Shown: positions 1 to 64,000 of the stretch, one piece after another
Layout: the number at the start of each line of letters is the position of its first letter
How positions within the stretch are numbered: position 1 is the stretch's first letter
Source: a virus
Taxonomy: Duplodnaviria; Caudoviricetes
Strand: one strand, 5' to 3'
Virus record (IMG/VR): IMGVR_UViG_3300025011_000016
Length of the DNA stretch: 64,000 nt
The notes under the pieces: generated by a model
Databases searched by the model: none
The model's input: only the letters and a program-made list of their open reading frames with translations
What the model was told of the DNA's origin: nothing
Position numbers and translations under genes: made by a program

Positions 1-111
1 CCAGAGGATGCTAATAATATGTCAATAAGTGAAATATTCGAACGTCTTGAACGAACACAAGAAACTGCTTCCAATGAATTATCTATTGGTGATATTTTAA
101 AAATTAGTTAA
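1..111 (+). CDS. 3' end of a hypothetical protein (partial at window edge)
   Basis: Open frame from base 1 to TAA at 109-111. It ends LSIGDILKIS, similar to the LRVGDIV / LKSGDVV motif of the next two ORFs. Confidence 0.55.
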   Translation, partial: PEDANNMSISEIFERLERTQETASNELSIGDILKIS

Positions 112-137
112 ATATAAAAAAGGAGGAAAATAATATT

Positions 138-476
138 ATGAGTAAATTATATACGTTAAAACAAATTCGGGAATTTGCAAAGGTGTACCTTCAACCAGAA
201 TCTGAAACTGATAAATGTCGTGTTGTAGAAAATTCTCGTTTAAAGGTTTTTCTATGTGCCATTGCCGTAGATGATATAATTGATATTTTTCTAGATAATT
301 ATTTACGAGTGGGTGATATTGTTGTCAATAACGATGGTGTTAAAGGTATTATTATCACAAAAGATCATGATACTATAACCGTAAACTATGGAGATAATTC
401 TTGTATTATATATAGGGATATAGATGAAATAACCAAAGTGCAACATACCGTCAAAATGAGGAGTTTAGTGAAATGA
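138..476 (+). CDS. hypothetical protein (paralog of 473..832)
   Basis: AGGAGG RBS. Shares YTxxQIxxxAxxxLxP, ENxRLxxF and GDxV motifs with the next ORF. Confidence 0.8.
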   Translation: MSKLYTLKQIREFAKVYLQPESETDKCRVVENSRLKVFLCAIAVDDIIDIFLDNYLRVGDIVVNNDGVKGIIITKDHDTITVNYGDNSCIIYRDIDEITKVQHTVKMRSLVK

Positions 477-832
477 AAGACAAAACTTATACTATTGAAC
501 AAATAAAATCATATGCTGCGTATTGGTTAAAACCAGCAACTTGTTCTGATGTTAAAGATAGTGTTATTGAAAACGAACGATTGCAATCTTTTATACACTA
601 CATTGACATGGAAGACGATAGTTCAAATATCGATAAGGTCTTAGAGAAACAATTAAAATCTGGTGATGTTGTATATGATCCAAATAATGTTATCGGAGTT
701 GTTCGCACTATATATGGTAACGGTAGAGTCTCTGTGCAACAATTATCAGGGGATACAATTATTCAATGTTCATATGATACCCCAAAAGTATTATCTAAGT
801 TAAATCCTTTATTCACAGGAAAATTAAGATGA
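473..832 (+). CDS. hypothetical protein (paralog of 138..476)
   Basis: GAGGAG RBS, ATGA overlap with the upstream ORF, shared motifs. Confidence 0.8.
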   Translation: MKDKTYTIEQIKSYAAYWLKPATCSDVKDSVIENERLQSFIHYIDMEDDSSNIDKVLEKQLKSGDVVYDPNNVIGVVRTIYGNGRVSVQQLSGDTIIQCSYDTPKVLSKLNPLFTGKLR

Positions 833-1425
833 TTGAAAAAGAGATTAAGGTTCTAAATATTGATAAAACTACTATTGAGACATTATTGATATCTAAAGGT
901 TGTGCGTTATGTAAGGATGAGATTCAAGAGAATATTACCTATAGGGGAGATAGTTTAGGTTCCATACGATTGAGGAAAACTACATCTTCATTAACTGGTA
1001 ATGTATCATATGAATTAACTCGGAAAACTGATATTGAGAAACTTGATAATGAAGAATGTGTAATGCAAAATGAAAAGAGTATTGATATATCTGAACAAGA
1101 ATTTTGTACTGCTCAAAAACTATTTAACTGTATAGGTTTAATACAGGGAATTAGAGGAAAGAAACATCGTAGAAGTTTCCATTTAAATGGATTCTTATAT
1201 GAAATTGATAAATGGGTAGATGAAATTCTACCCATTACCTATTTAGAAGTAGAAACTCAAAATCCGAATTTAAGAATTATTAATGGATTAAAACAAATTT
1301 GGTCTGATGATGAAATTGCTACATTAGTTATAAGCACCGATGGTATTGGTACATTAGTTAAAATTCATAAGAATGTTGGAATTGAAGCTTATATTGAATC
1401 CCTTATGGTATTTCGTAGATCATAA
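829..1425 (+). CDS. CYTH-superfamily protein (class IV adenylate cyclase / triphosphatase-like)
   Basis: N-terminal ExExK (IEKEIKV), IRLR, K.R, IDKW and YLEVE match the CYTH pattern. Confidence 0.75.
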   Translation: MIEKEIKVLNIDKTTIETLLISKGCALCKDEIQENITYRGDSLGSIRLRKTTSSLTGNVSYELTRKTDIEKLDNEECVMQNEKSIDISEQEFCTAQKLFNCIGLIQGIRGKKHRRSFHLNGFLYEIDKWVDEILPITYLEVETQNPNLRIINGLKQIWSDDEIATLVISTDGIGTLVKIHKNVGIEAYIESLMVFRRS

Positions 1426-1437
1426 GTAAATAATATT

Positions 1438-1447
1438 TATATATTAT
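1438..1447 (+). promoter_or_regulatory. early-type promoter motif TATATATTAT
   Basis: The exact 10-mer also occurs upstream of genes at 5609, 7152, 9242, 15822, 16615, 18833, 24910, 62642 (+) and 23521, 58720, 59474 (-). Confidence 0.6.
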
Positions 1448-1527
1448 TAATGTGAAAGGAGGTCATTGATGATAATATTTAAATACTCCAGTGTGATAAA
1501 ATAATATGAAGAAAGAAGGGAACCATA

Positions 1528-4500
1528 ATGGCAGTAACACCACCAAAGAAAGTGGTCCCAAATTTATCATTGAAAGAAACATTGCAAGAGAAGGAACAAT
1601 TATATCATGGTAAAGATGATATATTCGGAATGACATTACTTACCAATCCAGGGTATATTAGTGCATCTCGAAACATTATGTTTACTTCTCATTTAAGACA
1701 ATTCGTAAATTTGAATAAACCGGATTTCCCAAAAGTATTAACGAATTATGAAAATCTTGTTGGTAAACATTCAACTGGATATTTCAAACCTAAGAATGAT
1801 TTAATCGTTGTGGATAAGATACCCAAGTTTAATGATATAAATGATGCAAATCATTTATATCTATTATTCTTATATGATAAGAAGACTAATACTTACTCCG
1901 TTATACAGAAAAAGATCGTTGAAGATCTAACAGAGAAGTTTGGTTTTAAATATAAGAATGATCTTATGGATTCTAAATCTATCGGAGATAAAATACAAGG
2001 AGGTAAAACATTATATTCATCCACATCATATGATGAAGATGATAATTATAACTATGGTAGAAATATTAAGTTTATGTATCTACTTGAAAACAATACTATT
2101 GAAGATGCCATAAAGTGCTCTGAATCGTTATCTAAAGAAATGACTTCGACTGAGGTTGAAACTGTAAAGATATCATTCAATGATAATGAAATCATGTGTA
2201 ATCTTTATGGCAACAATGATGAATACAAAGGTTTTCCAGATATTAATGAAAGGGTTAAAGATAAGATCATATGTGCCAAAAGAAGAATTCATAACAATCA
2301 ATTATTATTCGATCTAAAGAAATCAAATCTACGTAAGATTAATTTTATGTCAGATAACTTATTCTTTATTGATGGAAAGATTGTTGATATTACTATCTAT
2401 TCAAATAAACCTATTGGAGAAATTGAAGATAATATCTTTAATCATCAAATGTTAAAATACCTTAAAATGCAAAAAGAATTTTATACTAAAGTTTTAGATA
2501 GGTGTAAAAAGATAATTGCATCTGGAGCTAAATATTCAAATGAAATAAATTTCTATTATAAGAAAGCTAAGAATATATTAGACGATAATTACATGTACAA
2601 GGAAGAAGATAACAGTGTATTTAGTAATATGGTTATTGAATTCCTTGTTGAACGAGAAGTTCCTTTATCAGTAGGACAGAAGATTACTGGTCGTTACGGT
2701 AATATAATTGCTGTATTTTCTTTAATTGTCGGGGATATCCTTATAGCTTAAACTACTATTAGTAACAAGTTTAAGATTGGACAATTCGCAGCCAAGATTG
2801 TTAATAAACAATAAGGTTCAACGACTAGAGTGAAAACTCGTAGATTCGAAAGAATTGAAATGGGAAAACGATAGATTTTAATCTATTGAAGATATAGTCT
2901 AATATCCTAATGGAAGTTAGGGAAGTTCATAAGAGAACTGCATTATATAATAATGTGAATACTTGAATAAAGGTATTATAAGTCAGATCATACCAGATGA
3001 AGAAATGCCATTTCTTGAAACTGGTGAACGTGTCGATTGTATATTCAACTCCCTAAAATTTTGGGGCTTTATGTAGTGATATATAATGAAAACTACTTTA
3101 ATTGCGGGAAAATTCTTATGGCTTTATAATATAAAGATTGGACAATCCGCAGCCAAGATTGTTAGTAAACAATAAGGTTCAACGACTAGAGTGAGAACTC
3201 GTAGATATTAATATCGAAATTGGTAGAATCTTCTATATAGAAGATTATGAGATAGTCTGGTATCCTATATAACTATAGGGAAGTTCATAAGGGAACTGCA
3301 TTAATTAATAATTACTGTGAACACAACGAGGTGTGATAAATCGCTTAACTGAGAAGGTCCGGGCGATGTAAAACCTTTCTAATTGCGGGGACATTTGTTA
3401 ATTTCAATTTACCAAGTTAATATATTAATGGCTTAGTCCAATCAACTAAGGTATGGTAATAAGAATTGAAATTGAGTAATCCGCAGCCAAGATTGTTAAT
3501 AAACAATAAGGTTCAACGACTAGAGTGAAAACTCGTAGGTTTATTTATAAGCCGAAACGGAAGGCTGGTAATACTTAATATTATTAGAAGATATAGTCTA
3601 AAACATTTGTGAACTCATTTCAGTTATATGAGCAGTCAATAAATTTTATATGTAATCGCATAAGAGAAAGAATTGCGATAACAGAAGATATCTCTATAAA
3701 AGAACAAATGGTATTTAGTATTGTGGGTCATTTTAATCCTGAAGAACAAAGAAGACTTAGGATATATTATGATAAGTTATCAGATAATGGTAAGGATCAT
3801 TTCTTCGATGATATAGTCAAGCAAGGTATCTATATACACATTCCTCCACTTTGGGAAGACGTATGTTTATTCGATAAACTAAGAGCAATATATGCTGAAT
3901 TCACATGGATAAAACCATACTCAGTTTATGTGAATAAATTTGGAAGAAAGATCAAAATGATGAAGGATTTAATTGTCGGAGAAATGTATGTTCTTAAATT
4001 AAATCAAACTTCAAAGAAAGGTTTTTCAGCCAGATCCACTGGTTCGTTATCGAAGAGAGGAATTCCTATTTATTTATATGGGACTATATAGAGTAATCTA
4101 TATTGTGAAAACATTTTAATTGACGGGAAACTCCTTAGAACTTCTTAATTGAAGATTGGACAATCCGCAGCCAAGTCTCTTATAATAAGAGAAAGGTTCA
4201 ACGACTAATTTAGAGCTCAAGTGAGTGGATGAGAATCCTTTTAAATCAAAATAAATGTCATCCGTAAAAATAATAAATAACGGATGGTGATATAGTCTTG
4301 TATCCTATATAGTTATAGGGAAGTTCATAAGAGAACTGCATAGATTAACGACCTATGTGAAAGTATCGGAGAAATCAAATAAAGCAAAAACCCATCAAGA
4401 ATTATATCCACATACGCCTCAATTTGTAGGGGCTGTTGTATAGTAATATATAATGAATCTTTCTTAATTGACGGGAACCTTCTTAGAGCCTTATTTACTA

Positions 4501-5552
4501 AACTATAAGTATTATAGTGGCCAGAATAATTAACTGGGTATAGTAATAAAAATAAGGATTGGATAATCCGCAGCCAAGATTCTTATATAAGAATAAGGTT
4601 CAACGACTATCGAAAGCTTTTAATTAAGTTAGTAGAGTAAGCTCACAAGTCAATAATGGTGAGTTAAAACAGAAAGCTCCTAGAAATAGGATAAAGATAT
4701 AGTCTGCTATCTCAAGGAAACTTGAGGAGTTCATAATGGAACTGCATAAATTGACGATTTATGTGAACAAAAAAGGATACGAATTGGAGATTACTTATAT
4801 AGTTTCCCTGCATAGTAATATGCAGTTTAACAACTCTTTTAATTGACGGGAAACTCCTTAGTGCTTTATAATATAAAGATTGGACAATCCGCAGCCAAGC
4901 CTCTTTATGAGAGAAAGGTTCAACGACTAGAGCATTGCTCATAGATTTACAAGTTAATGGTAAGTCGAAATGGAGAGCTCTATTAATAAACTTTATTAAT
5001 AGATGAAGATATAGTCTGCACCTTAAAGAAATTTAAGGACAATCTTTTGAATTGTAATACATGTTACGAATGTATTTAACATATTGGCAGGAAAATATTA
5101 ACAGTATGATAGGTGTCGATCCAGACATCATAGCTAAACTACATTTATTCTATAGGTCTTCAGTTGTTGGAAGAAGAAACTTAGGTGAAACTTTGGCAAC
5201 TAGACTTAAGTTATTAAATGATTTTAAGTATTCTGCGGAATTCAAAAATAGAAATGTTGAAATTTTACAGGCATATTTAAAAGCTATGGGCGTAAAGATT
5301 GTATTTGAAAATGAGAATATGTATATTGAAATCTATACTGATCAGTTAGAAGAATATTCATCTGAGGGTAGGATATATATATGTACTAAACGTGAGTTTG
5401 AAGCCGTTCAGAGAGAAGCAGAAGTTCGCAGAGAGTTCCGTGAGGATAAGTGCTTAGTGGGAACTCATGCTGAAGTTGAAGCTATTATTCAAGCTCGTAT
5501 CAGCGATCTAAACAAACGAGATACTCATTATGTAATTGACATAAATTTATAA
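1528..5552 (+). CDS. rpoB: phage multisubunit RNA polymerase beta subunit, C-terminal half; 7 exons, about 755 aa after splicing (probably the non-virion enzyme)
   Basis: Exons 1528-2700, 2966-3054, 3329-3345, 3610-4067, 4369-4419, 4777-4791, 5088-5552 total 2268 nt, in frame. Joining restores GQKITGRYG|NKG, FNSL|GVINRL|N, SARSTG and TP|IRIGD|QE, matching beta motifs GDKxxGRHGNKG, NPLGVPSRMN, HARSTG and RFGEME. Confidence 0.9.
2701..2965 (+). ncRNA. group I intron, ORF-less (beta-C intron 1)
   Basis: 5' exon TACGGT|, IGS ATTGCTG. Core AATTGTCGGG / ATTCGCAGCCAAG / GTTCAACGACTA / AAGATATAGTCT. Ends ...AATACTTG. Confidence 0.9.
3055..3328 (+). ncRNA. group I intron, ORF-less (beta-C intron 2)
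   Basis: CTCCCT|AAAA pairs with TTTTGGGG (U-G at the splice site). Full P/Q/R/S. Ends ...ACACAACG. Confidence 0.9.
3346..3609 (+). ncRNA. group I intron, ORF-less, apparently lacking P9 (beta-C intron 3)
   Basis: ATCGCT| pairs with IGS GGCGAT. Full P/Q/R/S. Only about 10 nt (AAAACATTTG) separate S from the inferred terminal G. Confidence 0.75.
4068..4368 (+). ncRNA. group I intron, ORF-less (beta-C intron 4)
   Basis: TTCCT|AT pairs with ATGGGA. Full core. Ends ...AAGTATCG. Confidence 0.9.
4420..4776 (+). ncRNA. group I intron, ORF-less (beta-C intron 5)
   Basis: GCCT|C pairs with GGGGC. Full core with a longer P5 extension. Ends ...AAAAAAGG. Confidence 0.85.
4792..5087 (+). ncRNA. group I intron, ORF-less (beta-C intron 6)
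   Basis: GGAGAT|T pairs with AGTTTCC. Full core. The 3' site is G5087 (gives RIGDQE) or, less likely, G5090. Confidence 0.8.
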
Positions 5553-5582
5553 GGTGTGTTTATCACACCTTATTCTTTTTTT
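5550..5582 (+). terminator. intrinsic terminator after the beta-C gene
   Basis: AAGGTGTG-TTTAT-CACACCTT followed by a T tract. Confidence 0.75.
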
Positions 5583-5693
5583 ATTTCCGTATATATAGGA
5601 TTTATAAGTATATATTATAATATTAATAAACCTAAGAGTGTAAGTTAAGTTATACATATAAAGAGATATTTAGAAGGAGAGGAGAAATTTACT

Positions 5694-6518
5694 ATGATCC
5701 TTAAGAAAAATCTATTACCTATTATTAATACAACTGGAATTGCAAAGGTTATTGTGGTTGCTACTCAAAAAGGTGGATCTGCTAAGACAACATCTACATG
5801 TAATCTAGCTGTTGCTATGGCGGAACGAACAGGTAAACGAGTTGCCATAATTGATTTCGATCCACAAGGTCATGTTAGTACAACTTTTGGATATGATAAG
5901 ACAGCATATAAATCTACAATATATGATGTCCTTATTGGAGATCAACCATTAAGTTCAATCCGAGTAAAAACCAAATATGGAGTAGACATATATCCATCTA
6001 ATAGGGAACTTGCCAATATTGAACATGAAATCATCTTAAACAGAATTATGTTTCCAAGAGACAAGTTTGTGCTTAGAAATGTTATTGATGATATAAAACA
6101 TAGATATGATTATATCTTCATTGATACACCACCGAGTTTAAGTTTGATAACATTAAATGCTCTAGTGGCGGCAGATGAAATTCTTATTCCTGTCCAAATG
6201 GAACCATTGGGTGCTGACGGTCTAGTTGAATTGTTAGAAACTATAAGTTCAATAGTTAGACAATACAATCCCGATATTGTTATCAAAGGGGTTATTGGTA
6301 CTATGCTCGATAGACGAGCTAAGTCTATGGTTACTCAACTTGTCCAGGATATAAATATGTTCTGTGACAAAAATAAGATTCATATCTGTGAGACTTTCGT
6401 TAGGAGAGCGCCACGAATGTCTTATATTGGCGGTATACCTGTTATCTTAGGTGATCGTAAATGTGAAGCCGTTATGGATTATAAAAAAATATTAGAGGAG
6501 CTGTTCTGTTATGAGTAA
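5694..6518 (+). CDS. parA: ParA/Soj-family partitioning ATPase
   Basis: Deviant Walker A (KGGSAKTT), AIIDFDPQG, YIFIDTPP, ALVAADEILIPV. Confidence 0.9.
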   Translation: MILKKNLLPIINTTGIAKVIVVATQKGGSAKTTSTCNLAVAMAERTGKRVAIIDFDPQGHVSTTFGYDKTAYKSTIYDVLIGDQPLSSIRVKTKYGVDIYPSNRELANIEHEIILNRIMFPRDKFVLRNVIDDIKHRYDYIFIDTPPSLSLITLNALVAADEILIPVQMEPLGADGLVELLETISSIVRQYNPDIVIKGVIGTMLDRRAKSMVTQLVQDINMFCDKNKIHICETFVRRAPRMSYIGGIPVILGDRKCEAVMDYKKILEELFCYE

Positions 6519-7092
6519 GAAAGAAAAAATGCAACGTAGTACGTTAACACATTCACTTGAGCCGGTTGAATCACAAGGCTTTGATGACGAAGATTCTATT
6601 AGAAATGAGGAGGAAACTGCAATGAACAAAATTACCGAGGGAGAACAATCTAAACCGGATGGGAATATTGAAAATTTAATCGGGAGTATCAACAAAGAAG
6701 AAATCACTAGTGATAGTCAAATAAATGAAGTTTCAGGCACTACGGATGATAATGATCAACGTGTCCGTGTTCAATTACCCGAAAACGCGCTATATGATCA
6801 CAATGCAAAACAAGTGGTTGCCTTTGATTGTAGAGTTGGCGTTATATTGAATGGTGTGGAATTCAATCCAGAACAAATTGTTCAGAGAATATGGGATAGT
6901 ATCGAACGAAAAAGACTTGAGGGAATTAACGAGCCGCCCCGTATCATTCAATGGAAAAATAAACGTGAAGTCGAAAAGCCTAAACTAATAATTATTCCGG
7001 ACGTTCCTAAACAGGTATCAAAACCTGTAGTTACTCATAAGCCGGGTGCAGCTATATCAGCAATTGGAAGACAATTCGGAATGATGATTTAG
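6511..7092 (+). CDS. hypothetical protein translationally coupled to ParA
   Basis: 8-nt overlap with the parA stop. Acidic low-complexity N-half. No ParB motif recognised. Confidence 0.75.
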   Translation: MSKKEKMQRSTLTHSLEPVESQGFDDEDSIRNEEETAMNKITEGEQSKPDGNIENLIGSINKEEITSDSQINEVSGTTDDNDQRVRVQLPENALYDHNAKQVVAFDCRVGVILNGVEFNPEQIVQRIWDSIERKRLEGINEPPRIIQWKNKREVEKPKLIIIPDVPKQVSKPVVTHKPGAAISAIGRQFGMMI

Positions 7093-7100
7093 CAAATTAA

Positions 7101-7130
7101 TAGGAGGATTTTACAGATCCTTCTTTTTTT
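7101..7130 (+). terminator. intrinsic terminator after the parA operon
   Basis: GGAGGAT...ATCCTTC followed by a T tract. Confidence 0.7.
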
Positions 7131-7186
7131 TCTCTTAATATCAAATTTAAATATATATTATATAGTTGGATTAAAAAATATATGGG

Positions 7187-10100
7187 GTGAAAGATATGGA
7201 TAAGCAAAATATAATATCACAATTAAGTGATATTCATCAAAGGTTATTAGAAAAAGAAGATTTTGTTGATACTATACAGAGACTAGAATTAATGAAGATC
7301 AATAGACTTATCAATTATCTTTTATATGCAATTACTGAATATGATCCAGATGACAAATTAATACTTCAATTATTAATAAGGATATTGCAAAATATCTTTA
7401 ATAATAGTAGTGAAATATCTCCTGTGACCGATGAGGATTATGATAAATTATATGAGTTAAACAGACAATTTAATAATGAAGAAATTGTTGGATCGTCTTT
7501 TAATAAATCCAATAAGATAATTTCAAGTCATAAATATCCTGATTTGAGAGGAACTCTAGATAAGGTCCATTTCATTAGAATTAAAGATAAGGGTAAAGAC
7601 AAACGAAGATCTATAGAAGATTTTATTAATACTGTAGAAAATAAAATAGGCAGATCTTTAACTAAGGATGAATCATTCGCCTATCTATTTCCTAAATGGG
7701 ATGGTATATCATGTATATTCGAATGTGATGAAAATGGTAATACCGATAAGGCATTATCTAGAGGTGATACTGATATAAATGAAGCGGTCGACTGGACTAA
7801 ATTGTTTAAAGGATCTAATTTCAAGTATGTGTTCGGTAATGATATAAATAGATTATTTGGTTTAAAAACAGAGATTGTAATGAGTCGTTCAAATTATAAA
7901 TTAATATGTGAAAAAGAAGGAGATCTTAAAAGTCCAAGGAGTGCCGTATCGTCTATATTAACTTCATTAACTGGTGACACATCGAATTTACCATATCTAA
8001 CTATAATACCTTTACAGACTCAGGAGTTTGAAACTAAATCTATATATACTCCAACTATAGTATATGATGAGTTTCCATACAGTGGAGGATATTTAAACAA
8101 TTTAGATGAGATCGAATTAAGAATGTTGGAGTTAAGAGAACGTATTTATACTGAAATGGATATAGATACAGATGGTGTGGTTTTTCGTTTAGCTGATCCA
8201 TATATACAAAAACTATTGGGTCGGGAAGATAAGATAAATAAATATGAGTTTGCATATAAATTCCCTCCAGAACAAAAGAAAACTATAATTAAAAATGTTA
8301 ATTTCTCAGTTGGTCTTTTAGGTTCAGTGCGACCAGTAGCAGTAATAAAACCTGTTACAATAAAAGGTAATACTATAACCAATATATCATTGGGTTCTAT
8401 AGATAGATTTGAAGAATTGGATTTAAGATTAGGTGATGAAGTTATAATAAAATATGATGTTATACCATACCTATCAATAGATTCAACATGTAGAAAAGGA
8501 GATGGGACTAAGTTTACAACTCCAACAAAATGTATATATTGTAAGGAAGAATTAGTTAAAGATCCCATATTGAAATGTATTAACGAAAAATGTAATTGTC
8601 GAATTATAGGTAAGATTCTAAACTATACTAGTAAGATGAGTATTTCAAATATGGATGTTGGAACAGTAACCACTTTATTTGAAAATAAGTTATTACGATC
8701 TATTGGTGATCTATATAAACTCAAAGATCATAAATCTGATATAGTTTCATTAAGTGGTTTTGGTGAAAAATCCTTTAATAATATTATTAAAGGTATTGAT
8801 TCAAGACGAGATGTTTATGATTATGAGTTATTGGGTTCATTGGGTATTACAGATATAGGTAGGAAAATGTTTAAGCGAATTTTAAATATATATTATATTG
8901 ATGAACTTATAGATTCAAGTACATGAGTCTCATTGCATAGTGATATGTAATAGTAATTACTTTAATTGCGGGGATCTCCTTAGAACTTAAAACACTCTAA
9001 AGTAATAATGTTTAAGATTGGACAATCCGCAGCCAAGATTCTTAATAAAGAATAAGGTTCAACGACTATCCCAGTGGATGTGAAATTCATCATTAGGAGT
9101 AGGGCTCAAGTGAGTTGGGTGAAATCCCATTAAATCGAAATGAGTAACCCCATTATAAACCATTATAATGGGTGAAGATATAGTCTGTGCTTTAAGGAAA
9201 CTTAAAGATATAACTTAATCGTAAGTCCTAAAAATTTCATTTATATATTATTACTATGATACTAACAAATAATATAAGAAAGGAGGTGAATTAAATTGAT
9301 TAAAACTTTTAAAACAAGAATACGACCGACGAAAGAACAAGAAGTATATTTAAACAAATGCTTTGGATACAGAAGGTTTATATATAATAATGCTTTAGAA
9401 TACTTTAATACGATCTTAGAATTCAATGGTAATAATCTGGATAAAACATTAAAGAAGTTCTTTAATAAGTTTGATTATATCACTAATATATATTCTAAGA
9501 AAGAAAAAGAACCTGAACTGGAATGGACTAGGGAATATAATAAAAACATAAAGGATCAGGTATCTAGTGATTTTAATATAGCTGTTAATAGATTCTTTAA
9601 CGATATTAAAAATAAGAAGCGATGTAAACTTCATTTTAAAAGAAAGATCCATGGAAATGGGTCTTTTAGAATATACAATAAAAATAAAGGTAATGTTAAA
9701 ATTCTTGATAAAAACATATTCTCTTTTATTATTAATAGAGAATATGGTCATATGTCATTAAAAACATATGAAGATATAAGCTTTTTATATCATCATGATA
9801 TAAAAACTATGTCTATTCGTATGAAGAATTTTAAATATTATGTTTCATTCACCTATGAATTGGACATTCCAAAGCATGATCATGAGAAAGACATCATAGG
9901 TATAGACTTAGGGATACATAATCCAGTAGTTTGTTTTGATGGAAAAGATGTCATAGCTCCTAAATTTCCGAAAGGAATTATTAAGAGACTAGAGAAGAAA
10001 GTCGATAAGTTTTCAACGATAGTTTCTAAGAAGAAATATGATAAACGTAATCCATCAAAGAACTATATAAAAGCGAGAACCAAGCTTAATGATATTTATA

Positions 10101-10952
10101 TTAAAATAACAAATATCAGAATGGATTATATCCAGAAGGTATCTACATTTTTAGCTAAAACTTATAAAAACGTTATAGTTGATGAATTTAGTTTTAAGGA
10201 TGTATTAACAGAGTCTGATGGTATTGAGCGTATAAATAGAGGTATACACAGAGTTGGTGCCTTTACATTTACCACAGTGTTAAAATATAAATGCCACTTT
10301 TATGGTAGTGAATATATTTTAGCATTACCTAACAGTACGAACACATGCTCTGTTTGTAATCATAAAGTTAAAACTAAAATGAAGTTATCTCAAAGAGTCT
10401 TTAATTGCCCACAATGTGGACATATAGATGATAGAGATAACAATGCGGCTATTAATATCTATAATACATTTAAACGATCTTTATTAACTAACGTAAATAA
10501 AGATTTCGCCGTTGGTCGGACGGTTCAAAGAACCTAAACGGTTAAGTTATTATGGTATCTAACGAATACCATTAACACGACAGTTATGCCTAAAGAATAA
10601 GATGGGAGGGCTGTTATTAATCCGTGGGATTAAAGAAATAACAGCCGTTAAAATTATTGAGGGCATAAAGTCGAATAAAAAACTTATTGATTTATTACGA
10701 TCCGAGATTAATTTAAGGAGGGATGTAAGACGATATACAATTAAAGTATGTTTTACTAAAGTTAGAGATAAAGATTTTGAGAAATTTCTTGAAAGTAAGA
10801 ATGTATTGGTTCTTGAAAAATATAATAAGGAGGTTGATGTGTTAATCATACCTTATAAAGATATTGATTCAGTCAAAGTTACTACTGCGAAGAAAGATGG
10901 TAAGGATATCGTAACCATCGATGAAGCTTATAAGATGTTTGGTTATAAGTAG
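7187..10952 (+). CDS. ligA: NAD-dependent DNA ligase, 2 exons (about 698 aa)
   Basis: KWDG adenylation motif, SRGD, DGVV, AYKFPP, a Cys4 zinc finger and HhH repeats in exon 1 (7187-8914). Exon 2 (10584-10952) continues ELID|LCLKNK... into a BRCT-like C-terminus. Confidence 0.92.
9242..9251 (+). promoter_or_regulatory. early-type promoter motif inside the ligA intron, upstream of tnpB
   Basis: TATATATTAT lies downstream of the ribozyme core, 45 nt before the tnpB start. Confidence 0.55.
9296..10537 (+). CDS. tnpB: TnpB RNA-guided nuclease (IS200/IS605/IS1341-type)
   Basis: N-terminal HTH (RIRPTKEQ...CFGYRRFIYN), RuvC-I GIDLG, RuvC-II VDE, CxxC-CxxC zinc finger, RuvC-III DRDNNAAINI. AAGGAGGT RBS with TTG start. 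Confidence 0.93.
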   Translation: MIKTFKTRIRPTKEQEVYLNKCFGYRRFIYNNALEYFNTILEFNGNNLDKTLKKFFNKFDYITNIYSKKEKEPELEWTREYNKNIKDQVSSDFNIAVNRFFNDIKNKKRCKLHFKRKIHGNGSFRIYNKNKGNVKILDKNIFSFIINREYGHMSLKTYEDISFLYHHDIKTMSIRMKNFKYYVSFTYELDIPKHDHEKDIIGIDLGIHNPVVCFDGKDVIAPKFPKGIIKRLEKKVDKFSTIVSKKKYDKRNPSKNYIKARTKLNDIYIKITNIRMDYIQKVSTFLAKTYKNVIVDEFSFKDVLTESDGIERINRGIHRVGAFTFTTVLKYKCHFYGSEYILALPNSTNTCSVCNHKVKTKMKLSQRVFNCPQCGHIDDRDNNAAINIYNTFKRSLLTNVNKDFAVGRTVQRT

Positions 10953-11027
10953 CATTAATAAGAAATTATTTGCTACCTAACATATTAGTAAGGAAAAAAT
11001 AAAAAGAAGAAATGGGAGGGTTTAAAC

Positions 11028-11393
11028 ATGTCTAATTCAAACGAACAAGACAATTCACGCCTAATCGAAATCCGGGAAAACGTAAAGGAAATCAGCAAAA
11101 TTGCGGATCGGGCCGCCAAGTACCTTGATGAGGAAAACCGTATTACGATTACTCACTCACTGGCGATTCCGACGATCGTGTACGCATTCATGCGAGAAGC
11201 GATCAACTTCCTTACTGAAAATAAGGTGGTTGGTTCAGATATTGAAATTAATTTAATGCAGCTTTTGGATCTTGGTATTTCATACCGCGAAAACGACGAA
11301 GCCGAGAAAGAGGGTAATTTTACTCCTTATGCTCGACCGGGACAGGAATTTAAACTCCTCGTTAAGAGCGATGAAGATACTGAAGAGGCCTAA
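11028..11393 (+). CDS. hypothetical protein, possibly distantly HU/IHF-like
   Basis: GGGAGG RBS, own promoter motif and terminator, GC-richer codon usage. C-terminal YARPGQEFKLLVK resembles HU FKPGKELK. Confidence 0.7.
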   Translation: MSNSNEQDNSRLIEIRENVKEISKIADRAAKYLDEENRITITHSLAIPTIVYAFMREAINFLTENKVVGSDIEINLMQLLDLGISYRENDEAEKEGNFTPYARPGQEFKLLVKSDEDTEEA

Positions 11394-11403
11394 AACTGGC
11401 AAC

Positions 11404-11444
11404 GACATAGACAATGAGTTATTAACTAACTCATTGTCTATGTC
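11404..11444 (+). terminator. long perfect inverted repeat / terminator
   Basis: GACATAGACAATGAGTTA / TAACTCATTGTCTATGTC. Confidence 0.65.
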
Positions 11445-11525
11445 AATTTAATGATACAATTTTTTTATTAATTAAGAGATGTTTTGTAATAGTTTAAACA
11501 TTATAGAGAGTTGGGGGAGTAATTC

Positions 11526-14500
11526 TTGAAGGACTTCATAAAGGATTATAACAACACCAATGAAGAAAATATCAATTTTGATCTAATGACACGATCACAT
11601 GATGCTGATTTAACAGAGTATGTTGTTAATACCTGTAAATCATTAGAAGTTCTTAAATATATTAAATTCATTGGTTATGAATATATAACTGATGAAACGA
11701 AAATAGATATTAATTACTATATGAGTACGAGGAAGAAAAGTAAGAAGAAAAATGAAACAAAGTATATGTACCTGCAAGATAGTCGATATGGTGAAATGCA
11801 TTTAAAGTTTCATTTAAAATGTAAAGATCGATCATTAACTTTTATCAAGAAGATATTATTACCAGTGGCTGATGATAATGATTATTATTTAGTTAAAGGT
11901 AAAAGACATTCATTATTATATCAACTAGTTGATAGTTCAACTTATACAACTAGACAGAATTTAACATTAAAATCATTAAGACCTATTACGATGAAACGAA
12001 CTGAAAGAATATATTCAGATACAGATGGTACTAAACATTCAGCTCCTTCATATGCAATTTATATCTTCAAGAAAGAAGTAGATATATTATTATTCTATTT
12101 TGCAAAGATAGGTGTGTCAAGAACTTTAGAATATTTTTCAGTAAATCATATAATGAAGTTTAAATCAGAAATTGAAGATACTATCAATAATATATATTTC
12201 TCAATTAATAGTAAATTACATGTAGAGATCAATAGACATTTCTTTGATAAATATCCATATGTTAAGAGTATAGTATTTATGATATTGAATATTTGCACTA
12301 ATAGATTAACTGTTGAAGATCTAGAAAATAAATCTTTCTGGATTGAAAAGATAGGCTCTATGAATGCGACTAATGCATATAACTATCTAGAAAAAGGTAC
12401 TAATACTTTAGTATTCTTTGATAGGTTATTAGATGAAACAACTAAGAATATTTTAAAAATTCATGATGAGAATAATAAAAATATATACTCTGTAATTCGT
12501 TGGATTAAATTATAGTCCCATTATAGAGTGATCTATATTGAAAACTTCTTTAATTGTCGGGAAACTCCTTAGTGCTTTATAAAGATAAAGATTGGACAAT
12601 CCGCAGCCAAGATTCTTATAATAGGAATAAGGTTCAACGACTAATTTAGAGCTCAAGTGAGTGAGTTTAATATAACTCTTAAATCGAAATAAGAAGCATC
12701 TTATATAAGATGATGATATAGTCTGTGCTTTATTGAAAGATAAAGAAAGATAACATCTTTACATTATCTAACGAATAATGTTAACACTCAGGTTTCAAAA
12801 CTTTAATGAATTACGTAAGAAAGATAATCTTGATCTTGCCAATAAACGTTTACGATGTAATGAACTCATCGCATCATTATTAACTAAAGCTTTTAGTACT
12901 AGAGTTGATAGAATTATTGGTTTTGGTAATAAAGTTACGTTAGATAACATTAAGGAAATATTCAAATTTCCAGGTGATGTAATAATGCAGCAATTGCATA
13001 AGTCAGGATTATTTAGATATGATATTTTATTGTCCATTATAGTAGTGATATTATAATGAATTTTCTTTAATTGGCGGGGACATTCTTAGGGCTTAAACTA
13101 CTAAAATATATCAGTGATGATATACTAACTAAGAGTAACTAACTTAGTATGAGTAATAATGTTTAAGATTGGACAATCCGCAGCTAAGCATCTTTATATA
13201 AACCCCCATAATTATTAATACGTTATACAATATAAAGGAGAGGTGTGACTGTAATGAAAGGACGATTGGGTGAAAATAAATGTCCCTCTTGTTACGAATA
13301 ATTATTCAATTAATTCTGAGGGATTTATTAGGAATGATAAATTCAATAGAATTTTGACCCGATGGAAAAATAATAGAGGTTATGAAGCTGTGCAATTATC
13401 ATGTATTGATGGTATAACAAGAAGTTTTACAATTCATAGATTGATGGCTCATCATTTTATACCAGGGTTCGACATTTCAGATAGATCCATTGTTGTTCAT
13501 CATAAGGACAGTGTAAATAAAACTAACTCATTAGATCTTCTAACCGTTTGTACTCAAAAAGAAAATATTAAGTATTCTATCGAAGAAGGTAATAAACCAA
13601 ATGGTGAAAAACATCCGATGGGTAAATTTCCAGATGAGCTGGCTAATAAAATAGTTGCCTTATTACAAAAAGAAAAAAGTACCGATGAAATATTTAATAT
13701 ATTAGATTTAGAAGTTAAGAAGAATATGCGTATATTTATAAATGATCTTAGAGCTAAACGAACCCGATTGTATTTAACTGAAGGTTTGGATTTAAAGAAG
13801 CATGTGCAGGAAAAACATGATATAAACTTGGTGAAGAGGGTGATTCGTTATATGAAGATAGGTATGACGGTAGATAATATAATCAATATGATTGGAAAAG
13901 GAAATGCTGGTAGGCATGAAAGGGAGAGATACTCCTCGTTAATACAAAGGATACATGACGGGAAAGCGTGGGGAAGATTATATAAAGATGATAGTTCAAC
14001 GACTAATGATGACTACATGGTTATTAAAATTAAAATGTAGTTATAGATTTACAAGCTAATGGTAAATCGAAATGGGGAACACCTCATATTAAGTTGATAT
14101 GAGATGAAGATATAGTCTGGTATCCTAATATTAAATTAGGGAAGTTCATAAGAGAACTGGGTTTCGTTGCGGAAAACCTGAACCTGGGGATAAAATTAAC
14201 GATCTCGACTTCTTTAGTAAGTTCAAATATACCCTAAATTTTGGGGCGTTATAGAGTGATCTATATAGATAAAATTCTTTAATTGTCGGGGAACTCCTTA
14301 GAACTTCTTAATTGAAGATTGGACAATCCGCAGCCAAGATTGTTGATAAACAATAAGGTTCAACGACTAGAGTATAACTCGTAGATATATAAGTTAATGA
14401 TATATCGAAATAAGTTTAATCTTCTTATAGAAGATTGTGATATAGTCTTGTATCCTATATAACATTAGGGAAGTTCATTTGAGAACTGTATAGAGTTACG

Positions 14501-15746
14501 ATCTATATGAAAGTATACGTAAAGGACCAAATTCCTTGGGTTTTAATAAATAGGCCCATGATCTTTTAATTGCGGGAAACTCCTTAGTACTTCTATATGA
14601 AGATTGGACAATCCGCAGCCAAAATTGTTGATAAACAATAAGGTTCAACGACTAGAGTATAACTCGTAGATATATAAGTTAATGATATATCGAAATATAG
14701 AACTATCGAAAGATAAAGAGATAGTCTGGTATCCTAATTAACATTAGGGAAGTTCACAGGAGAACTGCATTATTTTACGAATAATGTGAACTCATCGAAT
14801 AAAAATGATAATAATATCTCAGTTAAATATCGCGGCATACACCCGAGTTATCTGGCCCGCGTAGATATTAACGTTTGCGGTGAACGTAGAAATATAATTG
14901 CCGCCTTTTCTTTAATTGACGGGAACTCCCTTATAGCTTAAACTACTAATAGTAACAAGTTTAAGATTGGACAATCCGCAGCCAAGATTGTTATAAAACA
15001 ATAAGGTTCAACGACTAGAGTGATAACTCGTAGATTCGAAAGAATTGAAATGGGAAAACGATAGAGTTATTCTATTGAAGATATAGTCTAATATCCTAAT
15101 ATAAGTTAGGGAAGTTCATAAGAGAACTGCATAGATTGATAAACTGTGTGAATAAATGAATTCAGACCCTAGAAATAAATTTGGGGCAATATCGAGTGAT
15201 CGTTATTGTTAAACTACCTTGACTGCGGGAAACTTCTTAGAGCTTTAAATTGATAAAGATTGAACAATCCGCACCCGATATTCTATATAATAGAATAAAG
15301 TTCAACGACTAGAGCATATTTGCTCGTAGATATAAAGTTATATCGAAATTAGTAGAATCTCTTAGGAGATTATGAGATAGTCTGGTATCCTATATAACTA
15401 TAGGGAAGTTCATAAGAGAACTGTACTATTTAACGAATAGTATGAACACACGGGAACTAGTGGTATTATAACACCATTCTGTAAAACTAGTGGATTATTC
15501 TTCGATGGTGCATTTGAACCAGAAAGTTTTAAATATGATTTTGATAAGGAGATAACTGACTTTAGAAAATCAACTAGTAATAACATAATTGTTGATACTC
15601 ACTATGATAATATATCTGAGTATTTTGAAGGTAGAGAACGATTTAAAGAAATGAATAGTCGAATCAAAATATCAGAGATTGAACGAACTGATAATAGTAA
15701 GTATTATATTAAAATTAAGCTTGCTAGTAATACTGATGATATATAA
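11526..15746 (+). CDS. rpoB: phage multisubunit RNA polymerase beta subunit, N-terminal half; 7 exons, about 556 aa after splicing
   Basis: Exons 11526-12505, 12792-13023, 14189-14235, 14520-14541, 14798-14881, 15159-15170, 15453-15746 total 1671 nt, in frame. YYLVKGKRHSLLYQL corresponds to FIINGxERVxVSQL. Joining gives KYTL|KGPNSLG and RGIHPSYLARVDINVCG|NSDP|GTSG (beta GPGG and [23 protein letters not shown]). Confidence 0.88.
12506..12791 (+). ncRNA. group I intron, ORF-less (beta-N intron 1); closest 'empty' relative of the two TnpB introns
   Basis: GGAT|TA pairs with TAGTCC. Full core. The 3' domain GTCTGTGCTTTA...CTAACGA...TAACACTCAG parallels that of the TnpB introns. Confidence 0.9.
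13024..14188 (+). mobile_element. group I intron carrying an HNH endonuclease in P6 (beta-N intron 2)
   Basis: TGAT|A pairs with TTGTC. Q at ~13176 and R at ~13994 are separated by the ORF, with arms CATCTTTATA / TATAAAGATG. Ends ...AACCTGGG. Confidence 0.85.
13270..14040 (+). CDS. intron-encoded HNH homing endonuclease
   Basis: GYEAVQL, IHRLMAHHF, VHHKD..NK.N..L, QKEN. Its last codons overlap the intron R element. Confidence 0.8.
   Translation: MKINVPLVTNNYSINSEGFIRNDKFNRILTRWKNNRGYEAVQLSCIDGITRSFTIHRLMAHHFIPGFDISDRSIVVHHKDSVNKTNSLDLLTVCTQKENIKYSIEEGNKPNGEKHPMGKFPDELANKIVALLQKEKSTDEIFNILDLEVKKNMRIFINDLRAKRTRLYLTEGLDLKKHVQEKHDINLVKRVIRYMKIGMTVDNIINMIGKGNAGRHERERYSSLIQRIHDGKAWGRLYKDDSSTTNDDYMVIKIKM
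14236..14519 (+). ncRNA. group I intron, ORF-less (beta-N intron 3)
   Basis: CCCT|AAA pairs with TTTGGGG. Full core. Ends ...AGTATACG. Confidence 0.9.
14542..14797 (+). ncRNA. group I intron, ORF-less (beta-N intron 4)
   Basis: GGGT|TT pairs with AGGCCC. Full core. Ends ...CTCATCG. Confidence 0.88.
14882..15158 (+). ncRNA. group I intron, ORF-less (beta-N intron 5)
   Basis: GCGGT|GA pairs with TTGCCGC. Full core. Ends ...AATAAATG. Confidence 0.9.
15171..15452 (+). ncRNA. group I intron, ORF-less (beta-N intron 6)
   Basis: CCCT|AG pairs with TTGGGG. Variant core ACTGCGGG / ATCCGCACCCG / GTTCAACGACTA / GAGATAGTCT. Ends ...ACACACG. Confidence 0.88.
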
Positions 15747-15821
15747 GGAAACTAAAATTTCCATTATATTCCTGCTCTAATAAAATAAAGATAAGGGCTT
15801 AAAAACCCTTATTTTTTTAAA

Positions 15822-15855
15822 TATATATTATATAATGAATCAAGTAAATATATAA
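15822..15855 (+). repeat. 34-bp exact direct repeat, copy 1 (promoter and leader cassette)
   Basis: TATATATTATATAATGAATCAAGTAAATATATAA, identical at 16615-16648. Confidence 0.9.
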
Positions 15856-15870
15856 AGGGGGAATTACATA

Positions 15871-16539
15871 ATGACTGACAAAGAAAAAATTAAACAACAT
15901 CCTGCGTATATCCAGTACATTAAAAACCCTAGTAAAAAACTTCAAAAAATTGCACTTAAGAAAAGTGGAGGTAGTATATTCAAGTATATTAAAAAACCAA
16001 GTAAGAAAATTCAATTTCTTGCAGTTTCATTATTTGATCGTAATATTAAATACATCAAAAATCCGCGTGAAGGATTGCAATTAGCGGCAGTTCAAAATGA
16101 TGGATCGAATATTCAATATATTAAAAATCCGAGTACTATGATTCAACATAAGGCGGTATCTACAAATGGTGACGCTATTAAATATATCAAAAATCCGAGT
16201 GAGGAAATACAATTAGCTGCTATATATGAAAACCCATGGAGTATTAAATATATCAATAACCCCAATAAACGTGTGCAGTTAGCTGCTGTGACGTTAGTTG
16301 GTCATGTAATTCAATACATTAATACAGACCTTGACAAAGACGTGCAGTTAGCTGCAATAAAAGAGAATAAATATGTAAGTAAATATGAACATGAAAACAT
16401 TACCATCGACCCATATGATACGGATGATGGATGTTCTGTGTTGCCATATCGATATATGCGTCGTGATATATTACCATTCGCGTATATTCAAAACCCAGAT
16501 CCTGATGTAATTGACTATATGGTGCGGAATATATTATAA
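15871..16539 (+). CDS. tandem-repeat protein (DUF4116-like)
   Basis: About 22-aa repeats IQYIKNPSxxxQLAAV. Confidence 0.75.
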   Translation: MTDKEKIKQHPAYIQYIKNPSKKLQKIALKKSGGSIFKYIKKPSKKIQFLAVSLFDRNIKYIKNPREGLQLAAVQNDGSNIQYIKNPSTMIQHKAVSTNGDAIKYIKNPSEEIQLAAIYENPWSIKYINNPNKRVQLAAVTLVGHVIQYINTDLDKDVQLAAIKENKYVSKYEHENITIDPYDTDDGCSVLPYRYMRRDILPFAYIQNPDPDVIDYMVRNIL

Positions 16540-16614
16540 ATATAAAACTAAAAATAGGAATGTTGCATCTTTCAATATTCCTATTTTTTTATTAAACTTA
16601 ATAAAGTATTTAAC

Positions 16615-16648
16615 TATATATTATATAATGAATCAAGTAAATATATAA
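16615..16648 (+). repeat. 34-bp exact direct repeat, copy 2
   Basis: Identical to 15822-15855, followed by a GGAGGT RBS. Confidence 0.9.
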
Positions 16649-16661
16649 GGAGGTAAATGAC

Positions 16662-17000
16662 ATGACTATTCAAGTATCATATTCCGATGAGTATAAAGGT
16701 ATACATGGGGTTTCAATTGCTACTTATACACCAAGTGGTTTTAATGGTAAAGTTTACAAGAAATTAGCTCCTTCTAAATTATTAGTACATAGATTCAAAA
16801 CTATCACTGATAATACTTTACGTAAGGAAATATATAAAGAAGAGGTTTTGGACAAATTAGATCCATATGAAGTTTTGGATAAACTTGGAGTGAATATAGT
16901 GCTATTGTGTAATAGAGGAAGAGATACGTTTCCTCATCATATCGAAGCCGCTAAATGGCTATCTGAGAAAACTGGTATAGAATTATTGGAGGTTGAATAA
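16662..17000 (+). CDS. DUF488-like protein
   Basis: LAPS..L, Y..EVL..LDP..V, LLC and A.WL pattern. The usual CHR is replaced by PHH. Confidence 0.55.
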   Translation: MTIQVSYSDEYKGIHGVSIATYTPSGFNGKVYKKLAPSKLLVHRFKTITDNTLRKEIYKEEVLDKLDPYEVLDKLGVNIVLLCNRGRDTFPHHIEAAKWLSEKTGIELLEVE

Positions 17001-17002
17001 AT

Positions 17003-17524
17003 ATGCTTTTTAATAATGTGCCAAAACAATATTTGATTCTTGAATGTACATTGATCACCGGCGTTAAAGAATATTTCTATATTGAAAACTTAGCTGCAAA
17101 TACTCTTAACTATTTAGACACTAATAGGACACCAGTAAGGTGTTATAAAATTAAAGACCTGTATTTAGGAAATACTGCTCTTATTTTAGAGAACTTAGAT
17201 AAGACTAAGGTTATTAATTTACATATAAATAACCTTTTGACCTATTCAAATATAACTAAGAATATTTTATTAATGAGTTTACGTGAATATAATGAGTTTA
17301 TCACTAAAAATTGTATCACTGATTGTATTCATTGGAAATCACCTCATTGTAAATTAAATATTGAGAATACTGATGATCTAGGAGTGCATTGTAATAATAT
17401 TGCTTTACTACATAATACACCCGATAATGAGAAAGGTGGTATTATAAAAGTATATTCTGTCTGGGATGGAATTAAAATGTTTGTCCACAAACTAATCAAA
17501 ACAATATATAAAGGTGGTGGATAA
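17003..17524 (+). CDS. hypothetical protein
   Basis: GGAGG RBS, in operon context. Confidence 0.75.
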   Translation: MLFNNVPKQYLILECTLITGVKEYFYIENLAANTLNYLDTNRTPVRCYKIKDLYLGNTALILENLDKTKVINLHINNLLTYSNITKNILLMSLREYNEFITKNCITDCIHWKSPHCKLNIENTDDLGVHCNNIALLHNTPDNEKGGIIKVYSVWDGIKMFVHKLIKTIYKGGG

Positions 17525-17527
17525 ACG

Positions 17528-17749
17528 ATGAAGAAAATGCCAACTATTGTAATTGAATTTAATAAGGATATTATTTTCACATTCAGTAAGTATATTAGTA
17601 ATGATGATATCAGAATATCTACATTAACTCTTATTGGAAAAACTACTGATGGAGATTGTGAATGTATTGTAAACTCCCGTTATATTGTGAAAATTGACCA
17701 TAGAGATATTATGAAGATTACTTATGTGAAGGAGAATGTAAATGTTTAA
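17528..17749 (+). CDS. hypothetical protein (paralog of 17742..18023)
   Basis: Shares IxIEFNxxIxF, GDxxCxVN and VxIDxRDI with the next ORF. Confidence 0.7.
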   Translation: MKKMPTIVIEFNKDIIFTFSKYISNDDIRISTLTLIGKTTDGDCECIVNSRYIVKIDHRDIMKITYVKENVNV

Positions 17750-18023
17750 TCATCAACCTATTAAAATCGAATTTAATGATGAGATACGCTTCACTGAGCT
17801 TTGTGATGGTAATGTTGAAGAGTTACGAACTGCTGAATTGTTGTTGGTTGAAAAAAGTTCATGTGGAGATTTGTTATGTGTAGTTAATGAAGGACAATAT
17901 CTTGTAGATATAGATAGTAGGGATATTAAAAACGTACGATATATTGAAACTTTAAAAAGTTATATTAAGAGAGTGAGCTTAAATCATTTTGATATTGATA
18001 CTTTAGATTGGGATAAGAAATAA
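17742..18023 (+). CDS. hypothetical protein (paralog of 17528..17749)
   Basis: AAGGAG RBS, overlap with the upstream ORF, shared motifs. Confidence 0.7.
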   Translation: MFNHQPIKIEFNDEIRFTELCDGNVEELRTAELLLVEKSSCGDLLCVVNEGQYLVDIDSRDIKNVRYIETLKSYIKRVSLNHFDIDTLDWDKK

Positions 18024-18097
18024 CTACATAATGAACTCATATATAAAGGGAAGAATTTATCTTCCCTTTATATTTTTATTATTAAAGAGGTGATATA

Positions 18098-18829
18098 TTG
18101 ACACAAACAAATGGAGAATTGGAAAAAATAAGCAGGGTTATAATACGACCAACTAAAGAATTATCATTAAGAATGCATGTTAGATTATTAAGAGAAACCG
18201 ATGGGAGAAAAGAAAACTTCCATAAAGTAGTTACATATGGTAGTAAGAACTACCTTAGTTTAGATATTCAAGGATATCTTACTCTTGAACTTAAAAGAGA
18301 TGACTGGTCACCAGATAAATGGCTGAGAATAACTCAAGCTAATATTTTTCATGTCATTAAAGGTTTTAAAGCGATGTTAAACTCTATATATACTGGAGAT
18401 ATATTCGCAGTCACTAAAGGTAAGAAAACGATTATGTATAAGGGCAAAGTTAATGAGCATACCCAAAACTTAAATAATTTGGGTACTAATAATTGGTTAA
18501 GGATTTCACCGGCAATTATATATGATGAAAATGACATATCATATGAAGGAGTGATTCTATATATTAATAAAACTGAAAACTATGTACCATTATCAATTGA
18601 TGAATTTGAATCATTATTATATGCTCTTGAAAAAGTAGATATTTTCTTATATTCACAGGAGATACTGAATTATTTTATGCTTAGTCTAAAAGATCAAAAA
18701 TTAGAAATTCAACCTACATTTAAGAAAGTATTTAATAAATCCGATCATCCTATATTTAATAAGGAAGCTGAAGAAGTTAAAAGTACAATATTCAAAGAAG
18801 AAAGTCCTAAAGAATTCTTTGGTATTTAG
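18098..18829 (+). CDS. hypothetical protein
   Basis: GAGGTG RBS with TTG start, 243 aa. Confidence 0.8.
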   Translation: MTQTNGELEKISRVIIRPTKELSLRMHVRLLRETDGRKENFHKVVTYGSKNYLSLDIQGYLTLELKRDDWSPDKWLRITQANIFHVIKGFKAMLNSIYTGDIFAVTKGKKTIMYKGKVNEHTQNLNNLGTNNWLRISPAIIYDENDISYEGVILYINKTENYVPLSIDEFESLLYALEKVDIFLYSQEILNYFMLSLKDQKLEIQPTFKKVFNKSDHPIFNKEAEEVKSTIFKEESPKEFFGI

Positions 18830-18879
18830 AAATATATATTATAATGCTAATATAACAAAATAAAGGAGGTAAAAATACT

Positions 18880-19263
18880 ATGAAACTATTAGATAAATAC
18901 GAGGATATCTCTACATCATTAGAGCATATCGTAAGGAACTTTAGCTTATATCAAATCAAAGATATTAATTTCTACACTGAGCCACAAAAAGATCAAAGGA
19001 TTAAAGACATAATTCTATATATAAAAGGAGTCACTTTGTATGATCCTATCAGTGGAAGAGAGGTTGAGATTGCATGTAAATATGATGGACCTTTCTTAAC
19101 AACCTTTAATATATTCTCAGTTACTATTTCAAACTCATTAGATAGTTCAATTATTACTATATCAACTAATATTGATGCTCTTGAAGAATCTATTGAGCGT
19201 ACCAACATAATTAAGATCATTGGATTGTTAAAAACTAAGCGTAGACAAAGATCGAGTAGATAA
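18880..19263 (+). CDS. hypothetical protein
   Basis: AGGAGGT RBS, TATATATTAT motif upstream. Confidence 0.75.
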   Translation: MKLLDKYEDISTSLEHIVRNFSLYQIKDINFYTEPQKDQRIKDIILYIKGVTLYDPISGREVEIACKYDGPFLTTFNIFSVTISNSLDSSIITISTNIDALEESIERTNIIKIIGLLKTKRRQRSSR

Positions 19264-19271
19264 AAAGAGGT

Positions 19272-19931
19272 GTGAGGATGAAAGAAGAGAAGATAAGAGT
19301 GTTCATGGGGAGATTGGTATTGACTTCAGGGGATGAATTTCATGAAGTTGAATTATTCTATCCGAGTAAGAAACTTAAGAAAGGTTTCGGTTACATTAAA
19401 GGAAATCTAGTATATATTTTTCATGGTCGGATAGAAAAGTTTAAGAAGAGTAGTCTAAAAGCTGGGGTATATAGTAAAGGTAATGAGTACATATTTATTG
19501 AACCGACTATAGATAAAAGTCTATATTCTCTAGATAACATAATCGAATTGAATCTTGATAAGATATTTAACGAAGTTTCCAAGGATGAGACTAACTTTAT
19601 TTCACCAGAAGATATTGAGGTCATAAATATTAATGCTGAAGTTTATGTACCTACGATAAAGGAAGATGATGATTTTCTAAAGTACATTGTTAAGAGAATA
19701 ATCATTGAGAAAAAAATTAATCTTAAAAACTATAAGGGCAAATTCACCAATCAATATGCCCTTAATAATATGAAATCTGGTTTAAACAAAGAAACCAAAA
19801 TGACAGTAACTAATTTTAAAATCTGGTGTGAAATCCTAGATGTCAAATGGGAAATTATGATTTCTGATAATGGAACTGATAAGTTGAATCCATTATCAGA
19901 TGATATAATAGTTTCTAGTAATCAATTCTAA
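19272..19931 (+). CDS. hypothetical protein, possible C-terminal HTH-like domain
   Basis: 219 aa, start probably ATG at 19278. The C-terminal MT..NF..WCEILD pattern is only weakly suggestive. Confidence 0.75.
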   Translation: MRMKEEKIRVFMGRLVLTSGDEFHEVELFYPSKKLKKGFGYIKGNLVYIFHGRIEKFKKSSLKAGVYSKGNEYIFIEPTIDKSLYSLDNIIELNLDKIFNEVSKDETNFISPEDIEVININAEVYVPTIKEDDDFLKYIVKRIIIEKKINLKNYKGKFTNQYALNNMKSGLNKETKMTVTNFKIWCEILDVKWEIMISDNGTDKLNPLSDDIIVSSNQF

Positions 19932-19955
19932 AATTAGGGAAGGGGTGTTTTTATA

Positions 19956-20123
19956 GTGTGGCCCAGTTGGTATGAAAATTATTATTCAAGTTCATTCTGT
20001 AGTTGTATGGATATTGATTTTGAAAGTATTCAATATTATTTATTTGAATGGCGTGAATTAACAAGTAAAGTAATTCGATGTTATATAGATAAAGGGGATT
20101 TACGTTCTTCTCATCCACCGTAG
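19956..20123 (+). CDS. small hypothetical protein (55 aa; not in the ORF track)
   Basis: GGAAGGGG RBS-like sequence, GTG start, open to TAG 20121-20123 (MWPSWYENYY...). Confidence 0.45.
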   Translation: MWPSWYENYYSSSFCSCMDIDFESIQYYLFEWRELTSKVIRCYIDKGDLRSSHPP

Positions 20124-20178
20124 TATTTAATCAATTTGATATCTATATAAATTTAAATAAAAGAGGAGAGAGTGTAGG

Positions 20179-20595
20179 ATGAGTGAATTTTGGTTATCTG
20201 AAAAGTCTAAGGAGAAAATCGATAAACACATTATAGATGTCTTTATCGATAGTATTAACTTTGCTATGGATTTGTGCACTATCGATAATCAAGATAGTGA
20301 AGAAAATCCCCTTACCCAGAAACATATCGAATGTATAATTAGGAATAGTAAAACTGTAATTAGTCATTGGTATCCACCAGAGTGTATACATGATGTTGAA
20401 ATAACATTCGTTGGTCGTATGGCTAAAATACAAGTTGATGTTGATTTTGAAGTCATTGAGAAATATTTATTGTCACAGAATAACGGTAAGCCTCCATCGG
20501 GTAGCAGTATAACCCATGAAAATAAACCTAAAAAATCTAAATCAAAACCTAAGAATACTAAACCCATAATTACTAAACCGAATTACTTAAACTAA
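20179..20595 (+). CDS. hypothetical protein
   Basis: GAGGAG RBS, Lys/Pro-rich tail, followed by a terminator. Confidence 0.75.
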   Translation: MSEFWLSEKSKEKIDKHIIDVFIDSINFAMDLCTIDNQDSEENPLTQKHIECIIRNSKTVISHWYPPECIHDVEITFVGRMAKIQVDVDFEVIEKYLLSQNNGKPPSGSSITHENKPKKSKSKPKNTKPIITKPNYLN

Positions 20596-20630
20596 TAAAA
20601 ATAACGGAGAGAAATCTCCGTTATTTTTTT
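20596..20630 (+). terminator. intrinsic terminator
   Basis: AAAAATAACGGAGA-GAAA-TCTCCGTTATTTTTT. Confidence 0.8.
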
Positions 20631-20691
20631 ATAATCACTTTTAAAACAAGAGTTAACAAATTTATAATAGACTTACGAATGGAGTGATTAA

Positions 20692-23358
20692 ATGCGAATA
20701 CTTTATTTATGTCTTAAGAATTATGCTAGTATATATACTGCAATGAAAAAGAAGAAATTAATATTGGATCTTAGTAAATCTAAGAATAGGATAGTGTTAT
20801 TAATTGGAGACAATGGTACAGGAAAGACATCAATTATGAGTGCACTACAACCATTTGCTTATTCAGGTAATGGTGATGTACGTAACTCTGAAGATTTAAT
20901 ACTACCTGAAGTTGATGGTTATAAAGAGATCCATATAGAAAATGGAGAAGTTGTTTATATCATAAAACATCACTATATTTATAATAAAACTACTGGAAGA
21001 ACTATTAAGAGTTTCATTACTAAAGATGGTATTGAACTAAATTCAAATGGTAATGTTAAATCATTTATAGAGATAGTATTATTGGAACTGGGTCTTGAAA
21101 TTGATTTTTTAAAATTATTAAGATTGGGATCGAATGTGACTAATTTCATAGATATGAAAGCATCTGAAAGAAAGAACTTTACATCTGAATTATTATCAGA
21201 TATTGACATATACTCACAATTTTATAAAAAAATAAATGAAGATACTAGAATATTAAAAACCGTGTTAAGATCGGTTATAGAGAAGATCGATAAATTAAAA
21301 ATCCTAGATGAACAAGATATAGTTAATGAAATATTATTATTGAGTAATAAATTAACTGATTTAAATCTAAAGAAAGATAATATTAATAGTTCTATGTGGA
21401 CTAAACGAGGCGCTTTAGAAAGTCTAGTTCCAGAGGGAGTTAAAGAATTTTTAACTACATTAAATGATGAAAGTGAACAGGCTAAAGTTTTAGCTAATAT
21501 AATAAAACATGATCGAGATAAACTTAAGAAACTGGATGTAATAATTATAGATAGTGTCGATGATAGTTTAATGACTATCTCATCCAATATAAATAATAAT
21601 GAGAATTTGATTACCACCAATACTAATATGATAAATTTCTATTTTAAACAATTAGAAATCTATTTTACACAAAAAGACGAAAAAGAAAATAGTCTAAAGT
21701 ATATATCATCAGATTCAGAATATAGTAAATTAAGTGATATGTATCTACAGTTCAGTAAGACTAAAGAAAAATATGATAAATTATATAAAAATTATGTATC
21801 TAAATGTACTAAAGAAGATATGTTAACCGCTCTTAGACTAATGCAAGAAATTGATAGTTTCATATCCAATATCCATACATTTAATCATGATGGGGTAGTT
21901 AAAGTCATTGATCACATCATGAATAGAGATAACATTGATTACATAATTAAAGAAAATGTTAATGATATTGACAGTAAGATTTCCAATCTAAAACTTATGA
22001 ATTCAAATAATGATACTAATAAGAATAAAGTATTCATACTAATGAAACCAACAGAATGTAGAGTAAATAATTGCTCGTATATAAATTTCTATAAAACTAT
22101 GAGTGGGAATACAAATGAGACTCCAATTAGTAAAATTAAGAAGGATATTAATATATTAGAAGATAAAAGAGAATTCTTTTTATCATTAGGAGATATTAAT
22201 AAGAATATAGAGTATATATTACTTCTTATTAAATCAAATTCAGTTCTTATTAATAAGATGCCCGAACCATTCTTTGATATAACAAAATTATTAACCTCAA
22301 TTAAGAATTGTTTACCTTTCTTTAATGAAAATAAAGTAACTGCATATATAACTGCTTTAGAAGAATTAGAAGATTATAGACAGTTGAAAGATAAGCTTAA
22401 AGATATTAAAAAGGAATTAACCTTTATAGAGAAAAATGCCGTATCATTATCATCCATGAGAAAAGAATTAAGTGATTTAGATATTAACATTTACAAGATA
22501 CAAACGGATATAGAGAAATTAAAGACAGATAACTTAAAACTTACTAAAAGAAACGATAATTTTAGGGTTTTATTCGAGTCTTTAAGTACGTACAAAGAGA
22601 TATCTCTAAATATCGAGCTTAAACGAAAAGAACTAGAACGTTTGCTCTCGTCGATAGAAAATAAGAAAGGGATAAGTAAAAGGATCGAAGAATTTGTACT
22701 TTTCAAACAAGATCAAGAGAAAAAAATCATCGTGTTAAATAATGAAATAAAGAAAATTGAAGATAATATCAATAATAATAAATTTAAACTAAAAGAATTT
22801 GAGTTATTAAGTAAAGAAAGAATTCTTTTGGAAGATAAGTTTGACGAAATAAGTATTTTGAGAGAAGCTCTTTCATCTAATAAAGGAATGCCATTATTAT
22901 TTATTCAGTTATATCTTAAGAATACCAAAATGATAGTTAATAACCTATTGGACTTTATATTTAAGGGCGAATTAGAGATTGATGATTTTGAAATTAATGA
23001 TAAAGAGTTTAAAATCCCTTATATTAAAAATGGCATTAGAGTAAATGATATTATATCCACGTCCCAAGGTGAAATGAGTTTTGTATCTTTAGCATTATCA
23101 TTCGCATTAATAACTCAATCTATAGAGAAATATAATATATTATTATTAGATGAAATTGATTCGACATTAAGCCAAAAAAATAGACCTTTGTTTCTAAGCA
23201 TACTTGAAAAACAATTGGATATCATAAATGCTAAACAAGCTTTTCTTACAACACATAGTAATGTATTTGATAATTACCCAGTTGATCTAATAATAACATC
23301 AGATGTTAATATAGATAATTATACTGACGTTAATATATTATTTTCATATGCGGCATAA
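20692..23358 (+). CDS. sbcC: SbcC/Rad50-like SMC ATPase
   Basis: Walker A GDNGTGKTS, Q-loop, long coiled coil, signature SQGE, Walker B LLLDE, H-loop TTHS. Confidence 0.88.
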   Translation: MRILYLCLKNYASIYTAMKKKKLILDLSKSKNRIVLLIGDNGTGKTSIMSALQPFAYSGNGDVRNSEDLILPEVDGYKEIHIENGEVVYIIKHHYIYNKTTGRTIKSFITKDGIELNSNGNVKSFIEIVLLELGLEIDFLKLLRLGSNVTNFIDMKASERKNFTSELLSDIDIYSQFYKKINEDTRILKTVLRSVIEKIDKLKILDEQDIVNEILLLSNKLTDLNLKKDNINSSMWTKRGALESLVPEGVKEFLTTLNDESEQAKVLANIIKHDRDKLKKLDVIIIDSVDDSLMTISSNINNNENLITTNTNMINFYFKQLEIYFTQKDEKENSLKYISSDSEYSKLSDMYLQFSKTKEKYDKLYKNYVSKCTKEDMLTALRLMQEIDSFISNIHTFNHDGVVKVIDHIMNRDNIDYIIKENVNDIDSKISNLKLMNSNNDTNKNKVFILMKPTECRVNNCSYINFYKTMSGNTNETPISKIKKDINILEDKREFFLSLGDINKNIEYILLLIKSNSVLINKMPEPFFDITKLLTSIKNCLPFFNENKVTAYITALEELEDYRQLKDKLKDIKKELTFIEKNAVSLSSMRKELSDLDINIYKIQTDIEKLKTDNLKLTKRNDNFRVLFESLSTYKEISLNIELKRKELERLLSSIENKKGISKRIEEFVLFKQDQEKKIIVLNNEIKKIEDNINNNKFKLKEFELLSKERILLEDKFDEISILREALSSNKGMPLLFIQLYLKNTKMIVNNLLDFIFKGELEIDDFEINDKEFKIPYIKNGIRVNDIISTSQGEMSFVSLALSFALITQSIEKYNILLLDEIDSTLSQKNRPLFLSILEKQLDIINAKQAFLTTHSNVFDNYPVDLIITSDVNIDNYTDVNILFSYAA

Positions 23359-23359
23359 T

Positions 23360-23400
23360 AAAAAAAGAAGTTGTGTATTAATACACAACTTCTTTTTATT
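23360..23400. terminator. bidirectional terminator after sbcC
   Basis: AAAAAGAAGTTGTGTATT / AATACACAACTTCTTTTT. Confidence 0.8.
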
Positions 23401-23476
23401 ATTCCAATATAAGCTCACAACCAAAATCTAATAAATCCTTTTCCTCAAAATAAACACCCCATGGTATAATACTCAT
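23399..23476 (-). CDS. 25-aa peptide in its own transcription unit (not in the ORF track)
   Basis: MSIIPWGVYFEEKDLLDFGCELILE. GAGGT RBS, TATATATTAT motif at 23521-23530, terminator at 23360-23400. Confidence 0.5.
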   Translation of the reverse strand: MSIIPWGVYFEEKDLLDFGCELILE

Positions 23477-23602
23477 TTCAAAAACCTCTTTCATATTATA
23501 TTTTTATTCTATCTATTAATATAATATATACTTGAATATATCAACATTACGAATCTTATAAATTAATGAGGATGTACATATTATGTACATCCTCATTAAT
23601 TT

Positions 23603-24850
23603 TCAATTATCTGTGGGTGAATACCATTCTATTACTTTATATGCTCTTCCAGATACATCAGTAGCATAGTTTCCATCATTACTAAATTTAATTTTACCAA
23701 CATCTCTCTTAGTTGGTATGGGGTAATCATTTATTTGTTGTGAGTCTCTATCTAGAGCGATAAAGTGCCATTCACCGGTGTCTATACATTTCTTTATATA
23801 GATTTGAACACCACGATTTTCATATTCAATATATTTATTACCGGCTTCACTTCTAAAGGGTCTATCCATACCATCAAGCCTATCTTGAATCATCTGATCG
23901 TACCTGTCGGTATCTTCATCATTATCTGACATACCCCGTAAGTTACCTAATAATTCACGGGGATCTAAACCCTCATCCTCTTTAGTATTACCATAATCTC
24001 TGATAAAGTTACCCCTACCATGACTAATAATTTTAGATAAATAAGCTGAAGCTAAACGATCATTACTATTACCACCTTCAGCTTCTTTAGTTTTAGCATC
24101 TACTTTGAATTTGAAATCAGTAACTATCTTCTTAACATTGGCTATCTCTTTTATAACAGATAATTTATTTACTTTAGATGCTAAAACAGTTTGTGCCAAG
24201 TCAGTTATATACTTACTGATACCACGAACTTTAGCATCTTCCATTTGTCGATATTTCTTTTCTAAATCTTTAGAAAATATATTAACTTCATTTAATAATG
24301 CGTATAAGAGAGTAAGTTCTTCAGCGAATTCTTTTTTATAGGGATTATCTTGCTTTTTAAGTTTATCATAACCTCGTCTTTGTTCATCGATAATACCATC
24401 TTCAATATCATCATCTTCATCTCGATGTAAGAGTTCATCAATATCAATAAGATTAGATAAGGCATCGTCATTTTTATTACCGATTTCATTCTCTTCTGAA
24501 AAATCAGTAATTGTTCCCATTGACATCATAGTTGCATTTAATCCACTATGTTTTTTATTCTTCTTTTTTTTCTTAGTATGTGATGAGAATAATATTTGTT
24601 CAGGTTCATCTTGAATAATAACTTGTTTAGATTCACTCTTAGGTTTTTCTTTAACTTCCTTTATTGGTTCTATAATAGGATTTATTTTTGCCTTAGGCTC
24701 TGGACTTTTAGGTTTAGTATATTCAGGACTATATTTTGTCTGATTAACAACAGGTATACGTTTTTTTAAAGATTTAATCTCAGAAATCATATCATTTCTA
24801 TTAATAGGCATATTAATTTGGATATGGTATCTTTCGTCCATAAAAACCAC
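23603..24850 (-). CDS. hypothetical protein
   Basis: 415 aa, AGGAAGG RBS with GTG start, low-complexity N-half and a coiled-coil middle. Confidence 0.8.
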   Translation of the reverse strand: MVFMDERYHIQINMPINRNDMISEIKSLKKRIPVVNQTKYSPEYTKPKSPEPKAKINPIIEPIKEVKEKPKSESKQVIIQDEPEQILFSSHTKKKKKNKKHSGLNATMMSMGTITDFSEENEIGNKNDDALSNLIDIDELLHRDEDDDIEDGIIDEQRRGYDKLKKQDNPYKKEFAEELTLLYALLNEVNIFSKDLEKKYRQMEDAKVRGISKYITDLAQTVLASKVNKLSVIKEIANVKKIVTDFKFKVDAKTKEAEGGNSNDRLASAYLSKIISHGRGNFIRDYGNTKEDEGLDPRELLGNLRGMSDNDEDTDRYDQMIQDRLDGMDRPFRSEAGNKYIEYENRGVQIYIKKCIDTGEWHFIALDRDSQQINDYPIPTKRDVGKIKFSNDGNYATDVSGRAYKVIEWYSPTDN

Positions 24851-24989
24851 CCTTCCTTAGTAATATGTATTAATTATTATAATGAATGACATTGATCATG
24901 ATAAATGTTTATATATTATAATAAGGTACAGTTTGAATTATTATTTTCGTTTTAACAATTGTATAATAGAAAGGTGTTGATTTATATTT

Positions 24990-27900
24990 ATGGATTTCAT
25001 GAAAGGTATTAATAAAGAGAATGTCATGTTAATTAATATAATATATCATAATAAGAGAAAAGAGAATAATTATAATGATTACTTAGATATTATCACTAAA
25101 GATTTAACCACAGGTGAAAAAATACTTACAACTATCGAGAATCCTGAAATGGATATATATTTTACAAAAGAGGAGCATAGAAATTATGACTATAATAAGA
25201 ACTTTATGGAAATTGATAAGACTGATAGACATAGATTTAAATATAAAGATCTAACTAGATCCATAGCTAAAATGGCTGGGCCTAGTTATGAGAACTTCAT
25301 TAAACAATCTATAGAAACACAAAATTATGCTAGAATAAATAATATCCATAAATATAAATATGTATTTGGATCTGATGTTGATATTGAAAATTGGTATAGA
25401 ATTCAATGGTTATTAAATTATGATAATAATAAACCTAAATCCGTAACTAAGCTATTTCTCGACATAGAAGTCGACGGTCGGGATGTACCTGGATTCCCCA
25501 GAGATGGTGAAGTGCCAATTAATGCTGTAACGATAGTAGATGAATTTAGTAATCAATCATTTACATTCTTATTGGATAATCCATTAAACCCTCAAATAGA
25601 AGATTTTAAAAATGATGTGGAATCTTTTGTTGAAGAACTACATAATGATTTTGATGAATCATATGGGGAATTAAAATATAACTTATTTATTTATGATGAT
25701 GAAGTTCAAATGTTAATAGATGTATTTAAATTGATTAACACTCTGAACCGAGATTTCCTATTAGTGTGGAATATGAGTAAAATGATGCTCCTTATAAAGG
25801 CGACTTTATAAGAAAATTTCTTTAACTGCTGGAAACTCCTTAGAGCCTTTATTATCAGAGTATAATAATATAAAGGATTGGGCAATCAGCAATCAAGTTC
25901 AATAACAAACTAAGTTTTATTACATTTATTAGAGGAGGGTAAAACATGTATATAGTAATACGCAAAGATAAAGAAGTATTTAAATTATCAACTTATCCTG
26001 GGATTAAAAAAGATATGTATTCTATTAGTAACTACGGGTCTATACGTAATAATGTGACAAACGAGATATTTTTTCCAACATCGAGAAACTCAGCAGGTTA
26101 TGTACACACTTCTTTATGTACAGAATCATTTAAAGTTTACACTAGTGTTTTGGTATCACGTTTAGTTGCTTGGGAATTTTGTGATGGTTATGATAAGGAA
26201 CTAAATAGGGTGGAAGTCAATCATAAAGATATCAACAGGGCTAATAATTATTATGAGAATTTAGAATGGGTGACTCGGGGAGAAAATACTAAATTTGCCT
26301 ACGTGCATGGCAATCGTAAGGTGATAGTGCCAGATTCTAGGGGACCAAGAGCAAAGATACGCGGATCATTAAATCCCAAGAATGTTTTCAGTGAAGAGTT
26401 TGTACATGAACTCTGTCAGTTATTCACGGACGGTAAGAGCACTAAAGAGATATTAAAAATATTCAATACGAGTAAAAAATTAAATACACAACTCTATTCA
26501 TTACTCATGACTTTGAAACATAGAAAAGGATGGGGACATATTACGGAAAAATATGTATATTGATATTTGTTATTGAAAAGATTCAACGACTAGAGTGAGA
26601 ACTCGTAGACCCTTTTCATGGGGTGGACATAATAAGTCCTTCGCGAAATGGGAAACATCTCCGATGTGGAGATGAAGATATAGTCTGATATCTTAGGGAA
26701 ATCCTAAGGAAGTTCATAAGAGAACTGCGTAGTATAAAAAACTATGTGAACTGTTTGTTCGATGTGCCGTACATGATCGCACGTATGTTAGAATTAGGAA
26801 TGAATCCTGTTGAAGTGATGTGTCATAAAGATTTTAAAATACAAGAAGCTTTTTTCAAAAAAGATCTTCGAAATTTTATGATAGCTAATAAAGGAGATTA
26901 TTTTAAGATATCATCTTATACTGTATATTTAGACCAAATGATAGTATATGCCAGTTTAAGAAAAGGAGGTAGTCAGTTACGATCAAATGCTCTTAGCTAC
27001 ATTGCTCAAGTTGAAATTGGTGATGAAAAATTAGACTATTCTGAAGATGCTAATATCAAAACTTTACCATATGTTAATTACAAGAAATTCGTTAAATACA
27101 ATATCAAAGACGTTTTACTACAACTTGGAATTGAGAGAAAAACTCATGATATTGATAATGTTTATTTAAGATCGTATACAAATGTAACAGCTTATTCAAA
27201 AGTATTTAGACAAACGGTATTTTATAGTGCCGGTGATTCTTTAATTGACGGGAAACTCCTTATAGCTTCTTAATGAAGATTGGACAATCCGCAGCCAAGA
27301 TTCTTATAATAAGAATAAGGTTCAACGACTAGAGTATAACTCGTAGGTTTAATAACTGAAATGGGAAACCGATAGAATTTATTCTATTGAAGATATAGTC
27401 TATTATCCTAAAGTAATTTAGGGAAGTTCATAAGAGAACTACATTATCTTACAAATAATGTGAATTATAGGTTCTTAAAAAACAGAGCATTTTTAGAGTT
27501 TTATAAACAAGGTTTGATTATTGGTAATAATACCAATATTGATTATGGATTACCTCCTCAGATAGCTAAAGAAAAAGATGAGGATGATGAGAAATTTGCA
27601 GGTGCATTAGTTGGTGATCCTGAATTGAATAGTAAGACTGGTATAATGATGTTAGGAACTCCAAGTAAATACATCTATGATAACGTTGTAGATATGGATA
27701 GCTTTGTCCCATTATGTAGTAATATGTAATGAAAACTTCTTTAATTGACGGGGAACTCCTTAGAACTTCTTAATCGAAGATTGGACAATCCGCAGCCAAG
27801 ATTCTTATTATATAGAATAAGGCTCAACGACTATCCCATTGGTATTGAAATATACAACAGGAGTAGGGCTCAAATGAGTGGGTGAAATTCCCTTAAATCG

Positions 27901-28600
27901 AAATAAGAAGCATCTTATATAAGATGATGATATAGTCTGAACTCATATGAGAATATGAGAGAGTTTACTTTATATTATCTAATAAATAATATTAACAAAT
28001 TGATGGGTAAATATTGCTCATATAAAACTTCTTTAATTGACGGGAAACTCCTTAGAACTTCTTAACTGAAGATTGGACAATCCGCAGCCAAGATTCTTAC
28101 ATAAGAATAAGGTTCAACGACTAGAGTGTGACTCGTAGATATAAAGTTATATCGAAATGAAAAGCTCTCTTAATAAGAGATGAAGATATAGTCTAATATC
28201 CTATATAATTATAGGGAAGTTCATAAGAGAACTGTATAGAGTTACGATCTATATGAATACCATGGCGTTTTATCCTAATATGATTATGGCTTTTAATATA
28301 TCACCAAATTGTATAATCGGTAAATTACTCTTAGACACAACCATAGAAGACCTATATAATATCAAAGATATTGAAGCCGATATATATGATTGTGGGCGAG
28401 ACTTCGTAGATAACATGTTAATTAACAATCCTGGTAACATGGGCAGTAAATGGTTTAATCTTCCGAAAATAGAAGAACTTAATGAGTTAATACGAGAGAA
28501 GTTCTTAATGAATAAGAAGACTAAACTAATTATACCTGACTCATATAAAGATAAGTTATTTATTGAGAATCTAGTAATAAATATTAAAGGAGTGAAATGA
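24990..28600 (+). CDS. polB: split family-B DNA polymerase, N-terminal chain (3'-5' exonuclease plus motif A); 5 exons, about 606 aa
   Basis: Exons 24990-25778, 26758-27218, 27471-27699, 28003-28008, 28265-28600 total 1821 nt, in frame. ExoI LDIEV, ExoII WNMS|FDVPY, ExoIII YNIKD, motif A VVDMD|MG|AFYPN. Confidence 0.88.
25779..26757 (+). mobile_element. group I intron carrying an HNH endonuclease in P6 (pol intron 1)
   Basis: GAGT|A pairs with TGCTC. The P4 pairing is compensated (TGCTGG/TCAGCA instead of TGCGGG/TCCGCA). R at ~26582, S at ~26675. Ends ...CTGTTTG. Confidence 0.88.
25946..26563 (+). CDS. intron-encoded HNH homing endonuclease (NUMOD4-HNH-like)
   Basis: YSISNYGSI, GYVHTSL, SRLVAWEF, VNHKDINRANNYYENLEWVT..EN. 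Confidence 0.88.
   Translation: MYIVIRKDKEVFKLSTYPGIKKDMYSISNYGSIRNNVTNEIFFPTSRNSAGYVHTSLCTESFKVYTSVLVSRLVAWEFCDGYDKELNRVEVNHKDINRANNYYENLEWVTRGENTKFAYVHGNRKVIVPDSRGPRAKIRGSLNPKNVFSEEFVHELCQLFTDGKSTKEILKIFNTSKKLNTQLYSLLMTLKHRKGWGHITEKYVY
27219..27470 (+). ncRNA. group I intron, ORF-less (pol intron 2)
   Basis: CGGT|ATT pairs with AGTGCCG. Full core. Ends ...ATTATAG. The join gives RQTV|FLKNR. Confidence 0.9.
27700..28002 (+). ncRNA. group I intron, ORF-less (pol intron 3)
   Basis: GGAT|AG pairs with TTGTCC. Full core. Ends ...CAAATTG. Confidence 0.85.
28009..28264 (+). ncRNA. group I intron, ORF-less (pol intron 4)
   Basis: TGGGT|AA pairs with TTGCTCA. Full core. Ends ...TACCATG. Confidence 0.85.
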
Positions 28601-28601
28601 A

Positions 28602-29258
28602 ATGATTAATTCACCTATAATGGAATTAACCTCGAAGGACATTAAGAAGTTAAATGAATTCAATCAAATTGTAAAAAGAGTTTTTAATGGTATTTATATA
28701 TTTAGTGATGGGATAATTATGACTGATCCAGAAATAGGTAATAGAGTTAATAAAGGTGTTCATTTTGCAACAACTTCAATACAACCTATTGATAATATAC
28801 CGAGTAATTATTATATGTCTCTTAAATGTGATAAGATATTTAAATTCATTCGTGATAATAAAAAGAATATACGATATTTAACAATAGATGGAGGTGATTT
28901 ATATATTGATCTTAAAGATGAGAGTAAAGAAATTATTGGACGTATTTTTGATGCTGATGATAATCTTTATTTGAAGAAACGCGCCATATCAAACACTATA
29001 GAGTATCATAAAACACATTCATCATTAGTGTCTCAGAATGTTATTGAATCATTATCTGATAACGAAATATATACTTATGGTGATGATGAATATAGAGTCC
29101 GAATAACTAAGGAATTATTACCGGCTCTAAAGAGGGATATGAAAGTTAATATTTCATTCAGAGATGAAGTCGGTGATCCAACACTTTTTTATATTATATT
29201 ATCTGTGGATAAAGGTGATGTTATAACATATCATATGTATAAGTGTATAAAGTACTAA
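28602..29258 (+). CDS. hypothetical protein directly downstream of the DNA polymerase chain
   Basis: AGGAG RBS, starts 1 nt after the polymerase stop. Confidence 0.8.
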   Translation: MINSPIMELTSKDIKKLNEFNQIVKRVFNGIYIFSDGIIMTDPEIGNRVNKGVHFATTSIQPIDNIPSNYYMSLKCDKIFKFIRDNKKNIRYLTIDGGDLYIDLKDESKEIIGRIFDADDNLYLKKRAISNTIEYHKTHSSLVSQNVIESLSDNEIYTYGDDEYRVRITKELLPALKRDMKVNISFRDEVGDPTLFYIILSVDKGDVITYHMYKCIKY

Positions 29259-29331
29259 TATAAAATAATGGTATGAATTTAATTCATACCATTATTTTTT
29301 TTGCTAAATTTCACTAATTAAATTATTCAGG

Positions 29332-29343
29332 AACAGAACTATA
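29332..29343 (+). promoter_or_regulatory. late-type promoter AACA-N6-TA upstream of the portal gene
   Basis: AACAGAACTATA, 30 nt before the ATG. Confidence 0.5.
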
Positions 29344-29373
29344 ATATATCATACATGAAAGGGAAGGTGTATA

Positions 29374-32300
29374 ATGGCTAATCCCAAAGATAATGATTCG
29401 AATTTAGTCAAAAAAGTAGAAAAACCTTTGGCTAAATTAAATACTCTATTTAATGATATCATGGATACTATTTCGTTTAACACTTTTAATACGGATAGTA
29501 AGCATGAGAAAGAATTACAGAAATTTGCTAAGGAAATTGATGAGGTTGTTTCCCAAGAAATTAAGAACTTAACCACATTTACGGGAGATGACATATCAAC
29601 TTTCTTAGTAAAATTATTTAATGAATATGATAATAATGCCAATACTGACTTTAAGAATATCGAAGATATATTCAATACAAAAGACAATAGTGTTTTTCAA
29701 TTCTTTCAAGATAAATATAAAAATGTAAATTTATTATATGATGATCTAAATATGATCTGTAGTAAATTATCGGAATTAAATGAAGCCGTCTTAGCGACTA
29801 GAGATGCTATTGTAACTTCAGACGATATAGGTCAATCGATAACGCGTACATTGAAATTTAAAGAAGTTGTTGAAAGTAATGAGAATACAAGTTATATAAA
29901 GCTTATTGAGAATATGGAAAAGAAATTTAAATTAACTCAGAAACTTAAGAATCATATCATTCCAAAAACACTTCAATATGGTAAGTATTATGCGTATATA
30001 ATACCATATGCTAAATTATTTGAAAGATATTACAATGATAAGGTAAAAGATGATAGAATGGTTTCCTCTTTAGAGTCATCAGTAACACCTGACTTTATAA
30101 CTGAAGTTAAAGAAAGTGTAAATGCTATATCTAAAACGAATATATTACCTAACGATATGTCTAAAGCACTAAAAGGTTATTTAGAAGGTATTGAAGTTCA
30201 TAATGATGAGATCGCAATTCCAGTTATTGAAGGAATTGATATCAGTATATTATTAGAGGATATGTTAGATGATCCTGATGAATTTAAATCAAATGTTGAA
30301 AAAACATTAAAGAATTCCACTAAGAAATCTAAAGGAAAAACTACTACCGATATATTTCCAGAATCAACTATTAATATGAAAAAATCGAATAAAGATAGTG
30401 ATTTTGTTAATATAAAAGGTTGTTATGTTAAGCTAATAGAACCTAGAAAAATAATACCTGTAAAGATACTTGATCAAGTAATTGGGTATTATTTTATTCA
30501 TGATACAGCATATGATACTCATAAATCCCCATTTACTACAACTATTAAAATGAATCCCGCTAATAATACCAATGATGCTGAAAATATGTTCTTATCTAAA
30601 ATAACAGATAAAGTTGTTAAAGCATTCGATAAAAGTTTTTTAGAAAAGAATATTAAGTTTAAAGAACTTATTATGAATGCTTTAACATATAATGATATTT
30701 ACAAAAAGCAACTAAAATTTCAATTTATACCTAAGGATTATATCCAAGAATTTACCGTTAATGAAGATGAGGAAGGTGAAGGTACATCTATATTAATGCC
30801 TTCATTGTTTTATGCTAAATTATACTTAGCGTTACTTATCTTTAAGATGATGTCTATCATCACTAAATCTAATGATACCAAAGTTAATTATGTAAAACAA
30901 TCTGGAATTGATACTAATGTTGTTAATAAGGTTCAAGAAGTTGCTCGGTCAATTAAGGATCGTCAGGTAAATTTCATGGACATATTGAATTATAATAGTA
31001 TTATCTCTAAGATTGGAGCTAATAAGGAGCTCTTTATTCCTGTGGGCCGCTCTGGGGAACGTGGACTTGAATTTGACATTATTTCAGGGCAAGAGATTTC
31101 CCTGAACACAGAACTAATGGAAATGCTAAAATCGAGCTTCATTAGCTTGACTGGAGTCCCCTCGGTAAAATAATATATAGCCGATGATAAACTTCTTTAA
31201 TTGACGGGAATATCCTCAGAGCTTTAAACTACTAAACTAGTATAGTGATATGCTAAGTGGCTAGGAGTAATTAACCTAGGTATAGTAATAATGTTTAAGA
31301 TTGGATAATCCGCAACCAAGATTCTAATGTTATTAAATATTATTTCTTATATTCATCATAACAGAGCTATAAATATAATTATATGAAAGGATTGTGAGTA
31401 ATGCGAAATATAGTTGAAATATTTAAACCGATTTATATTTATGGTGAACGCACTAATTATTTAGTTAGTGATTGGGGGACTGTAATGAATGGGACTACCA
31501 AGAAGGAGTTAAAACAACGTCTTAATGCTGATAACTATTATGAAGTTACATTATGGGTAAATAATAAAGCCGTTAATCGAAGGATACATAGATTGGTGGC
31601 CGAAACCTTTCTTGAGAATCCAAATAATTATCCTGTAGTAAATCATAAAAAAGGTGGATTAACAGAGGATGGGCAATGGAATAATTGTGTTTTAAACTTA
31701 GAACATACAACTATTTCATATAATACAAAACATGCATATGATACGGGTTTAAAGAACCCTTTAGTTGGAGAGGAATGTGGGTTTAATATATATCCGGAAC
31801 CATTAATAGATAAAATTATCAATAAACTATTAATGGCTATACCACCGGACATTATAGCCGATGAACTTGGGGTAAAAGTATCATTAGTTACAAGTGTGCG
31901 TGATGGATATTCATGGAAACATAAAATTAAAGGTCTTGTTTTTCCTAAACCTGCTTTTGCCCACACTAATGAATATACATATGAATTAAAATTTAAAATT
32001 TTGAATTTATTATATGTGGGTAAAACAACAAAGGAAATTATAGAAAGACTTGATCTTCCGAAAAAAAATAAATTTAAAAGTTTAATCGACAATATAAGAC
32101 GACGAAATATGGAGAGGATGATAATAAATATTAGATGAAGGCCCAACGACTATTGAAAGATATGTTTTCCGTTCAACATATTAAGTAATGTAGATATACA
32201 AGTCAATTAATGGTATATCGAAATATGAGGCAATCCCTTTAAATATAAGGGTTTGAAGATATAGTCTGGTATCCTATAGAAATATAGGGAAGTTCATAAT

Positions 32301-33134
32301 AGAACTGCATTATCTGACGAATAGTGTGAACATATCTCGTATTATGAATTTCATTAACGAAGCAGATCGAGAAATCCATGTCTGCATATACAGTGATGTA
32401 TATTAAAAAACTATTTTAATTGTCGGGGATCTCCTTAATGCTTTATTTAATAAAGATTGGACAATCCGCAGCCAAGATTCTATTTAATAGAATAAGGTTC
32501 AACGACTATCGAAAGCTTTTAATTAAGTTAGTAGAGTAGATTACATATTGATGGTAATCGAAGTGGAGAGCTCCAATATTAAAATTAATTAATTTTAATA
32601 TTGGATGAAGATATAGTCTAGTATCCTAATGTAAATTAGGGAAGTTCATAAGAGAACTGCATGTGAGTTATGACATATGTGAATATATCGTATGCCAAAA
32701 CCCTAGTCATGGCAAATGCTAAGTTTGTCGGTCGAGTTATAACACATCAGGGATCATTTAATGGATCAGTTACTGAATTCTATAAGAAACTAATGGGATT
32801 TGCAACTGAAATACCTGAGAATTTAATCGATGAATTTGAATATATATTTGCTGCACCGAAAACATTAACTAATACTAATCTAACTGATCTTATATCTAAT
32901 GCTGAACAAACTGCTACATTTATTGTGAAATCATTAACTGGTGATAATTCATCCCCTAGTGATGATGATAACTTATTAAAAGATTTGTTATTTAATAAAA
33001 TCTCTAGAGAATTCCTACCAATGATTCCATGGAGTACTGCTGATACAATATTAGAGGAGTGTAAGATAGAATTGGAGAAGTTGAAAGCTGAAAAGAAAAT
33101 GACTACTCCTGAAGGTACTGAAGACGTACAATAA
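29374..33134 (+). CDS. portal protein (T4 gp20-like), 3 exons, about 754 aa
   Basis: Exons 29374-31166, 32340-32367, 32691-33134 total 2265 nt, in frame. ELFIPVGRSG..GLEFDIISGQ...FISLTGVPS resembles the gp20-type pattern. Located in the morphogenesis cluster. Confidence 0.75.
31167..32339 (+). mobile_element. group I intron carrying an HNH endonuclease in P6 (portal intron 1)
   Basis: TCGGT| pairs with GCCGA. Q at ~31306, R at ~32142, S at ~32255. Ends ...TATCTCG. Confidence 0.87.
31401..32138 (+). CDS. intron-encoded HNH homing endonuclease
   Basis: YLVSDWGTV, YYEVTL, IHRLVAETFL, VVNHK, NNCVLNLEHTT..YN. Confidence 0.88.
   Translation: MRNIVEIFKPIYIYGERTNYLVSDWGTVMNGTTKKELKQRLNADNYYEVTLWVNNKAVNRRIHRLVAETFLENPNNYPVVNHKKGGLTEDGQWNNCVLNLEHTTISYNTKHAYDTGLKNPLVGEECGFNIYPEPLIDKIINKLLMAIPPDIIADELGVKVSLVTSVRDGYSWKHKIKGLVFPKPAFAHTNEYTYELKFKILNLLYVGKTTKEIIERLDLPKKNKFKSLIDNIRRRNMERMIINIR
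32368..32690 (+). ncRNA. group I intron, ORF-less (portal intron 2)
   Basis: GCAGAT| pairs with GTCTGC. Full core. Ends ...TATATCG. Confidence 0.88.
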
Positions 33135-33180
33135 AAAAATAAGTCTATGATGGTTAATTCCATCATAGACTTATTTTTAT
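33133..33180. terminator. bidirectional terminator between portal and tube
   Basis: AAAAATAAGTCTATGATGG / CCATCATAGACTTATTTTT. Confidence 0.8.
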
Positions 33181-33183
33181 TAT

Positions 33184-34044
33184 TTAATCTTGAATATTTA
33201 TATTTTCAGAAATTGGCCAGTTTTTGATAACTGGCGCGGTGAGAGCCGCAATTTCAGTCGGAAGATAACCAGATTGTACACTGAGATAGTTTCTTAAAAT
33301 TAAGAACTTGCTTATCAGTGCCTTAGCAACATCATTGATTTGAGGCGATTCGTATTTAGTACAAGTAAATGGAACGTCAACTTGTACGACTGGGTGTGAT
33401 CCGGCCTCATAATTAAGGTGATCTTTCTTAACATTTTTTGGCATCATGTTAGAAAGTAAACATGCATATTCAATATTATCAGTCCGTCCAGTTGGGTCTG
33501 TCGTCACATAAATTGCTTCTGCTGAATGATTAGTCTGAGAATATGAGAGGCTATTGGCGGCAGTCGCCATATCCATCGCCCCATGGTAATGTGCAACACC
33601 AGTGTGGGGGTCTGAAATGCCAGTTATCCACATATCAGTATATTCTCTTACAGGAGAACCTGCAAACTCATATAGTTTTAATGTAATTTCATTTGTTTCA
33701 TCTTTGGCAGTTGTTGCAACGTCAAATGATTTCCCAGCATACCCGCCAGTAATTTGTTCAAAGTCTAAAGTAGTTCCTTGGATTCCATCGACTCCGACAA
33801 ATCCATATTCAAATAAATGCTTTATTCGCTTAGTTTTTTCAGGAAGAACTAGTTGCAAGAACGGTGGCATTTTCACGAAAAATATCCTAGAGTAACCGAC
33901 TTTTAATGGATCATACTGTGCTAAGCTTTTTGATGTTACATCCAATCCACCTAGAAATAATGAATAATCTCTCATATCTTTTTCATGAGTTTTAATACCA
34001 CTTTGTAACGTTCTAACGTCTGTAGTACCGTTCGGTCCTGCCAT
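33184..34044 (-). CDS. probable tail tube protein
   Basis: Co-transcribed immediately after the sheath gene, 286 aa, high-expression codon bias. Assigned mainly by position. Confidence 0.55.
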   Translation of the reverse strand: MAGPNGTTDVRTLQSGIKTHEKDMRDYSLFLGGLDVTSKSLAQYDPLKVGYSRIFFVKMPPFLQLVLPEKTKRIKHLFEYGFVGVDGIQGTTLDFEQITGGYAGKSFDVATTAKDETNEITLKLYEFAGSPVREYTDMWITGISDPHTGVAHYHGAMDMATAANSLSYSQTNHSAEAIYVTTDPTGRTDNIEYACLLSNMMPKNVKKDHLNYEAGSHPVVQVDVPFTCTKYESPQINDVAKALISKFLILRNYLSVQSGYLPTEIAALTAPVIKNWPISENINIQD

Positions 34045-34072
34045 TTTGACTCACTCCTTTACTGTTTATTTA

Positions 34073-36472
34073 CTATACTCGTTTGTTAATATCAATTTCA
34101 ACAATACCACGCTTGGCCATAGTTCGGAAAATAACACTTAGATAACAGTGAATAATACTCCTCTCTTCTTCCCAAGCACTCATATCAAAATATACTTGGG
34201 CGTCTCTACATTGCTTACCGCGGTAATTGCTAAATACTCTATCCGCAGCTTCAGTGAAGTTCTTACGATCTTCAGCTTCGGCGAACTGATATCTTTTAGA
34301 GGCTGTCATACTCTCGACGATACGTTTCATCTCAAGTAAAACATGCATATTATTTTCTTCAGATAGATCTGACCATATAAGTTGCGAAGTGCCTTGTGTA
34401 CCCCGAACAAATGTATTCTCGGCGATACATTCAAAGTAGTTAACTCGGGCCACATATAGTGCTTCTTTGATTTCAGCATCATCGGCGTCTACAATTGGTT
34501 TTAGACTACCTCGAATCCCACCAACCAGTTTACCGAACACATCACCAGCAAGAGGGACATGTTTCCCGACGGTTTTGAAGTGTACTGGTAATTGACCGGC
34601 TAGAAAGTAGGTTGTCGTCACGGGAATACTCTTACCGGTAAATGCATCTCGAATGTAATAATGTTGACATTCTTTAGAGAAGATTCTATCACCAAGACTA
34701 CCAAAAGAGGTCGCCCAATTGATAACCGATGTGTTGGTATTATGAAGCCCAGCATCAACAAATCCATATGCGTCATATCGTTTTAACATTAAACCAACTA
34801 ATGCTCGTTTAACCTCATCAGAATAACACGCATCTAATATTAACTCAGCCGGGGTTTGTCTTTTACTAAGGATTTTAGGATCTGTAGTGCCTTCGAATGC
34901 AGCGATATATGCAGCATCGATTGCAGTTTCTCTCTCAGCCAATGTAGCCACATCGTATGTGAAAGATCCGTCGTCCCCACCACTCAACAATAGACCTTCA
35001 ACGTTGTCGAGGGAGACTGAATTAACACCAGCCGTGAACTCGATGGTCGGTATTACTACTCCAGCAGGCGTTAGACCTGTAATGACATCAAACGTTGCCA
35101 TTGTGATTGTAGTAGTCGGATCGACTGATGTTTTGTATAGTGTTAGTAGATCATTGAACGACGTCTCGCAGACATACATCCCCATTTTAGTACTACCAGT
35201 GTCTGGATCACTTATAACATCATTCATGAACAGAGATGTCACAGCGCTATCAACTGCATCGGGGAAGAATGATCCTGAGAAAATTTCTTTTCGGTGAATT
35301 CCGCCAACACTGTCAAGAACTTCAATCCTAAAATTTTTATAACCATTATCTTTGTCCATTTGTAAGTCAGAGCTTAAGCGAATTCGTAGATCGTTACCAT
35401 ACAATCCTCGGCCTAAAACATATGTGCCGAATAATGGATAAGTTTTAAATCCATCACTATCGGCCACTGTAGTTGCCATTGCATCCACAAGGGTAGAGAA
35501 GTCGGTTTTATCAGCGAAATCTGGAATAAAGACGGACTCATGTTTAATCACCAATTGAGTATTCGCAGGGATTACTGGTGCGGTATCCACTGTTAATTCA
35601 GCAAAAACGACTTCAGTGGCATCTTTGTACGCGGATAACTTAAAGGTATACCCGGTATCAGGAGTCAGCCCTGTCATTGTTCCAGTGAAAACTCCTGTTG
35701 AAATATCCACTGTCGTGGGCGAATATAAAGATCCAGCCGTACTCAATTTTTTATAAAGTCTGAACGCCACTCCAACTTGAGCAGTAGTTAACTTCCAATT
35801 AAATACAACACTAGTGGTTGTTATTGCTCCAGTGCTAAATGCATTTAATACATCTTCTGTAACAATATCCGAATTATATGTTATAACTGTTTTTTCACTA
35901 GGTGCTGATAAAATAACCCCATTTTTTCCAATTATATGATAAGTATGAGTACCTGTTGCAATAGTTGTTAAGTCATACGTGGTGACGACTCCGACTGATG
36001 CAATCTTGGTAACTCCTTCATATATGTCATAACCAGTTGCTCCGACCACAGCCGACCATGTGAATGTGAATTTAGCTGCATCTAAAACTACTTTGAAATC
36101 AGTAGGTGTTAATGGGTCCACTTCCACCACCTTAGCTTTTGCCAATACTACAACATTTGCATAGGTAGCATCATCGGGCATAACCCTCATACACCACGCT
36201 TTAGCTTGAGCCGTCAAAAGGGCGGTATATGGCATATATCCAGACTGACCGAACAATTTATAATTGGGATTACCATACTCTTCCAAATATTTGGAAGATA
36301 CATCAAAAGGCAACAACACTCCATCTCGTCCTTTAGACGAAGTTAGTGCACAAATAAATCTTACACCATCTTGAGGTGGACTAACTACTTCTTCAAAAAC
36401 GGTATTATCGTTAATGAAAGTTTCAGTATGGGGATGTAAATATGATGGTACGATTTGTCCTGTTATCGGCAT
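34073..36472 (-). CDS. contractile tail sheath protein with inserted FN3/Ig-like domains
   Basis: N-terminal HPHTETFINDNT and C-terminal sheath-like region (...YLSVIFRTMAKRGIVEIDINKRV). Internal FTWSAVVGATGYDIY and GLTPDTGYTFKLSAY are FN3-like. Confidence 0.75.
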   Translation of the reverse strand: MPITGQIVPSYLHPHTETFINDNTVFEEVVSPPQDGVRFICALTSSKGRDGVLLPFDVSSKYLEEYGNPNYKLFGQSGYMPYTALLTAQAKAWCMRVMPDDATYANVVVLAKAKVVEVDPLTPTDFKVVLDAAKFTFTWSAVVGATGYDIYEGVTKIASVGVVTTYDLTTIATGTHTYHIIGKNGVILSAPSEKTVITYNSDIVTEDVLNAFSTGAITTTSVVFNWKLTTAQVGVAFRLYKKLSTAGSLYSPTTVDISTGVFTGTMTGLTPDTGYTFKLSAYKDATEVVFAELTVDTAPVIPANTQLVIKHESVFIPDFADKTDFSTLVDAMATTVADSDGFKTYPLFGTYVLGRGLYGNDLRIRLSSDLQMDKDNGYKNFRIEVLDSVGGIHRKEIFSGSFFPDAVDSAVTSLFMNDVISDPDTGSTKMGMYVCETSFNDLLTLYKTSVDPTTTITMATFDVITGLTPAGVVIPTIEFTAGVNSVSLDNVEGLLLSGGDDGSFTYDVATLAERETAIDAAYIAAFEGTTDPKILSKRQTPAELILDACYSDEVKRALVGLMLKRYDAYGFVDAGLHNTNTSVINWATSFGSLGDRIFSKECQHYYIRDAFTGKSIPVTTTYFLAGQLPVHFKTVGKHVPLAGDVFGKLVGGIRGSLKPIVDADDAEIKEALYVARVNYFECIAENTFVRGTQGTSQLIWSDLSEENNMHVLLEMKRIVESMTASKRYQFAEAEDRKNFTEAADRVFSNYRGKQCRDAQVYFDMSAWEEERSIIHCYLSVIFRTMAKRGIVEIDINKRV

Positions 36473-36504
36473 AATATCTCAACCTCCTTAATTGATTTAT
36501 TTTT

Positions 36505-36516
36505 TATTTAAATGTT
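36505..36516 (-). promoter_or_regulatory. late-type promoter AACA-N6-TA upstream of sheath and tube
   Basis: AACATTTAAATA followed by an A-run, as at 47106. Confidence 0.6.
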
Positions 36517-36527
36517 CTTTTATATAC

Positions 36528-37259
36528 TTACATCTTTATTATTTTTTCGATAGGAGATTCAGTTTCTTGTTTATTATAGTTCTTTATGTTCAGAGATGTA
36601 GTAATCATAGAATCTAGATCTTCGAAAGTTAAAGCAGCGAATGTTGAGTTTCTTGCACAAATTTCTCGTATATTCGCTGTTCTATATCCATATGGTGAAA
36701 CTGCAGGATCTTTACCTATTACTTTAGCAAAAGTTTGTTCAGGTTTTTTCTTATCACGGTAAATCTCAGCAATGATAAGTTCAAGAACAGTAGATGTTAC
36801 CTCTATCTTAACCCCATTAAGACTTAGGTTCTTTTGCCAAATACTTAATATTGATCCATATGGAATTGTTTTAGGTATCTTCCCCCTAAATAAGAAATCG
36901 ATAAATAATTCAACATTAGTTGCATCTTGTGCTATATTACTAGCCATTATCTTATTACCTTTATAAAATTTAGCTACATAATAAGACTCAACTTCACCAT
37001 CATCTACAAGTTGTATATCTTTTTTTTCACTTTCTGTTGGATAGATATATATCATTGATGGAATATTAAATGTCTCTAATTTCATAGGTGCACCTTTATT
37101 TGAAAATACTCTGGCATTAAATATCCCAAATACATTTATAGCAGACCCATAATTTTCAGCAAATTTAGACTCGAAGTAAAATGCTGGTATATAGAATTCT
37201 AAATAATCTCCAATGAAAATCATATTCACTCCGTCGTTTTTAATAACATCTTTTAACAA
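36528..37259 (-). CDS. probable RNA polymerase beta'-like C-terminal fragment (candidate virion RNAP subunit)
   Basis: STFAALTFE..........SPIEKII resembles the beta' C-terminal SFxSAASFQ...LKENVI segment. Lies among virion genes. Confidence 0.5.
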   Translation of the reverse strand: MLKDVIKNDGVNMIFIGDYLEFYIPAFYFESKFAENYGSAINVFGIFNARVFSNKGAPMKLETFNIPSMIYIYPTESEKKDIQLVDDGEVESYYVAKFYKGNKIMASNIAQDATNVELFIDFLFRGKIPKTIPYGSILSIWQKNLSLNGVKIEVTSTVLELIIAEIYRDKKKPEQTFAKVIGKDPAVSPYGYRTANIREICARNSTFAALTFEDLDSMITTSLNIKNYNKQETESPIEKIIKM

Positions 37260-37361
37260 TTATATCACCCCCTATAAATTAGCAAAAAAAACATATGGAT
37301 AAAGGCTTAGTGCCTTTATCCATATGTTTTTGTTATTAATAGGAAGTAGGTATAGTTAAAT

Positions 37362-38381
37362 TTAATCTTTATAAAATAGATCAAGAACTCTTTGAATTGA
37401 TTTAATGAAAACATCTTTTGTTTCGATATTTGTAAAATTATCGGAAAAAAGGCTTTTCAAATAAACTGTAAATTGAGTTAGAAAAATACCATCAGTTAAT
37501 CTAGTAGCAGAATCTGTTCTATATGCGAAATATTTAATTACTGCAAATAGAAAAAGATTCGGGTATTGATGATATTTCTCCGGAAGATGTTTTAGTTCAA
37601 GTCCATCAAAACGAGTCAGATCAATTTTTATATTTAATTTTTTCATCGTTTTCATATATTTTTCATACATTCTTTCAGCATGTGATGAATAGTCACGTAT
37701 CGTATTCATTGTACTGAATTTAGTATAATGATTAAATAATGTATTTAAGTGCAATGCATCGTCAAAACTTTCTATACTACATTTAAATTTATTTTTACTC
37801 TCTTCAGTATCGGCATTATCGAAATCAGTTACAAGCTTTTGTCTGATAAATGCAGATAAATCACCGAATTGGGTTAATAAGTTATTTAATTCAGATTCAT
37901 TCTTTGCCATCTCACTCTCCATCATAACGAGACTCTCATCAATTTGAGCAACAGCAATACTGCTTTCTTTCTTATAAATAAGAAAGTCTCGTTTAAATTC
38001 AAAAGCCCTATGATCATTCTCCATCTCAATATCTAAAACTATCGGTTCACCATTCATTGTATATATTAGGTCAATATCATAGGGTGTTAATAATTTAATT
38101 TGTTTTACTGTTAATCTTGATATGGCTCGATCAAGATGATCCGACATCTCATCATTGTTAAGGACATTAACCTGTTTACCGATAATTTCCTCCCGCATGT
38201 CTCTCATATCATCAACATGTTGTTTCATGCCTAATAAATGAAAGGCACTAGTTGTATCAATAATAGGGGTTGGCACTTCCATAGATGGACTCGCTGGAGT
38301 ATATAATGTTTCAATTTCACCATCGGTCATTATGTCACGTACAAAACTACCCTCATCTATTAAATTAATCAATTCACCCAT
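37362..38381 (-). CDS. hypothetical protein
   Basis: 339 aa, GAGAGGGG RBS, coiled-coil middle. Confidence 0.8.
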   Translation of the reverse strand: MGELINLIDEGSFVRDIMTDGEIETLYTPASPSMEVPTPIIDTTSAFHLLGMKQHVDDMRDMREEIIGKQVNVLNNDEMSDHLDRAISRLTVKQIKLLTPYDIDLIYTMNGEPIVLDIEMENDHRAFEFKRDFLIYKKESSIAVAQIDESLVMMESEMAKNESELNNLLTQFGDLSAFIRQKLVTDFDNADTEESKNKFKCSIESFDDALHLNTLFNHYTKFSTMNTIRDYSSHAERMYEKYMKTMKKLNIKIDLTRFDGLELKHLPEKYHQYPNLFLFAVIKYFAYRTDSATRLTDGIFLTQFTVYLKSLFSDNFTNIETKDVFIKSIQRVLDLFYKD

Positions 38382-38441
38382 TTAATTAATCCCCTCTCTT
38401 ATCCCCACACTACTTTAATTGATTGTAATACATATTAGATT

Positions 38442-39194
38442 CTATAAACCTTTTTTTATAAACTTTAGCTTAATATCAGTTTGAATCTCATCCATAACAT
38501 CATCATATTCATTAACTAACAAATTAAAATATGCTGTAACAAAATTACCTGTCATAATACCATTTGTAATTAATTGTTTAATTATACTACCTTCATAGCA
38601 TTCATCATCTGTAACATATTCCATAAAGTCTAGTGCATCAATATCCAAATTAATTATATGCTTTATTATACTTGGTAAATTTGATAATATAATGACATCA
38701 TCTTTATTCTTAACTTGTTTCCGTAATGATATTGACGTCACATCTTTCTTTTTAGGAACTTTATCCATCCTCTCTACTAGAATCTTCTTATTTCTAGTAA
38801 TATAGGTATAGATGTATTTACTAATATTTTTTTTATAACGTAATATCATAAAGTTATATAGTGCTTCTCCTACCGATATTACAAAATTATCAGATTCTTC
38901 TGAAGTATCTATATCTAAACCAAATTTATTATCTATTTCATTAATAACGAAATCAAAAAAGCTTCGTAATGCTGAATTGATATTAATTATAACCTCCATA
39001 TTAATATCTTGATATTGGTATTTAACGACATCACATTTTTCTGTAATTGTATTAACATAGTTAATATTAGTTGATAATGGGTCATTAATCTGATCCCTTA
39101 TATTTTCTTTCATCAAATCAAATGGTAGATCGGTTAATAAATTATCTATAACCAAATCACTACTTACTTCAAAATTTTCATTATCATAAAACAT
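38442..39194 (-). CDS. hypothetical protein
   Basis: 250 aa, AGGAGG RBS, AACA-N6-TA motif upstream. Confidence 0.8.
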   Translation of the reverse strand: MFYDNENFEVSSDLVIDNLLTDLPFDLMKENIRDQINDPLSTNINYVNTITEKCDVVKYQYQDINMEVIININSALRSFFDFVINEIDNKFGLDIDTSEESDNFVISVGEALYNFMILRYKKNISKYIYTYITRNKKILVERMDKVPKKKDVTSISLRKQVKNKDDVIILSNLPSIIKHIINLDIDALDFMEYVTDDECYEGSIIKQLITNGIMTGNFVTAYFNLLVNEYDDVMDEIQTDIKLKFIKKGL

Positions 39195-39295
39195 TGCATA
39201 TTCCTCCTATTTTTAAACATTTCTACTTATGAATTTGTTATATTCATAATTAAAAGATATATAAGTAAGTTTAAACTTACTTATATATCTTTTAA

Positions 39296-42200
39296 TTATG
39301 AATTGAGTTCATCGAAGAAATCCAATGGTATACCTGTTTCTGATGACATATCATCATCAAAATTTTCAACATAATTTTTTGGTGGAATTAACATATCACT
39401 ATGCTTCATTTCCCTACGAGCTTTTTGGATTTCTTCAATTAATTTTATATTATAATCGTCTTGAGTTTTAACACCAACATCTTTAAAATATCCCTTGCTA
39501 TCATCCGAGAGTTCTTCATATAGTTCATCATATGTTAACCCTTTATTACGTTTTTCTTCGTCGGGTATATCTCCCCTGACAAAACCGAATCTATGAAGAT
39601 TATTTCCATGATAGAATACATATAGAACTATTAGATATGACATTATTGAATCGTCATGAAAAGAAGTCCCTGCAGCTATTTTACCAGTTTTAGTTTTAAC
39701 TAGTCGTAATAGATCATCAATAATATTACAGGTAACAAATTTATCTTTAAATTCATTCACATGTCGTTCAAGTAAACTCCTGTCGTGTTAGTAGTATTCG
39801 TTAGATACCACGATAACTTAACCGTTTAGGTTCTTTGAACCGTCCGACCAACGGCGAAATCTTTATTTACGTTAGTTAATAAAGATAGTTTAAATGTATT
39901 ATAAATATTAATAGCCGCATTGTTATCTCTATCATCTATATGTCCACATTGTGGGCAATTAAAGACTCTTTGAGATAACTTCATTTTAGTTTTAACTTTA
40001 TGATTACAAACAGAGCATGTAATGGTACTATTCGGTTCTGCTAAAATATATTCACTACCATAAAAACGACATTTATATTTTAACACCTGCGTAAACGTAA
40101 AGGCTCCAACTCTATGAATACCCCTATTAATACGCTTAATACCATCAGACTCTGTTAATAAATCTTTAAAACTAAATTCATCAACTACTACGTTTCTATA
40201 GGTCTTGGCTAAGAATGTAGATACCTTCTGAATATAATCCATTCTAATATTCACTATTTTGGCGTGAATATCATTAAGCTTGGTTCTCGCTTTTATATAG
40301 TTCTTTGATGGATTACGTTTATCATATTTCTTCTTAGAAACTATTTCCGAAAGCTTATCAGTTTTCTTCTCTAGTTTCTTAATCTTCCCTTTCGGAAATT
40401 TAGGATTTATGATATCTTTTCCATCAAAACAAACTACTGGATTATGTATCCCTAGGTCTATACCTATAGTATTTTTCTCATGGTTATGACTTGGATTATC
40501 TATTTCATATGTGAATGATACATAATATTTAAAATTCTCCATACTAATACTCATTGTTTTCATCTCATGATGATATAAGAAGCTTATATCTTCATATGTT
40601 TTTAATTCCATATGCCCATATTCTCTATTAATAATAAAAGAGAATTTATTTTTATCGAGAATCTTAACAGCAGCTTGCTTAATATATATTCTAAAAGAAC
40701 CATTTCCATGAATCTTTCTTTTGAAATGTAGTTTACATCGCTGCTTATTTTTAATATCTTTAAAGAACTTATTAACGGCTAAGTTAACATCACTAACCGT
40801 TTCATTTTTTATAGACTTATTATATTCTCCAGTCCATTCAAATCCAGGTTCCTTTTCTTTCTTAGAATATATATGAGTAATAAAATCAAATTTATCAAAG
40901 AACTTCCTTAAATCTTTATCTACAATATTACCATTAAATTCTAGGATCTTATTAAAATACTCTAAAGTATTATTATATACAAATCGTCTATAACCAAAGC
41001 ATTTGTTTAAATATGTTACTTGTTCTTTAGTTGGTCGTATTCTTGTTTTAAAAGTCTTAATCAATTTTTATTCACCTCCTTTCTTATATTATTTGTTAAA
41101 GGTATAATATAATTGTATTAGGAATGAATTAGTAAGACTTACGGTTAAGTTATTCTCTAAGTTTCCTTAAAGCACAGACTATATCTTCACCCATTATAAT
41201 AATAATTATAATGGGGCCACCCATTTCGATTTAAGGGATTCTCACCCACTCACTTGAGCCCTACTCCTTTACGGATAGTCGTTGAACCTAAATCTATAAA
41301 TAGATCATTGGCTGCAGATTGTCCAATCTTAAACATTGTTACTTTGTTGTAGTTTAAGCACTAAGGAGTTTCCCGCAATTAAAGTAGTTTCAATTACATA
41401 TTACTATGCAACGTGACTCATACATGAATCATAACTTCTCTGGACTTATCTCCGGTCCAAACACCATATAGTTTTCGTCTAGCTGATTCTAATTTTAACA
41501 TACCTTCTGAGTCAAGTTTATCATCAAGTCCGGATGAAACAAGATCTTTATCATTATCAAAGTATAAATTAGAGCGTATATCTGTTAATTTTAAAGAATC
41601 CATTATGGCTTCACCATTAAAATTACGTTCTATACATAATATAGACTTAGGGATATGATGTTTGATAAGAGTAGTTATAAATTTAATAGTCTGAACTACA
41701 CCTATATATGGTGATTTAAATTCAGCAACAGGTTTTATAGTATATGGGTCAAATACCGTAACGGCAGTATTATCTTTACCATAACCATTAGAGGTATCAA
41801 CTCCAACGAAGTATATCCTATCTTTCTTCAAGGGTTCATATATATCTAATTTAAATAGTTTATTTATAAATATTTCTTCCTTAATTGGCTTCTTCATTTC
41901 TTCAATAGTGGCCAAATCTTCTGCGGGGAAAGGAGATTCGGATGAACCCCTCATTCTTTGAAGGAAGACCTCTCTTTTAATCTTTACTGGATTATTCAGT
42001 AAGATCTGACAGATACTTTTAAACCATATTTCATCTTTACCAAGTTGTTGATATTGGTATTCAATATAGACGATTCCACTTTCAGAATTAATTGCAATAT
42101 ATTCATCTAAATCTTCTTTAGTCCAATCATAAAACTTTTCAGTCCAACGACAAGTTGTAGCGATAATCTTTAATGCGTCCTGACCTGCTGAAGTATCTAA

Positions 42201-44014
42201 ATCTCCCGTTTATATTCATATGAATCGTTAATTCATATAGTCCATACGGACATCCCTAAGTTTCTTTAGGATACTAGACTATATCTTCATCTCTTAATAA
42301 AGTAATTACTCATCAATAAGAGAGTTTCTTATTTCGATTTAAGGGATTTTTTTACCCACTCACTTGAGCCCTACTATTTAGTCGTTGAACCTTTCTCTGC
42401 TTAATAGTTATATTCTTTATTAATGTGATTCCAAAGTTTCCTATGCTTTATTGCAATAATTAGTGCGTAAAAACTATTATTTTCTTTCTTTTCTTTATAA
42501 CCATAAAAATTCATAATTTTCATCATAGATAACTTTTGTGTCAGCATATTACATATTTCTCTAATTGTTTCCTCACTATAAACATTATTATTGTTACTAA
42601 TTCCTCTACAATAATTATTCCCATGATCAACCGCGTGTAAATTATTTTCCGAATATGTTGTCCATTCCAAATTTTCAAAATAATTATTTTCAGTATTACT
42701 GTCTTTATGATTTACAATAATCCTCCCGACAGTTTCATCAAAACCTTTACAAAATTCCCATGCAACTAATCGATGCACACCTATATATCTTCTGACATTA
42801 TCATTATCTCTTAAATGTATCTTAACATATCCATTTTTATCTCTAAAATTAATTTTCCGTATTTTATCTTTCTTAATATCAAACACTTTCCCATAATTAC
42901 TAATCATATACCTATCTTTTTGTATATTCGGATAAGTAACTGGCCTGAATTCTTCCTTTTCCATAGCTATTATAATATGCATAGTATCGATTTCCTCCTT
43001 CTTTTATTAATTAGTTTAATTGAATGTATAATCTTATTTAAATATTAAACAGAGACTTGGCTGCGGATTGTCCAATTCTAAACATTATTATCTTAATCTA
43101 GGTTAATTACTCCCAGCCACTATTATAGAAATATAATAGTTTGATAGTCTAGACTCTAAGAGGTTCCCCGCAATTAAAGAAAATCCTATGTGATATCACC
43201 ATCACATAGCCCTAGTTAAAGGTGTACTTGTGAAAATACGTCCATATTGGGCATTATTCCTTTTGGCATTTTGAGAGGCTGTAAGATATGCTGGACCCGA
43301 TGCTTCAACTATAGTTTTAATAAAAAGGGTAAATTCAACTTCATCACAGTACTGAATCGGCTGAGTTGATCCGCGACCGATACCCTCAGCTCCTTCTACT
43401 GAACGAGCCGATGGTTTGGCAATTATTTTATTATTATTAGTTGGGTTGGAGAGAGATTTGACATTGTCGTCACCTTCTACTTTTTTACCCTCATCATTAT
43501 AAACAACTTTAAATTGTAAATATTTAGGTAATAAATCTCTCTGTTTTTTCATTCGCAACAAATTATCATTAGCATCCTCTTGACGCTTATTTAAAAACAT
43601 CATTTCTGAATTTGTTGTCCCGAACAAAAAGCTCCAATCAATAATTGCCAAAGCAGACTGTGTTTTACCTATTTGACGTGGAATTACCTCATATAAATCA
43701 ATTCCATTTAGGAAACACCAAGTAGCAGCTAAATTCGCCCTATTTAATTGATACGGAATTCCAGTTCCACCTTGATCTGGGATTAAACAAACTTCCCTTA
43801 AAAAATACCATGGATTAACAAGACACTCATTAATTATTCTGAATATTTGTTCGTCGGTTAAAAAAGGGGAGTATGGATCGACTCCCCTTAATGACATATC
43901 ATAGAGTTTCAAAAAGAACATATTATTCTTAATACCAAGTTGTCGTAAATCCATTGCAGTCTGTAGAAATGATATATTTCTGGTGTCTACATCATAATCA
44001 AATTTTCTAGCCAT
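39296..44014 (-). CDS. terL: terminase large subunit, 3 exons, about 685 aa
   Basis: Exons 44014-43220, 42206-41428, 39779-39296 total 2058 nt, in frame. Walker A PRQIGKT, Walker B CDEVEF, coupling motif TSTP|GD, nuclease GVDTSNG..D, ERN and HDDSIMS. Confidence 0.92.
39780..41427 (-). mobile_element. TnpB-carrying group I intron (IStron-like, no tnpA) in terL (intron 2)
   Basis: TGAT|TC pairs with IGS GAGTCA. Full core. The arms ATAACTTAACCGT / ACGGTTAAGTTAT flank tnpB. Ends ...AACACGACAG, and the join gives REVMM|SLLERH. Confidence 0.9.
39826..41064 (-). CDS. tnpB: TnpB RNA-guided nuclease (second copy)
   Basis: Colinear homolog of 9296..10537 with the GIDLG / VDE / DRDNNAAINI catalytic motifs and zinc finger intact. 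Confidence 0.93.
   Translation of the reverse strand: MIKTFKTRIRPTKEQVTYLNKCFGYRRFVYNNTLEYFNKILEFNGNIVDKDLRKFFDKFDFITHIYSKKEKEPGFEWTGEYNKSIKNETVSDVNLAVNKFFKDIKNKQRCKLHFKRKIHGNGSFRIYIKQAAVKILDKNKFSFIINREYGHMELKTYEDISFLYHHEMKTMSISMENFKYYVSFTYEIDNPSHNHEKNTIGIDLGIHNPVVCFDGKDIINPKFPKGKIKKLEKKTDKLSEIVSKKKYDKRNPSKNYIKARTKLNDIHAKIVNIRMDYIQKVSTFLAKTYRNVVVDEFSFKDLLTESDGIKRINRGIHRVGAFTFTQVLKYKCRFYGSEYILAEPNSTITCSVCNHKVKTKMKLSQRVFNCPQCGHIDDRDNNAAINIYNTFKLSLLTNVNKDFAVGRTVQRT
42207..43219 (-). mobile_element. group I intron carrying an HNH endonuclease in P6 (terL intron 1)
   Basis: CCT|T pairs with AGGG. Full core split by the ORF. Ends ...TATAAACG. Confidence 0.88.
42401..42982 (-). CDS. intron-encoded HNH homing endonuclease (NUMOD4-HNH-like)
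   Basis: YMISNYGKV, GYVKIHL, VHRLVAWEF, VNHKDSNTENNYFENLEWTT..EN. N-terminus similar to 25946..26563. Confidence 0.9.
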   Translation of the reverse strand: MHIIIAMEKEEFRPVTYPNIQKDRYMISNYGKVFDIKKDKIRKINFRDKNGYVKIHLRDNDNVRRYIGVHRLVAWEFCKGFDETVGRIIVNHKDSNTENNYFENLEWTTYSENNLHAVDHGNNYCRGISNNNNVYSEETIREICNMLTQKLSMMKIMNFYGYKEKKENNSFYALIIAIKHRKLWNHINKEYNY

Positions 44015-44032
44015 AAAGAGCCACCTTCTTTT

Positions 44033-45274
44033 TTATGACTCATATCCTTTTGGATATTTAATAAATACACCATATTGCTTTTCTTTGATCTGCATTTGTA
44101 TAATACGTTCTCTAGTTTTTTCAAGTTGAGTTTTAAGATTTATCAAAGTTTGTTTCGACTGCTTGACTTTAGTGATATCACCTTTATTAATAATATCAAT
44201 AGATGAATTAACTAGATCTAATTTATCATAGATTCTATCTAAGACATAAATGCGGTCGTCGTTATTTTGAATTTTGTCAACTTCAATTAGAATCATGTCA
44301 ATATCGATCTGACTAATCTTTTTGACATTACCCGCAACATCAAACCAATCAAGGAAGGACTCATTAACTATCTTAAGTTTAGTATCAATGATAAATTGTT
44401 CAGTTACCATATTTTTATAAGTATTAACATCCATACCAAAAAAAGCTTGTTTGATTGAATTAAAAACAACCCTAATGAAATGACTTGGATTTCTATATAA
44501 TTCGGTTTGTATAGCATGTTTTAGTTTATTCTTTCTAAATTCAAGTTCAGTGATATTATCAACACTCCATAGTATAATAGTTTTAACATCACCGTCCATT
44601 TCTCCAGAACTTCTATTAATCAAACTATTCCCTTTAGTTGCAATTAATTTAGTGATGAAGTTATCAAGCTCAGTTCCATAACCCATTTTAACAACAAAAT
44701 TATCTGCGATTCTCTCAGATTGTACGTTGGTATAATGGAAGTTCTTTGAACTACAAGCTTCGGCTATTACTAGATCAAATAATTTACGGATCTTATTGTT
44801 TTCACATAATTTCTTAACGGCATAATCAGTTTGCATTATTTGATAACGCAAAATAGAATTTACTCTTTGGGGAATAGAATTGGAATATACTACATGGCCG
44901 ATTTCATGTAATAACACAGCAGTAATTTCTGCTGGATTTGCATTGAGATTCTTGTCGTATAATATAATGGAATCAATCTCAACAAACCATTCTTTGTTAC
45001 CATTCCATATTTCAACAACAACATCAGCATGAGATTTTTGAGTTAGAATGGCATCAATCATTAAGTTGATAGTATTAATAGTTGGATATATATTCATACC
45101 AAAAAATTGATTCGTATCGTTCTCCACTATAGAGATATTAAATGTTAAATCAAATGATCTTTTGATTATAGTTGATATCTTTGATAAGTTATTAATAATA
45201 TCTACCTTGTCCTTTATAGCCGAAAAACATTTTTCAATCAGTAAGAAATCCTGAGACTTATTTCCTATTGTCAT
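44033..45274 (-). CDS. hypothetical virion-cluster protein with a HEXXH zinc-peptidase motif
   Basis: LLHEIGH plus a downstream E..AD.F..K.GYG..L. Lies between the capsid and terminase genes. Confidence 0.6.
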   Translation of the reverse strand: MTIGNKSQDFLLIEKCFSAIKDKVDIINNLSKISTIIKRSFDLTFNISIVENDTNQFFGMNIYPTINTINLMIDAILTQKSHADVVVEIWNGNKEWFVEIDSIILYDKNLNANPAEITAVLLHEIGHVVYSNSIPQRVNSILRYQIMQTDYAVKKLCENNKIRKLFDLVIAEACSSKNFHYTNVQSERIADNFVVKMGYGTELDNFITKLIATKGNSLINRSSGEMDGDVKTIILWSVDNITELEFRKNKLKHAIQTELYRNPSHFIRVVFNSIKQAFFGMDVNTYKNMVTEQFIIDTKLKIVNESFLDWFDVAGNVKKISQIDIDMILIEVDKIQNNDDRIYVLDRIYDKLDLVNSSIDIINKGDITKVKQSKQTLINLKTQLEKTRERIIQMQIKEKQYGVFIKYPKGYES

Positions 45275-45303
45275 TTTTAAATCATCCTCCTAAAAAGTAA
45301 TAG

Positions 45304-45343
45304 TAAAACGAGAACTCTTCTTATAGAAGAGTTCTCGTTTTTT
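45304..45343 (-). terminator. terminator after the capsid gene
   Basis: AAAACGAGAACTCTTCT / AGAAGAGTTCTCGTTTT. Confidence 0.75.
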
Positions 45344-45362
45344 GCTTTTATACACACAAGTT

Positions 45363-47072
45363 TTAGGCTGTGGTACTGTAGAAGCCGTTGTTGGTCAAAG
45401 AGAATTCTCCTTGAATTGGAAGGACTTCCGTGGTCAAGTAACGGGCAGTTCCCATAATGTTTGGAGTTAATGGGGTCAGCGCGTTGCGGTAAATGTTTTC
45501 GATGTTTAAGCTGTATTTGTAATGCTTAAATGTAATGATTTCCTTACTTAATGGATAAGCGATTATCCTAAGGCCCTTAGACACAGCAACTTTCAATGAG
45601 CTAACAACATGGATTCGGTTTTTGTTCCCGGTCATGACACCGAAACTGTAATCCAACTGGATGCCGCCGATTTTCGTGTTTTCGTCAATTACCCATTTCA
45701 CATCATCTTGAATAAGGCTGATGTTATTCGGATTGCCGTATACAACAAACATGAGGTCCGTGGTTTTCAGCTTAGTTTTCAGCCGATCAATAAGACGATT
45801 AAGATTAAATTTCAACTCTGTGGCAATCCACGAAGAGTTCGTAACGAACACGTTCGCCGGAGGAATACAACTGAATGAGGAAGTTTCAACAAATCCTTCA
45901 GTGTAGCCGAAAGGAAGATTCTTTTTACCTGTCCATTTAGCGAGGCTGTCATCCATGAATGACATAACGGTACTGTCTTCGAACTGAGTTAAGACTTCAC
46001 TCATATCCGCAATGATCTCGGATGTGATATCCAAGTCAAGCAAAGCTTTGTTATCCTTAATTCGCTCAATAGTTAAACCAGTGTTGATTCTCTGTCCGTC
46101 AGGAATCTTCCACTCCATGGTTTCTCTTTCGCGATCGAGTTCGACAGTTTCCATGTTATTCTCGTTGGATAAATGGCCGCCAAATCTTACCTGAGTAATT
46201 TTACCAGCACTAGATGCAACGGATACCAAACCGGAATATTGATCAACTTGTCCCATGATATTGTCTTTGACAATTGCATCATTATCACCGGTGGCCGTAA
46301 CACTGAAGACAAATGAATTATTTGCTCCAAAGTTTGGTTGGATATTTAACCCTGATATGACTTTACTTACTGTCCCAGTTCCTGCTTCATCAGGAACTGT
46401 AATCTTGACAGCTTCAATACAGAAGTCATAAGCCAGCGAATCACGGGTTTCCATAGTCCCGCCTGATAATGTCATAATGGCCAGATCCTGAATAGGTAGT
46501 GTTCCCTCAGTTGGGTAAAACGCCGTGCTGATCAACTTACCTTTTGTTTTCTCAAGGACAGTTTTGTAACTGTCGTCGTAGAAAATATCTGGAATGTAAT
46601 ACTTGGCACCTGCTTTGTCTTTTAGGAATTTCCGCTCGAAGGCGTTTTTGATGATTGGTTTGGTTGGAACTTCGGTCATCACAATGTCTTTGGAATGACA
46701 CTCAATGAAGTTCTTTTTCAAAATAGGCAATGAAATGCCAACAATTGGTGACATATTACCGACAGACGATGCCTCTTTAATGATTTCCAAGGCGGAGTTT
46801 TCAAAAAGCTGTTCCAATTTTTGTGGCAGCATAGCGTAGTAAGGGTCCTCAAAACTTTCTTCTAAAACATCTCCAATGAGGCGTTGTTTATAATCTTCTT
46901 TAAGTGTGTCCACTTTAAGAATCTTTACGAGATCATCAATCGCGTCTACCGAATAAGCGCCCCGAAAACTTTCGAGGAGACTTTTCACTCCGTTTTTAAA
47001 ATCGGAATGTTTATCGACTGTAAAAGAGCCGATTACTGCTGTATGGTTTTTAGCTTCCAAGTATTCGTACAT
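45363..47072 (-). CDS. probable major capsid protein precursor
   Basis: 569 aa with strong codon bias, own late-type promoter and terminator, near the prohead protease. The N-terminal ~100 aa are rich in xxE[S/A] sites like a cleaved leader. Confidence 0.65.
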   Translation of the reverse strand: MYEYLEAKNHTAVIGSFTVDKHSDFKNGVKSLLESFRGAYSVDAIDDLVKILKVDTLKEDYKQRLIGDVLEESFEDPYYAMLPQKLEQLFENSALEIIKEASSVGNMSPIVGISLPILKKNFIECHSKDIVMTEVPTKPIIKNAFERKFLKDKAGAKYYIPDIFYDDSYKTVLEKTKGKLISTAFYPTEGTLPIQDLAIMTLSGGTMETRDSLAYDFCIEAVKITVPDEAGTGTVSKVISGLNIQPNFGANNSFVFSVTATGDNDAIVKDNIMGQVDQYSGLVSVASSAGKITQVRFGGHLSNENNMETVELDRERETMEWKIPDGQRINTGLTIERIKDNKALLDLDITSEIIADMSEVLTQFEDSTVMSFMDDSLAKWTGKKNLPFGYTEGFVETSSFSCIPPANVFVTNSSWIATELKFNLNRLIDRLKTKLKTTDLMFVVYGNPNNISLIQDDVKWVIDENTKIGGIQLDYSFGVMTGNKNRIHVVSSLKVAVSKGLRIIAYPLSKEIITFKHYKYSLNIENIYRNALTPLTPNIMGTARYLTTEVLPIQGEFSLTNNGFYSTTA

Positions 47073-47105
47073 AGTCTATAACACTTCCCTTCAGTTAAGT
47101 TTTTT

Positions 47106-47117
47106 TATTTAAATGTT
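47106..47117 (-). promoter_or_regulatory. late-type promoter AACA-N6-TA upstream of the capsid gene
   Basis: AACATTTAAATA, identical to the site upstream of the sheath gene. Confidence 0.6.
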
Positions 47118-47798
47118 TTAAGAATTAGCGATAAAAACATCTATTTTCTTAAGCATTTCAATATTTACTCTAAATGCCTCAGTAAAAAAGTTATATTGGT
47201 ATAAATTATTAACATATTTATTATTAGAAAACTTAAACACTATAAAATTATATATATGTCTTTTGATTAATACTAAATTGGAAAGAACTTGGGTAAGTAT
47301 TTTATTTATAAAGATATTTGTTTTATCAACATTGGATAGTTTACTGATAGTATTATTAGTTAGATTATACAAATTTATAAAGTCTGTCATAATTATGTTA
47401 TTCTTTTCATTCTCAGATCCATCTTCAGTATCTTCTGGTGTTTCTTCGTCTGGGTTATCAGTAGCGTCACCAAGATCGTCTGGATTATCTGAGTTTTCAT
47501 CACCACCTTCACCATCATCTTCCGTATAATCAGTAGTTTCGTCATCTGTAGTATCAGGGTCTTCATCAGTTTGAGGTTCTACGACTTCATCATCTTGTGT
47601 ATAGTCTGTTGCATCATCTTCTTCGGTATTTGGATCTCCATCACTATTAGTGTCAGGGGGGTCATCTGGTTTATCATCAATACTATCTGTGTAATCATCA
47701 GTTTCTTTATCAGGTTTAATCTGAATTGTTTTAGGAGGTTTTTTATTTTTAGAAGATATTCCAGTTTTTGCCTCCATCAATATATCCAAAAAGTCCAT
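47118..47798 (-). CDS. acidic (Asp/Glu/Thr-rich) hypothetical head protein, scaffold or core-like
   Basis: Long D/E/T low-complexity tract, immediately upstream of the capsid gene. Confidence 0.6.
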   Translation of the reverse strand: MDFLDILMEAKTGISSKNKKPPKTIQIKPDKETDDYTDSIDDKPDDPPDTNSDGDPNTEEDDATDYTQDDEVVEPQTDEDPDTTDDETTDYTEDDGEGGDENSDNPDDLGDATDNPDEETPEDTEDGSENEKNNIIMTDFINLYNLTNNTISKLSNVDKTNIFINKILTQVLSNLVLIKRHIYNFIVFKFSNNKYVNNLYQYNFFTEAFRVNIEMLKKIDVFIANS

Positions 47799-47818
47799 TT
47801 TATTTATAACCCCCTCAG

Positions 47819-49483
47819 TTAATCTAGATAATACTTTATTCTTCCTATATCATGTTCCAGTTTATGTTTTATACGCATTAGTTGATATTTCTTTTCTTTA
47901 TTTCGATCACCCCGAGCATCTTCAATCTTTTCATCACACATTTTTAATTCATTTTCTAATTCATGCAGAATCTCTTGTCTAGCATCACGATCTAATTTTT
48001 GATCAATCGCTATAGCTCCGAGTAATCCTATTACAGCTATAGCGGGGCTTACAGCAAATACAACACCTAAAGCAATACCATTTTTTAATATTTTAAATAA
48101 TTTGGCTTTAAACGCACCTTCAACAATCCGAGTACGTCTTTCATTTTTATCCATATCCTTAACAGCATTAATAGTATTACTAACAAGGGTATCTATGTGA
48201 CCTACAGTTCTTTTTGTGATATTAGGGGTACGCCCCAAATCCGATCCAATTTTTCGTGCACCATGAACTAATTTCTTAACACCCTCTTCATGTTTTAATG
48301 CGAGTTTACGGACAGTACTCTCTTCAAGTATAGCAGAATATTTATCAGAGGTTCTCATTAATTGATTAAAATTCTCTATAGTTACCTGAGATTCATTATC
48401 TCCAAATAATGTAATAAAACCCACACTGAATGCATGTTCTAATGTACCAAGTTCGTCATTATCATCAATAAATAATTCTGTATTAAATTCATCAGCGTCT
48501 TCTAAATCGTCGTCGAGATCTAAATCATCATCATCATAACCAATAATTTGACTACTAGTTGATAAACTTTCTTTTAGATATTTCTTCACCTGCGTAGTAT
48601 CAAGATTCTTTATTTTATAATCAAGTAATACTTTCTTAGCTTCAATTAACGATTGTTGATAATCATTTAATAATTTCTTTTTATTATCGTCCGATGGCCC
48701 TTTCTCAGTTTCAATTGATTGAATTTGTTTATTAATTACGGCTATATATGAATCTATATATTTTATGTTAATTTTATCGGAGATTAATTTATGGACTATA
48801 GCCATAGGTAGGCTAACAATCAATAATACTGATCCTGTCGCCAAAGTAACAGTAAGACCAATAACTAGTAATGTATTCCTAATAAGTATACCTACTAAGT
48901 GCGATGCGGTGACTTTACTTTTATTTGATTTAATATCCCTCAATAACTCTTGGTATTTATCCATAACTTGCGGTTCTGAATTTACATTCTGAATGATCTG
49001 ATCCATATCTTTATTAAATGAAGATTCTAATATAGGTTGAGGTAAGAAATTTAAATGTAAATTATATAAAGCTTCTTTCATTATATATGATGGATCTGTT
49101 TTGTTATTAATCAATGAATCAAGTAATCTTCCACATTCAGTTAATGTTGATATGAATTCAGGATTTAATGTATTTATACTCTCTACAGTTTTATATAGAT
49201 CAAATACTTTAGTTAATCCCTCTTTTTGAACTATCAATTCATTTAGAGTTAAATCATTTGTCTTTAATACAGTTAATAAGAAATCAGCTCCTGATCTGGG
49301 TTCTGAATAAATATATTGAGAATTCTCTAATATACTTTTTAAGTCCTGATGTCTAATGAAATCTAAGTATTTAATAGAATCTACAACACTATAATTTTCT
49401 TTTAATGAATCAAATCTTTGTTTAATTTGAGATGGTTTTTTAGCATCCAATATACGCTGGATATTAACATTCATCATCAACAC
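47819..49483 (-). CDS. hypothetical virion (internal head) protein
   Basis: 554 aa with two hydrophobic segments and several LES/KES/LEE motifs, in the head cluster. Confidence 0.6.
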   Translation of the reverse strand: MLMMNVNIQRILDAKKPSQIKQRFDSLKENYSVVDSIKYLDFIRHQDLKSILENSQYIYSEPRSGADFLLTVLKTNDLTLNELIVQKEGLTKVFDLYKTVESINTLNPEFISTLTECGRLLDSLINNKTDPSYIMKEALYNLHLNFLPQPILESSFNKDMDQIIQNVNSEPQVMDKYQELLRDIKSNKSKVTASHLVGILIRNTLLVIGLTVTLATGSVLLIVSLPMAIVHKLISDKINIKYIDSYIAVINKQIQSIETEKGPSDDNKKKLLNDYQQSLIEAKKVLLDYKIKNLDTTQVKKYLKESLSTSSQIIGYDDDDLDLDDDLEDADEFNTELFIDDNDELGTLEHAFSVGFITLFGDNESQVTIENFNQLMRTSDKYSAILEESTVRKLALKHEEGVKKLVHGARKIGSDLGRTPNITKRTVGHIDTLVSNTINAVKDMDKNERRTRIVEGAFKAKLFKILKNGIALGVVFAVSPAIAVIGLLGAIAIDQKLDRDARQEILHELENELKMCDEKIEDARGDRNKEKKYQLMRIKHKLEHDIGRIKYYLD

Positions 49484-49602
49484 CCCATTATAGTTTTTTA
49501 TTATATATTTGTTGTATGCTAAAAAATAAAGACTTCTTTATAATCGGCCAGTATAAACATTATCATAATGAAACTGGTAATACTGAAAGGAGTAGATGTA
49601 AT

Positions 49603-50436
49603 ATGTATAAACAACAAGTAGTAGCTTATTGCGTAATGGAGTCCACAATGGACCCTGTTAAACCAATAAATTTACAAGTCTTTGATCGGAATAATTCTTT
49701 CTTTTTAAGATTCCAAACATGTCTTCAAGAGTTTAATATACTAAATAGAAACAGACGTAAATATATTTTAGAACCAATGATGGAGTCATTACAAGCACCA
49801 CATATTAGTGAACTTATGCTTAAGCGATCATGGGCCGGTGAGGCTGGTCATCCTGATACAGATGAAGTTAAACGAATTCTTACTATAAATCCAAAATTAA
49901 CAAGTCATATAATAAATTCATTTAGTCTCAATGGTATTAAACTCATGGGTGAAATTGAAACACTCGATGATGGAATGTACGGAACTCAGATGACCAAAAA
50001 TATTCTTCAAGGTTTAGAACCGGCCTTTAGTCTAAGGGCATTAGCTCAATTAGCAAAACAAGGTGATGGTTCTCAAATAATGAGATCTAGAGCACATATT
50101 GTCACATACGATAGAGTTATTTTACCTAGTCATAATGGAGCATATCGTGATATGACAAAACCCATAGAAAAAATTATTAAGAATCTAGGAACTGTTGGCA
50201 ATACTATTACTGAGAATCTAACAGTTGCCGTAAAAGAATCTCAACTAATAGATTTCATTAAGATGGAATCCACAAATGTTAAATTAATATCTAATGTATG
50301 TGAAGTATCAATGGAATCAATGCAATTATCTAAAGATTTTAAACATGTTATTTTAAAAGAAAATGGTAATACATTCTTTGTAAATATTGATGATAAAATC
50401 AAACGTGACATTAATATGTTCATGAGTCACTTATAA
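49603..50436 (+). CDS. prohead protease (T4 gp21-like)
   Basis: NRNRRKY, GEAGHP, SHII, FSLRA and YDRVILPSH..A. Start re-assigned to ATG 49603 after the GAAAGGAG RBS (the ORF track starts at 49516). Confidence 0.8.
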   Translation: MYKQQVVAYCVMESTMDPVKPINLQVFDRNNSFFLRFQTCLQEFNILNRNRRKYILEPMMESLQAPHISELMLKRSWAGEAGHPDTDEVKRILTINPKLTSHIINSFSLNGIKLMGEIETLDDGMYGTQMTKNILQGLEPAFSLRALAQLAKQGDGSQIMRSRAHIVTYDRVILPSHNGAYRDMTKPIEKIIKNLGTVGNTITENLTVAVKESQLIDFIKMESTNVKLISNVCEVSMESMQLSKDFKHVILKENGNTFFVNIDDKIKRDINMFMSHL

Positions 50437-50519
50437 AATGAAATAATAGAGGTGGTGTAACTCCATCTGTATTATTTCATAATCGTTATTATAAACAATA
50501 CTATAAAAAAATATTATGA

Positions 50520-51488
50520 ATGGAGTTGTGTGGTATGAAACATATATTAACCTTTACTGTACCTAATGCGGATACAGTTACCGAGATACTGGGAGAATTA
50601 TTTAGATCTGAGGACGGTCCTTTTACTAGGACATATACTGATGATGAGTTCATTAATATCCAGAATATAATTGCATCTAATGATATTGAGATCATTTCCA
50701 ATGTAATTGATGATGTTGTTGATACTGATACTACAATTATTAGGGCCCGTAATACTGGTGTAGCGCATCGCAATGCCATAACAGTAGTCGACAAAATTCC
50801 AAAGATTACGATAACTGCCGCCGATCAGGCAGAGGTTGCAGGACTATTAACTGCTGTAGCGCATGGGATTGCTGTTGCTCCGGCCAATAGATATGGTACG
50901 GCAGGATCGAGTGCCATAGTAACAGTTACTCCAACAGTTGACAAATCGATAGATATAACCATTCCACGGTCTAGTAATGCAGAGTTTTACGACATATTTC
51001 TCTCAACTGATGTAGCTGGGCCATTGTGGGTTGCTCGAATTACTGAAGCTGAGCGTTTGGCCGGATGTGCTATTACAGCAGTAGGTGTGGTTGAAGCTGG
51101 TGGGGCTGCTGGTGTTGTAAATGTGGGAGCGGTAGGAACTGGTATTGCGAGCACCAACCTAATCCTAGTTCCTAACAATGGATATAGCCATACTGGCATT
51201 ACACCAGTATCGACTGTAGATAAACACAAGGCTTTTATTTACGTTAAATTGTCCGTAACCGATCTCAGGAGCGCTCCGGCTTTGAACATCGTACCATTTT
51301 TTCTAAATCAAGTTTCGGGTGAATATCATCAAGGCACATTAATAACTCTCAGATTGTCTGGTGATGGTGGTCAGAGTAATGCACAAGTTTTTGAAGTGGA
51401 TGTTGATGAGGCTGTAGAAATGAAGGTCCTTGTTGATTCGATTTTCGGACAAGGTGCGTCGGCCACTATTCATGTCGAACTGGTCTAA
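50520..51488 (+). CDS. hypothetical, probably structural protein
   Basis: Ala/Gly/Val/Thr-rich and beta-type in composition. Likely start ATG 50535. Confidence 0.7.
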   Translation: MELCGMKHILTFTVPNADTVTEILGELFRSEDGPFTRTYTDDEFINIQNIIASNDIEIISNVIDDVVDTDTTIIRARNTGVAHRNAITVVDKIPKITITAADQAEVAGLLTAVAHGIAVAPANRYGTAGSSAIVTVTPTVDKSIDITIPRSSNAEFYDIFLSTDVAGPLWVARITEAERLAGCAITAVGVVEAGGAAGVVNVGAVGTGIASTNLILVPNNGYSHTGITPVSTVDKHKAFIYVKLSVTDLRSAPALNIVPFFLNQVSGEYHQGTLITLRLSGDGGQSNAQVFEVDVDEAVEMKVLVDSIFGQGASATIHVELV

Positions 51489-51580
51489 TATAAAGAATGA
51501 TATAAGTGATTTAAATCACTTATATCATTCTTTATGTATTACATTATTATAATAACTAAACGATAAGGAGTGATAAATTT

Positions 51581-52306
51581 ATGATGAATTTGAGTGAACT
51601 GATGACTTCTATAAAAATGGATCTGGGCATTTATGGATTAGCATTACCTTTTAAAAATGCAGATCAAGCTTTATATGATGTTATAAAACTAAAAACTTTA
51701 AAAACATTTAGTCCATTCAGCCCACAGATTTTTGAAATGGTTTTTGATCTAAAGACTTTAGTATGTTTAGAATCATTATATACTAAATCTAAATATGAAT
51801 TACCGGATATATTTGGGGATCGGCGTATATTATATATCCAAAATGTAAGTCCTCGAAGTAAATTACTTGGAAATGGTTATTTATCTCCCTCTTATGATGA
51901 TAATGTCGATTCGTATGAGGGGTTAATGATGACCCAAGCTAATGCTAATTTGGTATCAATGGCAGCACCAGCAATTACTTTCAAATTTGAATCTCCAAAT
52001 ATAATGTATTTATATAATTTTGCTACAAGTTATGGAGAAGTTACAATATCTTTTGCCGTCGAACACGCGCCCAATTTATCATCTATTTCAGCAACTACAT
52101 GGCAAACTTTTTATGAATTAGCAACTTTTGATATACAGGCATTCTTATATAATACATTAAAACATTATAGTGAAATTCAAACTGCATACGGTACTATTAA
52201 TTTAAAAATCGATGACTGGTCTTCTGCCGCTAGTGAAAGAAAAGATATGTTGGAGAAAATGAAGGATCTATTCCATTTAGATAATCTAGCTTTCTATGTT
52301 ATCTAA
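51581..52306 (+). CDS. probable neck / head-completion protein (T4 gp13-like)
   Basis: IKMDLG at the N-terminus and the C-terminal LAT......LY..LK.......G.I.L.......A..E pattern recall gp13-type neck proteins. Confidence 0.45.
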   Translation: MMNLSELMTSIKMDLGIYGLALPFKNADQALYDVIKLKTLKTFSPFSPQIFEMVFDLKTLVCLESLYTKSKYELPDIFGDRRILYIQNVSPRSKLLGNGYLSPSYDDNVDSYEGLMMTQANANLVSMAAPAITFKFESPNIMYLYNFATSYGEVTISFAVEHAPNLSSISATTWQTFYELATFDIQAFLYNTLKHYSEIQTAYGTINLKIDDWSSAASERKDMLEKMKDLFHLDNLAFYVI

Positions 52307-52347
52307 TCTATAACGATCAACATTATAATAAAAAATAATTAGGTGGT

Positions 52348-52794
52348 GTGTTAATATTGGATTGTTTACAACGATTAATGGCTGCGCAAATATTATTTCA
52401 ACATAATCTAAAAATTTTACACTGGAACGTCATTGGTCTTGATTTCGATCCAGTACATGAATTACTTGGTGGGTATTATGAATATTTCAATGATCTTATT
52501 GATGATACTGCAGAATTTTGTAAATCATTGAGTGTTAATGTGATTAGTCTTCATGAAGCTATGGAAATTCTTGAGAATGATGATATTGCATTTATGAGTA
52601 TTAACGGTAGTGATTCATTTGTTTCTAAAGATTGTTTTGAAAAAGTTGGCAACATGTTTGATATTATGATAAAATTATATGATATGGCTTTCACATATGA
52701 TACTATTCCAGCATCTATCGTAAACAAAATGCAGGAATCTCAACAGTGGTTTAGAAAAGAGAGTCATTTCAAAAACAGACAACGTTTACGTTAA
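52348..52794 (+). CDS. dps: Dps / ferritin-like protein
   Basis: LHWNVIG..F..VHELL..YY.....DDTAE matches the Dps HWNVxG..F..LH..F......D..AE signature. Confidence 0.8.
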   Translation: MLILDCLQRLMAAQILFQHNLKILHWNVIGLDFDPVHELLGGYYEYFNDLIDDTAEFCKSLSVNVISLHEAMEILENDDIAFMSINGSDSFVSKDCFEKVGNMFDIMIKLYDMAFTYDTIPASIVNKMQESQQWFRKESHFKNRQRLR

Positions 52795-52848
52795 AAAATA
52801 AATATATCGGAGTTACTTTAAAGTAACTCCGATATATTTTATTAAAAA
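52795..52848. terminator. bidirectional terminator after dps
   Basis: AATATATCGGAGTTACTTT / AAAGTAACTCCGATATATT. Confidence 0.8.
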
Positions 52849-53321
52849 AAATTAATCATTCTCCTATTATGATACAATGGTGCGATCTCTAATATTAATG
52901 AGATTTCTTGAAAATATTTCGACATCATACATCTAGCAAAGTAATTGGCGTCATCCTCTTTATCTAATTTTGTCTTAAAGGTCTTTCCCCTAACATGCTG
53001 ATAACCATGTCTTAATTCATGAAATAGAGCAAAAACCATATATAATTTATTATAAGTAATTGAATGTTTACTATTACTGAAGTTAAATTTATAAATATAT
53101 ATTTTGTTATATTTATAATATATTCGCGCTATTGAATATCCGGTTAGTACATTAATAATGGATAAACCAATGTTTTCTGATATCTTATATTCTAACATGT
53201 TTAAATGAAATAAATATTTAAATCTGGATTTTAATATAATAACTCCAAAACCTAAATTATGATAACTCATTGGTAATAGTTGTATTAATTTAGAAACGTC
53301 CAATTCATTCATAATACTCAA
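52842..53321 (-). CDS. hypothetical protein with a HEXXH motif
   Basis: FALFHELRHGYQH...EDDANYFA. Confidence 0.65.
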   Translation of the reverse strand: MSIMNELDVSKLIQLLPMSYHNLGFGVIILKSRFKYLFHLNMLEYKISENIGLSIINVLTGYSIARIYYKYNKIYIYKFNFSNSKHSITYNKLYMVFALFHELRHGYQHVRGKTFKTKLDKEDDANYFARCMMSKYFQEISLILEIAPLYHNRRMINFF

Positions 53322-54769
53322 TCAACCCTTTCATTATTATATTTTAATTCCAGTATCTTAACACACTTAGTTTTAAAATGTTTCAAACGTTTTTTGTACA
53401 TATCGTATACTCTGCCGAACCCCCTATCTACTAATTCAATATAGAATGTGTACTCACTTGACGAATATTCCCTTAATCTACCTGATATTTGATTAGCTGT
53501 TATAGCTGATGAATAAGGTTCAGTCATTATAAGTATACGCAAACCTGGGATATCAGAACCGGTTCCAGTAGACTTAGGAGTTGAACTTATGATATCTGAT
53601 GTTAAAGCTATCAACTTATCGTTATCAGATACTTCAGAATTATATATAGCAATACTTTTATTTGTATAATTAGATCGAATATAATCAGCAATGATTTTAG
53701 ATGACTCTATTTTAGATGATAATACTAATGTTTTTCCTTCCTTATCATTAAAATAATTTAATAAATATAATATTACATCGTGTATCATACCATTCCGCAT
53801 TTGATAGTCAATATATTTATTTCTATCGAAACCATGTAATCCTTTAATGGATGCTTGTATATCTAAGGTGGGTTTTGAATTAAAGATAACTGATATATAT
53901 ACTATATGTTTCCTTTTATCATCTTTAGTCTCTATGCCATATTTAGCTATATTCTTAAAACACAGATTGAAAAGTTTGTTATCTTTATGCTCTGAACGTT
54001 CGAAGTTAGCTGTTAAATAGAATGTCTTCTTAGTATTAGTATAGAAGTCTATTTTTAAAGTATTATAGAATTCAATATGAGCTTCATCGATAACCTTTAC
54101 TCCTATAGCTATTTTTTTAAATAGATTGGATATTTTATCCCAACCATTTTTCTCACCATAAACTTGTAAAGTTCTATGATTTACCATATATACTTTATAT
54201 TTTAATGTTTTACTTTTCAGTATCAATTCTATAACAGAACTACCTTCGATATTACATATATATGAATCATCAAGGTCAGTCATTGATAATAAGGAGTCAT
54301 GCCATTGTTTCTTAATAGCATTATTATGTGTAATAATAAGAGATTTAACTTTCATAAATGTTAAAGCCGCTATTACACAATAAGTTTTACCAAAACTGGT
54401 CTGAAGATTAAGGGATAACTGTGAATATTTCTTTGTATAATTAAATGGGATTTCTCCTAATAGATATGAAATAGATTTCCTTTGAATATCATCACGTGGC
54501 TCGGTTTTTAAACGAAATGAAGCTGGTTCGTATGGATCAGGCTTATAATCAATTTCAATATTAGCATTAAAACTTTTCTCAAGATAACTTAAGTCTAATC
54601 CTCTAGGAATTAATAATTGTTTTAATTCAGGATCATACTGAAATCCTTTAGTATCATACCTGAAGTATGAATCATTCCATATAGATAACATTTTCTCTAA
54701 GTATAAATTGTCTCCTAAATTATAATTTGATATAATAATAGATGTATGATTAACTGTTATTTTATTCAT
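53318..54769 (-). CDS. superfamily 2 DNA helicase (UvsW-like)
   Basis: TSFGKT, IDEAH, LTAN, GTGSDIP, Q..GRLR. Confidence 0.88.
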   Translation of the reverse strand: MNKITVNHTSIIISNYNLGDNLYLEKMLSIWNDSYFRYDTKGFQYDPELKQLLIPRGLDLSYLEKSFNANIEIDYKPDPYEPASFRLKTEPRDDIQRKSISYLLGEIPFNYTKKYSQLSLNLQTSFGKTYCVIAALTFMKVKSLIITHNNAIKKQWHDSLLSMTDLDDSYICNIEGSSVIELILKSKTLKYKVYMVNHRTLQVYGEKNGWDKISNLFKKIAIGVKVIDEAHIEFYNTLKIDFYTNTKKTFYLTANFERSEHKDNKLFNLCFKNIAKYGIETKDDKRKHIVYISVIFNSKPTLDIQASIKGLHGFDRNKYIDYQMRNGMIHDVILYLLNYFNDKEGKTLVLSSKIESSKIIADYIRSNYTNKSIAIYNSEVSDNDKLIALTSDIISSTPKSTGTGSDIPGLRILIMTEPYSSAITANQISGRLREYSSSEYTFYIELVDRGFGRVYDMYKKRLKHFKTKCVKILELKYNNERVD

Positions 54770-54772
54770 AAA

Positions 54773-55135
54773 CTACCACAACTTTCTAAAGAAATTACAG
54801 AAATTAAATATAAGATCATTCACAAAATTAATTATAGTAGATATACATTCCCGTACTGATAGATCACCTTCAGAAACTTTTCGCATTTCTTTAGGTTCAA
54901 TTACATCTAAATTATCAATTAAGCTATCCATTGTTTCAGTTTCAATAGATTTTATCGAGTTGTCCAAACGGATATTTATTTCTGTTCGCAACATATTAAG
55001 TCTATTTTTACTGCACATGGGAACACGATTCCCTAATTCATCATATTCTTGCCCACTGTGAGATATAATTTCCTTTTCAAATAAAGTAATTAATTTATGA
55101 TTACTCATATTCTGTATAGTTTTATTAGGCTTCAT
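54773..55135 (-). CDS. hypothetical protein
   Basis: AAAGGG RBS, operon with the helicase. Confidence 0.7.
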   Translation of the reverse strand: MKPNKTIQNMSNHKLITLFEKEIISHSGQEYDELGNRVPMCSKNRLNMLRTEINIRLDNSIKSIETETMDSLIDNLDVIEPKEMRKVSEGDLSVRECISTIINFVNDLIFNFCNFFRKLW

Positions 55136-55240
55136 TTATCCAACCCTTTCTTAATAAAAAAATGACATGTTATGAATAGAAATAAAACTTTCTATTCATA
55201 ACATGTTTTATTAAATATTTGTTAAACGGTTAATTATATA

Positions 55241-55756
55241 TTAAAATTCTCCTTTGGATACTGAATCTATAGCTAATTTAGCTGTTGGATCAAAACAGCC
55301 ACTTGAATTACGCCATTCGTTGTGAGATAAAATAACATCGGCTTTGTTATAAATCCTATGTATTTCTTTCTTAGCCTTCTTTAATTTATTAGCATGATCA
55401 GTATGTGCCATTTTTCTAAGATGATTAATATGTTCTTGACTATACCCAGATTTTGTCAATTCATTAATTAAATAATTAATAAAGATATCACTATTAGTAG
55501 ATTTTTCACATTTCATTTGATGTTGTAAATTCTTTGTAAGATTAGTAATATATGTAACTTTTTCATTTCGTTTAGTTCTTAAAGTTCTAAGTAATACAAC
55601 GTCGGGTTCATTACTTTTTACATCATATAATATTATACTCTTTGTTAATTTTGCTATTTCAATATGTAATAAATTTTTCTCATCAGTTAATTGCTTTATT
55701 AGAATCTCATTCCTTGATATGTATCCCCCACACCCCGAACACCGATTTATGTCCAA
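55241..55756 (-). CDS. hypothetical protein
   Basis: 171 aa, N-terminal CSGC, coiled coil. Confidence 0.7.
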   Translation of the reverse strand: MDINRCSGCGGYISRNEILIKQLTDEKNLLHIEIAKLTKSIILYDVKSNEPDVVLLRTLRTKRNEKVTYITNLTKNLQHQMKCEKSTNSDIFINYLINELTKSGYSQEHINHLRKMAHTDHANKLKKAKKEIHRIYNKADVILSHNEWRNSSGCFDPTAKLAIDSVSKGEF

Positions 55757-55809
55757 TATTATCCACCCCCATTTTATACCATTATTCTCTTGTTTAAATC
55801 GAAGTATAA

Positions 55810-55850
55810 TAAAAAAATAACTAGAGATAAAATCTCTAGTTATTTTTTTA
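55810..55850 (-). terminator. terminator after the beta' gene
   Basis: AAAAAAATAACTAGAGAT / ATCTCTAGTTATTTTTTT. Confidence 0.8.
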
Positions 55851-55854
55851 TAGT

Positions 55855-58676
55855 TTATGGTCTGGATTTAAAGAAAGAATCTATATAAGAAGCTTCTCTC
55901 TTTTTAAATGTTAATGGATTAATAAGTTGTCGTCCTAATGCCTGGAAGGATAAACCTATTAAGACAGAAGGATGTTTTTCTAATGCGGATTCAACAGTCA
56001 TTATTTGATACTCAGCTTTTTCACCATACTTACTGAAATCCGGTCTATATAAGATATCCTTACTGTGTCTTAATAGAGGGTGTATCAACAATTCACCATG
56101 AACCGCATCTGAATCAATTTTAGATTCGATTAATAGATCTAACATCTTTTGACATAACTCATCAACAGATCTACATCCAACATGATCACTTCTATTAAGT
56201 AAATACATGATGTTATAAAGAGGACGTGTCAATTCGTTATTCTCAATTTCTAATACGAATATCTTAGAATCATCATCAATTTTAGCAAAGTCAATTTCAT
56301 AAGCGTCTTTATGAGATTTACTCTTATTCATTAACTCAACTATATCTGGAGATATATATAAGTCTTTCTGATTCAATTCCATACATTCTATAATCTCACC
56401 AGATTTTTTATGTTTAACATGGAATATAGTTACAAATGTATTGAAATCAGTATCATCATATTCATTAATACTAATAATATTTTTATTAATAATAACTAAA
56501 GAATAATCATTTAAGTTAATGTCGTCATTAGTTATATTAAGAAGAATTTCATTTGCATTAATAGTGAAAAACTTATAGAAATCAGCATTGAATTCTATCT
56601 TTTCCGAAACTGTTGTTAGTAGGTGTTTAGTTGATAATACTCTCTGAGATACAGGTTCTGTTATTCTTGATCCAGCATATCCACCAATAGAGATACCTTT
56701 ATTGGTATGATATAGTTGCCCATAACAATGCCAACATATTCCATCTTTAGCTGAACAAGTTGCTGGAGATTTAACATAGATAGTTTTACCAACAATATTT
56801 TCCTCATGACCTTCAATGACGTTATAATCTCTAGTATTCTCAAGACGATAATATCTTCCCTGTAATCGTCTTAAATGCTCTTTAGTTTTGATTTCGTATT
56901 GAATTGAATGAATGCTATTACATGTTTTAACAGTAGGACTTAATTTTATTCCTGATGTTAAAAGCATTACTAATCGTGCAAACGTATTTTCATATAGATC
57001 GTAAATCCATACAGTTCTCTAATGAACTTCCCTATAACTATATAGGATACAAGACTATATCACCATCCAATGATGGATGATTCTTATTTCAGTTTAACTA
57101 TAAACTTACGAGCTTTTACTCTAGTCGTTGAACCTTTCTCTTAGTAAGAGTATTGGCTGCGGATCGTCCAATCTTCAATTAAGAAGTTCTAAGGAGTTCC
57201 CCGTCAATTAAAGAAATTTTCTCATTATATATTACTATATAATGCCACCTGTAATTGATGGCCAGATCTACCCATACGTAAGTTGACATTATTCGTTACA
57301 TAATGTAGTCCACAAAGAACTCCCTATATTTCTATAGGATACCAGACTATCTCTTCTCATTTAATTAAATGAGTCTCTCCATTTCGATTTAAGAGTTTTC
57401 ACACCCACTCACTTTGAGCTCTAAATTAGTCGTTGAACCTTTCTCTTATTATAAAGAGACTTGGCTGCGGATTATCCAATCTTAAACATTATTACATTAG
57501 TAGTTTAAGCAGTAAGGAACTTCCCGTCAATTAAAAGAGAAATGGCTAAAAATTAACCAGTTTATTCATAATTAATGATTTTCTTCCACCACGATACTTT
57601 CACATAGGTCGTTAATCCATGCAGTTCTCTTATGAACTTCCCTAATATTTATTAGGATACAAGACTATATCACAATCTTCTATATAGAAGATTCCATTAA
57701 TTTCGATATAACTTTATATCTACGAGTCACGCTCTAGTCGTTGAACCTTATTCTTATATAAGAATCTTGGCTGCGGATTGTCCAATCTTCAATTAGAAGT
57801 TCTAAGGAGTTTCCCGTCAATTAAAATAGTTTTACAACATAAGTCCACCTATGCCGCCCCAAGTTGTTTTAGGGAGTCAATATAGTAATTAGTGATGTTG
57901 GATAATCCCCCTACTATGAAGTTACTATTGATCGGATGGGGGATTGTATTTCCAGAAAGATCCGGCTTCAGCCCCCCACTAATTGCGAACTCTGCTAACT
58001 GTTTATGTTTAATCCCAGCACCAGATTTTAGTATTGGCTGTAGCATATTTCCAACAGGATCATTTTCTAAAATGGCAACTTGCTCATGCATTAGATCATC
58101 TAGTAATGATTCTATTTCCGTAGGTTGAAGTCCGTCTGGAATAACCGTTCGTATGATTTCGTTAAATCTAGGTATACGTTCGCTTACGTCAATAAACGTC
58201 TCAATATTAATTGATAACCCCAATATCATATTAAAGTCAGTTGATATTCTAGATAGATTGTGGATCATATCTGCAATTACTTTATTCATTTTAGTATTAC
58301 TGATAATCTTTCTAAATGGTAAAACTATCTTTCTATCAACATATGATTTGATATAATCTGCCGATATCTTACTACAATCAACTATATAAGATTCATTCAA
58401 TCTATCAATATAACCCAACTTCATCATCGGTGACCAAAACATATAATTTGTTAAGAAATGTCTTAATTGGAGAGTATGAATTTGTTCTCCTTCTTTATCT
58501 GAAAATTTAAAATACACTGGGCATGTTCTCAACTCCTTAACTTCAAACCCTCGTTTTAAATAATCATAGAACAACTCTAGATTAGCTTTGTAGTCCTTCT
58601 TAGTAGCCATTAAGTTTGAGATAATAAAGATCTTATTGGATAGCTCACTGATTATTTTTCCTACATCCGAATCCAA
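55855..58676 (-). CDS. rpoC: phage multisubunit RNA polymerase beta' subunit, C-terminal half; 4 exons, about 662 aa
   Basis: Exons 58676-57871, 57591-57556, 57276-57258, 56982-55855 total 1989 nt, in frame. SGAG..Q...SGGLKPD, bridge-helix region YYIDSL|GGRKSLIMNKLV|MGRSGH|FARL, zinc site C..DGICWHCYG, trigger loop ITEPVSQRVLSTKH. Confidence 0.9.
56983..57257 (-). ncRNA. group I intron, ORF-less (beta' intron 3)
   Basis: GCCAT| pairs with GTGGC. Full core. Ends ...AAATACG. Confidence 0.9.
57277..57555 (-). ncRNA. group I intron, ORF-less (beta' intron 2)
   Basis: TGGT|TA pairs with TAGCCA. Full core. Ends ...ACTTACG. Confidence 0.9.
57592..57870 (-). ncRNA. group I intron, ORF-less (beta' intron 1)
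   Basis: CCCT|AA pairs with TTGGGG. Full core. Ends ...AAGTATCG. Confidence 0.9.
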
Positions 58677-58719
58677 AAATATGACCTCCTTCTTTTATAA
58701 TACTGTTTTTTCTATTATT

Positions 58720-58729
58720 ATAATATATA
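58720..58729 (-). promoter_or_regulatory. early-type promoter motif upstream of the beta' gene
   Basis: TATATATTAT on the minus strand, 44 nt from the start codon. Confidence 0.6.
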
Positions 58730-58797
58730 TTTATAGGTTTATTTATATTGGAACATACAAAAAAAAAGAATACCGTTGATGGCATTCTTTTTTATAA

Positions 58798-59436
58798 TTA
58801 TAATTTTAAAAATAATCGTTCTTTAACATACTCAATAACTGAAATATCAGGATTCTTAATAAGTAAGATATTATCTAATCTATCTTCTACTGCAATACGT
58901 TGACATTTAATACATGGAGATTTAATACCCATTATAGAGGTGCTGTCACCCTCAACTGCCACTAACTGTACATAGTCAGTTGGATTTTCGATAATACTTA
59001 TAGTATGTGGATTTAATTTAACTGCAAGTAATTGAGTCTCCTTTGTTGGATTTTTAATATACAACATGGATTTAGGTGTTGATTCGAGAGCAATTTCAAT
59101 GATTGTAGGTAAAGGATTTTTGATAAAATTTAAGAATCTATGATCGGTTTTAATAACATGTAATTGAGCACTATAACATGGAGTATCGATTAATTTAATA
59201 CGTGTAGGCTCGCAGACTACTGCCATCATTTGTATTAAGTCAGTTGGATTTTCAATATATCTGATAGCTAAAGGTTCACTTATAATAGCGTACATTTGTA
59301 CTCTTTCAGATGCCCCTTTAATAAATTGAATAATATTACCATTTAATTGAACAGCCATTACGTGTTCGTCCTCTGTTGGATTTTGAATGTCAATAAAGTT
59401 TAATACATCCGCTTTTATTAATTCCTCGTTAGTCAT
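58798..59436 (-). CDS. tandem-repeat protein (DUF4116-like)
   Basis: About 22-aa repeats I..I.NPT...Q..AV, same family as 15871..16539. Confidence 0.75.
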   Translation of the reverse strand: MTNEELIKADVLNFIDIQNPTEDEHVMAVQLNGNIIQFIKGASERVQMYAIISEPLAIRYIENPTDLIQMMAVVCEPTRIKLIDTPCYSAQLHVIKTDHRFLNFIKNPLPTIIEIALESTPKSMLYIKNPTKETQLLAVKLNPHTISIIENPTDYVQLVAVEGDSTSIMGIKSPCIKCQRIAVEDRLDNILLIKNPDISVIEYVKERLFLKL

Positions 59437-59579
59437 AATAAACTCCTCCCAAATATTTTTTATATCTACAATAATAATATATAATTAAAATCTATATAAG
59501 ATATACGTTATATTAACTTTAAACATATTATTAAAATACTCTAAACAAACTTTATTTAAAAGAGGGTAGGTGGATTAAT

Positions 59580-61655
59580 TTGTCAGACAATGGTTTGATT
59601 AGTATACATGAATTAAATCATACTATAGGAGATAAACTTACGACTTTAACACATACTAAATCTGGTGTAGATTCAAATGGTATTTATACTATAGTGGCTC
59701 ATAAACGTCCAGATAATACAATAGCTAGAGTTACTACACTTACTGGTGGAGTTTCACCTAGTTATGATACATTAAAAATTGAATCATATAAATTAGATGG
59801 TATAACTATTGAAACTACTGAAAATATATCACTAACATATGATGCCAATAATCAACCTATAATATCTAATGATTTAATGAAATTGCATGGGTTAGTTGAA
59901 GCCTCCTTTAATGCGTATAAGGCTGATAATGCGATACAATTACTAGACAATGCGATAAGTCCAGATATCTTTACAGGAACTGATTATCAAAAAGTACAAC
60001 AAGCATTAGACAACGCTATAGTAACCAATATAATGAGATTACCCAACACGACATACACCATTAATGAGTTGGTTACAATAGGTAGCGTTATTTCTGTTGC
60101 AATTTATAAGTGTACAGTTGCTGGTACTACTTCTTCGACCCTCAGTACATCTATCGTGTGGCCTAACAATGTTGGAGATACGATTGTAGACGGTGCTGTA
60201 ACTTGGATGGTTGTTAATACCCCTAGAAGGGCTGTTAAGTTTGCTAGAATGTACGACATAACAGGACAAGGAGCATTATTGATTAATAAATTACCGGACG
60301 CTCAAGACAGAAATGTTTTATATATAATAGGCGTTGGTGGGGGCATTATAAAAAATGATGCTGGATTCATTTTTACGTCCATAGTGGAAAATGTTGGCGA
60401 TATAAATGAAAGTTCTATGCGATACCATAGCATAACAGGGGCTGGGACTATGGTGTGGGATGGAGAAAAGATAATTCGTACAAAGTCCCATGATTTTAAT
60501 TGCAGAAACGTCGATTCTATTATCTATTCCCCTAATAGATATATACAATCTATGCAATTTTTTCATGGTAATATAACAGGTGGTGCTGGTTGGGCCGCAG
60601 GGTTTAAGGAAAGTTACGACAGTACCTTTGATGATATTTTGATCGAATTAAGGGAGAATGGTATAGGTAACACGGAAGGACTCGCTGGGTTCCAAAATCG
60701 CAATTTAAGGATAACCAATAACGTTATTGAATCATTAACAGGGATCGCGATACAAGTTGGTAGTTGTTTAGGTGGGGCAATTGAAGATAATTACCTTGAA
60801 CATAATAAGGTAGCAGATATCGACCTACACACCATTAATAAATGGTATCACTATGGATTGGGAACTAAGGGTAATAGGATATCTATGCACACGGATAGAC
60901 TAGTTAGGCAACCTGGTTTATGGACTCGAAATACTGTATATGCTCTAAATGCGTACGTAGTTTCAGACGTTACGCCATATCACATTCATAAATGTATCGT
61001 GGCTGGGACAAGCGGAGGTTCCGGGGGTACTTATCCATTATTCTCAACAACTCCCGGTGGTACAGTAGTTGATGGTACTGTTACGTGGCAAGAAGTAGAT
61101 GCACCTTTGGGAGCAGCAGGAATAGTGGTTGGTAGTACGTTTTATGCTACTACTGCCGTACAGTTTGACAATGAAAAATCCTCGTGTGTCTTTCAGAATA
61201 ATAGTTGTGATGGTGACTTATATTTAAAACTTGGAACAGGATTGTTAGTTAGCAATGGCGATTACTCACTATTAACAAAACTATTAACTAATAATAATAT
61301 TATAGTAGCGACAGGTGTTAATCGTGTGGCTAACCAACCCCAAAACACACCCATTCCCGATAATAGATCAAGTGGAATAATACGGGGGTATAGATACCCG
61401 ACCACAGTAACCCTATTGGCATCTGAAACAAAAGTCGTTACCATACCTATAATAAATGGTATCTTTTATGCCCCAATAAAACCCGAGGACAGTATATCTC
61501 TATACTGTTCACCCTGCGACAATGTTCAGATTTTATCAATGGAACCTAGTCATATATCGGCGAACATTGGTCAGGTTAAGGTTAATCTAAGAAACCTCAC
61601 AGCCGCCGAGTTAACATTTACGCTTACAATTGCTGTGCTGAAAATATTTAGTTAG
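59580..61655 (+). CDS. tailspike / tail-fibre-like protein with a beta-helix region and two carbohydrate-binding-like repeats
   Basis: Two copies of YKC.VAGT......G.T.VDG.VTW, an Asn/Gly/Ile-rich pectin-lyase-like centre, and ALQQALD-like start of the helix region. Confidence 0.55.
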   Translation: MSDNGLISIHELNHTIGDKLTTLTHTKSGVDSNGIYTIVAHKRPDNTIARVTTLTGGVSPSYDTLKIESYKLDGITIETTENISLTYDANNQPIISNDLMKLHGLVEASFNAYKADNAIQLLDNAISPDIFTGTDYQKVQQALDNAIVTNIMRLPNTTYTINELVTIGSVISVAIYKCTVAGTTSSTLSTSIVWPNNVGDTIVDGAVTWMVVNTPRRAVKFARMYDITGQGALLINKLPDAQDRNVLYIIGVGGGIIKNDAGFIFTSIVENVGDINESSMRYHSITGAGTMVWDGEKIIRTKSHDFNCRNVDSIIYSPNRYIQSMQFFHGNITGGAGWAAGFKESYDSTFDDILIELRENGIGNTEGLAGFQNRNLRITNNVIESLTGIAIQVGSCLGGAIEDNYLEHNKVADIDLHTINKWYHYGLGTKGNRISMHTDRLVRQPGLWTRNTVYALNAYVVSDVTPYHIHKCIVAGTSGGSGGTYPLFSTTPGGTVVDGTVTWQEVDAPLGAAGIVVGSTFYATTAVQFDNEKSSCVFQNNSCDGDLYLKLGTGLLVSNGDYSLLTKLLTNNNIIVATGVNRVANQPQNTPIPDNRSSGIIRGYRYPTTVTLLASETKVVTIPIINGIFYAPIKPEDSISLYCSPCDNVQILSMEPSHISANIGQVKVNLRNLTAAELTFTLTIAVLKIFS

Positions 61656-61660
61656 GGAGA

Positions 61661-61942
61661 GTGAAAAAAATGGCTATAATTAATAACGTTGAATTACCTA
61701 GTGGAATTATTGTTGAAAATGCCTATCGAAGAATTAGCGCTGTAAGCGGGAATAAAGAATTATTGGCGCTCTCGCTAGACTCATATATTTCTCAGCAGGC
61801 GTATGCCGAGGGTAAAAGTCTGGTTAATCAACAAGCATTTGCCTTTGCTCCTTCTGTTGATGAAACAGCACTTAATTTTATCAAGCAAGGATATGAATAT
61901 CTTAAAACTTTGCCCGAATTAGCAACCGCAGTTGATGTATAG
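61661..61942 (+). CDS. small protein accompanying the tail fibre or spike
   Basis: GGGAG RBS, coupled to the upstream gene. NAY.RI...G.K and Q.Y.YLKTLPE..AVDV are typical of fibre-adjacent genes. Confidence 0.6.
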   Translation: MKKMAIINNVELPSGIIVENAYRRISAVSGNKELLALSLDSYISQQAYAEGKSLVNQQAFAFAPSVDETALNFIKQGYEYLKTLPELATAVDV

Positions 61943-62039
61943 TTGACGCATTATACGACATAGATGATATTAAGTAAAATTCTAATTTTAAAATAATTAA
62001 TACTCGATAGATTAATCTATCGAGTATTAATTATTCGTT

Positions 62040-62513
62040 TTATTTGTGTGATCCACGGACTGGAATGGACGAATTTAGTTCACCGTGAACTTTAGCGGCA
62101 ACGCTCTTAACAATATTGGATTTTGTTCGCTGGGCGTTACTAACGGCTTGGCGAGCCATACGCTCTGCCTGGGCCCCATATTTCTTGTCAAGGAAATTTT
62201 CCAAGGCCCGTTCAATTCTCCATATAGTTATCAATTTTTTGAATTTAACATCTTTACGGGCTTTGGCGATTTCAAATATCGCCATCTTTTTCGCACGACT
62301 CATTTTAGCCTTTTTGTCTAAACGGACAATGGTTTTTTCGAGAAGGACTTGATCCCGTAATGCCGCTTGAACTTCTGTATGGTTTTCACAAAATGCATGT
62401 AATTCATCAGTAGTCATAACGTCTAACATAGCAGCCTCCATAATGAGGGCTTGAGATTCTGTACTAATTTCTTCAGTGCCAGATTCCAGTCCAGCGTCTT
62501 TACCAAAAATCAT
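62040..62513 (-). CDS. hypothetical, probably abundant virion protein
   Basis: Own late-type promoter, AGGAG RBS, strong codon bias, acidic N-terminus with LES/MEA sites and a basic C-terminus. Confidence 0.75.
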   Translation of the reverse strand: MIFGKDAGLESGTEEISTESQALIMEAAMLDVMTTDELHAFCENHTEVQAALRDQVLLEKTIVRLDKKAKMSRAKKMAIFEIAKARKDVKFKKLITIWRIERALENFLDKKYGAQAERMARQAVSNAQRTKSNIVKSVAAKVHGELNSSIPVRGSHK

Positions 62514-62671
62514 TATTCTTCAACTCCTATAAACATTTTTTATTTAATTGTTCATTAATATATTTTTACCACCATATGAAAACTAATTTCTATAGTAGAT
62601 AACAAATTAATGTCTTATTAACATTTTAATAAATATGAATTTATATATTATTAATTTAGTATTATAAAGAA

Positions 62672-63094
62672 ATGAGGATGATTTATATGTCAGAAAGAAG
62701 TACAGTAGTTATATTATTAAATAGTTCCGCTTATTTAAAAGGTGTAAAATGGATGAAAGATAACTCTATTTCAGATGAAAATAATCTATTGAAAAGTAAT
62801 GGTAATGTATATTATTTAAAAACCGGACATATTATTTTATTCTTTGAAGATAGTAAATGGTATTCTCATATTCAAGACGTCGGTAATATGATGCAGTTAT
62901 TAGCAACTCTTGATGATGAAGAATATCGTTTCGTTGAAGTTGATGGTTATGGTGGGGTTAATGAGATGGGTGATAATGATGGTCATGAGTTATATGCATA
63001 CACCCACTTAGTCATGCCTGATTTAAAATCCGAAGCAATAAAACTTGATCCAACTAAATATTATATCTTTATTAATATAAATGATGGTGAATGA
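62672..63094 (+). CDS. hypothetical protein (paralog of 63081..63491)
   Basis: Shares LL...AY, NLLKS..N.Y.L..G..LL and P..YYIFI with the next ORF. Confidence 0.75.
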   Translation: MRMIYMSERSTVVILLNSSAYLKGVKWMKDNSISDENNLLKSNGNVYYLKTGHIILFFEDSKWYSHIQDVGNMMQLLATLDDEEYRFVEVDGYGGVNEMGDNDGHELYAYTHLVMPDLKSEAIKLDPTKYYIFININDGE

Positions 63095-63491
63095 TATGAT
63101 TGTTTTATTATTAACAGGTGAAGCTTACGAAAAGATATTACTAGAATTATCAAACGATGCTGTTAGTGATGAGTTTAATTTGCTTAAAAGTTATGATAAT
63201 CTTTATTTATTACCCAGTGGAAATGTATTGTTATATATTGAATCTGATGATAATTATGATGATCAGGATATAGTTTTGGATGAGTATTTGGAAGAACATC
63301 TTGCTCTATGTGATTATCGTCTTATACGAATGAACTATGGTAATGTTGAATGGGACTGGGGTAGTTTATCAGCAGAAGAATTATATACTCTACATATCTG
63401 TACAATGCTTGATGAACCAGATTTACCTAAATTAAAACATATTGAACCTAATAGATATTATATCTTTATTAAAGTAGGTAATGTTAAATGA
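63081..63491 (+). CDS. hypothetical protein (paralog of 62672..63094)
   Basis: Tandem paralog, same shared motifs. Confidence 0.75.
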   Translation: MMVNDMIVLLLTGEAYEKILLELSNDAVSDEFNLLKSYDNLYLLPSGNVLLYIESDDNYDDQDIVLDEYLEEHLALCDYRLIRMNYGNVEWDWGSLSAEELYTLHICTMLDEPDLPKLKHIEPNRYYIFIKVGNVK

Positions 63492-64000
63492 GTAAACAAG
63501 GTAAATTTCTAACTGATTGGAAAAATCATTATGTATCTATATTCTCTACCATGTACCCTGATTTAAACGAGAAGGAACTTAGTAAATTCATTAAAAGCAT
63601 TGCTTCGGAAAGAGCAGTTAGTCCAAAAGGAAAAATTCATAATAACTATAACCATAAGGAGATAGACGTTGATTTACTTACTTTAATTGATTGGTATGAC
63701 AGAACTAAACCTATAGCTGCTGGATTTGGAGTATTCTTTAAGAATCAGGATCAAGAACTCAATCCCTCAGCAGTAATGTTGGATAATTTCCTAACTTTAA
63801 GAAAATCATATAAGGACAAACTTAAAGAATTTGACAGGAAATCATATGAGTATGCCACATTTGATAGGCTTCAGGGAACTGAGAAAATCAACGCAAATTC
63901 CTTCTATGGCTGTTCCGGGAACCGAAAATCAAACTTCTTCAACCTCTATACGGCCAGTAGTACAACATCTACTGGCCAATCTATAATATCTACAACAGAG
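63488..64000 (+). CDS. polB: split family-B DNA polymerase, C-terminal (catalytic) chain, 5' part (runs off the window; not in the ORF track)
   Basis: ATG 63488 overlaps the upstream stop and is open to the window end. Contains motif B as KINANSFYG (KxxxNSxYG), preceded by L..RK.YK. Confidence 0.82.
   Translation, partial: MSKQGKFLTDWKNHYVSIFSTMYPDLNEKELSKFIKSIASERAVSPKGKIHNNYNHKEIDVDLLTLIDWYDRTKPIAAGFGVFFKNQDQELNPSAVMLDNFLTLRKSYKDKLKEFDRKSYEYATFDRLQGTEKINANSFYGCSGNRKSNFFNLYTASSTTSTGQSIISTTE

Follow-up and report, generated by a model that had tools for sequence, protein, structure and literature searches.

To our knowledge, only in IStrons do the same bases encode both a CRISPR-like guide RNA and a ribozyme. 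In IStrons the insertion sequence (IS) lies downstream of P9.2 (PMC4227781), and for the CboIStron a pseudoknot beside the 3' splice site has been established experimentally (10.1101/2023.11.20.567912; PMC13521648). The canonical order, as compared here in the group B element CbISt3 and in group A copies from C. difficile, Fusobacterium, Peptacetobacter and gut-virus contigs, is P9, P9.1 (GTTC..GAAC), P9.2, GAACGA, the IS flanked by its inverted repeats, and a CAG that ends at the splice site. The DNA considered in this study (the window, 64,000 nucleotides from a giant groundwater phage) was confirmed to hold 24 group I intron cores, the number counted in a first-pass annotation made from the letters alone. 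In the TnpB-carrying introns of this phage the tnpB cassette is found between P9 and P9.2, that is, within the loop of P9.1, and this layout is a new IStron variant, unlike all described IStrons, since canonical IStrons place the IS after P9.2. The explanation that best accounts for the observations as a whole, with a probability of roughly 0.7, is that the intron at 12506-12791 is an ordinary ORF-less IA2 intron, that the TnpB introns belong to the same subfamily and hold their cassette in the P9.1 loop, and that their guide RNA extends up to the 3' splice site.

An ORF-less group I intron in an RNA polymerase gene

By sequence comparison, 12506-12791 is a group I intron that splits the N-terminal part of the gene for the non-virion RNA polymerase beta subunit. 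The features of this locus are as follows.

11526-12505, plus strand: exon 1 of the RNA polymerase beta gene, ending ...TGGAT (matches to phrog_2943 and AR9 g105)
12506-12791, plus strand: ORF-less group I intron of IA2 type, the 'empty sister' (RF00028 match; in-frame exon join)
12728-12745, plus strand: P9 hairpin, CTTTAT-TGAAAG-ATAAAG (end of the Rfam alignment; matches 9190-9207)
12746-12760, plus strand: short P9.1, AAAGAT-AAC-ATCTTT (colinear 3'-domain comparison)
12761-12781, plus strand: P9.2, ACATTAT-CTAACGA-ATAATGT (conserved loop, the same as 10559-10565; covarying stems)
12782-12791, plus strand: 3' tail TAACACTCAG with the terminal G at 12791, without the CGAC of the TnpB introns
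12792-13055, plus strand: exon 2 of the RNA polymerase beta gene, 3' limit approximate (the AR9 gp105 alignment runs on across the junction)

The Rfam covariance model RF00028 matches 12496-12745 over its full extent (1-253), scoring 84.8 bits where the gathering score is 50. The 5' splice site follows TGGAT, where the exon bases GGAU (12502-12505) pair with the internal guide GUCC (12515-12518) to form P1, the guide base facing exon position -4 covarying with the exon base in five members of the subfamily; the intron ends TCAG. Exon 1 matches phrog_2943 ('polymerase', E 5e-18) and, by tblastn, AR9 g105 (E 1e-37). The join of 12505 to 12792 is in frame, and the spliced product aligns with AR9 gp105 by blastp over 413 aa at 30% identity (E 2e-57), ungapped across the junction between ...IYSVIRW and MFQNF...; its closest homologues, 556 aa long and 69% identical in amino acids, are uninterrupted. 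An intron bearing an HNH gene comes next after exon 2 (about 13056-14190). Self-splicing of the 12506 intron would restore the mRNA for the polymerase subunit. The first-pass annotation had described an ORF-less intron placed after GAT, with P9, a short P9.1 and a hairpin carrying a CTAACGA loop, and each of its sequence statements about this intron proved accurate.

Two introns with tnpB in the P9.1 loop

The elements to which the empty intron is compared are laid out as follows.

8915-10583, plus strand: IStron copy 1, a TnpB intron within the gene for NAD-dependent DNA ligase (RF00028, TnpB Pfam domains, uninterrupted ligase in relatives)
9210-9222, plus strand: 5' strand of the extended P9.1 stem (inverted repeat I24; kept in all copies)
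9296-10537, plus strand: tnpB ORF, 413 aa (PF12323, PF01385, PF07282; ISDra2 TnpB alignment)
10470-10537, plus strand: the portion of the probable omegaRNA (guide-RNA) scaffold that lies in the cassette (conservation, fold, covariation in L020)
10538-10550, plus strand: 3' strand of the extended P9.1 stem (inverted repeat; comparison with other copies)
10552-10572, plus strand: P9.2 of the TnpB intron, ATGGTAT-CTAACGA-ATACCAT (compensatory change; homology to ORF-less P9.2)
10573-10583, plus strand: tail TAACACGACAG, with CGAC at 10578-10581 (PK-2) and the terminal G at 10583
39780-41429, minus strand: second TnpB intron, in the terminase region, same layout, about 86% identical to copy 1

RF00028 scores 80.3 bits on 8905-9207 in copy 1 and 83.9 bits on 41155-41437 in the second copy, and the uninterrupted ligase of relatives L248 and L249 bridges the junction of the 8915-10583 intron. 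The tnpB product aligns full-length to ISDra2 TnpB (8EXA/8H1J, E about 1e-22). Conservation among copies of the TnpB intron begins precisely at the 5' splice site, which is preceded by TAGAT, ATGAT or TTGAT, and stops at the 3' end ...GACAG, past which they are unrelated; group A elements follow TTGAT, ATTAT or TTTAT and end TCAG. As judged from these sequences, 8915-10583 and 39780-41429 are each a single unit of group I intron and IS ORF, with the splice sites at the element ends. The arms of the extended P9.1 form 13 bp (12 Watson-Crick and one G.U), and the pairing is perfect in the second copy, which bears out the earlier description of the TnpB introns as having the same helix series with P9.1 as a 13-bp stem whose loop is the tnpB cassette. 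Neither intron has its IS downstream of P9.2 after a GAACGA-type motif. That the P9.1 position is unlike that of every described IStron is a point that the first-pass annotation had missed.

The cassette consists of tnpB only, and neither tnpA nor a remnant of it was found in the 64-kb window by tblastn with a Y1 TnpA query taken from a canonical copy at E <= 1. An Rfam search of the whole window gave only group I introns and no guide-RNA family at E <= 0.01; an initial screen likewise failed to pick up the IStrons known from phage c-st, and CbISt3 was located by its published coordinates. A separate c-st candidate (L007) was rejected as an IStron and is a plain IS200/IS605 element. Megablast of 8000-13500 against the phage collection returned no match, and a TnpB-based search for related loci among viral and metagenome contigs returned no relative.

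The best-conserved stretch of the element is 10470-10537, with 27-29 of 30 columns invariant and a fold z of -2.5; sliding identity among four TnpB-intron copies is too flat to set the limits of the guide scaffold. It contains hairpins at 10477-10505, at 10509-10523 (CCGT-TGGTCGG-ACGG) and at 10522-10534 (GGTTC-AAA-GAACC), and the stems covary in L020, whose TnpB is 38% identical. The loop of the 10509-10523 hairpin carries GTCG (10515-10518, PK-1), and the 10522-10534 hairpin contains TCAA (10525-10528), which had been put forward as a candidate right end; the positions first given for GTCG, CGAC and TCAA are all correct. P9.2 of the TnpB introns shows one compensatory change among copies (A-U to G-C) and probably doubles as the stem-loop at the 3' end of the omegaRNA. 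In the tail, a P9.0-like pairing is possible between CAC (10576-10578) and the GUG of J7/9.

A shared 3' domain

A common 3' domain, made up of P9, P9.1, P9.2 (loop CUAACGA) and the tail UAACAC, is found in the 12506 intron and the TnpB introns, and its general layout recurs in two further introns of the window.

4792-5086, plus strand: ORF-less intron after GAGAT, 3' end approximate (same P9/P9.1/P9.2/tail layout)
27700-28002, plus strand: ORF-less intron after TGGAT, 3' end approximate (same 3' layout)

The P9 at 12728-12745 has the same position as 9190-9207 of the TnpB intron and a near-identical sequence. Among 30 ORF-less introns, 12506 is the best match to the TnpB-intron 3' domain on both flanks of the cassette, and exact occurrences of ATAGTCTGTGC and CTAACGA in the window are confined to 12506 and the two TnpB introns. 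The earlier suggestion that the terminal ~45 nt of the TnpB elements derive from an intron agrees with the finding that their last 46 nt (P9.1 3' strand, P9.2 and tail) are colinear with ORF-less introns. The assignment of 4792 (P9.1 ACAAT/ATTGT, P9.2 loop GTTACGA, tail TAACATATTG) and 27700 (P9.2 loop CTAATAA, tail TAACAAATTG) to the same 3' type likewise stands for the layout, with a looser resemblance in sequence, as loops and tails differ. Across about 40 introns the P9.2 loop consensus YTRACGA is kept and the stems covary, and all ORF-less relatives have a hairpin of 4-6 bp at the P9.1 position. The 12506 intron and the TnpB introns are members of a small subfamily of introns in this phage that lie after NGAT and whose 3' domain reads P9, short P9.1, P9.2 (YUAACGA loop) and UAACA...G.

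The extended P9 domain of 12506 (P9, P9.1 and P9.2) is supported by comparison, through the covariation of P9.2 and the colinear P9 and P9.1. Folded as a single sequence, the AT-rich 3' domain of 12506 reaches z = -1.15, no better than shuffles, and P9 is not cleanly reproduced, while the 13-nt inverted repeat, with 55 inverted pairs counted in its 1.4 kb, is unexceptional alone; the helices therefore rest on position and comparison rather than on thermodynamics or chance statistics. Four groundwater DNA runs aligned to 2500-16500 gave no joint that skips 8915-10583, 9223-10537 or 12506-12791, the records being short unitigs, interrupted wherever intron repeats occur; such joints as these alignments show are chimeras of paralogous introns and are uninformative on intron-less or cassette-less alleles.

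The same layout of P9, 13-bp stem, tnpB with scaffold, P9.2 and a tail ending ...AACAAGACAG at the splice site occurs in the Staphylococcus jumbo phages Machias (MW349128) and LY01 (OR836606), whose TnpB is annotated only as 'transposase' or 'hypothetical protein'. Their 13-bp stem stands at the equivalent position and is entirely different in sequence from that of this phage.

The 3' end of the guide RNA

The placement favoured here, from sequence comparison, is the one in which the guide RNA reaches the 3' splice site, with exon 2 serving as the guide. The RNA would continue through the 3' strand of P9.1 and through P9.2, and a pseudoknot between GUCG (10515-10518) and CGAC (10578-10581) would bring its 3' end back to the scaffold core. 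With exon 2 as guide, the nuclease would cut intron-less alleles bearing NGAT, and the intron fold (long-range P9.1, P9.0 CAC) and the guide fold (pseudoknot, local hairpins) would compete for the same bases. Both the 3' boundary of the guide RNA and the nuclease activity are presumed in this account. This placement, including the pseudoknot, was one of two models in the first-pass annotation, and it gains support from covariation in the Staphylococcus jumbo phages: in five copies the loop-to-tail pairing is preserved by two both-sided changes (UA to GC, CG to UA), a covariation that derives from one sequence of a related family, the pairing being present and invariant among the copies of this phage. 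L020 has GUUG/CGAC, with CACGACA directly after the scaffold hairpins. Since P1 pairing also requires NGAT beside the 5' splice site, its presence there does not count as independent support for a TAM.

The other model saw in the cassette a nested element of IS200/IS605 type, lying inside P9.1, whose right end is the internal GGTTCAA (10522-10528) and whose guide is the intron sequence AGAACCTAAACGG..., in which case TnpB would cut cassette-less introns and would spread the cassette between introns, not the intron between genes. This is improbable. Several likenesses speak for it. GGACGGTTCAA here resembles GGGAGGTTCAG, the right-end terminus of canonical group A IStrons, and in Machias the stretch immediately ahead of the 3' strand of P9.1, GTTAGTTACTGAG, shows a weak alignment to the canonical group A end AGTAGTTCAG. 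Were 9210-10528 excised, the remaining AACC-TAAAC-GGTT could plausibly form a small P9.1 hairpin. In each of the five Staphylococcus phage copies the 5' strand of P9.1 is directly followed by NGAT and then by a conserved AAAAAATTCAT, but the copies in the window read AAGTCYT there, and when the window's guide region is locally aligned with the right ends of canonical elements, its scores do not exceed those of shuffles. The supposed right end itself does not behave as one. It lies at the top of a hairpin and reads TTAA in L001 and L002, a change that keeps the GGTTY/GAACC hairpin paired, and in L020 a different stem (TACTAT/ATAGTA) encloses TTCAAA, so that both strands of the hairpin belong to one unit; the site also falls inside the tnpB frame of two copies, which stops 7 nt beyond TCAA. 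Pairing would arise between the end of the scaffold and its own guide, and that guide lacks a target, matching TnpB introns alone, with no upstream GAT, and no ORF-less intron (up to 4 mismatches, in the sequences at hand). The partner in the covarying pseudoknot is the terminal tail and not an internal site. Finally, whole elements, intron and cassette together and about 86% identical, are found in at least three different genes, which indicates that the unit that moved is the whole intron. The Machias alignment and the likeness of GGACGGTTCAA to GGGAGGTTCAG nevertheless leave room for an internal right end, at least an ancestral one. Two further arguments are set aside: a '...CAG' end as a TnpB-specific mark, as the ORF-less introns of L230 end likewise, and the 13-bp stem as an objection to a nested element, as an IS that always landed in one intron could evolve such pairing.

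Origin of the TnpB introns

A tree was built on the P3-P7 cores of 29 phage introns, including 3 TnpB cores, and of 6 host-type group A elements. The 29 phage introns form one clade (100/100), apart from the 6 group A IStron cores (100/100), and the core of CbISt3 (group B) is still more distant than those of group A. The core phylogeny proposed at first pass, now run, thus places the TnpB cores inside the phage's own family (100/100) and not with host group A IStrons; a core related to those of described IStrons is not what the tree shows for the TnpB introns. The expected grouping of the TnpB cores with 12506, 4792 and 27700 held in part: all lie in the same phage clade, but they are not adjacent in the tree, where branching within the phage family is weakly resolved and the grouping is not rejected (AU p = 0.26).

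With regard to how intron and cassette came together, we incline to the view that a tnpB-guide module was inserted into the L9.1 loop of an intron lacking an ORF, in preference to the decay of TnpB introns into ORF-less ones. A broader proposal, made tentatively and at somewhat less than even odds, is that the IStrons of AR9-like jumbo phages have a third architecture, assembled independently, in which a tnpB-omegaRNA module entered P9.1 of an ORF-less intron, P9.2 and the P9.0 strand were co-opted as the 3' guide scaffold with the pseudoknot bridging the insert, and 12506 represents the state before capture. Decay in the manner of BcISt1, by which 12506, 4792, 27700 and the intron at 14184 of L001 would be TnpB introns that lost the cassette through deletion between the P9.1 arms, is unlikely. 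In its favour, there are IStrons without an ORF, and experiments have reproduced the excision of the cassette (PMC4227781); like group A IStrons, 12506 comes after NGAT and has a TCAG end; no other ORF-less 3' domain is as near to that of the TnpB introns; and a single type II clade is not rejected by the tree (AU p = 0.26). Yet no ORF-less copy retains any trace of the guide scaffold or of the 13-bp arms, their P9.1 hairpins being 4-6 bp and unrelated, as in 12506 itself, where AAAGAT/ATCTTT has no relation to the TnpB-intron arms ATAACTTAATCGT/ACGGTTAAGTTAT, and the ORF-less copies are not nested within the TnpB-intron clade. About eight ORF-less introns of this 3' type are held by an unrelated viral contig, L230, and the series of P9, P9.1, P9.2 and tail is colinear with the majority introns of the phage and with canonical intron modules, so that the small P9.1 looks ancestral.

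If the likeness of the 3' domains instead arose by recombination between intron copies in one genome, it would be uninformative on the point at which the cassette entered. The signals of the core (P3-P7) and of the 3' domain do disagree: by core identity 27700 is as near the TnpB introns as 12506, and nearest in the tree are ORF-less introns with a majority-type tail (57353, and 2225 and 12165 of L001). More than 24 similar introns in one genome offer ample opportunity for such exchange. Shuffling of this kind is nonetheless quite unlikely as the explanation, for the position of the cassette recurs in Staphylococcus phages with very divergent introns, which marks it as a stable feature of the lineage and not a local mosaic.

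Comparison with described elements

Against the one IStron layout described so far, with the IS after P9.2, the P9.1 layout stands as a second, with a true intron helix probably lying inside the guide scaffold, and it suggests that the partnership of intron and TnpB arose or was rebuilt more than once. If the guide RNA does run to the 3' splice site, the TnpB scaffold would tolerate roughly 35-70 nt of foreign structure between core and guide while the pseudoknot is kept. For work on how splicing and guide-RNA formation conflict, the ORF-less sisters offer 'minus-cassette' controls supplied by nature, and cultured Staphylococcus jumbo phages with the same layout make the question testable at the bench.

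The group A IStrons of C. difficile and its relatives (CdISt1/CdiIStron; PMC4227781, 10.1101/2023.11.20.567912) are likewise IA2 introns fused to an IS200/IS605-type tnpB, located after a TTGAT-like motif (here TAGAT, ATGAT and TTGAT) and ending in ...CAG, with splice sites that coincide with the element ends and GATATAGTCTGTGC at P7/J7-9 common to both; their guide scaffold at the 3' end and the pseudoknot that reaches the last intron bases have probable counterparts here. They differ in that the IS, placed after P9.2 and GAACGA, leaves about 9 nt (GAGGTTCAG) of the intron on its 3' side, whereas 46 nt including P9.2 are left here; the phage TnpB is only 26-28% identical to theirs, the cores fall in separate clades, and no tnpA or remnant was found here. 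In the CboIStron/CbISt3 (IS607-type, group B; PMC13521648), the omegaRNA has been mapped experimentally (SL1-SL5, PK-1/PK-2), and its terminal SL5 and PK-2 serve both splicing and guide, corresponding roles that P9.2 and CGAC would fill here; intron fold and guide fold are mutually exclusive there, as proposed for this phage. However, only the last 18 nt of the CboIStron are needed for splicing and its SL5 is IS-derived, whereas P9.2 is a true intron helix that is also present in ORF-less introns, and the group B element has a serine TnpA, a TGGG target and a CGG end in place of NGAT and CAG.

The ORF-less BcISt1 of emetic Bacillus cereus (PMC4227781) resembles 12506 in having no ORF and a short hairpin where full copies hold the IS, but its ORF-less copies keep the inverted-repeat arms and are deletion derivatives at orthologous loci, whereas 12506 has no remnant of arm or scaffold and is not nested among TnpB copies. 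The phage introns with homing endonucleases (AR9 g190 HNH in the virion RNA polymerase gene, and the HNH intron at about 13056-14190) also hold a nuclease gene as a stem-closed peripheral loop in an essential phage gene and have ORF-less sisters within one genome. They differ from the TnpB introns in that the nuclease of the latter would be RNA-guided, and since the guide scaffold must end at the splice site, the TnpB cargo would not be structurally independent of the ribozyme. Closest to this phage in layout are Machias and LY01, which share the NGAT 5' flank, several copies per genome and AR9-like hosts of the element, and which differ in a TnpB that is 30-37% identical, in two extra scaffold stem-loops, and in a P9.2 that is lengthened by an outer stem and has no CUAACGA loop.

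Group I introns of the phage

The source of the window is a jumbo phage of ~248 kb from groundwater, uncultured and AR9/PBS1-like in gene content, and its 64 kb contain 24 group I intron cores, two of which carry tnpB:

8915-10583, + strand, TnpB intron in the NAD-dependent ligase gene
39780-41429, - strand, TnpB intron, second copy

The ORF-less intron at 12506-12791 scores 84.8 bits against Rfam RF00028, is flanked 5' by TGGAT, in which exon GGAU pairs with GUCC (12515-12518), and terminates at G12791. Joining 12505 to 12792 yields ...IYSVIRW|MFQNFNELRKK..., gapless to AR9 gp105 (E 2e-57), which is the N-terminal part of the non-virion RNA polymerase beta subunit, and the nearest homologues of this product (69% identity, 556 aa) are without interruption. 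A 66% relative on contig L248 (reads of that related phage, ERR12263789) has an intron at the identical TGGAT| site, the contig stopping 44 nt into it, and a paralogue of the 12506 intron, ~85% identical, follows GCGGAT| in contig L001 and is covered equally deeply by the same samples. The next intron of the RNAP beta gene (~13056-14190) harbours a gene for an HNH endonuclease (13270-14040; phrog_59, E 3e-17), and this one gene thus holds in series an ORF-less intron, the HNH intron and several further ORF-less introns (14225-15405). Elsewhere (region 27700-28216) an intron runs from 27700 to ~28002, its neighbour's Rfam match begins at 27999, and apparently few exon bases lie between the two.

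Two types of 3' domain

Comparison of 3' domains divides the post-P7 tails of the window introns into two types. The majority type consists of P9 (ATCCTA..TAGGGA), P9.1 (GTTC-ATAAGA-GAAC), P9.2 with the loop TTAACGA or similar, and GAAYA, and follows CCCT. The minority type, found in five introns (4792, 8915, 12506, 27700 and 41429 on the minus strand), all of them after NGAT, begins GTCTG.. and continues through P9 (GAAA-like loop), a short P9.1 and P9.2 (CTAACGA-like loop) to TAACA...G; here the guide base facing exon position -4 covaries with the exon base. Within the window, 12506 and the two TnpB introns alone contain the exact sequences ATAGTCTGTGC and CTAACGA, and on either cassette flank no other of 30 ORF-less introns resembles the TnpB introns as closely as 12506. 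The majority-type introns (e.g. 4061-4320 and 57640-57880) have a P9.1, AAGTTCATAAGAGAACTG, that is letter-identical to that of C. difficile CdISt1-type IStrons (L047), and some end in GAAAGTATCGG, similar to the terminal GTATCGG| of CbISt3 from phage c-st (L018); despite these IStron-like features they contain no IS and sit after CCCT|.

The cassette in P9.1

In the TnpB intron the small P9.1 of other introns gives way to a 13-bp stem (9210-9222 with 10538-10550), and 3' of it lie P9.2 (10552-10572), which shows one compensatory change, A-U to G-C, among the TnpB-intron copies, and then the tail. This stem, pair I24 among 55 inverted pairs, is not statistically exceptional by itself, and is accepted because of its position, its conservation and the presence at the same place of an equivalent, TTGTATAAAATAC/GTATTTTATACAA, in Staphylococcus phages. 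The enclosed TnpB can be aligned over its whole length to that of ISDra2; no Y1 TnpA was detectable within the window. TnpB of the sister copy L001 ends 17 codons sooner (396 aa versus 413 aa) while the nucleotides are almost identical (L001 10130-10330 versus window 10480-10537), which argues that the C-terminal tail over the guide scaffold is kept as RNA and not as protein. The sister copies L001 and L002 share a helicase 5' exon and the TnpB intron, and differ in their 3' exons after ...GACAG| (TATAAGCATT... and ATAAGGTAGA...), reflecting two insertion sites or else a chimeric assembly that joined different intron copies.

Origin of the TnpB introns

The first-pass annotation had proposed that the element was assembled from the phage's own intron family or decayed into it, and the core phylogeny, built on 174 aligned columns of P3-P7, does not refute this. 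In a 35-row tree the 29 introns of the phage, drawn from the window and L001 and with three TnpB cores among them, fall into a single clade (100/100), and the six host-type group A IStron cores into another (100/100). Resolution inside the phage clade is poor: the TnpB cores lie unresolved in an 85/91 group that also contains three ORF-less introns, and form one clade with support of 98 in the wider 82-row tree; 12506 groups with 27700 (support 86), and a clade of all minority-type introns is not recovered, though the AU test does not reject it (p = 0.26). The TnpB introns may have arisen by capture of a cassette, or the ORF-less introns by decay of TnpB introns. We lean towards capture, because the ORF-less copies have neither arm nor scaffold remnant, because P9.1 is small in general, canonical intron modules included, and because the unrelated IMG/VR contig L230 (4600-8700) has ~8 ORF-less introns of the minority 3' type within ~4 kb, with P9.2 loop ATAACGA and tails TAACA..CAG.

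Right end and guide

Where the guide RNA ends determines what it would target. An end just after GTTAGTYACTGAG, at the internal GGTTCAA, would make the guide intron sequence and the target AAGAT followed by AGAACCTAAACGG...; likeness to canonical termini, together with NGAT 3' of the 5' arm in Staphylococcus phages, gives such an internal, perhaps ancestral, right end some residual support. However, TCAA is TTAA in both L001 and L002 with the GGTTY-AAA-GAACC hairpin still paired, L020 (TnpB 38% identical) has TACTAT-TTTCAA-ATAGTA there and then directly CAGCACGACA, the tnpB frame runs 7 nt beyond TCAA in two copies and stops 51 nt earlier in L001, and such a guide matches only the TnpB introns themselves. 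This right end, one of two candidates in the first-pass annotation, is therefore not supported. The other candidate, in which the guide RNA would extend 16-20 nt into exon 2 and target NGAT plus exon 2 (TTATGCCTAAAG...), came with a proposed pseudoknot: the loop of the hairpin CCGU-UGGUCGG-ACGG contains GUCG, and 2 nt upstream of the terminal G is CGAC. The equivalent loop/tail pairing is in register in five Staphylococcus phage copies, one with two both-sided changes (GGUCA/AGAC to GGGUA/AACC), and the observed covariation of the whole structure exceeds that of all 500 shuffles, which lends this proposal support. In the validated guide RNA of CboIStron, PK-1 is in an upstream loop and PK-2 abuts the 3' splice site, and a terminal stem-loop is common to guide RNA and intron (10.1101/2023.11.20.567912; PMC13521648). 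C10578 is a candidate partner of both this pseudoknot and a P9.0-like CAC/GUG pairing, a dual use that would be in keeping with the way guide-RNA folding is known to antagonise splicing. In related phages the ligase gene is uninterrupted (L248 280-2361, L249 72-2132); in L248 the position corresponding to the TnpB insertion reads ..DELKE|ICQ.. versus ..DELID|LCL.., so that it has neither GAT nor the larger part of the putative guide match.

Comparison with other phages and described IStrons

The cultured Staphylococcus jumbo phages Machias (MW349128) and LY01 (OR836606) each have 2-3 copies of the P9.1-layout TnpB intron (L237-L241), in gyrB and other genes, labelled only 'transposase' or 'hypothetical protein' in their records. 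Machias also has at least 10 tiny group I introns (160-190 nt) that score under the Rfam cut-off. In a second family of TnpB introns (L243, L245 and L246 of LY01; L021, a 212-kb metagenome contig) the intron is larger and GC-richer, and the cassette comes immediately after P9, closed by a stem of ~24 bp with only ~10 nt 3' of it (TATATAGCAG| or TATATGACAG|). In three IMG/VR contigs of 195-356 kb (L159, L174, L236) the cassette replaces P9.2, the order being P9, P9.1, a promoter-led tnpB enclosed by the stem CTGCAAA../..TTTGCA, and CCAG|. Four cassette positions were encountered: immediately behind P9, within P9.1, within P9.2 and behind P9.2, positions other than P9.1 occurring also in other jumbo-phage contigs.

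According to Tourasse et al., all IStrons have the IS downstream of P9.2, after a GAACGA-type motif (PMC4227781). CbISt3 has the order P9, P9.1, P9.2, GAATAA, orfA and orfB enclosed by a 13-bp inverted repeat, and GTATCGG|, and the group A copies found by a scan for GATATAGTCTGTGC (in C. difficile, Fusobacterium, Peptacetobacter, Pectinatus and gut-virus contigs) read ...P9.2-GAACGAC-AACCTC[...tnpB...]GAGGTT-CAG|. In both, the IS follows P9.2 as stated, whereas the window TnpB introns hold their cassette in P9.1, and with the canonical position so verified, theirs is a different architecture.

Follow-up and report, generated by a model that had tools for sequence, protein, structure and literature searches.

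Can six nucleotides, ATGGGT, stand as an exon of their own between two group I introns, directly behind the codon for the catalytic aspartate of a replicative DNA polymerase? The question is raised by a 64,000-nucleotide stretch of viral DNA (IMG/VR record IMGVR_UViG_3300025011_000016; hereafter the window), whose source is an uncultured AR9/PBS1/phiR1-37-like jumbo (giant) phage from groundwater. The cultured relatives PBS1 and AR9 use uracil-containing DNA. The six-base exon, located in polymerase motif A between two predicted self-splicing group I introns, appears to be real. Judging from the sequence, it is likely that these introns (2 and 3) are spliced sequentially and that ATGGGT is kept in the mRNA, giving a normal D-x4-YP motif. 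Such an exon takes a known arrangement to an extreme and involves no new mechanism; tandem group I introns, short exons and exon skipping are already established in principle.

An interrupted polymerase gene

The family-B DNA polymerase (PolB) is split into two genes in the window, as in AR9 (gp132 plus gp152; PMC5312081) and phiR1-37 (g170 plus g167). Part of the separate gene for the C-terminal (catalytic) subunit was located at 63809-63985 by a six-frame regular-expression match (motif B KINANSFYG near 63884), and the gene for the N-terminal part, at 24990-28600 and also on the + strand, carries four group I introns. The latter gene is orthologous to AR9/PBS1 gp132 and phiR1-37 g170, with 36-38% identity over exon 2, and the neighborhood is also common to AR9 and phiR1-37, with SbcC ... 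PolB-N, DnaQ-like exonuclease ... portal. No intron interrupts the gene in AR9 or phiR1-37, whereas two of the four introns in the window gene lie in motif A. Megablast with 24900-29300 as the query gave no match among 50,697 phage records.

Exon 1 (24990-25778, 3' boundary approximate) encodes the exonuclease part of the subunit, and AR9 g132 and phiR1-37 g170 align over 25023-25772 of it by tblastn. We infer its junction with exon 2 as WNMS joined to FDVPY, from a relative (L008) that reads WNMG and FDIPY on the two sides of its junction. Intron 0 (25779-26757) contains an HNH endonuclease ORF at 25946-26563 (Pfam HNH_3, E 1e-7) and a partial Rfam match at 26496-26709 (26.1 bits). Its 3' tail, TGAACTGTTTG, obeys the family rule, and exon 2 begins at 26758; a search for P1 in this intron found none, hence its 5' boundary is approximate. 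Exon 2 (26758-27218) is 38% identical to AR9 g132 residues 263-414 and matched 794 phage records by tblastn, with a DNA polymerase annotation on most of the matches listed; a Pfam search with single exons gave no match. Intron 1 (27219-27470) is ORF-less and has no P2, with P1 CGGU/GCCG and an Rfam score of 71.6 bits. Its junction, ACG GT joined to G TTC, yields RQTVFLKNRA, the same length as KKTICLRNLA of AR9.

Exon 3 (27471-27699), matched by tblastn to AR9 and phiR1-37, ends in GATATGGAT, reading GTA GAT ATG GAT, and its last codon is that of the motif A catalytic Asp (NVVDMD). It is followed by intron 2 (27700-28002, 303 nt, ORF-less), the micro-exon ATGGGT (28003-28008), which encodes Met-Gly of motif A (D-MGAF-YP), and intron 3 (28009-28264, 256 nt, ORF-less, no P2). 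The sequence directly after intron 3 is GCGTTTTATCCT and reads GCG TTT TAT CCT AAT. Exon 5 (28265-28600, from AFYPNMIMAFNISPNCIIGKL to the stop codon) matches AR9 g132 residues 484-548 by tblastn and forms the end of the gene; AR9 g132 terminates at the equivalent position. A split protein restarting at ATG 28253 or 28262 in the intron 3 tail was considered and rejected, since a ribosome-binding site is lacking and motif A itself would be broken. Gene callers will miss the present gene outright and annotate fragments in intron-rich jumbo phages.

Motif A with and without the six bases

Motif A of family-B DNA polymerases, DxxSLYPS, consists of the catalytic Asp, four residues and Tyr-Pro. With the micro-exon included the window reads NVVDMD-MG-AFYPN; with the micro-exon skipped it reads NVVDMDAFYPN, in the same frame. 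The initial annotation held that inclusion gives the correct spacing and that homologues should carry counterparts of Met-Gly, and the homologue alignment bears out both points: D-x-D-x4-YP is the pattern in over 20 uninterrupted homologues, the window matches them gap-free only with MG, and the counterparts of MG are FS, LS, CS, LT or IT. Four residues separate Asp from YP in AR9 g132 (DFDLSSLYP), in phiR1-37 g170 (DEDLSSMYP), in the uninterrupted motif A of L009, L027 and L028 (DNVVDMDFSSMYP), in 13 related metagenomic contigs (L011-L024, L029, L030) that read DYD/DFD-FSSMYP, and likewise in L025, L026 and L001-L005. With MG, the window also aligns gap-free to motif A of archaeal PolB structures. 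An exact search of IMG/VR for the junction GATGGGTAAATATTGCTCAT gave no match, nor does the window contain another, spliced-like copy of it.

These comparisons bear on a reading in which skipping dominates, with GAT joined to GCG and a polymerase lacking MG serving as a functional, regulatory or poison isoform. As the initial annotation had it, the skipped product is in frame and two residues shorter. In length the active site is indeed shortened; however, the D-M-D upstream leaves an Asp four residues before YP (V-V-D-MDAF-YP), which speaks for this reading. The description of the skipped product as a probably dead chain is thus unproven because D-x4-YP is retained, and rests on there being no homologue with the deletion, not on loss of a catalytic residue. 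Against dominant skipping, none of the more than 20 homologues, from several divergent groups, lacks the two residues, and the upstream DNVVDMD is identical in the nearest relatives (L009 and L028), which fixes the register. We consider dominant skipping unlikely.

The choice of junctions is similarly constrained. Sixteen combinations of splice sites that follow U and end in G keep the length of the protein, and P1 support was found only for the combination that joins 27699 to 28003-28008 and then to 28265. The enumeration also returned a single-intron junction, 27705/28264, that preserves both frame and length. This corresponds to a composite intron or twintron at 27706-28264 with its 5' splice site after AGCTTT, joining GATAGCTTT to GCG and encoding DMD-SF-AFYP. 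However, U27705 has no P1, the best U.G-closed helix there being 3 bp, and this reading would leave the evidence for two separate ribozymes, described below, unexplained; it is very improbable.

A false tandem produced by repeated intron cores would also create an apparent micro-exon. In such a case the true gene would have one intron, and the piece with the intron tail, ATGGGT and the intron head would come from elsewhere. A core of about 100 nt (28024-28126) does recur at many places in the genome, and Logan contigs end at it; when four DNA runs were mapped, the many spurious joints, all explained by cross-mapping among repeated intron copies, likewise showed the repetitiveness of the region. 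(No joint of an intron-less allele, 27699>28003, 28008>28265 or 27699>28265, was among the joints listed, which has no bearing on whether such alleles exist.) On the other hand, two short run-level contigs are directly observed to cover the junction: record 6 of Logan contig set X1 matches 27910-28054 exactly at a depth of 284, compared with ~317 for single-copy exons, and record 17 of X5, from another study, matches 27844-28013 exactly. Because independently assembled contigs from the runs of two studies bridge the junction, an assembly error is unlikely. Furthermore, a single intron would leave a protein without two residues that are present in every homologue, while the assembled version supplies exactly six in-frame bases, the first residue being hydrophobic. 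We therefore regard an assembly artefact as very unlikely. Homologue alignment, P1 support and bridging contigs all point to the micro-exon.

Two adjacent predicted ribozymes

Both flanking introns score above the Rfam RF00028 gathering score of 50 bits (conserved P3-P9 core), intron 2 at 27669-27959 (85.6 bits, E 2e-20) and intron 3 at 27999-28216 (69.5 bits, E 1e-15). The claim that two complete introns are separated by ATGGGT at 28003-28008 thus holds at these coordinates. The 5' splice site of a group I intron follows a U that is in a U.G pair with the internal guide sequence (IGS) in P1, and the 3' end of the intron is a guanosine (omega-G). Intron 2 ends in AACAAATTG with terminal G28002 and intron 3 in GAATACCATG with terminal G28264, and in alignments with paralogous introns both fall on the terminal G.

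In intron 2, P1 consists of GGAU (27696-27699) and GUCC (27706-27709), and P2 of CAUUAU (27710-27715) and GUAAUG (27726-27731). A 4-bp P1 of this kind is reached by chance at 22% of U positions; the identical GGAU/GUCC and the same P2 layout occur in a sister intron at 12506-12791, and the 3' tails match (TAACAAATTG in intron 2 and TAACACTCAG in the sister). An alternative P1 drawn by Rfam inside exon 3 (ACAUCUAUGAU/GUUGUAGAUAU) was rejected, as that splice site allows no junction preserving both frame and length.

In intron 3, the IGS is GCUCAU (28016-28021). Its pairing with the micro-exon had been noted before with five exon bases; the pairing is real, but it takes in all six bases of AUGGGU, and AA (28009-28010) with UU (28014-28015) extends it by two pairs within the intron to an 8-bp helix, in which U28008.G28016 marks the splice site. 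Infernal puts these two bases on the U.G pair of the consensus splice site and assigns the helix to P1. As had been proposed, the micro-exon is therefore the 5' strand of P1 of the downstream ribozyme. Taken alone the helix is moderately significant, because a U.G-closed helix of at least 6 bp within 30 nt is found for 4% of the U residues of the window. Its position is also that of P1 in paralogous introns, and P1 covaries with exon sequence in ten paralogous introns within the window. The intron 3 tail, TGAATACCATG, parallels that of intron 1 (TGAATTATAG) and that of an intron at 2665 (TGAATACTTG), whose junction, GRYG joined to NKG, fits the protein. P3 of intron 3, if aligned as in intron 2, contains a C x A mismatch at its center, and intron 3 may therefore be a weaker ribozyme.

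These features argue against the composite intron. The P1 and P2 of intron 2 recur in its sister at 12506, both introns end in a terminal G of their own at a position homologous to that of their paralogues, and the canonical 8-bp P1 at 28003-28021 would have no role. A twintron class was rejected on the same grounds, since P1, core and terminal G are separate for the two introns and the protein alignment needs the intervening 6 nt. Introns 2 and 3 belong to different subfamilies.

Splicing order, exon skipping and known parallels

For the likely pathway of two separate introns with ATGGGT retained, two ORF-less introns would have inserted 6 nt apart, intron 2 right after the Asp codon and intron 3 two codons on. 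Each would use a separate P1, catalytic core and terminal G, and the two would most likely be removed in succession, probably in the 5'-to-3' direction during transcription, leaving ATGGGT in the mRNA and a product (...NVVDMD-MG-AFYPN...) with normal D-x4-YP active-site geometry. Self-splicing, its order and inclusion as the main product are predictions from the sequence evidence. During removal of intron 3 the entire micro-exon would form the 5' strand of P1, and because it abuts the terminal G of intron 2, both ribozymes probably cannot act on it simultaneously.

A forced splicing order, as suggested earlier, does not follow from this, since P1 of intron 3 is predicted to fold both before (-5.9 kcal/mol) and after (-7.6 kcal/mol) removal of intron 2. 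The gain of 1.7 kcal/mol once intron 2 has left, together with the lack of a convincing P10 through which intron 2 would compete for the micro-exon, suggests only a mild preference for the 5'-to-3' order. P10 was sought by eye for intron 2 (AGCUUU with AUGGGU) and for intron 3 with its downstream exon, and no convincing helix was found. The sequence CCCAU at the IGS/P2 junction of intron 2 pairs with AUGGG of the micro-exon at -5.9 kcal/mol, compared with -3.4 kcal/mol for its own 5' exon, and this stronger pairing is a possible misfolding trap for intron 2.

Skipping could take place through a hybrid ribozyme that combines a 5' half from intron 2 with a 3' half from intron 3, or through use of a distal 5' splice site by intron 3. 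Identity between 27732-27835 and 28024-28126 reaches 90% (96% over 76 nt), compared with 56% for the 3' halves, which makes the first route plausible, since the 5' strands of P3 and P7 of intron 2 can replace those of intron 3. Against dominant skipping, the IGS of intron 3 pairs weakly with the end of exon 3 (-0.6 to -1.3 kcal/mol) relative to its strong P1 with the micro-exon. Given the similarity of the 5' halves, skipping is plausible and an exon-less by-product is likely to arise at some level. A more elaborate possibility is an alternative-splicing device, in which sequential splicing would give the normal polymerase, and the hybrid ribozyme, with gene-converted, identical 5' halves, would give a ΔMG isoform that retains D-x4-YP but has an altered nucleotide-binding pocket and controls replication, either as a splicing-dependent switch or in a dominant-negative manner. 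We think such a device unlikely.

Short exons flanked by group I introns are known to be skipped in other systems. In phage Twort orf142, as summarized in PMC10136302 (citing Landthaler & Shub 1999), a 23 nt exon between introns I2 and I3 is skipped; in Coxiella 23S rRNA this concerns a 34 nt exon, and both skipping mechanisms have been demonstrated with engineered introns (PMC10136302). In the terminase gene of phage SIOphi the skipped form is even the dominant product (PMC11878797). Twort orf142 resembles the present locus in having highly similar ORF-less tandem phage group I introns, an essential gene and a very short exon, and according to that summary its skipping was proposed to proceed through a hybrid ribozyme. 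In contrast with the 23 nt of Twort, however, the exon here is 6 nt, lies wholly in the downstream P1 and abuts the upstream terminal G; near-identity of the introns is confined to their 5' halves, the gene encodes motif A of PolB and not a tail tube, and splicing is predicted from sequence whereas that of Twort was demonstrated. Organellar mini-exons between group I/II introns (MFannot, PMC10352661), including a 1-nt 'mini-exon' in Ophiostoma rnl (PMC12308204), are likewise shorter than four codons, lie between self-splicing introns and were detected via otherwise missing conserved residues; they occur in mitochondrial cox1 and rnl with splicing often aided by proteins, whereas the present exon is in the catalytic motif of a phage replication gene.

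As far as we found, no shorter exon than this putative one has been described between two group I introns in a virus. Since the micro-exon lies at the catalytic Asp of a replicative polymerase, the enzyme would depend on two precise ribozyme reactions on 6 nt, and the locus offers a compact natural test case for substrate sharing by neighboring ribozymes, skipping frequency and the reshaping of active-site codons by introns. In this last respect, MG and the following AF are unlike every retrieved homologue (FS/LS/CS/LT/IT, then S/A and M/L/E), a point against the proposed pathway; the unique M-G-A-F residues may stem from P1 and homing requirements of the ribozymes and not from enzyme function. 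The motif A site is also an insertion hotspot: in a related contig (L010) one group I intron, scoring 113.9 bits, lies 1 nt away from where intron 2 is inserted, and joining GAC T to GT across it restores DCSSMYP as in L025.

A probable six-nucleotide exon in a split DNA polymerase gene

The closest matches of exon 2 of the N-terminal polymerase gene (PolB N-part) are the family-B DNA polymerases of AR9/PBS1 (Bacillus phages, 38%) and phiR1-37 (Yersinia phage, 36%), and the gene order (SbcC ATPase, PolB N-part, DnaQ-like exonuclease, portal) is syntenic with AR9. The split polymerase is common to both: in AR9 it comes in two pieces, gp132 (exonuclease and partial catalytic domain) and gp152 (PMC5312081), and in the window the N-part ends at 28600, with motif B (KINANSFYG) near 63884 in a separate catalytic subunit gene (~63809-63985, plus strand), about 35 kb away at the window's edge. 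Sequencing-run look-ups give groundwater metagenomes as the source of the DNA; exact fragments also occur in one soil run and one sediment run from other studies.

Four group I introns interrupt the N-part. Exon 1 (24990 to about 25778) is followed by intron 0, which carries an HNH gene and extends to 26757, then by exon 2 (26758-27218), intron 1 (27219-27470) and exon 3 (27471-27699; last codons GTA GAT ATG GAT). Upon re-reading the sequence, we found the initial annotation exact: intron 2 (27700-28002, 303 nt, 3' end ...AACAAATTG) and intron 3 (28009-28264, 256 nt, 3' end ...GAATACCATG) flank the micro-exon ATGGGT (28003-28008), and the frame restarts in exon 5 (28265-28600) with GCG TTT TAT CCT AAT. 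Both introns are without an ORF, and their regions match the Rfam group I model (27669-27959, 85.6 bits; 27999-28216, 69.5 bits) above its gathering score of 50, as do 18 matches in the window overall. An ORF finder reports MNTMAFYPN... beginning within the intron 3 tail (28253-28600), and the exon 3 frame continues into intron 2 as far as the stop codon at position 27729; in an automatic annotation both would appear as hypothetical-protein fragments.

The introns have in common a repeated core of about 100 nt, from which a false tandem arrangement might arise as an assembly error. However, 27910-28054 is exact in a Logan contig of sequencing run X1, whose depth of 284 compares with about 317 for the single-copy exons on either side, and 27844-28013 is exact in a Logan contig of X5, a run from a different study. 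These separately assembled contigs each run from the tail of intron 2 through ATGGGT into the head of intron 3, which argues for a genuine tandem.

The micro-exon had been proposed to supply Met-Gly (MG) for correct motif A spacing, and all homologues examined do have two residues at this position. Motif A reads IDFD-LS-SLYPS in AR9 gp132, IDED-LS-SMYPS in phiR1-37 g170, and DNVVDMD-FS-SMYPH, from contiguous DNA, in the nearest uninterrupted relatives (L009/L027/L028, 73% identical in exon 2). It is DYD/DFD-FS-SMYP in 13 further large metagenomic contigs (L011-L024, L029, L030), DFD-CS-SMYP in L025, DLD-LT-AEYP in L026, and DLD-IT-SMYP in the more distant, unsplit PolB of L001-L005. The window's DNVVDMD-MG-AFYPN aligns gap-free with these only if the micro-exon is included. 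Archaeal PolB crystal structures have a motif A (...IVYLDFRSLYPSIIITHNVSP) to which the L009 motif aligns gap-free; the second Asp is therefore the catalytic one, and intron 2 directly follows its codon. The motif's flanks are identical to those of the relatives, but each of the four positions between Asp and YP (MGAF) holds a residue unlike theirs (FSSM and similar); co-conversion may account for this, or the exon may have adapted to the ribozymes. Separately, the polymerase of the 206-kb relative L025 shows a frame change or stop shortly before motif A (L025:6610-6660), where two overlapping tblastn segments lie in different frames; possible causes are an error in sequencing, a frameshift and a short inserted segment.

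Splice sites of introns 2 and 3

We enumerated all combinations of intron boundaries (U before the 5' splice site, G at the 3' end) around introns 2 and 3. Sixteen preserve both the frame and the homologues' length, and P1 support was found among these only for the combination of 27699, 28002-28008 and 28264. In intron 3, AUGGGU pairs with GCUCAU (28016-28021), placing U28008.G28016 at the cleavage site, and AA/UU lengthens this P1 to 8 bp. Infernal independently places the hairpin as the model P1 and puts U28008 at the splice-site U of the consensus; a helix like it occurs by chance at 4% of U positions. The same layout, a splice-site U, a 6-16-nt loop and then the internal guide sequence (IGS), which partners the 5' exon end, is found in ten introns of the window, across which the differing exon sequences and their IGSs covary.

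The intron 2 P1 is only GGAU/GUCC, and both it and the P2 hairpin after it are identical to those of the sister intron at 12506. The 3' ends of intron 2 (...ATTATCTAATAAATAATATTAACAAATTG) and of this sister (...ATTATCTAACGAATAATGTTAACACTCAG) can be aligned position by position. The intron 3 end, TGAATACCATG, matches those of intron 1 (TGAATTATAG; junction RQTV/FLKN, checked against AR9) and of the RNA polymerase (RNAP) intron at 2665 (TGAATACTTG; junction GRYG/NKG). Judged from these alignments, the 3' ends of introns 2 and 3 are homologous to the ends of their paralogues.

Splicing order and exon skipping

The micro-exon has two roles: its six bases open the 3' exon of intron 2, and they make up the entire exon strand of the intron 3 P1; no P10 for intron 2 competing for it was found. 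The order of splicing had been suggested to be forced, but the intron 3 P1 folds before or after intron 2 removal, at -5.9 kcal/mol in the precursor and at -7.6 kcal/mol afterwards because the exon 3 end contributes two pairs. By these predicted energies a 5'-to-3' order would be mildly favoured, fitting co-transcriptional folding, with either order possible and no support for a forced one. The intron 2 IGS/P2 junction GUCCCAU (27706-27712) is also complementary to AUGGG of the micro-exon (28003-28007), and this duplex (-5.9 kcal/mol) is stronger than the one that intron 2 forms with the end of its 5' exon (-3.4). It might be a kinetic trap, or it might couple the two introns.

Skipping of an exon that lies between two tandem group I introns is documented for Twort orf142 (23-nt exon; PMC10136302) and for Coxiella 23S rRNA (34-nt exon; PMC10136302). 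In engineered Tetrahymena intron pairs, skipping proceeds via a hybrid ribozyme or a distal 5' splice site (PMC10136302), and in the SIOphi terminase the skipped form is dominant (PMC11878797). Because the 5' halves of introns 2 and 3 are near-identical, a hybrid that combines the head of intron 2 and the tail of intron 3 is plausible here. Exon 3 ends in ATGGAT (27694-27699), a hexamer one base different from the micro-exon, so that both 5' splice sites lie in near-repeat contexts; this bears on distal splice-site use by intron 3. The product of joining exon 3 directly to exon 5 had been called probably dead. Its inactivity is suggested solely by the absence of a homologue with the MG deletion, and the skipped chain, NVVD-MDAF-YP, retains an Asp four residues before YP. 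The locus offers a compact natural system for studying substrate sharing by two ribozymes and for the frequency of exon skipping.

Intron origins and other short exons

The nearest relatives are without an intron at the motif A site. In L010, a relative with 56% identity in exon 2, motif A holds a single group I intron (L010:773-1038, 113.9 bits), inserted at GAC T/GT, 1 nt downstream of the intron 2 site, with a P1-P2 layout similar to that of intron 2; its junction restores DCSSMYP, found uninterrupted in L025. With three insertion points within 7 nt, motif A is therefore a hotspot. Introns 2 and 3 are of different subfamilies: a P2 and a long P7.1/7.2-like insert are present in intron 2, as in the 12506 intron, and intron 3 is without P2 and resembles intron 1 in its 3' half. 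Identity between them is nevertheless 90% in the P3-P7 5' halves (96% over 76 nt), although only 56% in the 3' halves. We read them as probable independent insertions followed by local gene conversion. This would explain the central C x A mismatch in the intron 3 P3 (28029-28034 with 28146-28151; CUUCUU with GAAAAG), a helix that is perfect in intron 2 (CUUCUU with AAGAAG), and the mismatch is consistent with an intron 3 5' half overwritten from intron 2.

An 86%-identical relative from another metagenome (L008:1-1240) has introns of other types where the window has introns 0 and 1; the first is ORF-less, and the second has a P2. Its intron 0 comes after AATATGGGT, a hexamer identical to the micro-exon.

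Self-splicing introns separated by short exons are already known: in mitochondrial genes, mini-exons of fewer than four codons "occur regularly" (PMC10352661). The 6-nt exon is therefore an extreme case of a known arrangement; in the open-access literature we found no report of a virus in which group I introns flank an exon of 6 nt. Rfam group I matches also cluster in RNAP subunit genes, at 2665-5038 (seven matches), 14225-15111 (three) and 57030-57880 on the minus strand (three). Examples of the short exons between these matches are one of 17 nt (3329-3345; P1 AUCGCU/GGCGAU), one of 22 nt that precedes 14541 and one of about 12 nt that follows 15111; the micro-exon of the DNA polymerase gene is the shortest in the window.

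What the first reader, a model, noticed from the sequence alone, without database searches (positions are those of the whole stretch)
39780..41427. Second TnpB intron in terL: same element, new site, re-matched IGS and a different guide
Seen: a diverged sister element sits in the terminase nuclease domain. Both copies insert after W-W-G-A-T (TAGAT| in ligA, ATGAT| in terL). The IGS differs at exactly the base needed to keep P1 paired (GAGTCT with AGAT, GAGTCA with TGAT). The last ~125 nt are conserved as hairpins with compensatory changes (ATGGTAT/ATACCAT vs GTGGTAT/ATACTAC around an identical CTAACGA loop). The downstream exons, i.e. the putative guides, are unrelated (TTATGCC... vs GAGTTTA...). 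Inference: the element has moved between unrelated essential genes as a unit, and both splicing and targeting re-programmed to the new flank. Homing alone cannot explain that move, so a trans-acting TnpA or reverse splicing is implied.
Basis: partly seen in the sequence, partly recalled or inferred. Interest (0 to 1): 0.85.

Follow-up and report, generated by a model that had tools for sequence, protein, structure and literature searches.

The report
TnpB-carrying intron (IStron) in phage terminase
A 1,648-base selfish element that is both a self-splicing intron and the carrier of an RNA-guided nuclease gene (tnpB) sits inside the DNA-packaging (terminase) gene of an uncultured giant groundwater phage; it is one of at least five sister copies and belongs to the already described "IStron" class, so it is a clean new example, not a new kind of system.

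Summary
Window 39780-41427 (- strand) has three parts: a complete group I ribozyme, an intact tnpB gene, and a structured 3' end finishing in the splice-site G. Removing it rejoins terL exactly as in an uninterrupted relative. It matches the ligA copy along its whole length, with sharp borders at both splice sites.

I found three more tnpB copies in the same phage lineage and three ORF-less relatives in the window. All seven spliceable elements follow NGAT. The guide-sequence base opposite exon position -4 covaries in 7 of 7 (A-U, U-A, G-C).

The tnpB genes are under purifying selection (dN/dS 0.11-0.23).

- The terminal hairpin occurs in all 21 intron tails examined, so it is a ribozyme part and not specific to the guide RNA.
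- The near-identity of the terL and ligA 3' ends is largely recent gene conversion.

The element fits a tnpA-less group-A-type IStron (Tourasse 2014; Zedaveinyte 2023). A 2026 review already states the idea of a triple constraint at the 5' junction. No TnpA was found in what I could search, so how new sites were reached is unresolved. This scan had already reported sister copies in this genome.

The parts
43220..44014 (-). terL exon A (ATPase part)
   Evidence: PHROG terminase large subunit, 3.3e-57. It is 78% identical to residues 13-277 of the uninterrupted L009 TerL.
42207..43219 (-). First terL intron: a group I intron carrying an HNH endonuclease ORF (42401-42982). It is not of the IStron type and follows ...ACACCT|.
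   Evidence: The gap between the tblastn blocks defines it. There are split Rfam group I hits at 43172-43020 and 42323-42256. The ORF hits PHROG HNH endonuclease at 7e-30.
41428..42206 (-). terL exon B (start of the nuclease domain, includes VGVDTS). Its last five bases ATGAT (41432-41428) occupy the TAM / transposon-target position, and its last four (TGAT) form the exon strand of P1.
   Evidence: Fold match of the relative's homologous region to terminase nuclease domains.
39780..41427 (-). The IStron: 1,648 nt, with borders equal to the splice sites.
   Evidence: The alignment with four sister copies ends exactly here. Exon collinearity confirms the borders.
41155..41427 (-). Group I ribozyme core P1-P9. 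The IGS UGAGUCA lies at 41420-41414, the P2 hairpin at 41411-41394, and J8/7-P7 at 41185-41175.
   Evidence: Rfam RF00028, 83.9 bits over model positions 1-253. Motif coordinates. P1 pair counts.
41141..41153 (-). 5' strand of a 13-bp long-range stem (ATAACTTAACCGT) that closes the loop holding tnpB. It is the counterpart of the 'IR stem' of IStrons.
   Evidence: Perfect complement of 39825-39813. The ligA copy keeps the stem through one G-U pair.
39826..41064 (-). tnpB, 412 aa, TTG start, with ribosome-binding site AAGGAGGTGA at 41081-41072.
   Evidence: E 1.7e-24 to ISDra2 TnpB (8EXA/8BF8). dN/dS of 0.14-0.23 against the sister copies.
39813..39825 (-). 3' strand of the 13-bp closing stem, directly after the tnpB stop codon.
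39813..39990 (-). Candidate omega-RNA scaffold. It comprises the conserved hairpins inside the 3' end of tnpB (for example 39886-39859 and 39855-39839) and runs on to the element end.
   Evidence: Consensus fold of five copies. It is the most conserved stretch of the element, 0.95 mean pairwise identity, with lowered synonymous divergence. There are no RNA data, so this is inferred.
39780..39811 (-). Terminal 7-bp hairpin (GTGGTAT-CTAACGA-ATACTAC, 39811-39791) and tail TAACACGACAG, whose last G (39780) is the 3' splice-site G.
   Evidence: The hairpin is in all 21 intron tails examined, so it is a ribozyme element.
39296..39779 (-). terL exon C. Its first ~20 nt (39779-39760, GAGTTTACTTGAACGACATG) are the predicted guide, which equals the target on an intron-less allele.
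   Evidence: 59% identical to L009 TerL residues 538-696. In the window this 12-nt seed occurs only next to the element's right end.
8915..10583 (+). Sister IStron in the NAD-dependent DNA ligase gene (TAGAT|, IGS GAGUCU, 413-aa TnpB).
   Evidence: The ligase exons match PHROG profile positions 28-524 and 534-653.
12506..12791 (+). ORF-less relative of the IStron ribozyme (TTGGAT|, IGS GUCC, ends TAACACTCAG|). Two similar ORF-less relatives lie at 4792-5086 (GGAGAT|) and 27700-28002 (ATGGAT|).

Best explanation
This is a tnpA-less IStron of the IS200/IS605 (group A) type: a group I intron whose peripheral loop carries tnpB and whose two ends are also the ends of the mobile element.

Shown or strongly supported:
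- The RNA can be removed at 41427/39780 to give an intact terminase reading frame, so the insertion in an essential gene is tolerated.
- The element exists as at least five diverged paralogues in this phage lineage. They sit in terL, ligA, a helicase and a further gene, plus one 5'-truncated intergenic copy.
- P1 has been kept paired at every site.
- tnpB is kept by purifying selection in every copy.

Inferred from the published IStron/TnpB mechanism:
- Unspliced transcripts yield an omega RNA. Its scaffold is the 3' end of tnpB plus the element end, and its guide is the first ~16-20 nt of exon C.
- TnpB with this RNA would cut an intron-less terL allele that carries ATGAT followed by the guide match, for example in a co-infecting relative.
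- Repair from the intron-bearing genome would copy the element in (RNA-guided intron homing).
- The occupied allele is safe, because ...CGACAG replaces the TAM next to the target.

The step that first put the element into terL is not shown. The most likely route is single-strand transposition by a Y1 TnpA supplied in trans, or since lost, at (W)WGAT sites, the target type of CdISt1 and ISDra2. The copies are old (dS about 0.4-0.6), and the terL and ligA copies have since exchanged their 3' ~250 nt.
For: Element anatomy:
- Full-length group I ribozyme.
- TnpB domains and family score.
- Alignment to ISDra2 TnpB with acidic residues at the three RuvC motif positions and both CxxC pairs present.
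- Borders equal the splice sites in four full copies.
- Exon collinearity with an uninterrupted TerL.

Insertion sites and P1:
- Sites are TTGAT, ATGAT and TAGAT x2, with no target duplication.
- P1 covariation is 7 of 7 with three pair types, and it is incongruent with ribozyme relatedness.

Selection and structure:
- dN/dS is 0.11-0.23.
- The 3' region is conserved and structured, and a 13-bp stem closes the tnpB loop.
- Each guide seed is found only beside its own right end.

Literature:
- Group A IStrons insert after TTGAT/ATTAT/TTTAT, and many lack ORF A (PMC4227781).
- CdiIStrons have TAM TTGAT and no full-length TnpA. TnpB homes to each new insertion site (bioRxiv 10.1101/2023.11.20.567912).
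- tnpA-less IStrons could spread by intron homing (PMC13565253).
Against: - No splicing, omega RNA or cleavage has been observed for this element.
- No TnpA gene or remnant is in the element. Only about 210 nt lie between P9 and the tnpB start. None was found in 41 window ORFs or in five related phage records.
- The left-end and right-end hairpins do not resemble each other by my inspection of the sequences, whereas, from my general knowledge, canonical IS200/IS605 ends do.
- The element ends in ACAG, not the TCAG of group A IStrons.
- The position that aligns with the catalytic Glu of ISDra2 TnpB is Asp-Glu (VVDEF), so the register of the second RuvC residue is uncertain.
- The nearest uninterrupted terL relatives are at most 70% identical. 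In those whose DNA I read (64% and below) the site sequence differs. No natural homing target has therefore been seen.
- The copies are old, and every contig that carries this tnpB or this exon has the insertion. Present-day mobility is therefore not shown.
Confidence: 0.8

Rival explanations
1. New sites were reached without any transposase, by reverse splicing. The excised intron RNA integrates into transcripts after sequences complementary to its guide sequence (NGAU), and is then copied back into DNA by reverse transcription and recombination. TnpB only provides homing afterwards.
For: - No TnpA was found in what could be searched.
- The three invariant target bases (GAT) are exactly those opposite the invariant IGS bases (GUC). 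The one variable target base is opposite the one variable IGS base.
- All seven spliceable members lie in genes in the sense orientation.
- ORF-less relatives follow the same rule.
Against: - No reverse transcriptase is known here.
- From general knowledge, reverse splicing followed by fixation in DNA has not been shown in nature for bacterial or phage group I introns.
- The same GAT pattern is expected if TnpA and the TnpB TAM constrain the site, as in CdISt1 and ISDra2, whose target is TTGAT (PMC4227781).
- The sense orientation is equally explained by selection against non-splicing insertions in essential genes.
Confidence: 0.15
2. The element is a fixed relic. It still splices, but neither moves nor homes today, and tnpB is kept for some other reason or is only slowly decaying.
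For: - Copies differ by dS 0.37-0.58, so the insertions are old.
- The own-sequence terL exon-B ORF (P0137, cut short by the insertion) is the only close allele on record, seen on 14 contigs, and the nearest intron-less relative is 70% identical.
- The helicase copy's TnpB has lost its C-terminal ~17 residues by a frameshift.
- One copy has lost its ribozyme 5' half.
Against: - dN/dS of 0.11-0.23 in all ten pairwise comparisons shows continued selection on the protein in each copy.
- Acidic residues stand at the three RuvC motif positions and both zinc-finger CxxC pairs are present in the terL copy. The first (GxDLG) and third (RDNNA) motifs are kept in all five copies.
- The 3' scaffold region is the best-conserved part.
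- Recent gene conversion between the terL and ligA copies shows the copies still interact.
Confidence: 0.2
3. tnpB entered two unrelated resident introns independently, so the two loci are not one element that moved.
For: - The ligA ribozyme is more diverged from the others (72-78%) than tnpB is (83-87%).
- It shares an extra ~19-nt insertion with the ORF-less intron at 27700.
Against: - Homology is continuous from the first intron base to the last in all four full copies.
- The tnpB insertion point, the 13-bp closing stem and the ribosome-binding site are the same.
- The ligA peculiarities look like module exchange between introns, not a separate tnpB capture.
Confidence: 0.02

Closest known systems
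Group A (IS200/IS605-type) IStrons: CdISt1 / CdiIStrons of Clostridioides difficile and relatives (Tourasse 2014, PMC4227781; Zedaveinyte 2023, bioRxiv 10.1101/2023.11.20.567912)
   Same: - A group I ribozyme sits at the 5' end, with tnpB downstream.
- The element ends equal the splice sites.
- It inserts 3' of a pentanucleotide ending in GAT/AT (TTGAT in CdISt1) with no target duplication.
- The last exon base is U in a U-G pair.
- Many copies lack TnpA.
- The guide is taken from the 3' flank.
   Different: - There is no ORF A remnant at all.
- The element ends in ACAG, not TCAG.
- Targets vary (TTGAT, ATGAT, TAGAT), with a matching change in the guide sequence.
- TnpB is at most 33% identical to anything outside this phage lineage.
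- The host is an uncultured, intron-rich jumbo phage, and the sites are essential replication and packaging genes.
ISDra2 TnpB with its omega (reRNA) guide, TAM TTGAT (PMC8612924; PDB 8EXA, 8H1J)
   Same: It is the best natural solved-structure match (E 1.7e-24, full length). The TAM type ends in GAT. The scaffold overlaps the 3' end of tnpB, and the guide is the flank.
   Different: Protein similarity is only distant (phmmer E 1.7e-24). The host element is an intron rather than a plain IS with TnpA. Activity and TAM have not been measured here.
Group B (IS607-type) IStrons, including CbISt3/CbISt4 of Clostridium botulinum phages c-st and D-1873, and the CboIStron studied experimentally
   Same: IStrons are already known in phage genomes. 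TnpB there was shown to cut the empty donor joint, and splicing was shown to compete with omega RNA formation.
   Different: Those insert after GG (TGGG), end in CGG and use a serine TnpA. Here the sites end in GAT, and the IS200-type TnpB model scores higher than the IS607-type (179 against 124 bits).
Classical mobile group I introns of phages with protein homing endonucleases (T4 td/I-TevI; AR9 and Twort-like phage introns with HNH or GIY-YIG genes)
   Same: A nuclease gene sits in a peripheral loop of a self-splicing intron in an essential phage gene. The expected spread is by double-strand-break repair during co-infection. The same terL gene also holds such an HNH intron (42207-43219).
   Different: Target recognition would be by RNA guide plus a short TAM, so specificity resets automatically at any new site.

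Membership tests
Group A (IS200/IS605-type) IStron | A group I ribozyme forms the 5' part, and the 5' splice site coincides with the element's left end. | tested here: met
   RF00028 full-length hit at 83.9 bits. Homology with the sister copies starts at the first intron base. The exon junction is collinear with an uninterrupted TerL.
Group A (IS200/IS605-type) IStron | An IS200/IS605-type ORF B (TnpB) lies downstream of the ribozyme. | tested here: met
   Three Pfam TnpB domains. NCBIfam guided_TnpB at 203 bits against a cut-off of 100, and IS200_TnpB at 179 bits above IS607_TnpB at 124 bits.
Group A (IS200/IS605-type) IStron | [quoted passage not shown] | tested here: met
   ATGAT| here, TTGAT| in the helicase copy and TAGAT| in two others. 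The flanks show no duplication. ATGAT and TAGAT themselves are not among the published variants.
Group A (IS200/IS605-type) IStron | The 3' terminus is TCAG. | tested here: not met
   All five tnpB copies end in ACAG. One ORF-less relative (12506-12791) ends in TCAG.
Group A (IS200/IS605-type) IStron | A Y1 (HUH) TnpA gene or a recognisable remnant is in the element. | tested here: not met
   About 210 nt lie between P9 and the tnpB start, with no ORF. No PF01797 or PF00239 hit among 41 window ORFs. Published families include 'ORF B only' copies, so this does not exclude membership (PMC4227781).
Group A (IS200/IS605-type) IStron | The intron is of subclass IA2. | tested here: inconclusive
   No subclass model was available. 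The nearest DNA matches of the core are introns of Staphylococcus Twort/K-like phages and Bacillus phage AR9, and the literature places IStron introns with the Twort ribozyme.
Group A (IS200/IS605-type) IStron | Self-splicing that restores the host mRNA. | not testable with these tools
   Supported only indirectly, by the exact restoration of the terL frame.
TnpB RNA-guided endonuclease with omega RNA | The RuvC catalytic triad and the zinc finger are intact. | tested here: met
   The terL copy has GIDLG, VVDEF, DRDNNA and two CxxC pairs. The first and third motifs are kept in all five copies. The register of the second acidic residue is uncertain (Asp-Glu where ISDra2 has Glu-Asp).
TnpB RNA-guided endonuclease with omega RNA | An omega RNA scaffold is encoded at the 3' end of tnpB and runs into the flank as the guide. 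| tested here: inconclusive
   The 3' ~200 nt are conserved and structured, and synonymous divergence is lower there. Gene conversion also contributes, and there are no RNA data.
TnpB RNA-guided endonuclease with omega RNA | TAM- and guide-dependent DNA cleavage. | not testable with these tools
   This needs an interference or TAM-library assay.
Group B (IS607-type) IStron | Insertion after GG (for example TGGG), a 3' end of CGG, and a serine TnpA. | tested here: not met
   The sites end in GAT and the element ends in CAG. No Resolvase domain was found in the window ORFs.

The most novel reading that the evidence does not exclude
A transposase-free IStron family has colonised at least four essential genes of a jumbo phage. 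The intron's own guide sequence, acting by reverse splicing or an equivalent RNA-directed step, chooses new NGAT sites. TnpB, re-armed automatically by each new flank, then drives the copy through the phage population and cuts intron-less competitors during co-infection. This would be a multi-guide, RNA-programmed marker-exclusion system in a virus.
Probability: 0.15. Interest if true: 0.75.

Novelty: new member of a known kind. Interest (0 to 1): 0.45.

Why it matters
IStrons must satisfy three demands at one junction: the splice donor, the transposon end and the nuclease TAM. This phage lineage offers a natural series for studying that. It has four full copies and three ORF-less relatives of one family at different sites. 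GAT is invariant in all of them, and the fourth base varies together with the intron's guide sequence.

That series gives a direct prediction for the TAM (NNGAT, tolerant at -4). It also gives a set of ready-made, closely related TnpB/omega RNA pairs for testing whether scaffolds are interchangeable.

It further shows that RNA-guided nucleases can take the place of protein homing endonucleases in phage introns inside packaging and replication genes. This bears on how phages compete during co-infection.

The kind of element and the idea are already published. The gain is a good model case, not a new principle.

Tried and rejected
- **Whole genome:** not held, and its records cannot be searched through loci. 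TnpA could therefore be sought only in the window and in five related IMG/VR records.
- **IMG/VR scans:** searches for the TnpB and for the 3'-end motif found nothing.
- **Metagenome scan:** the single scan with a loose 3'-end motif returned 20 stretches. Only one (L031, a copy of the truncated L003 locus) was relevant, and the rest were chance matches.
- **L001:** it looked like a new site, but it is an assembly chimera. It has the helicase 5' flank and the L005 3' flank.
- **Sequencing runs:** no RNA holder is listed. Only Logan contigs could be laid, and they break inside the repeated element. No contig joins 41428 to 39779. This says nothing about rare empty sites.
- **Near-identical intron-less terL alleles:** searched with exon B. 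The closest fused B+C proteins are at most 70% identical.
- **TnpB genes in related phages:** those of Staphylococcus phage Machias and of the related phage record G004 are not preceded by group I introns.
- **Clostridioides phage AR1086-1:** the DNA match is an ORF-less intron, not an IStron.
- **Nearest non-family TnpBs:** they are 31-33% identical. One sits beside a serine recombinase, so they do not settle the origin.
- **Pfam on the terL exons:** it gave nothing. PHROGs, the relative's sequence and a fold search were needed instead.
- **Independent tnpB capture by two introns:** rejected on the alignments.
Full report
**What is at the locus**

On the - strand, terL is split into three exons. 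An uninterrupted 684-aa TerL from a related IMG/VR phage (locus L009) aligns to the window in three collinear blocks:
- 44014-43220, 78% identity
- 42206-41421, 68% identity
- 39778-39299, 59% identity

The first gap (43219-42207) is a group I intron carrying an HNH endonuclease gene. The second gap is the finding.

The 5' exon ends at 41428 (...GTTATGAT). The intron runs from 41427 to 39780, and exon C starts at 39779 (GAGTTTAC...). Joining the exons gives ...SREVM|MSLLERHV..., against SREVMFQLLDAHV in the uninterrupted relative.

An AlphaFold model of the relative's C-terminal part (mean pLDDT 75) matches terminase nuclease domains: T4 gp17 at E 8.7e-10, and the G20c and RB49 nuclease domains at TM about 0.7 by target. 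The insertion point is about model residue 267, between the invariant Asp144 and Asp309/310 of the alignment. 'In the terminase nuclease domain' is therefore correct.

**Anatomy of the element (1,648 nt; coordinates)**

- Ribozyme P1-P9: 41427-41155. Rfam RF00028 scores 83.9 bits over the whole model.
- Closing stem: 13 bp, ATAACTTAACCGT at 41153-41141 paired with ACGGTTAAGTTAT at 39825-39813. It closes the loop that contains tnpB.
- Ribosome-binding site: AAGGAGGTGA, followed by a TTG start.
- tnpB: 41064-39826, 412 aa.
  - It has the three Pfam TnpB domains.
  - NCBIfam guided_TnpB scores 203 bits against a cut-off of 100.
  - It aligns over its full length to ISDra2 TnpB (E 1.7e-24). The terL copy has GIDLG, VVDEF, DRDNNA and two CxxC pairs.
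- 3' end: two hairpins inside the end of the ORF, the closing-stem strand, a terminal 7-bp hairpin with loop CTAACGA, and the tail TAACACGACAG, whose last G is the 3' splice site.

The ligA copy (8915-10583, +) aligns end to end, and homology stops exactly at both splice sites. The TnpB proteins are 85% identical. The ligA ribozyme scores 80.3 bits. It was missed by the whole-window run at gathering threshold, probably because of the speed filters.

The junctions, the IGS difference, the hairpin difference and the unrelated 3' exons are all as described.

**More copies**

The protein database holds only four 90% clusters of this TnpB, all from this phage lineage. The next relatives are at most 33% identical. 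Fetching their contigs gave the following:
- a helicase copy: TTGAT|, IGS GAGUCA, 396-aa TnpB truncated by a frameshift
- a copy between 442-aa and 458-aa ORFs (L005/L006): TAGAT|, IGS GAGUCU
- a 5'-truncated copy (L003/L004/L031), whose homology starts only at the J8/7 motif ATATAGTC. It lies between convergent genes yet keeps an intact 410-aa TnpB and the full 3' end.

L001 is an assembly chimera.

In the window, three ORF-less introns share the IStron-type ribozyme and tail:
- 4792-5086, after GGAGAT|
- 12506-12791, after TTGGAT|
- 27700-28002, after ATGGAT|

**P1 covariation**

Across these seven elements the exon bases -3 to -1 are always GAT, opposite an IGS of G-U-C (one U-G wobble variant). 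The -4 base pairs with the next IGS base as A-U in three elements, U-A in two and G-C in two.

All 40 cells of the six-pair helix are standard pairs. No shuffle of 500, and no slid register, reaches this.

The IGS state does not follow relatedness. In P1-P2 the L005 copy is 95% identical to the helicase copy and 79% to ligA, yet it has the ligA-type IGS. The match has therefore been set separately at different sites.

By the Rfam register, which I did not verify individually, most of the other introns in the window follow quite different sequences. GAT is thus a property of this sub-family and not of the ribozyme fold as such.

**What the 3' end does and does not show**

The terminal hairpin has one compensatory pair (A-U to G-C) and one G-C to G-U change between ligA and the rest. 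But a 7-bp hairpin with a 7-nt loop of the type (C/T)T(A/T)ACGA, with very different stems, precedes the 3' splice site in all 21 intron tails I examined, ORF-less ones included. It belongs to the ribozyme. It may do double duty, but it is not evidence for an omega RNA.

The parts peculiar to the tnpB-bearing copies are the hairpins inside the end of the ORF. That region is the most conserved of the element, at 0.95 mean pairwise identity against about 0.87 overall.

Synonymous divergence falls there too. In the last 53 codons it is 0.20-0.34 for the six pairs without the frameshifted helicase copy and other than terL-ligA, against 0.41-0.63 upstream. The four pairs that include the helicase copy stay at 0.52-0.79.

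For terL against ligA, dS is 0.03 there and 0.49 upstream. Segment identity is 97.0% against 88.9-94.0% for other pairs. This points to a recent exchange of the last ~250 nt between these two copies and not to constraint alone.

**Selection and age**

All ten pairwise comparisons of the five tnpB genes give dN/dS of 0.11-0.23 with dS of 0.37-0.58. The copies are old, and each has stayed under purifying selection.

**Transposase and mobility**

No Y1_Tnp or Resolvase domain was found among 41 window ORFs of 85-290 aa. None was found in five related IMG/VR phage records either. The closest complete one (218 kb) also lacks this tnpB.

I could not search the rest of this genome or any host.

The nearest intron-less terL relatives are at most 70% identical. 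In the relatives whose DNA I read, the site differs: ATGTT in L009, and ATGAT with an unrelated downstream sequence in L014-L016.

**Classification and literature**

The element has the defining layout of group A IStrons:
- a ribozyme at the 5' end
- an IS200/IS605-type ORF B
- insertion after a TTGAT-like pentanucleotide
- no target duplication
- ends that equal the splice sites (PMC4227781)

It departs in ending with ACAG, not TCAG, and in having no ORF A remnant. 'ORF B only' copies are described for CdISt1.

- CdiIStrons have TAM TTGAT and no full-length TnpA. [quoted passage not shown]
- A 2026 review states the triple constraint at the 5' junction, and says that tnpA-less IStrons could spread by intron homing (PMC13565253).
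- IStrons in phages (C. botulinum c-st, D-1873) are in Tourasse's table.

In my literature searches I found no paper describing IStrons in jumbo phages, or TAM/IGS covariation within one family.

Earlier reports of this scan had already filed the ligA, helicase and a further copy of this genome as group A IStrons. I re-derived those loci independently from the protein clusters.

**Verdict**

Its inference about how the element reached terL remains open.

Noticed in passing
L003:2300-3794 (also L004, L031): This is a fifth tnpB copy that lacks the ribozyme from P1 to P8; homology starts at ATATAGTC of J8/7. It lies between convergent genes but keeps an intact 410-aa TnpB under purifying selection and the full 3' end. 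It cannot splice, so it is a free-standing tnpB/3'-end module derived from an IStron.
   Followed up: partly
window 42207-43219 (-): terL holds a second, unrelated group I intron with an HNH endonuclease gene (42401-42982) inserted in the ribozyme. Rfam sees only two sub-threshold halves of it.
   Followed up: partly
window, all group I introns (for example 2665-5086, 12496-15311, 27184-28216, 32358-32641, 57030-57880): At least 19 Rfam-level group I introns lie in 64 kb, plus several more seen only by blastn (13043-13200, 15211-15311, 25814-25891, 31284-31319). All 21 examined tails have a 7-bp terminal hairpin with a TAACGA-type loop, and the stems differ widely between introns.
   Followed up: partly
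window 9060-9130 versus 27850-27920: The ligA IStron ribozyme shares an extra ~19-nt insertion (TATCCCA..GGAGTAGGGC) with the ORF-less intron at 27700-28002 but not with the other tnpB copies. This suggests exchange of ribozyme modules between introns.
   Followed up: no
window 39886 / 41081 (table 5): Contigs of two groundwater runs join 39886 to 41081. This form lacks everything from the tnpB ribosome-binding site to the first 3' hairpin. It is probably an ORF-less derivative at another locus of the genome, mapped here at 85% likeness.
   Followed up: no
window 41375 / 39780 (table 5): One contig joins an IStron-type 3' end to the P3 region of a group I intron ('goes back 1596'). It is probably another locus where an element end is closely followed by the next intron. 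It remains unexplained.
   Followed up: no
L014:764-3989 (IMG/VR record of 222 kb): A more distant relative has four group I introns around its terL, and two TnpB genes (416 aa, about 30% identical) that are not inside group I introns. No Y1 TnpA is in that record.
   Followed up: partly
L042:2816-3115 (Clostridioides phage AR1086-1, OR397124.1 about 31599-31898): An unannotated ORF-less group I intron appears to split two 'hypothetical protein' CDS (ADOKEBJH_00034/00035). It follows GCGAT|, with an IGS containing GUCGC.
   Followed up: no
window 8905-9207: The ligA ribozyme (80.3 bits) is absent from the whole-window Rfam run at gathering threshold and appears only when the region is searched alone. 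Intron counts from single whole-window runs are therefore lower bounds.
   Followed up: yes
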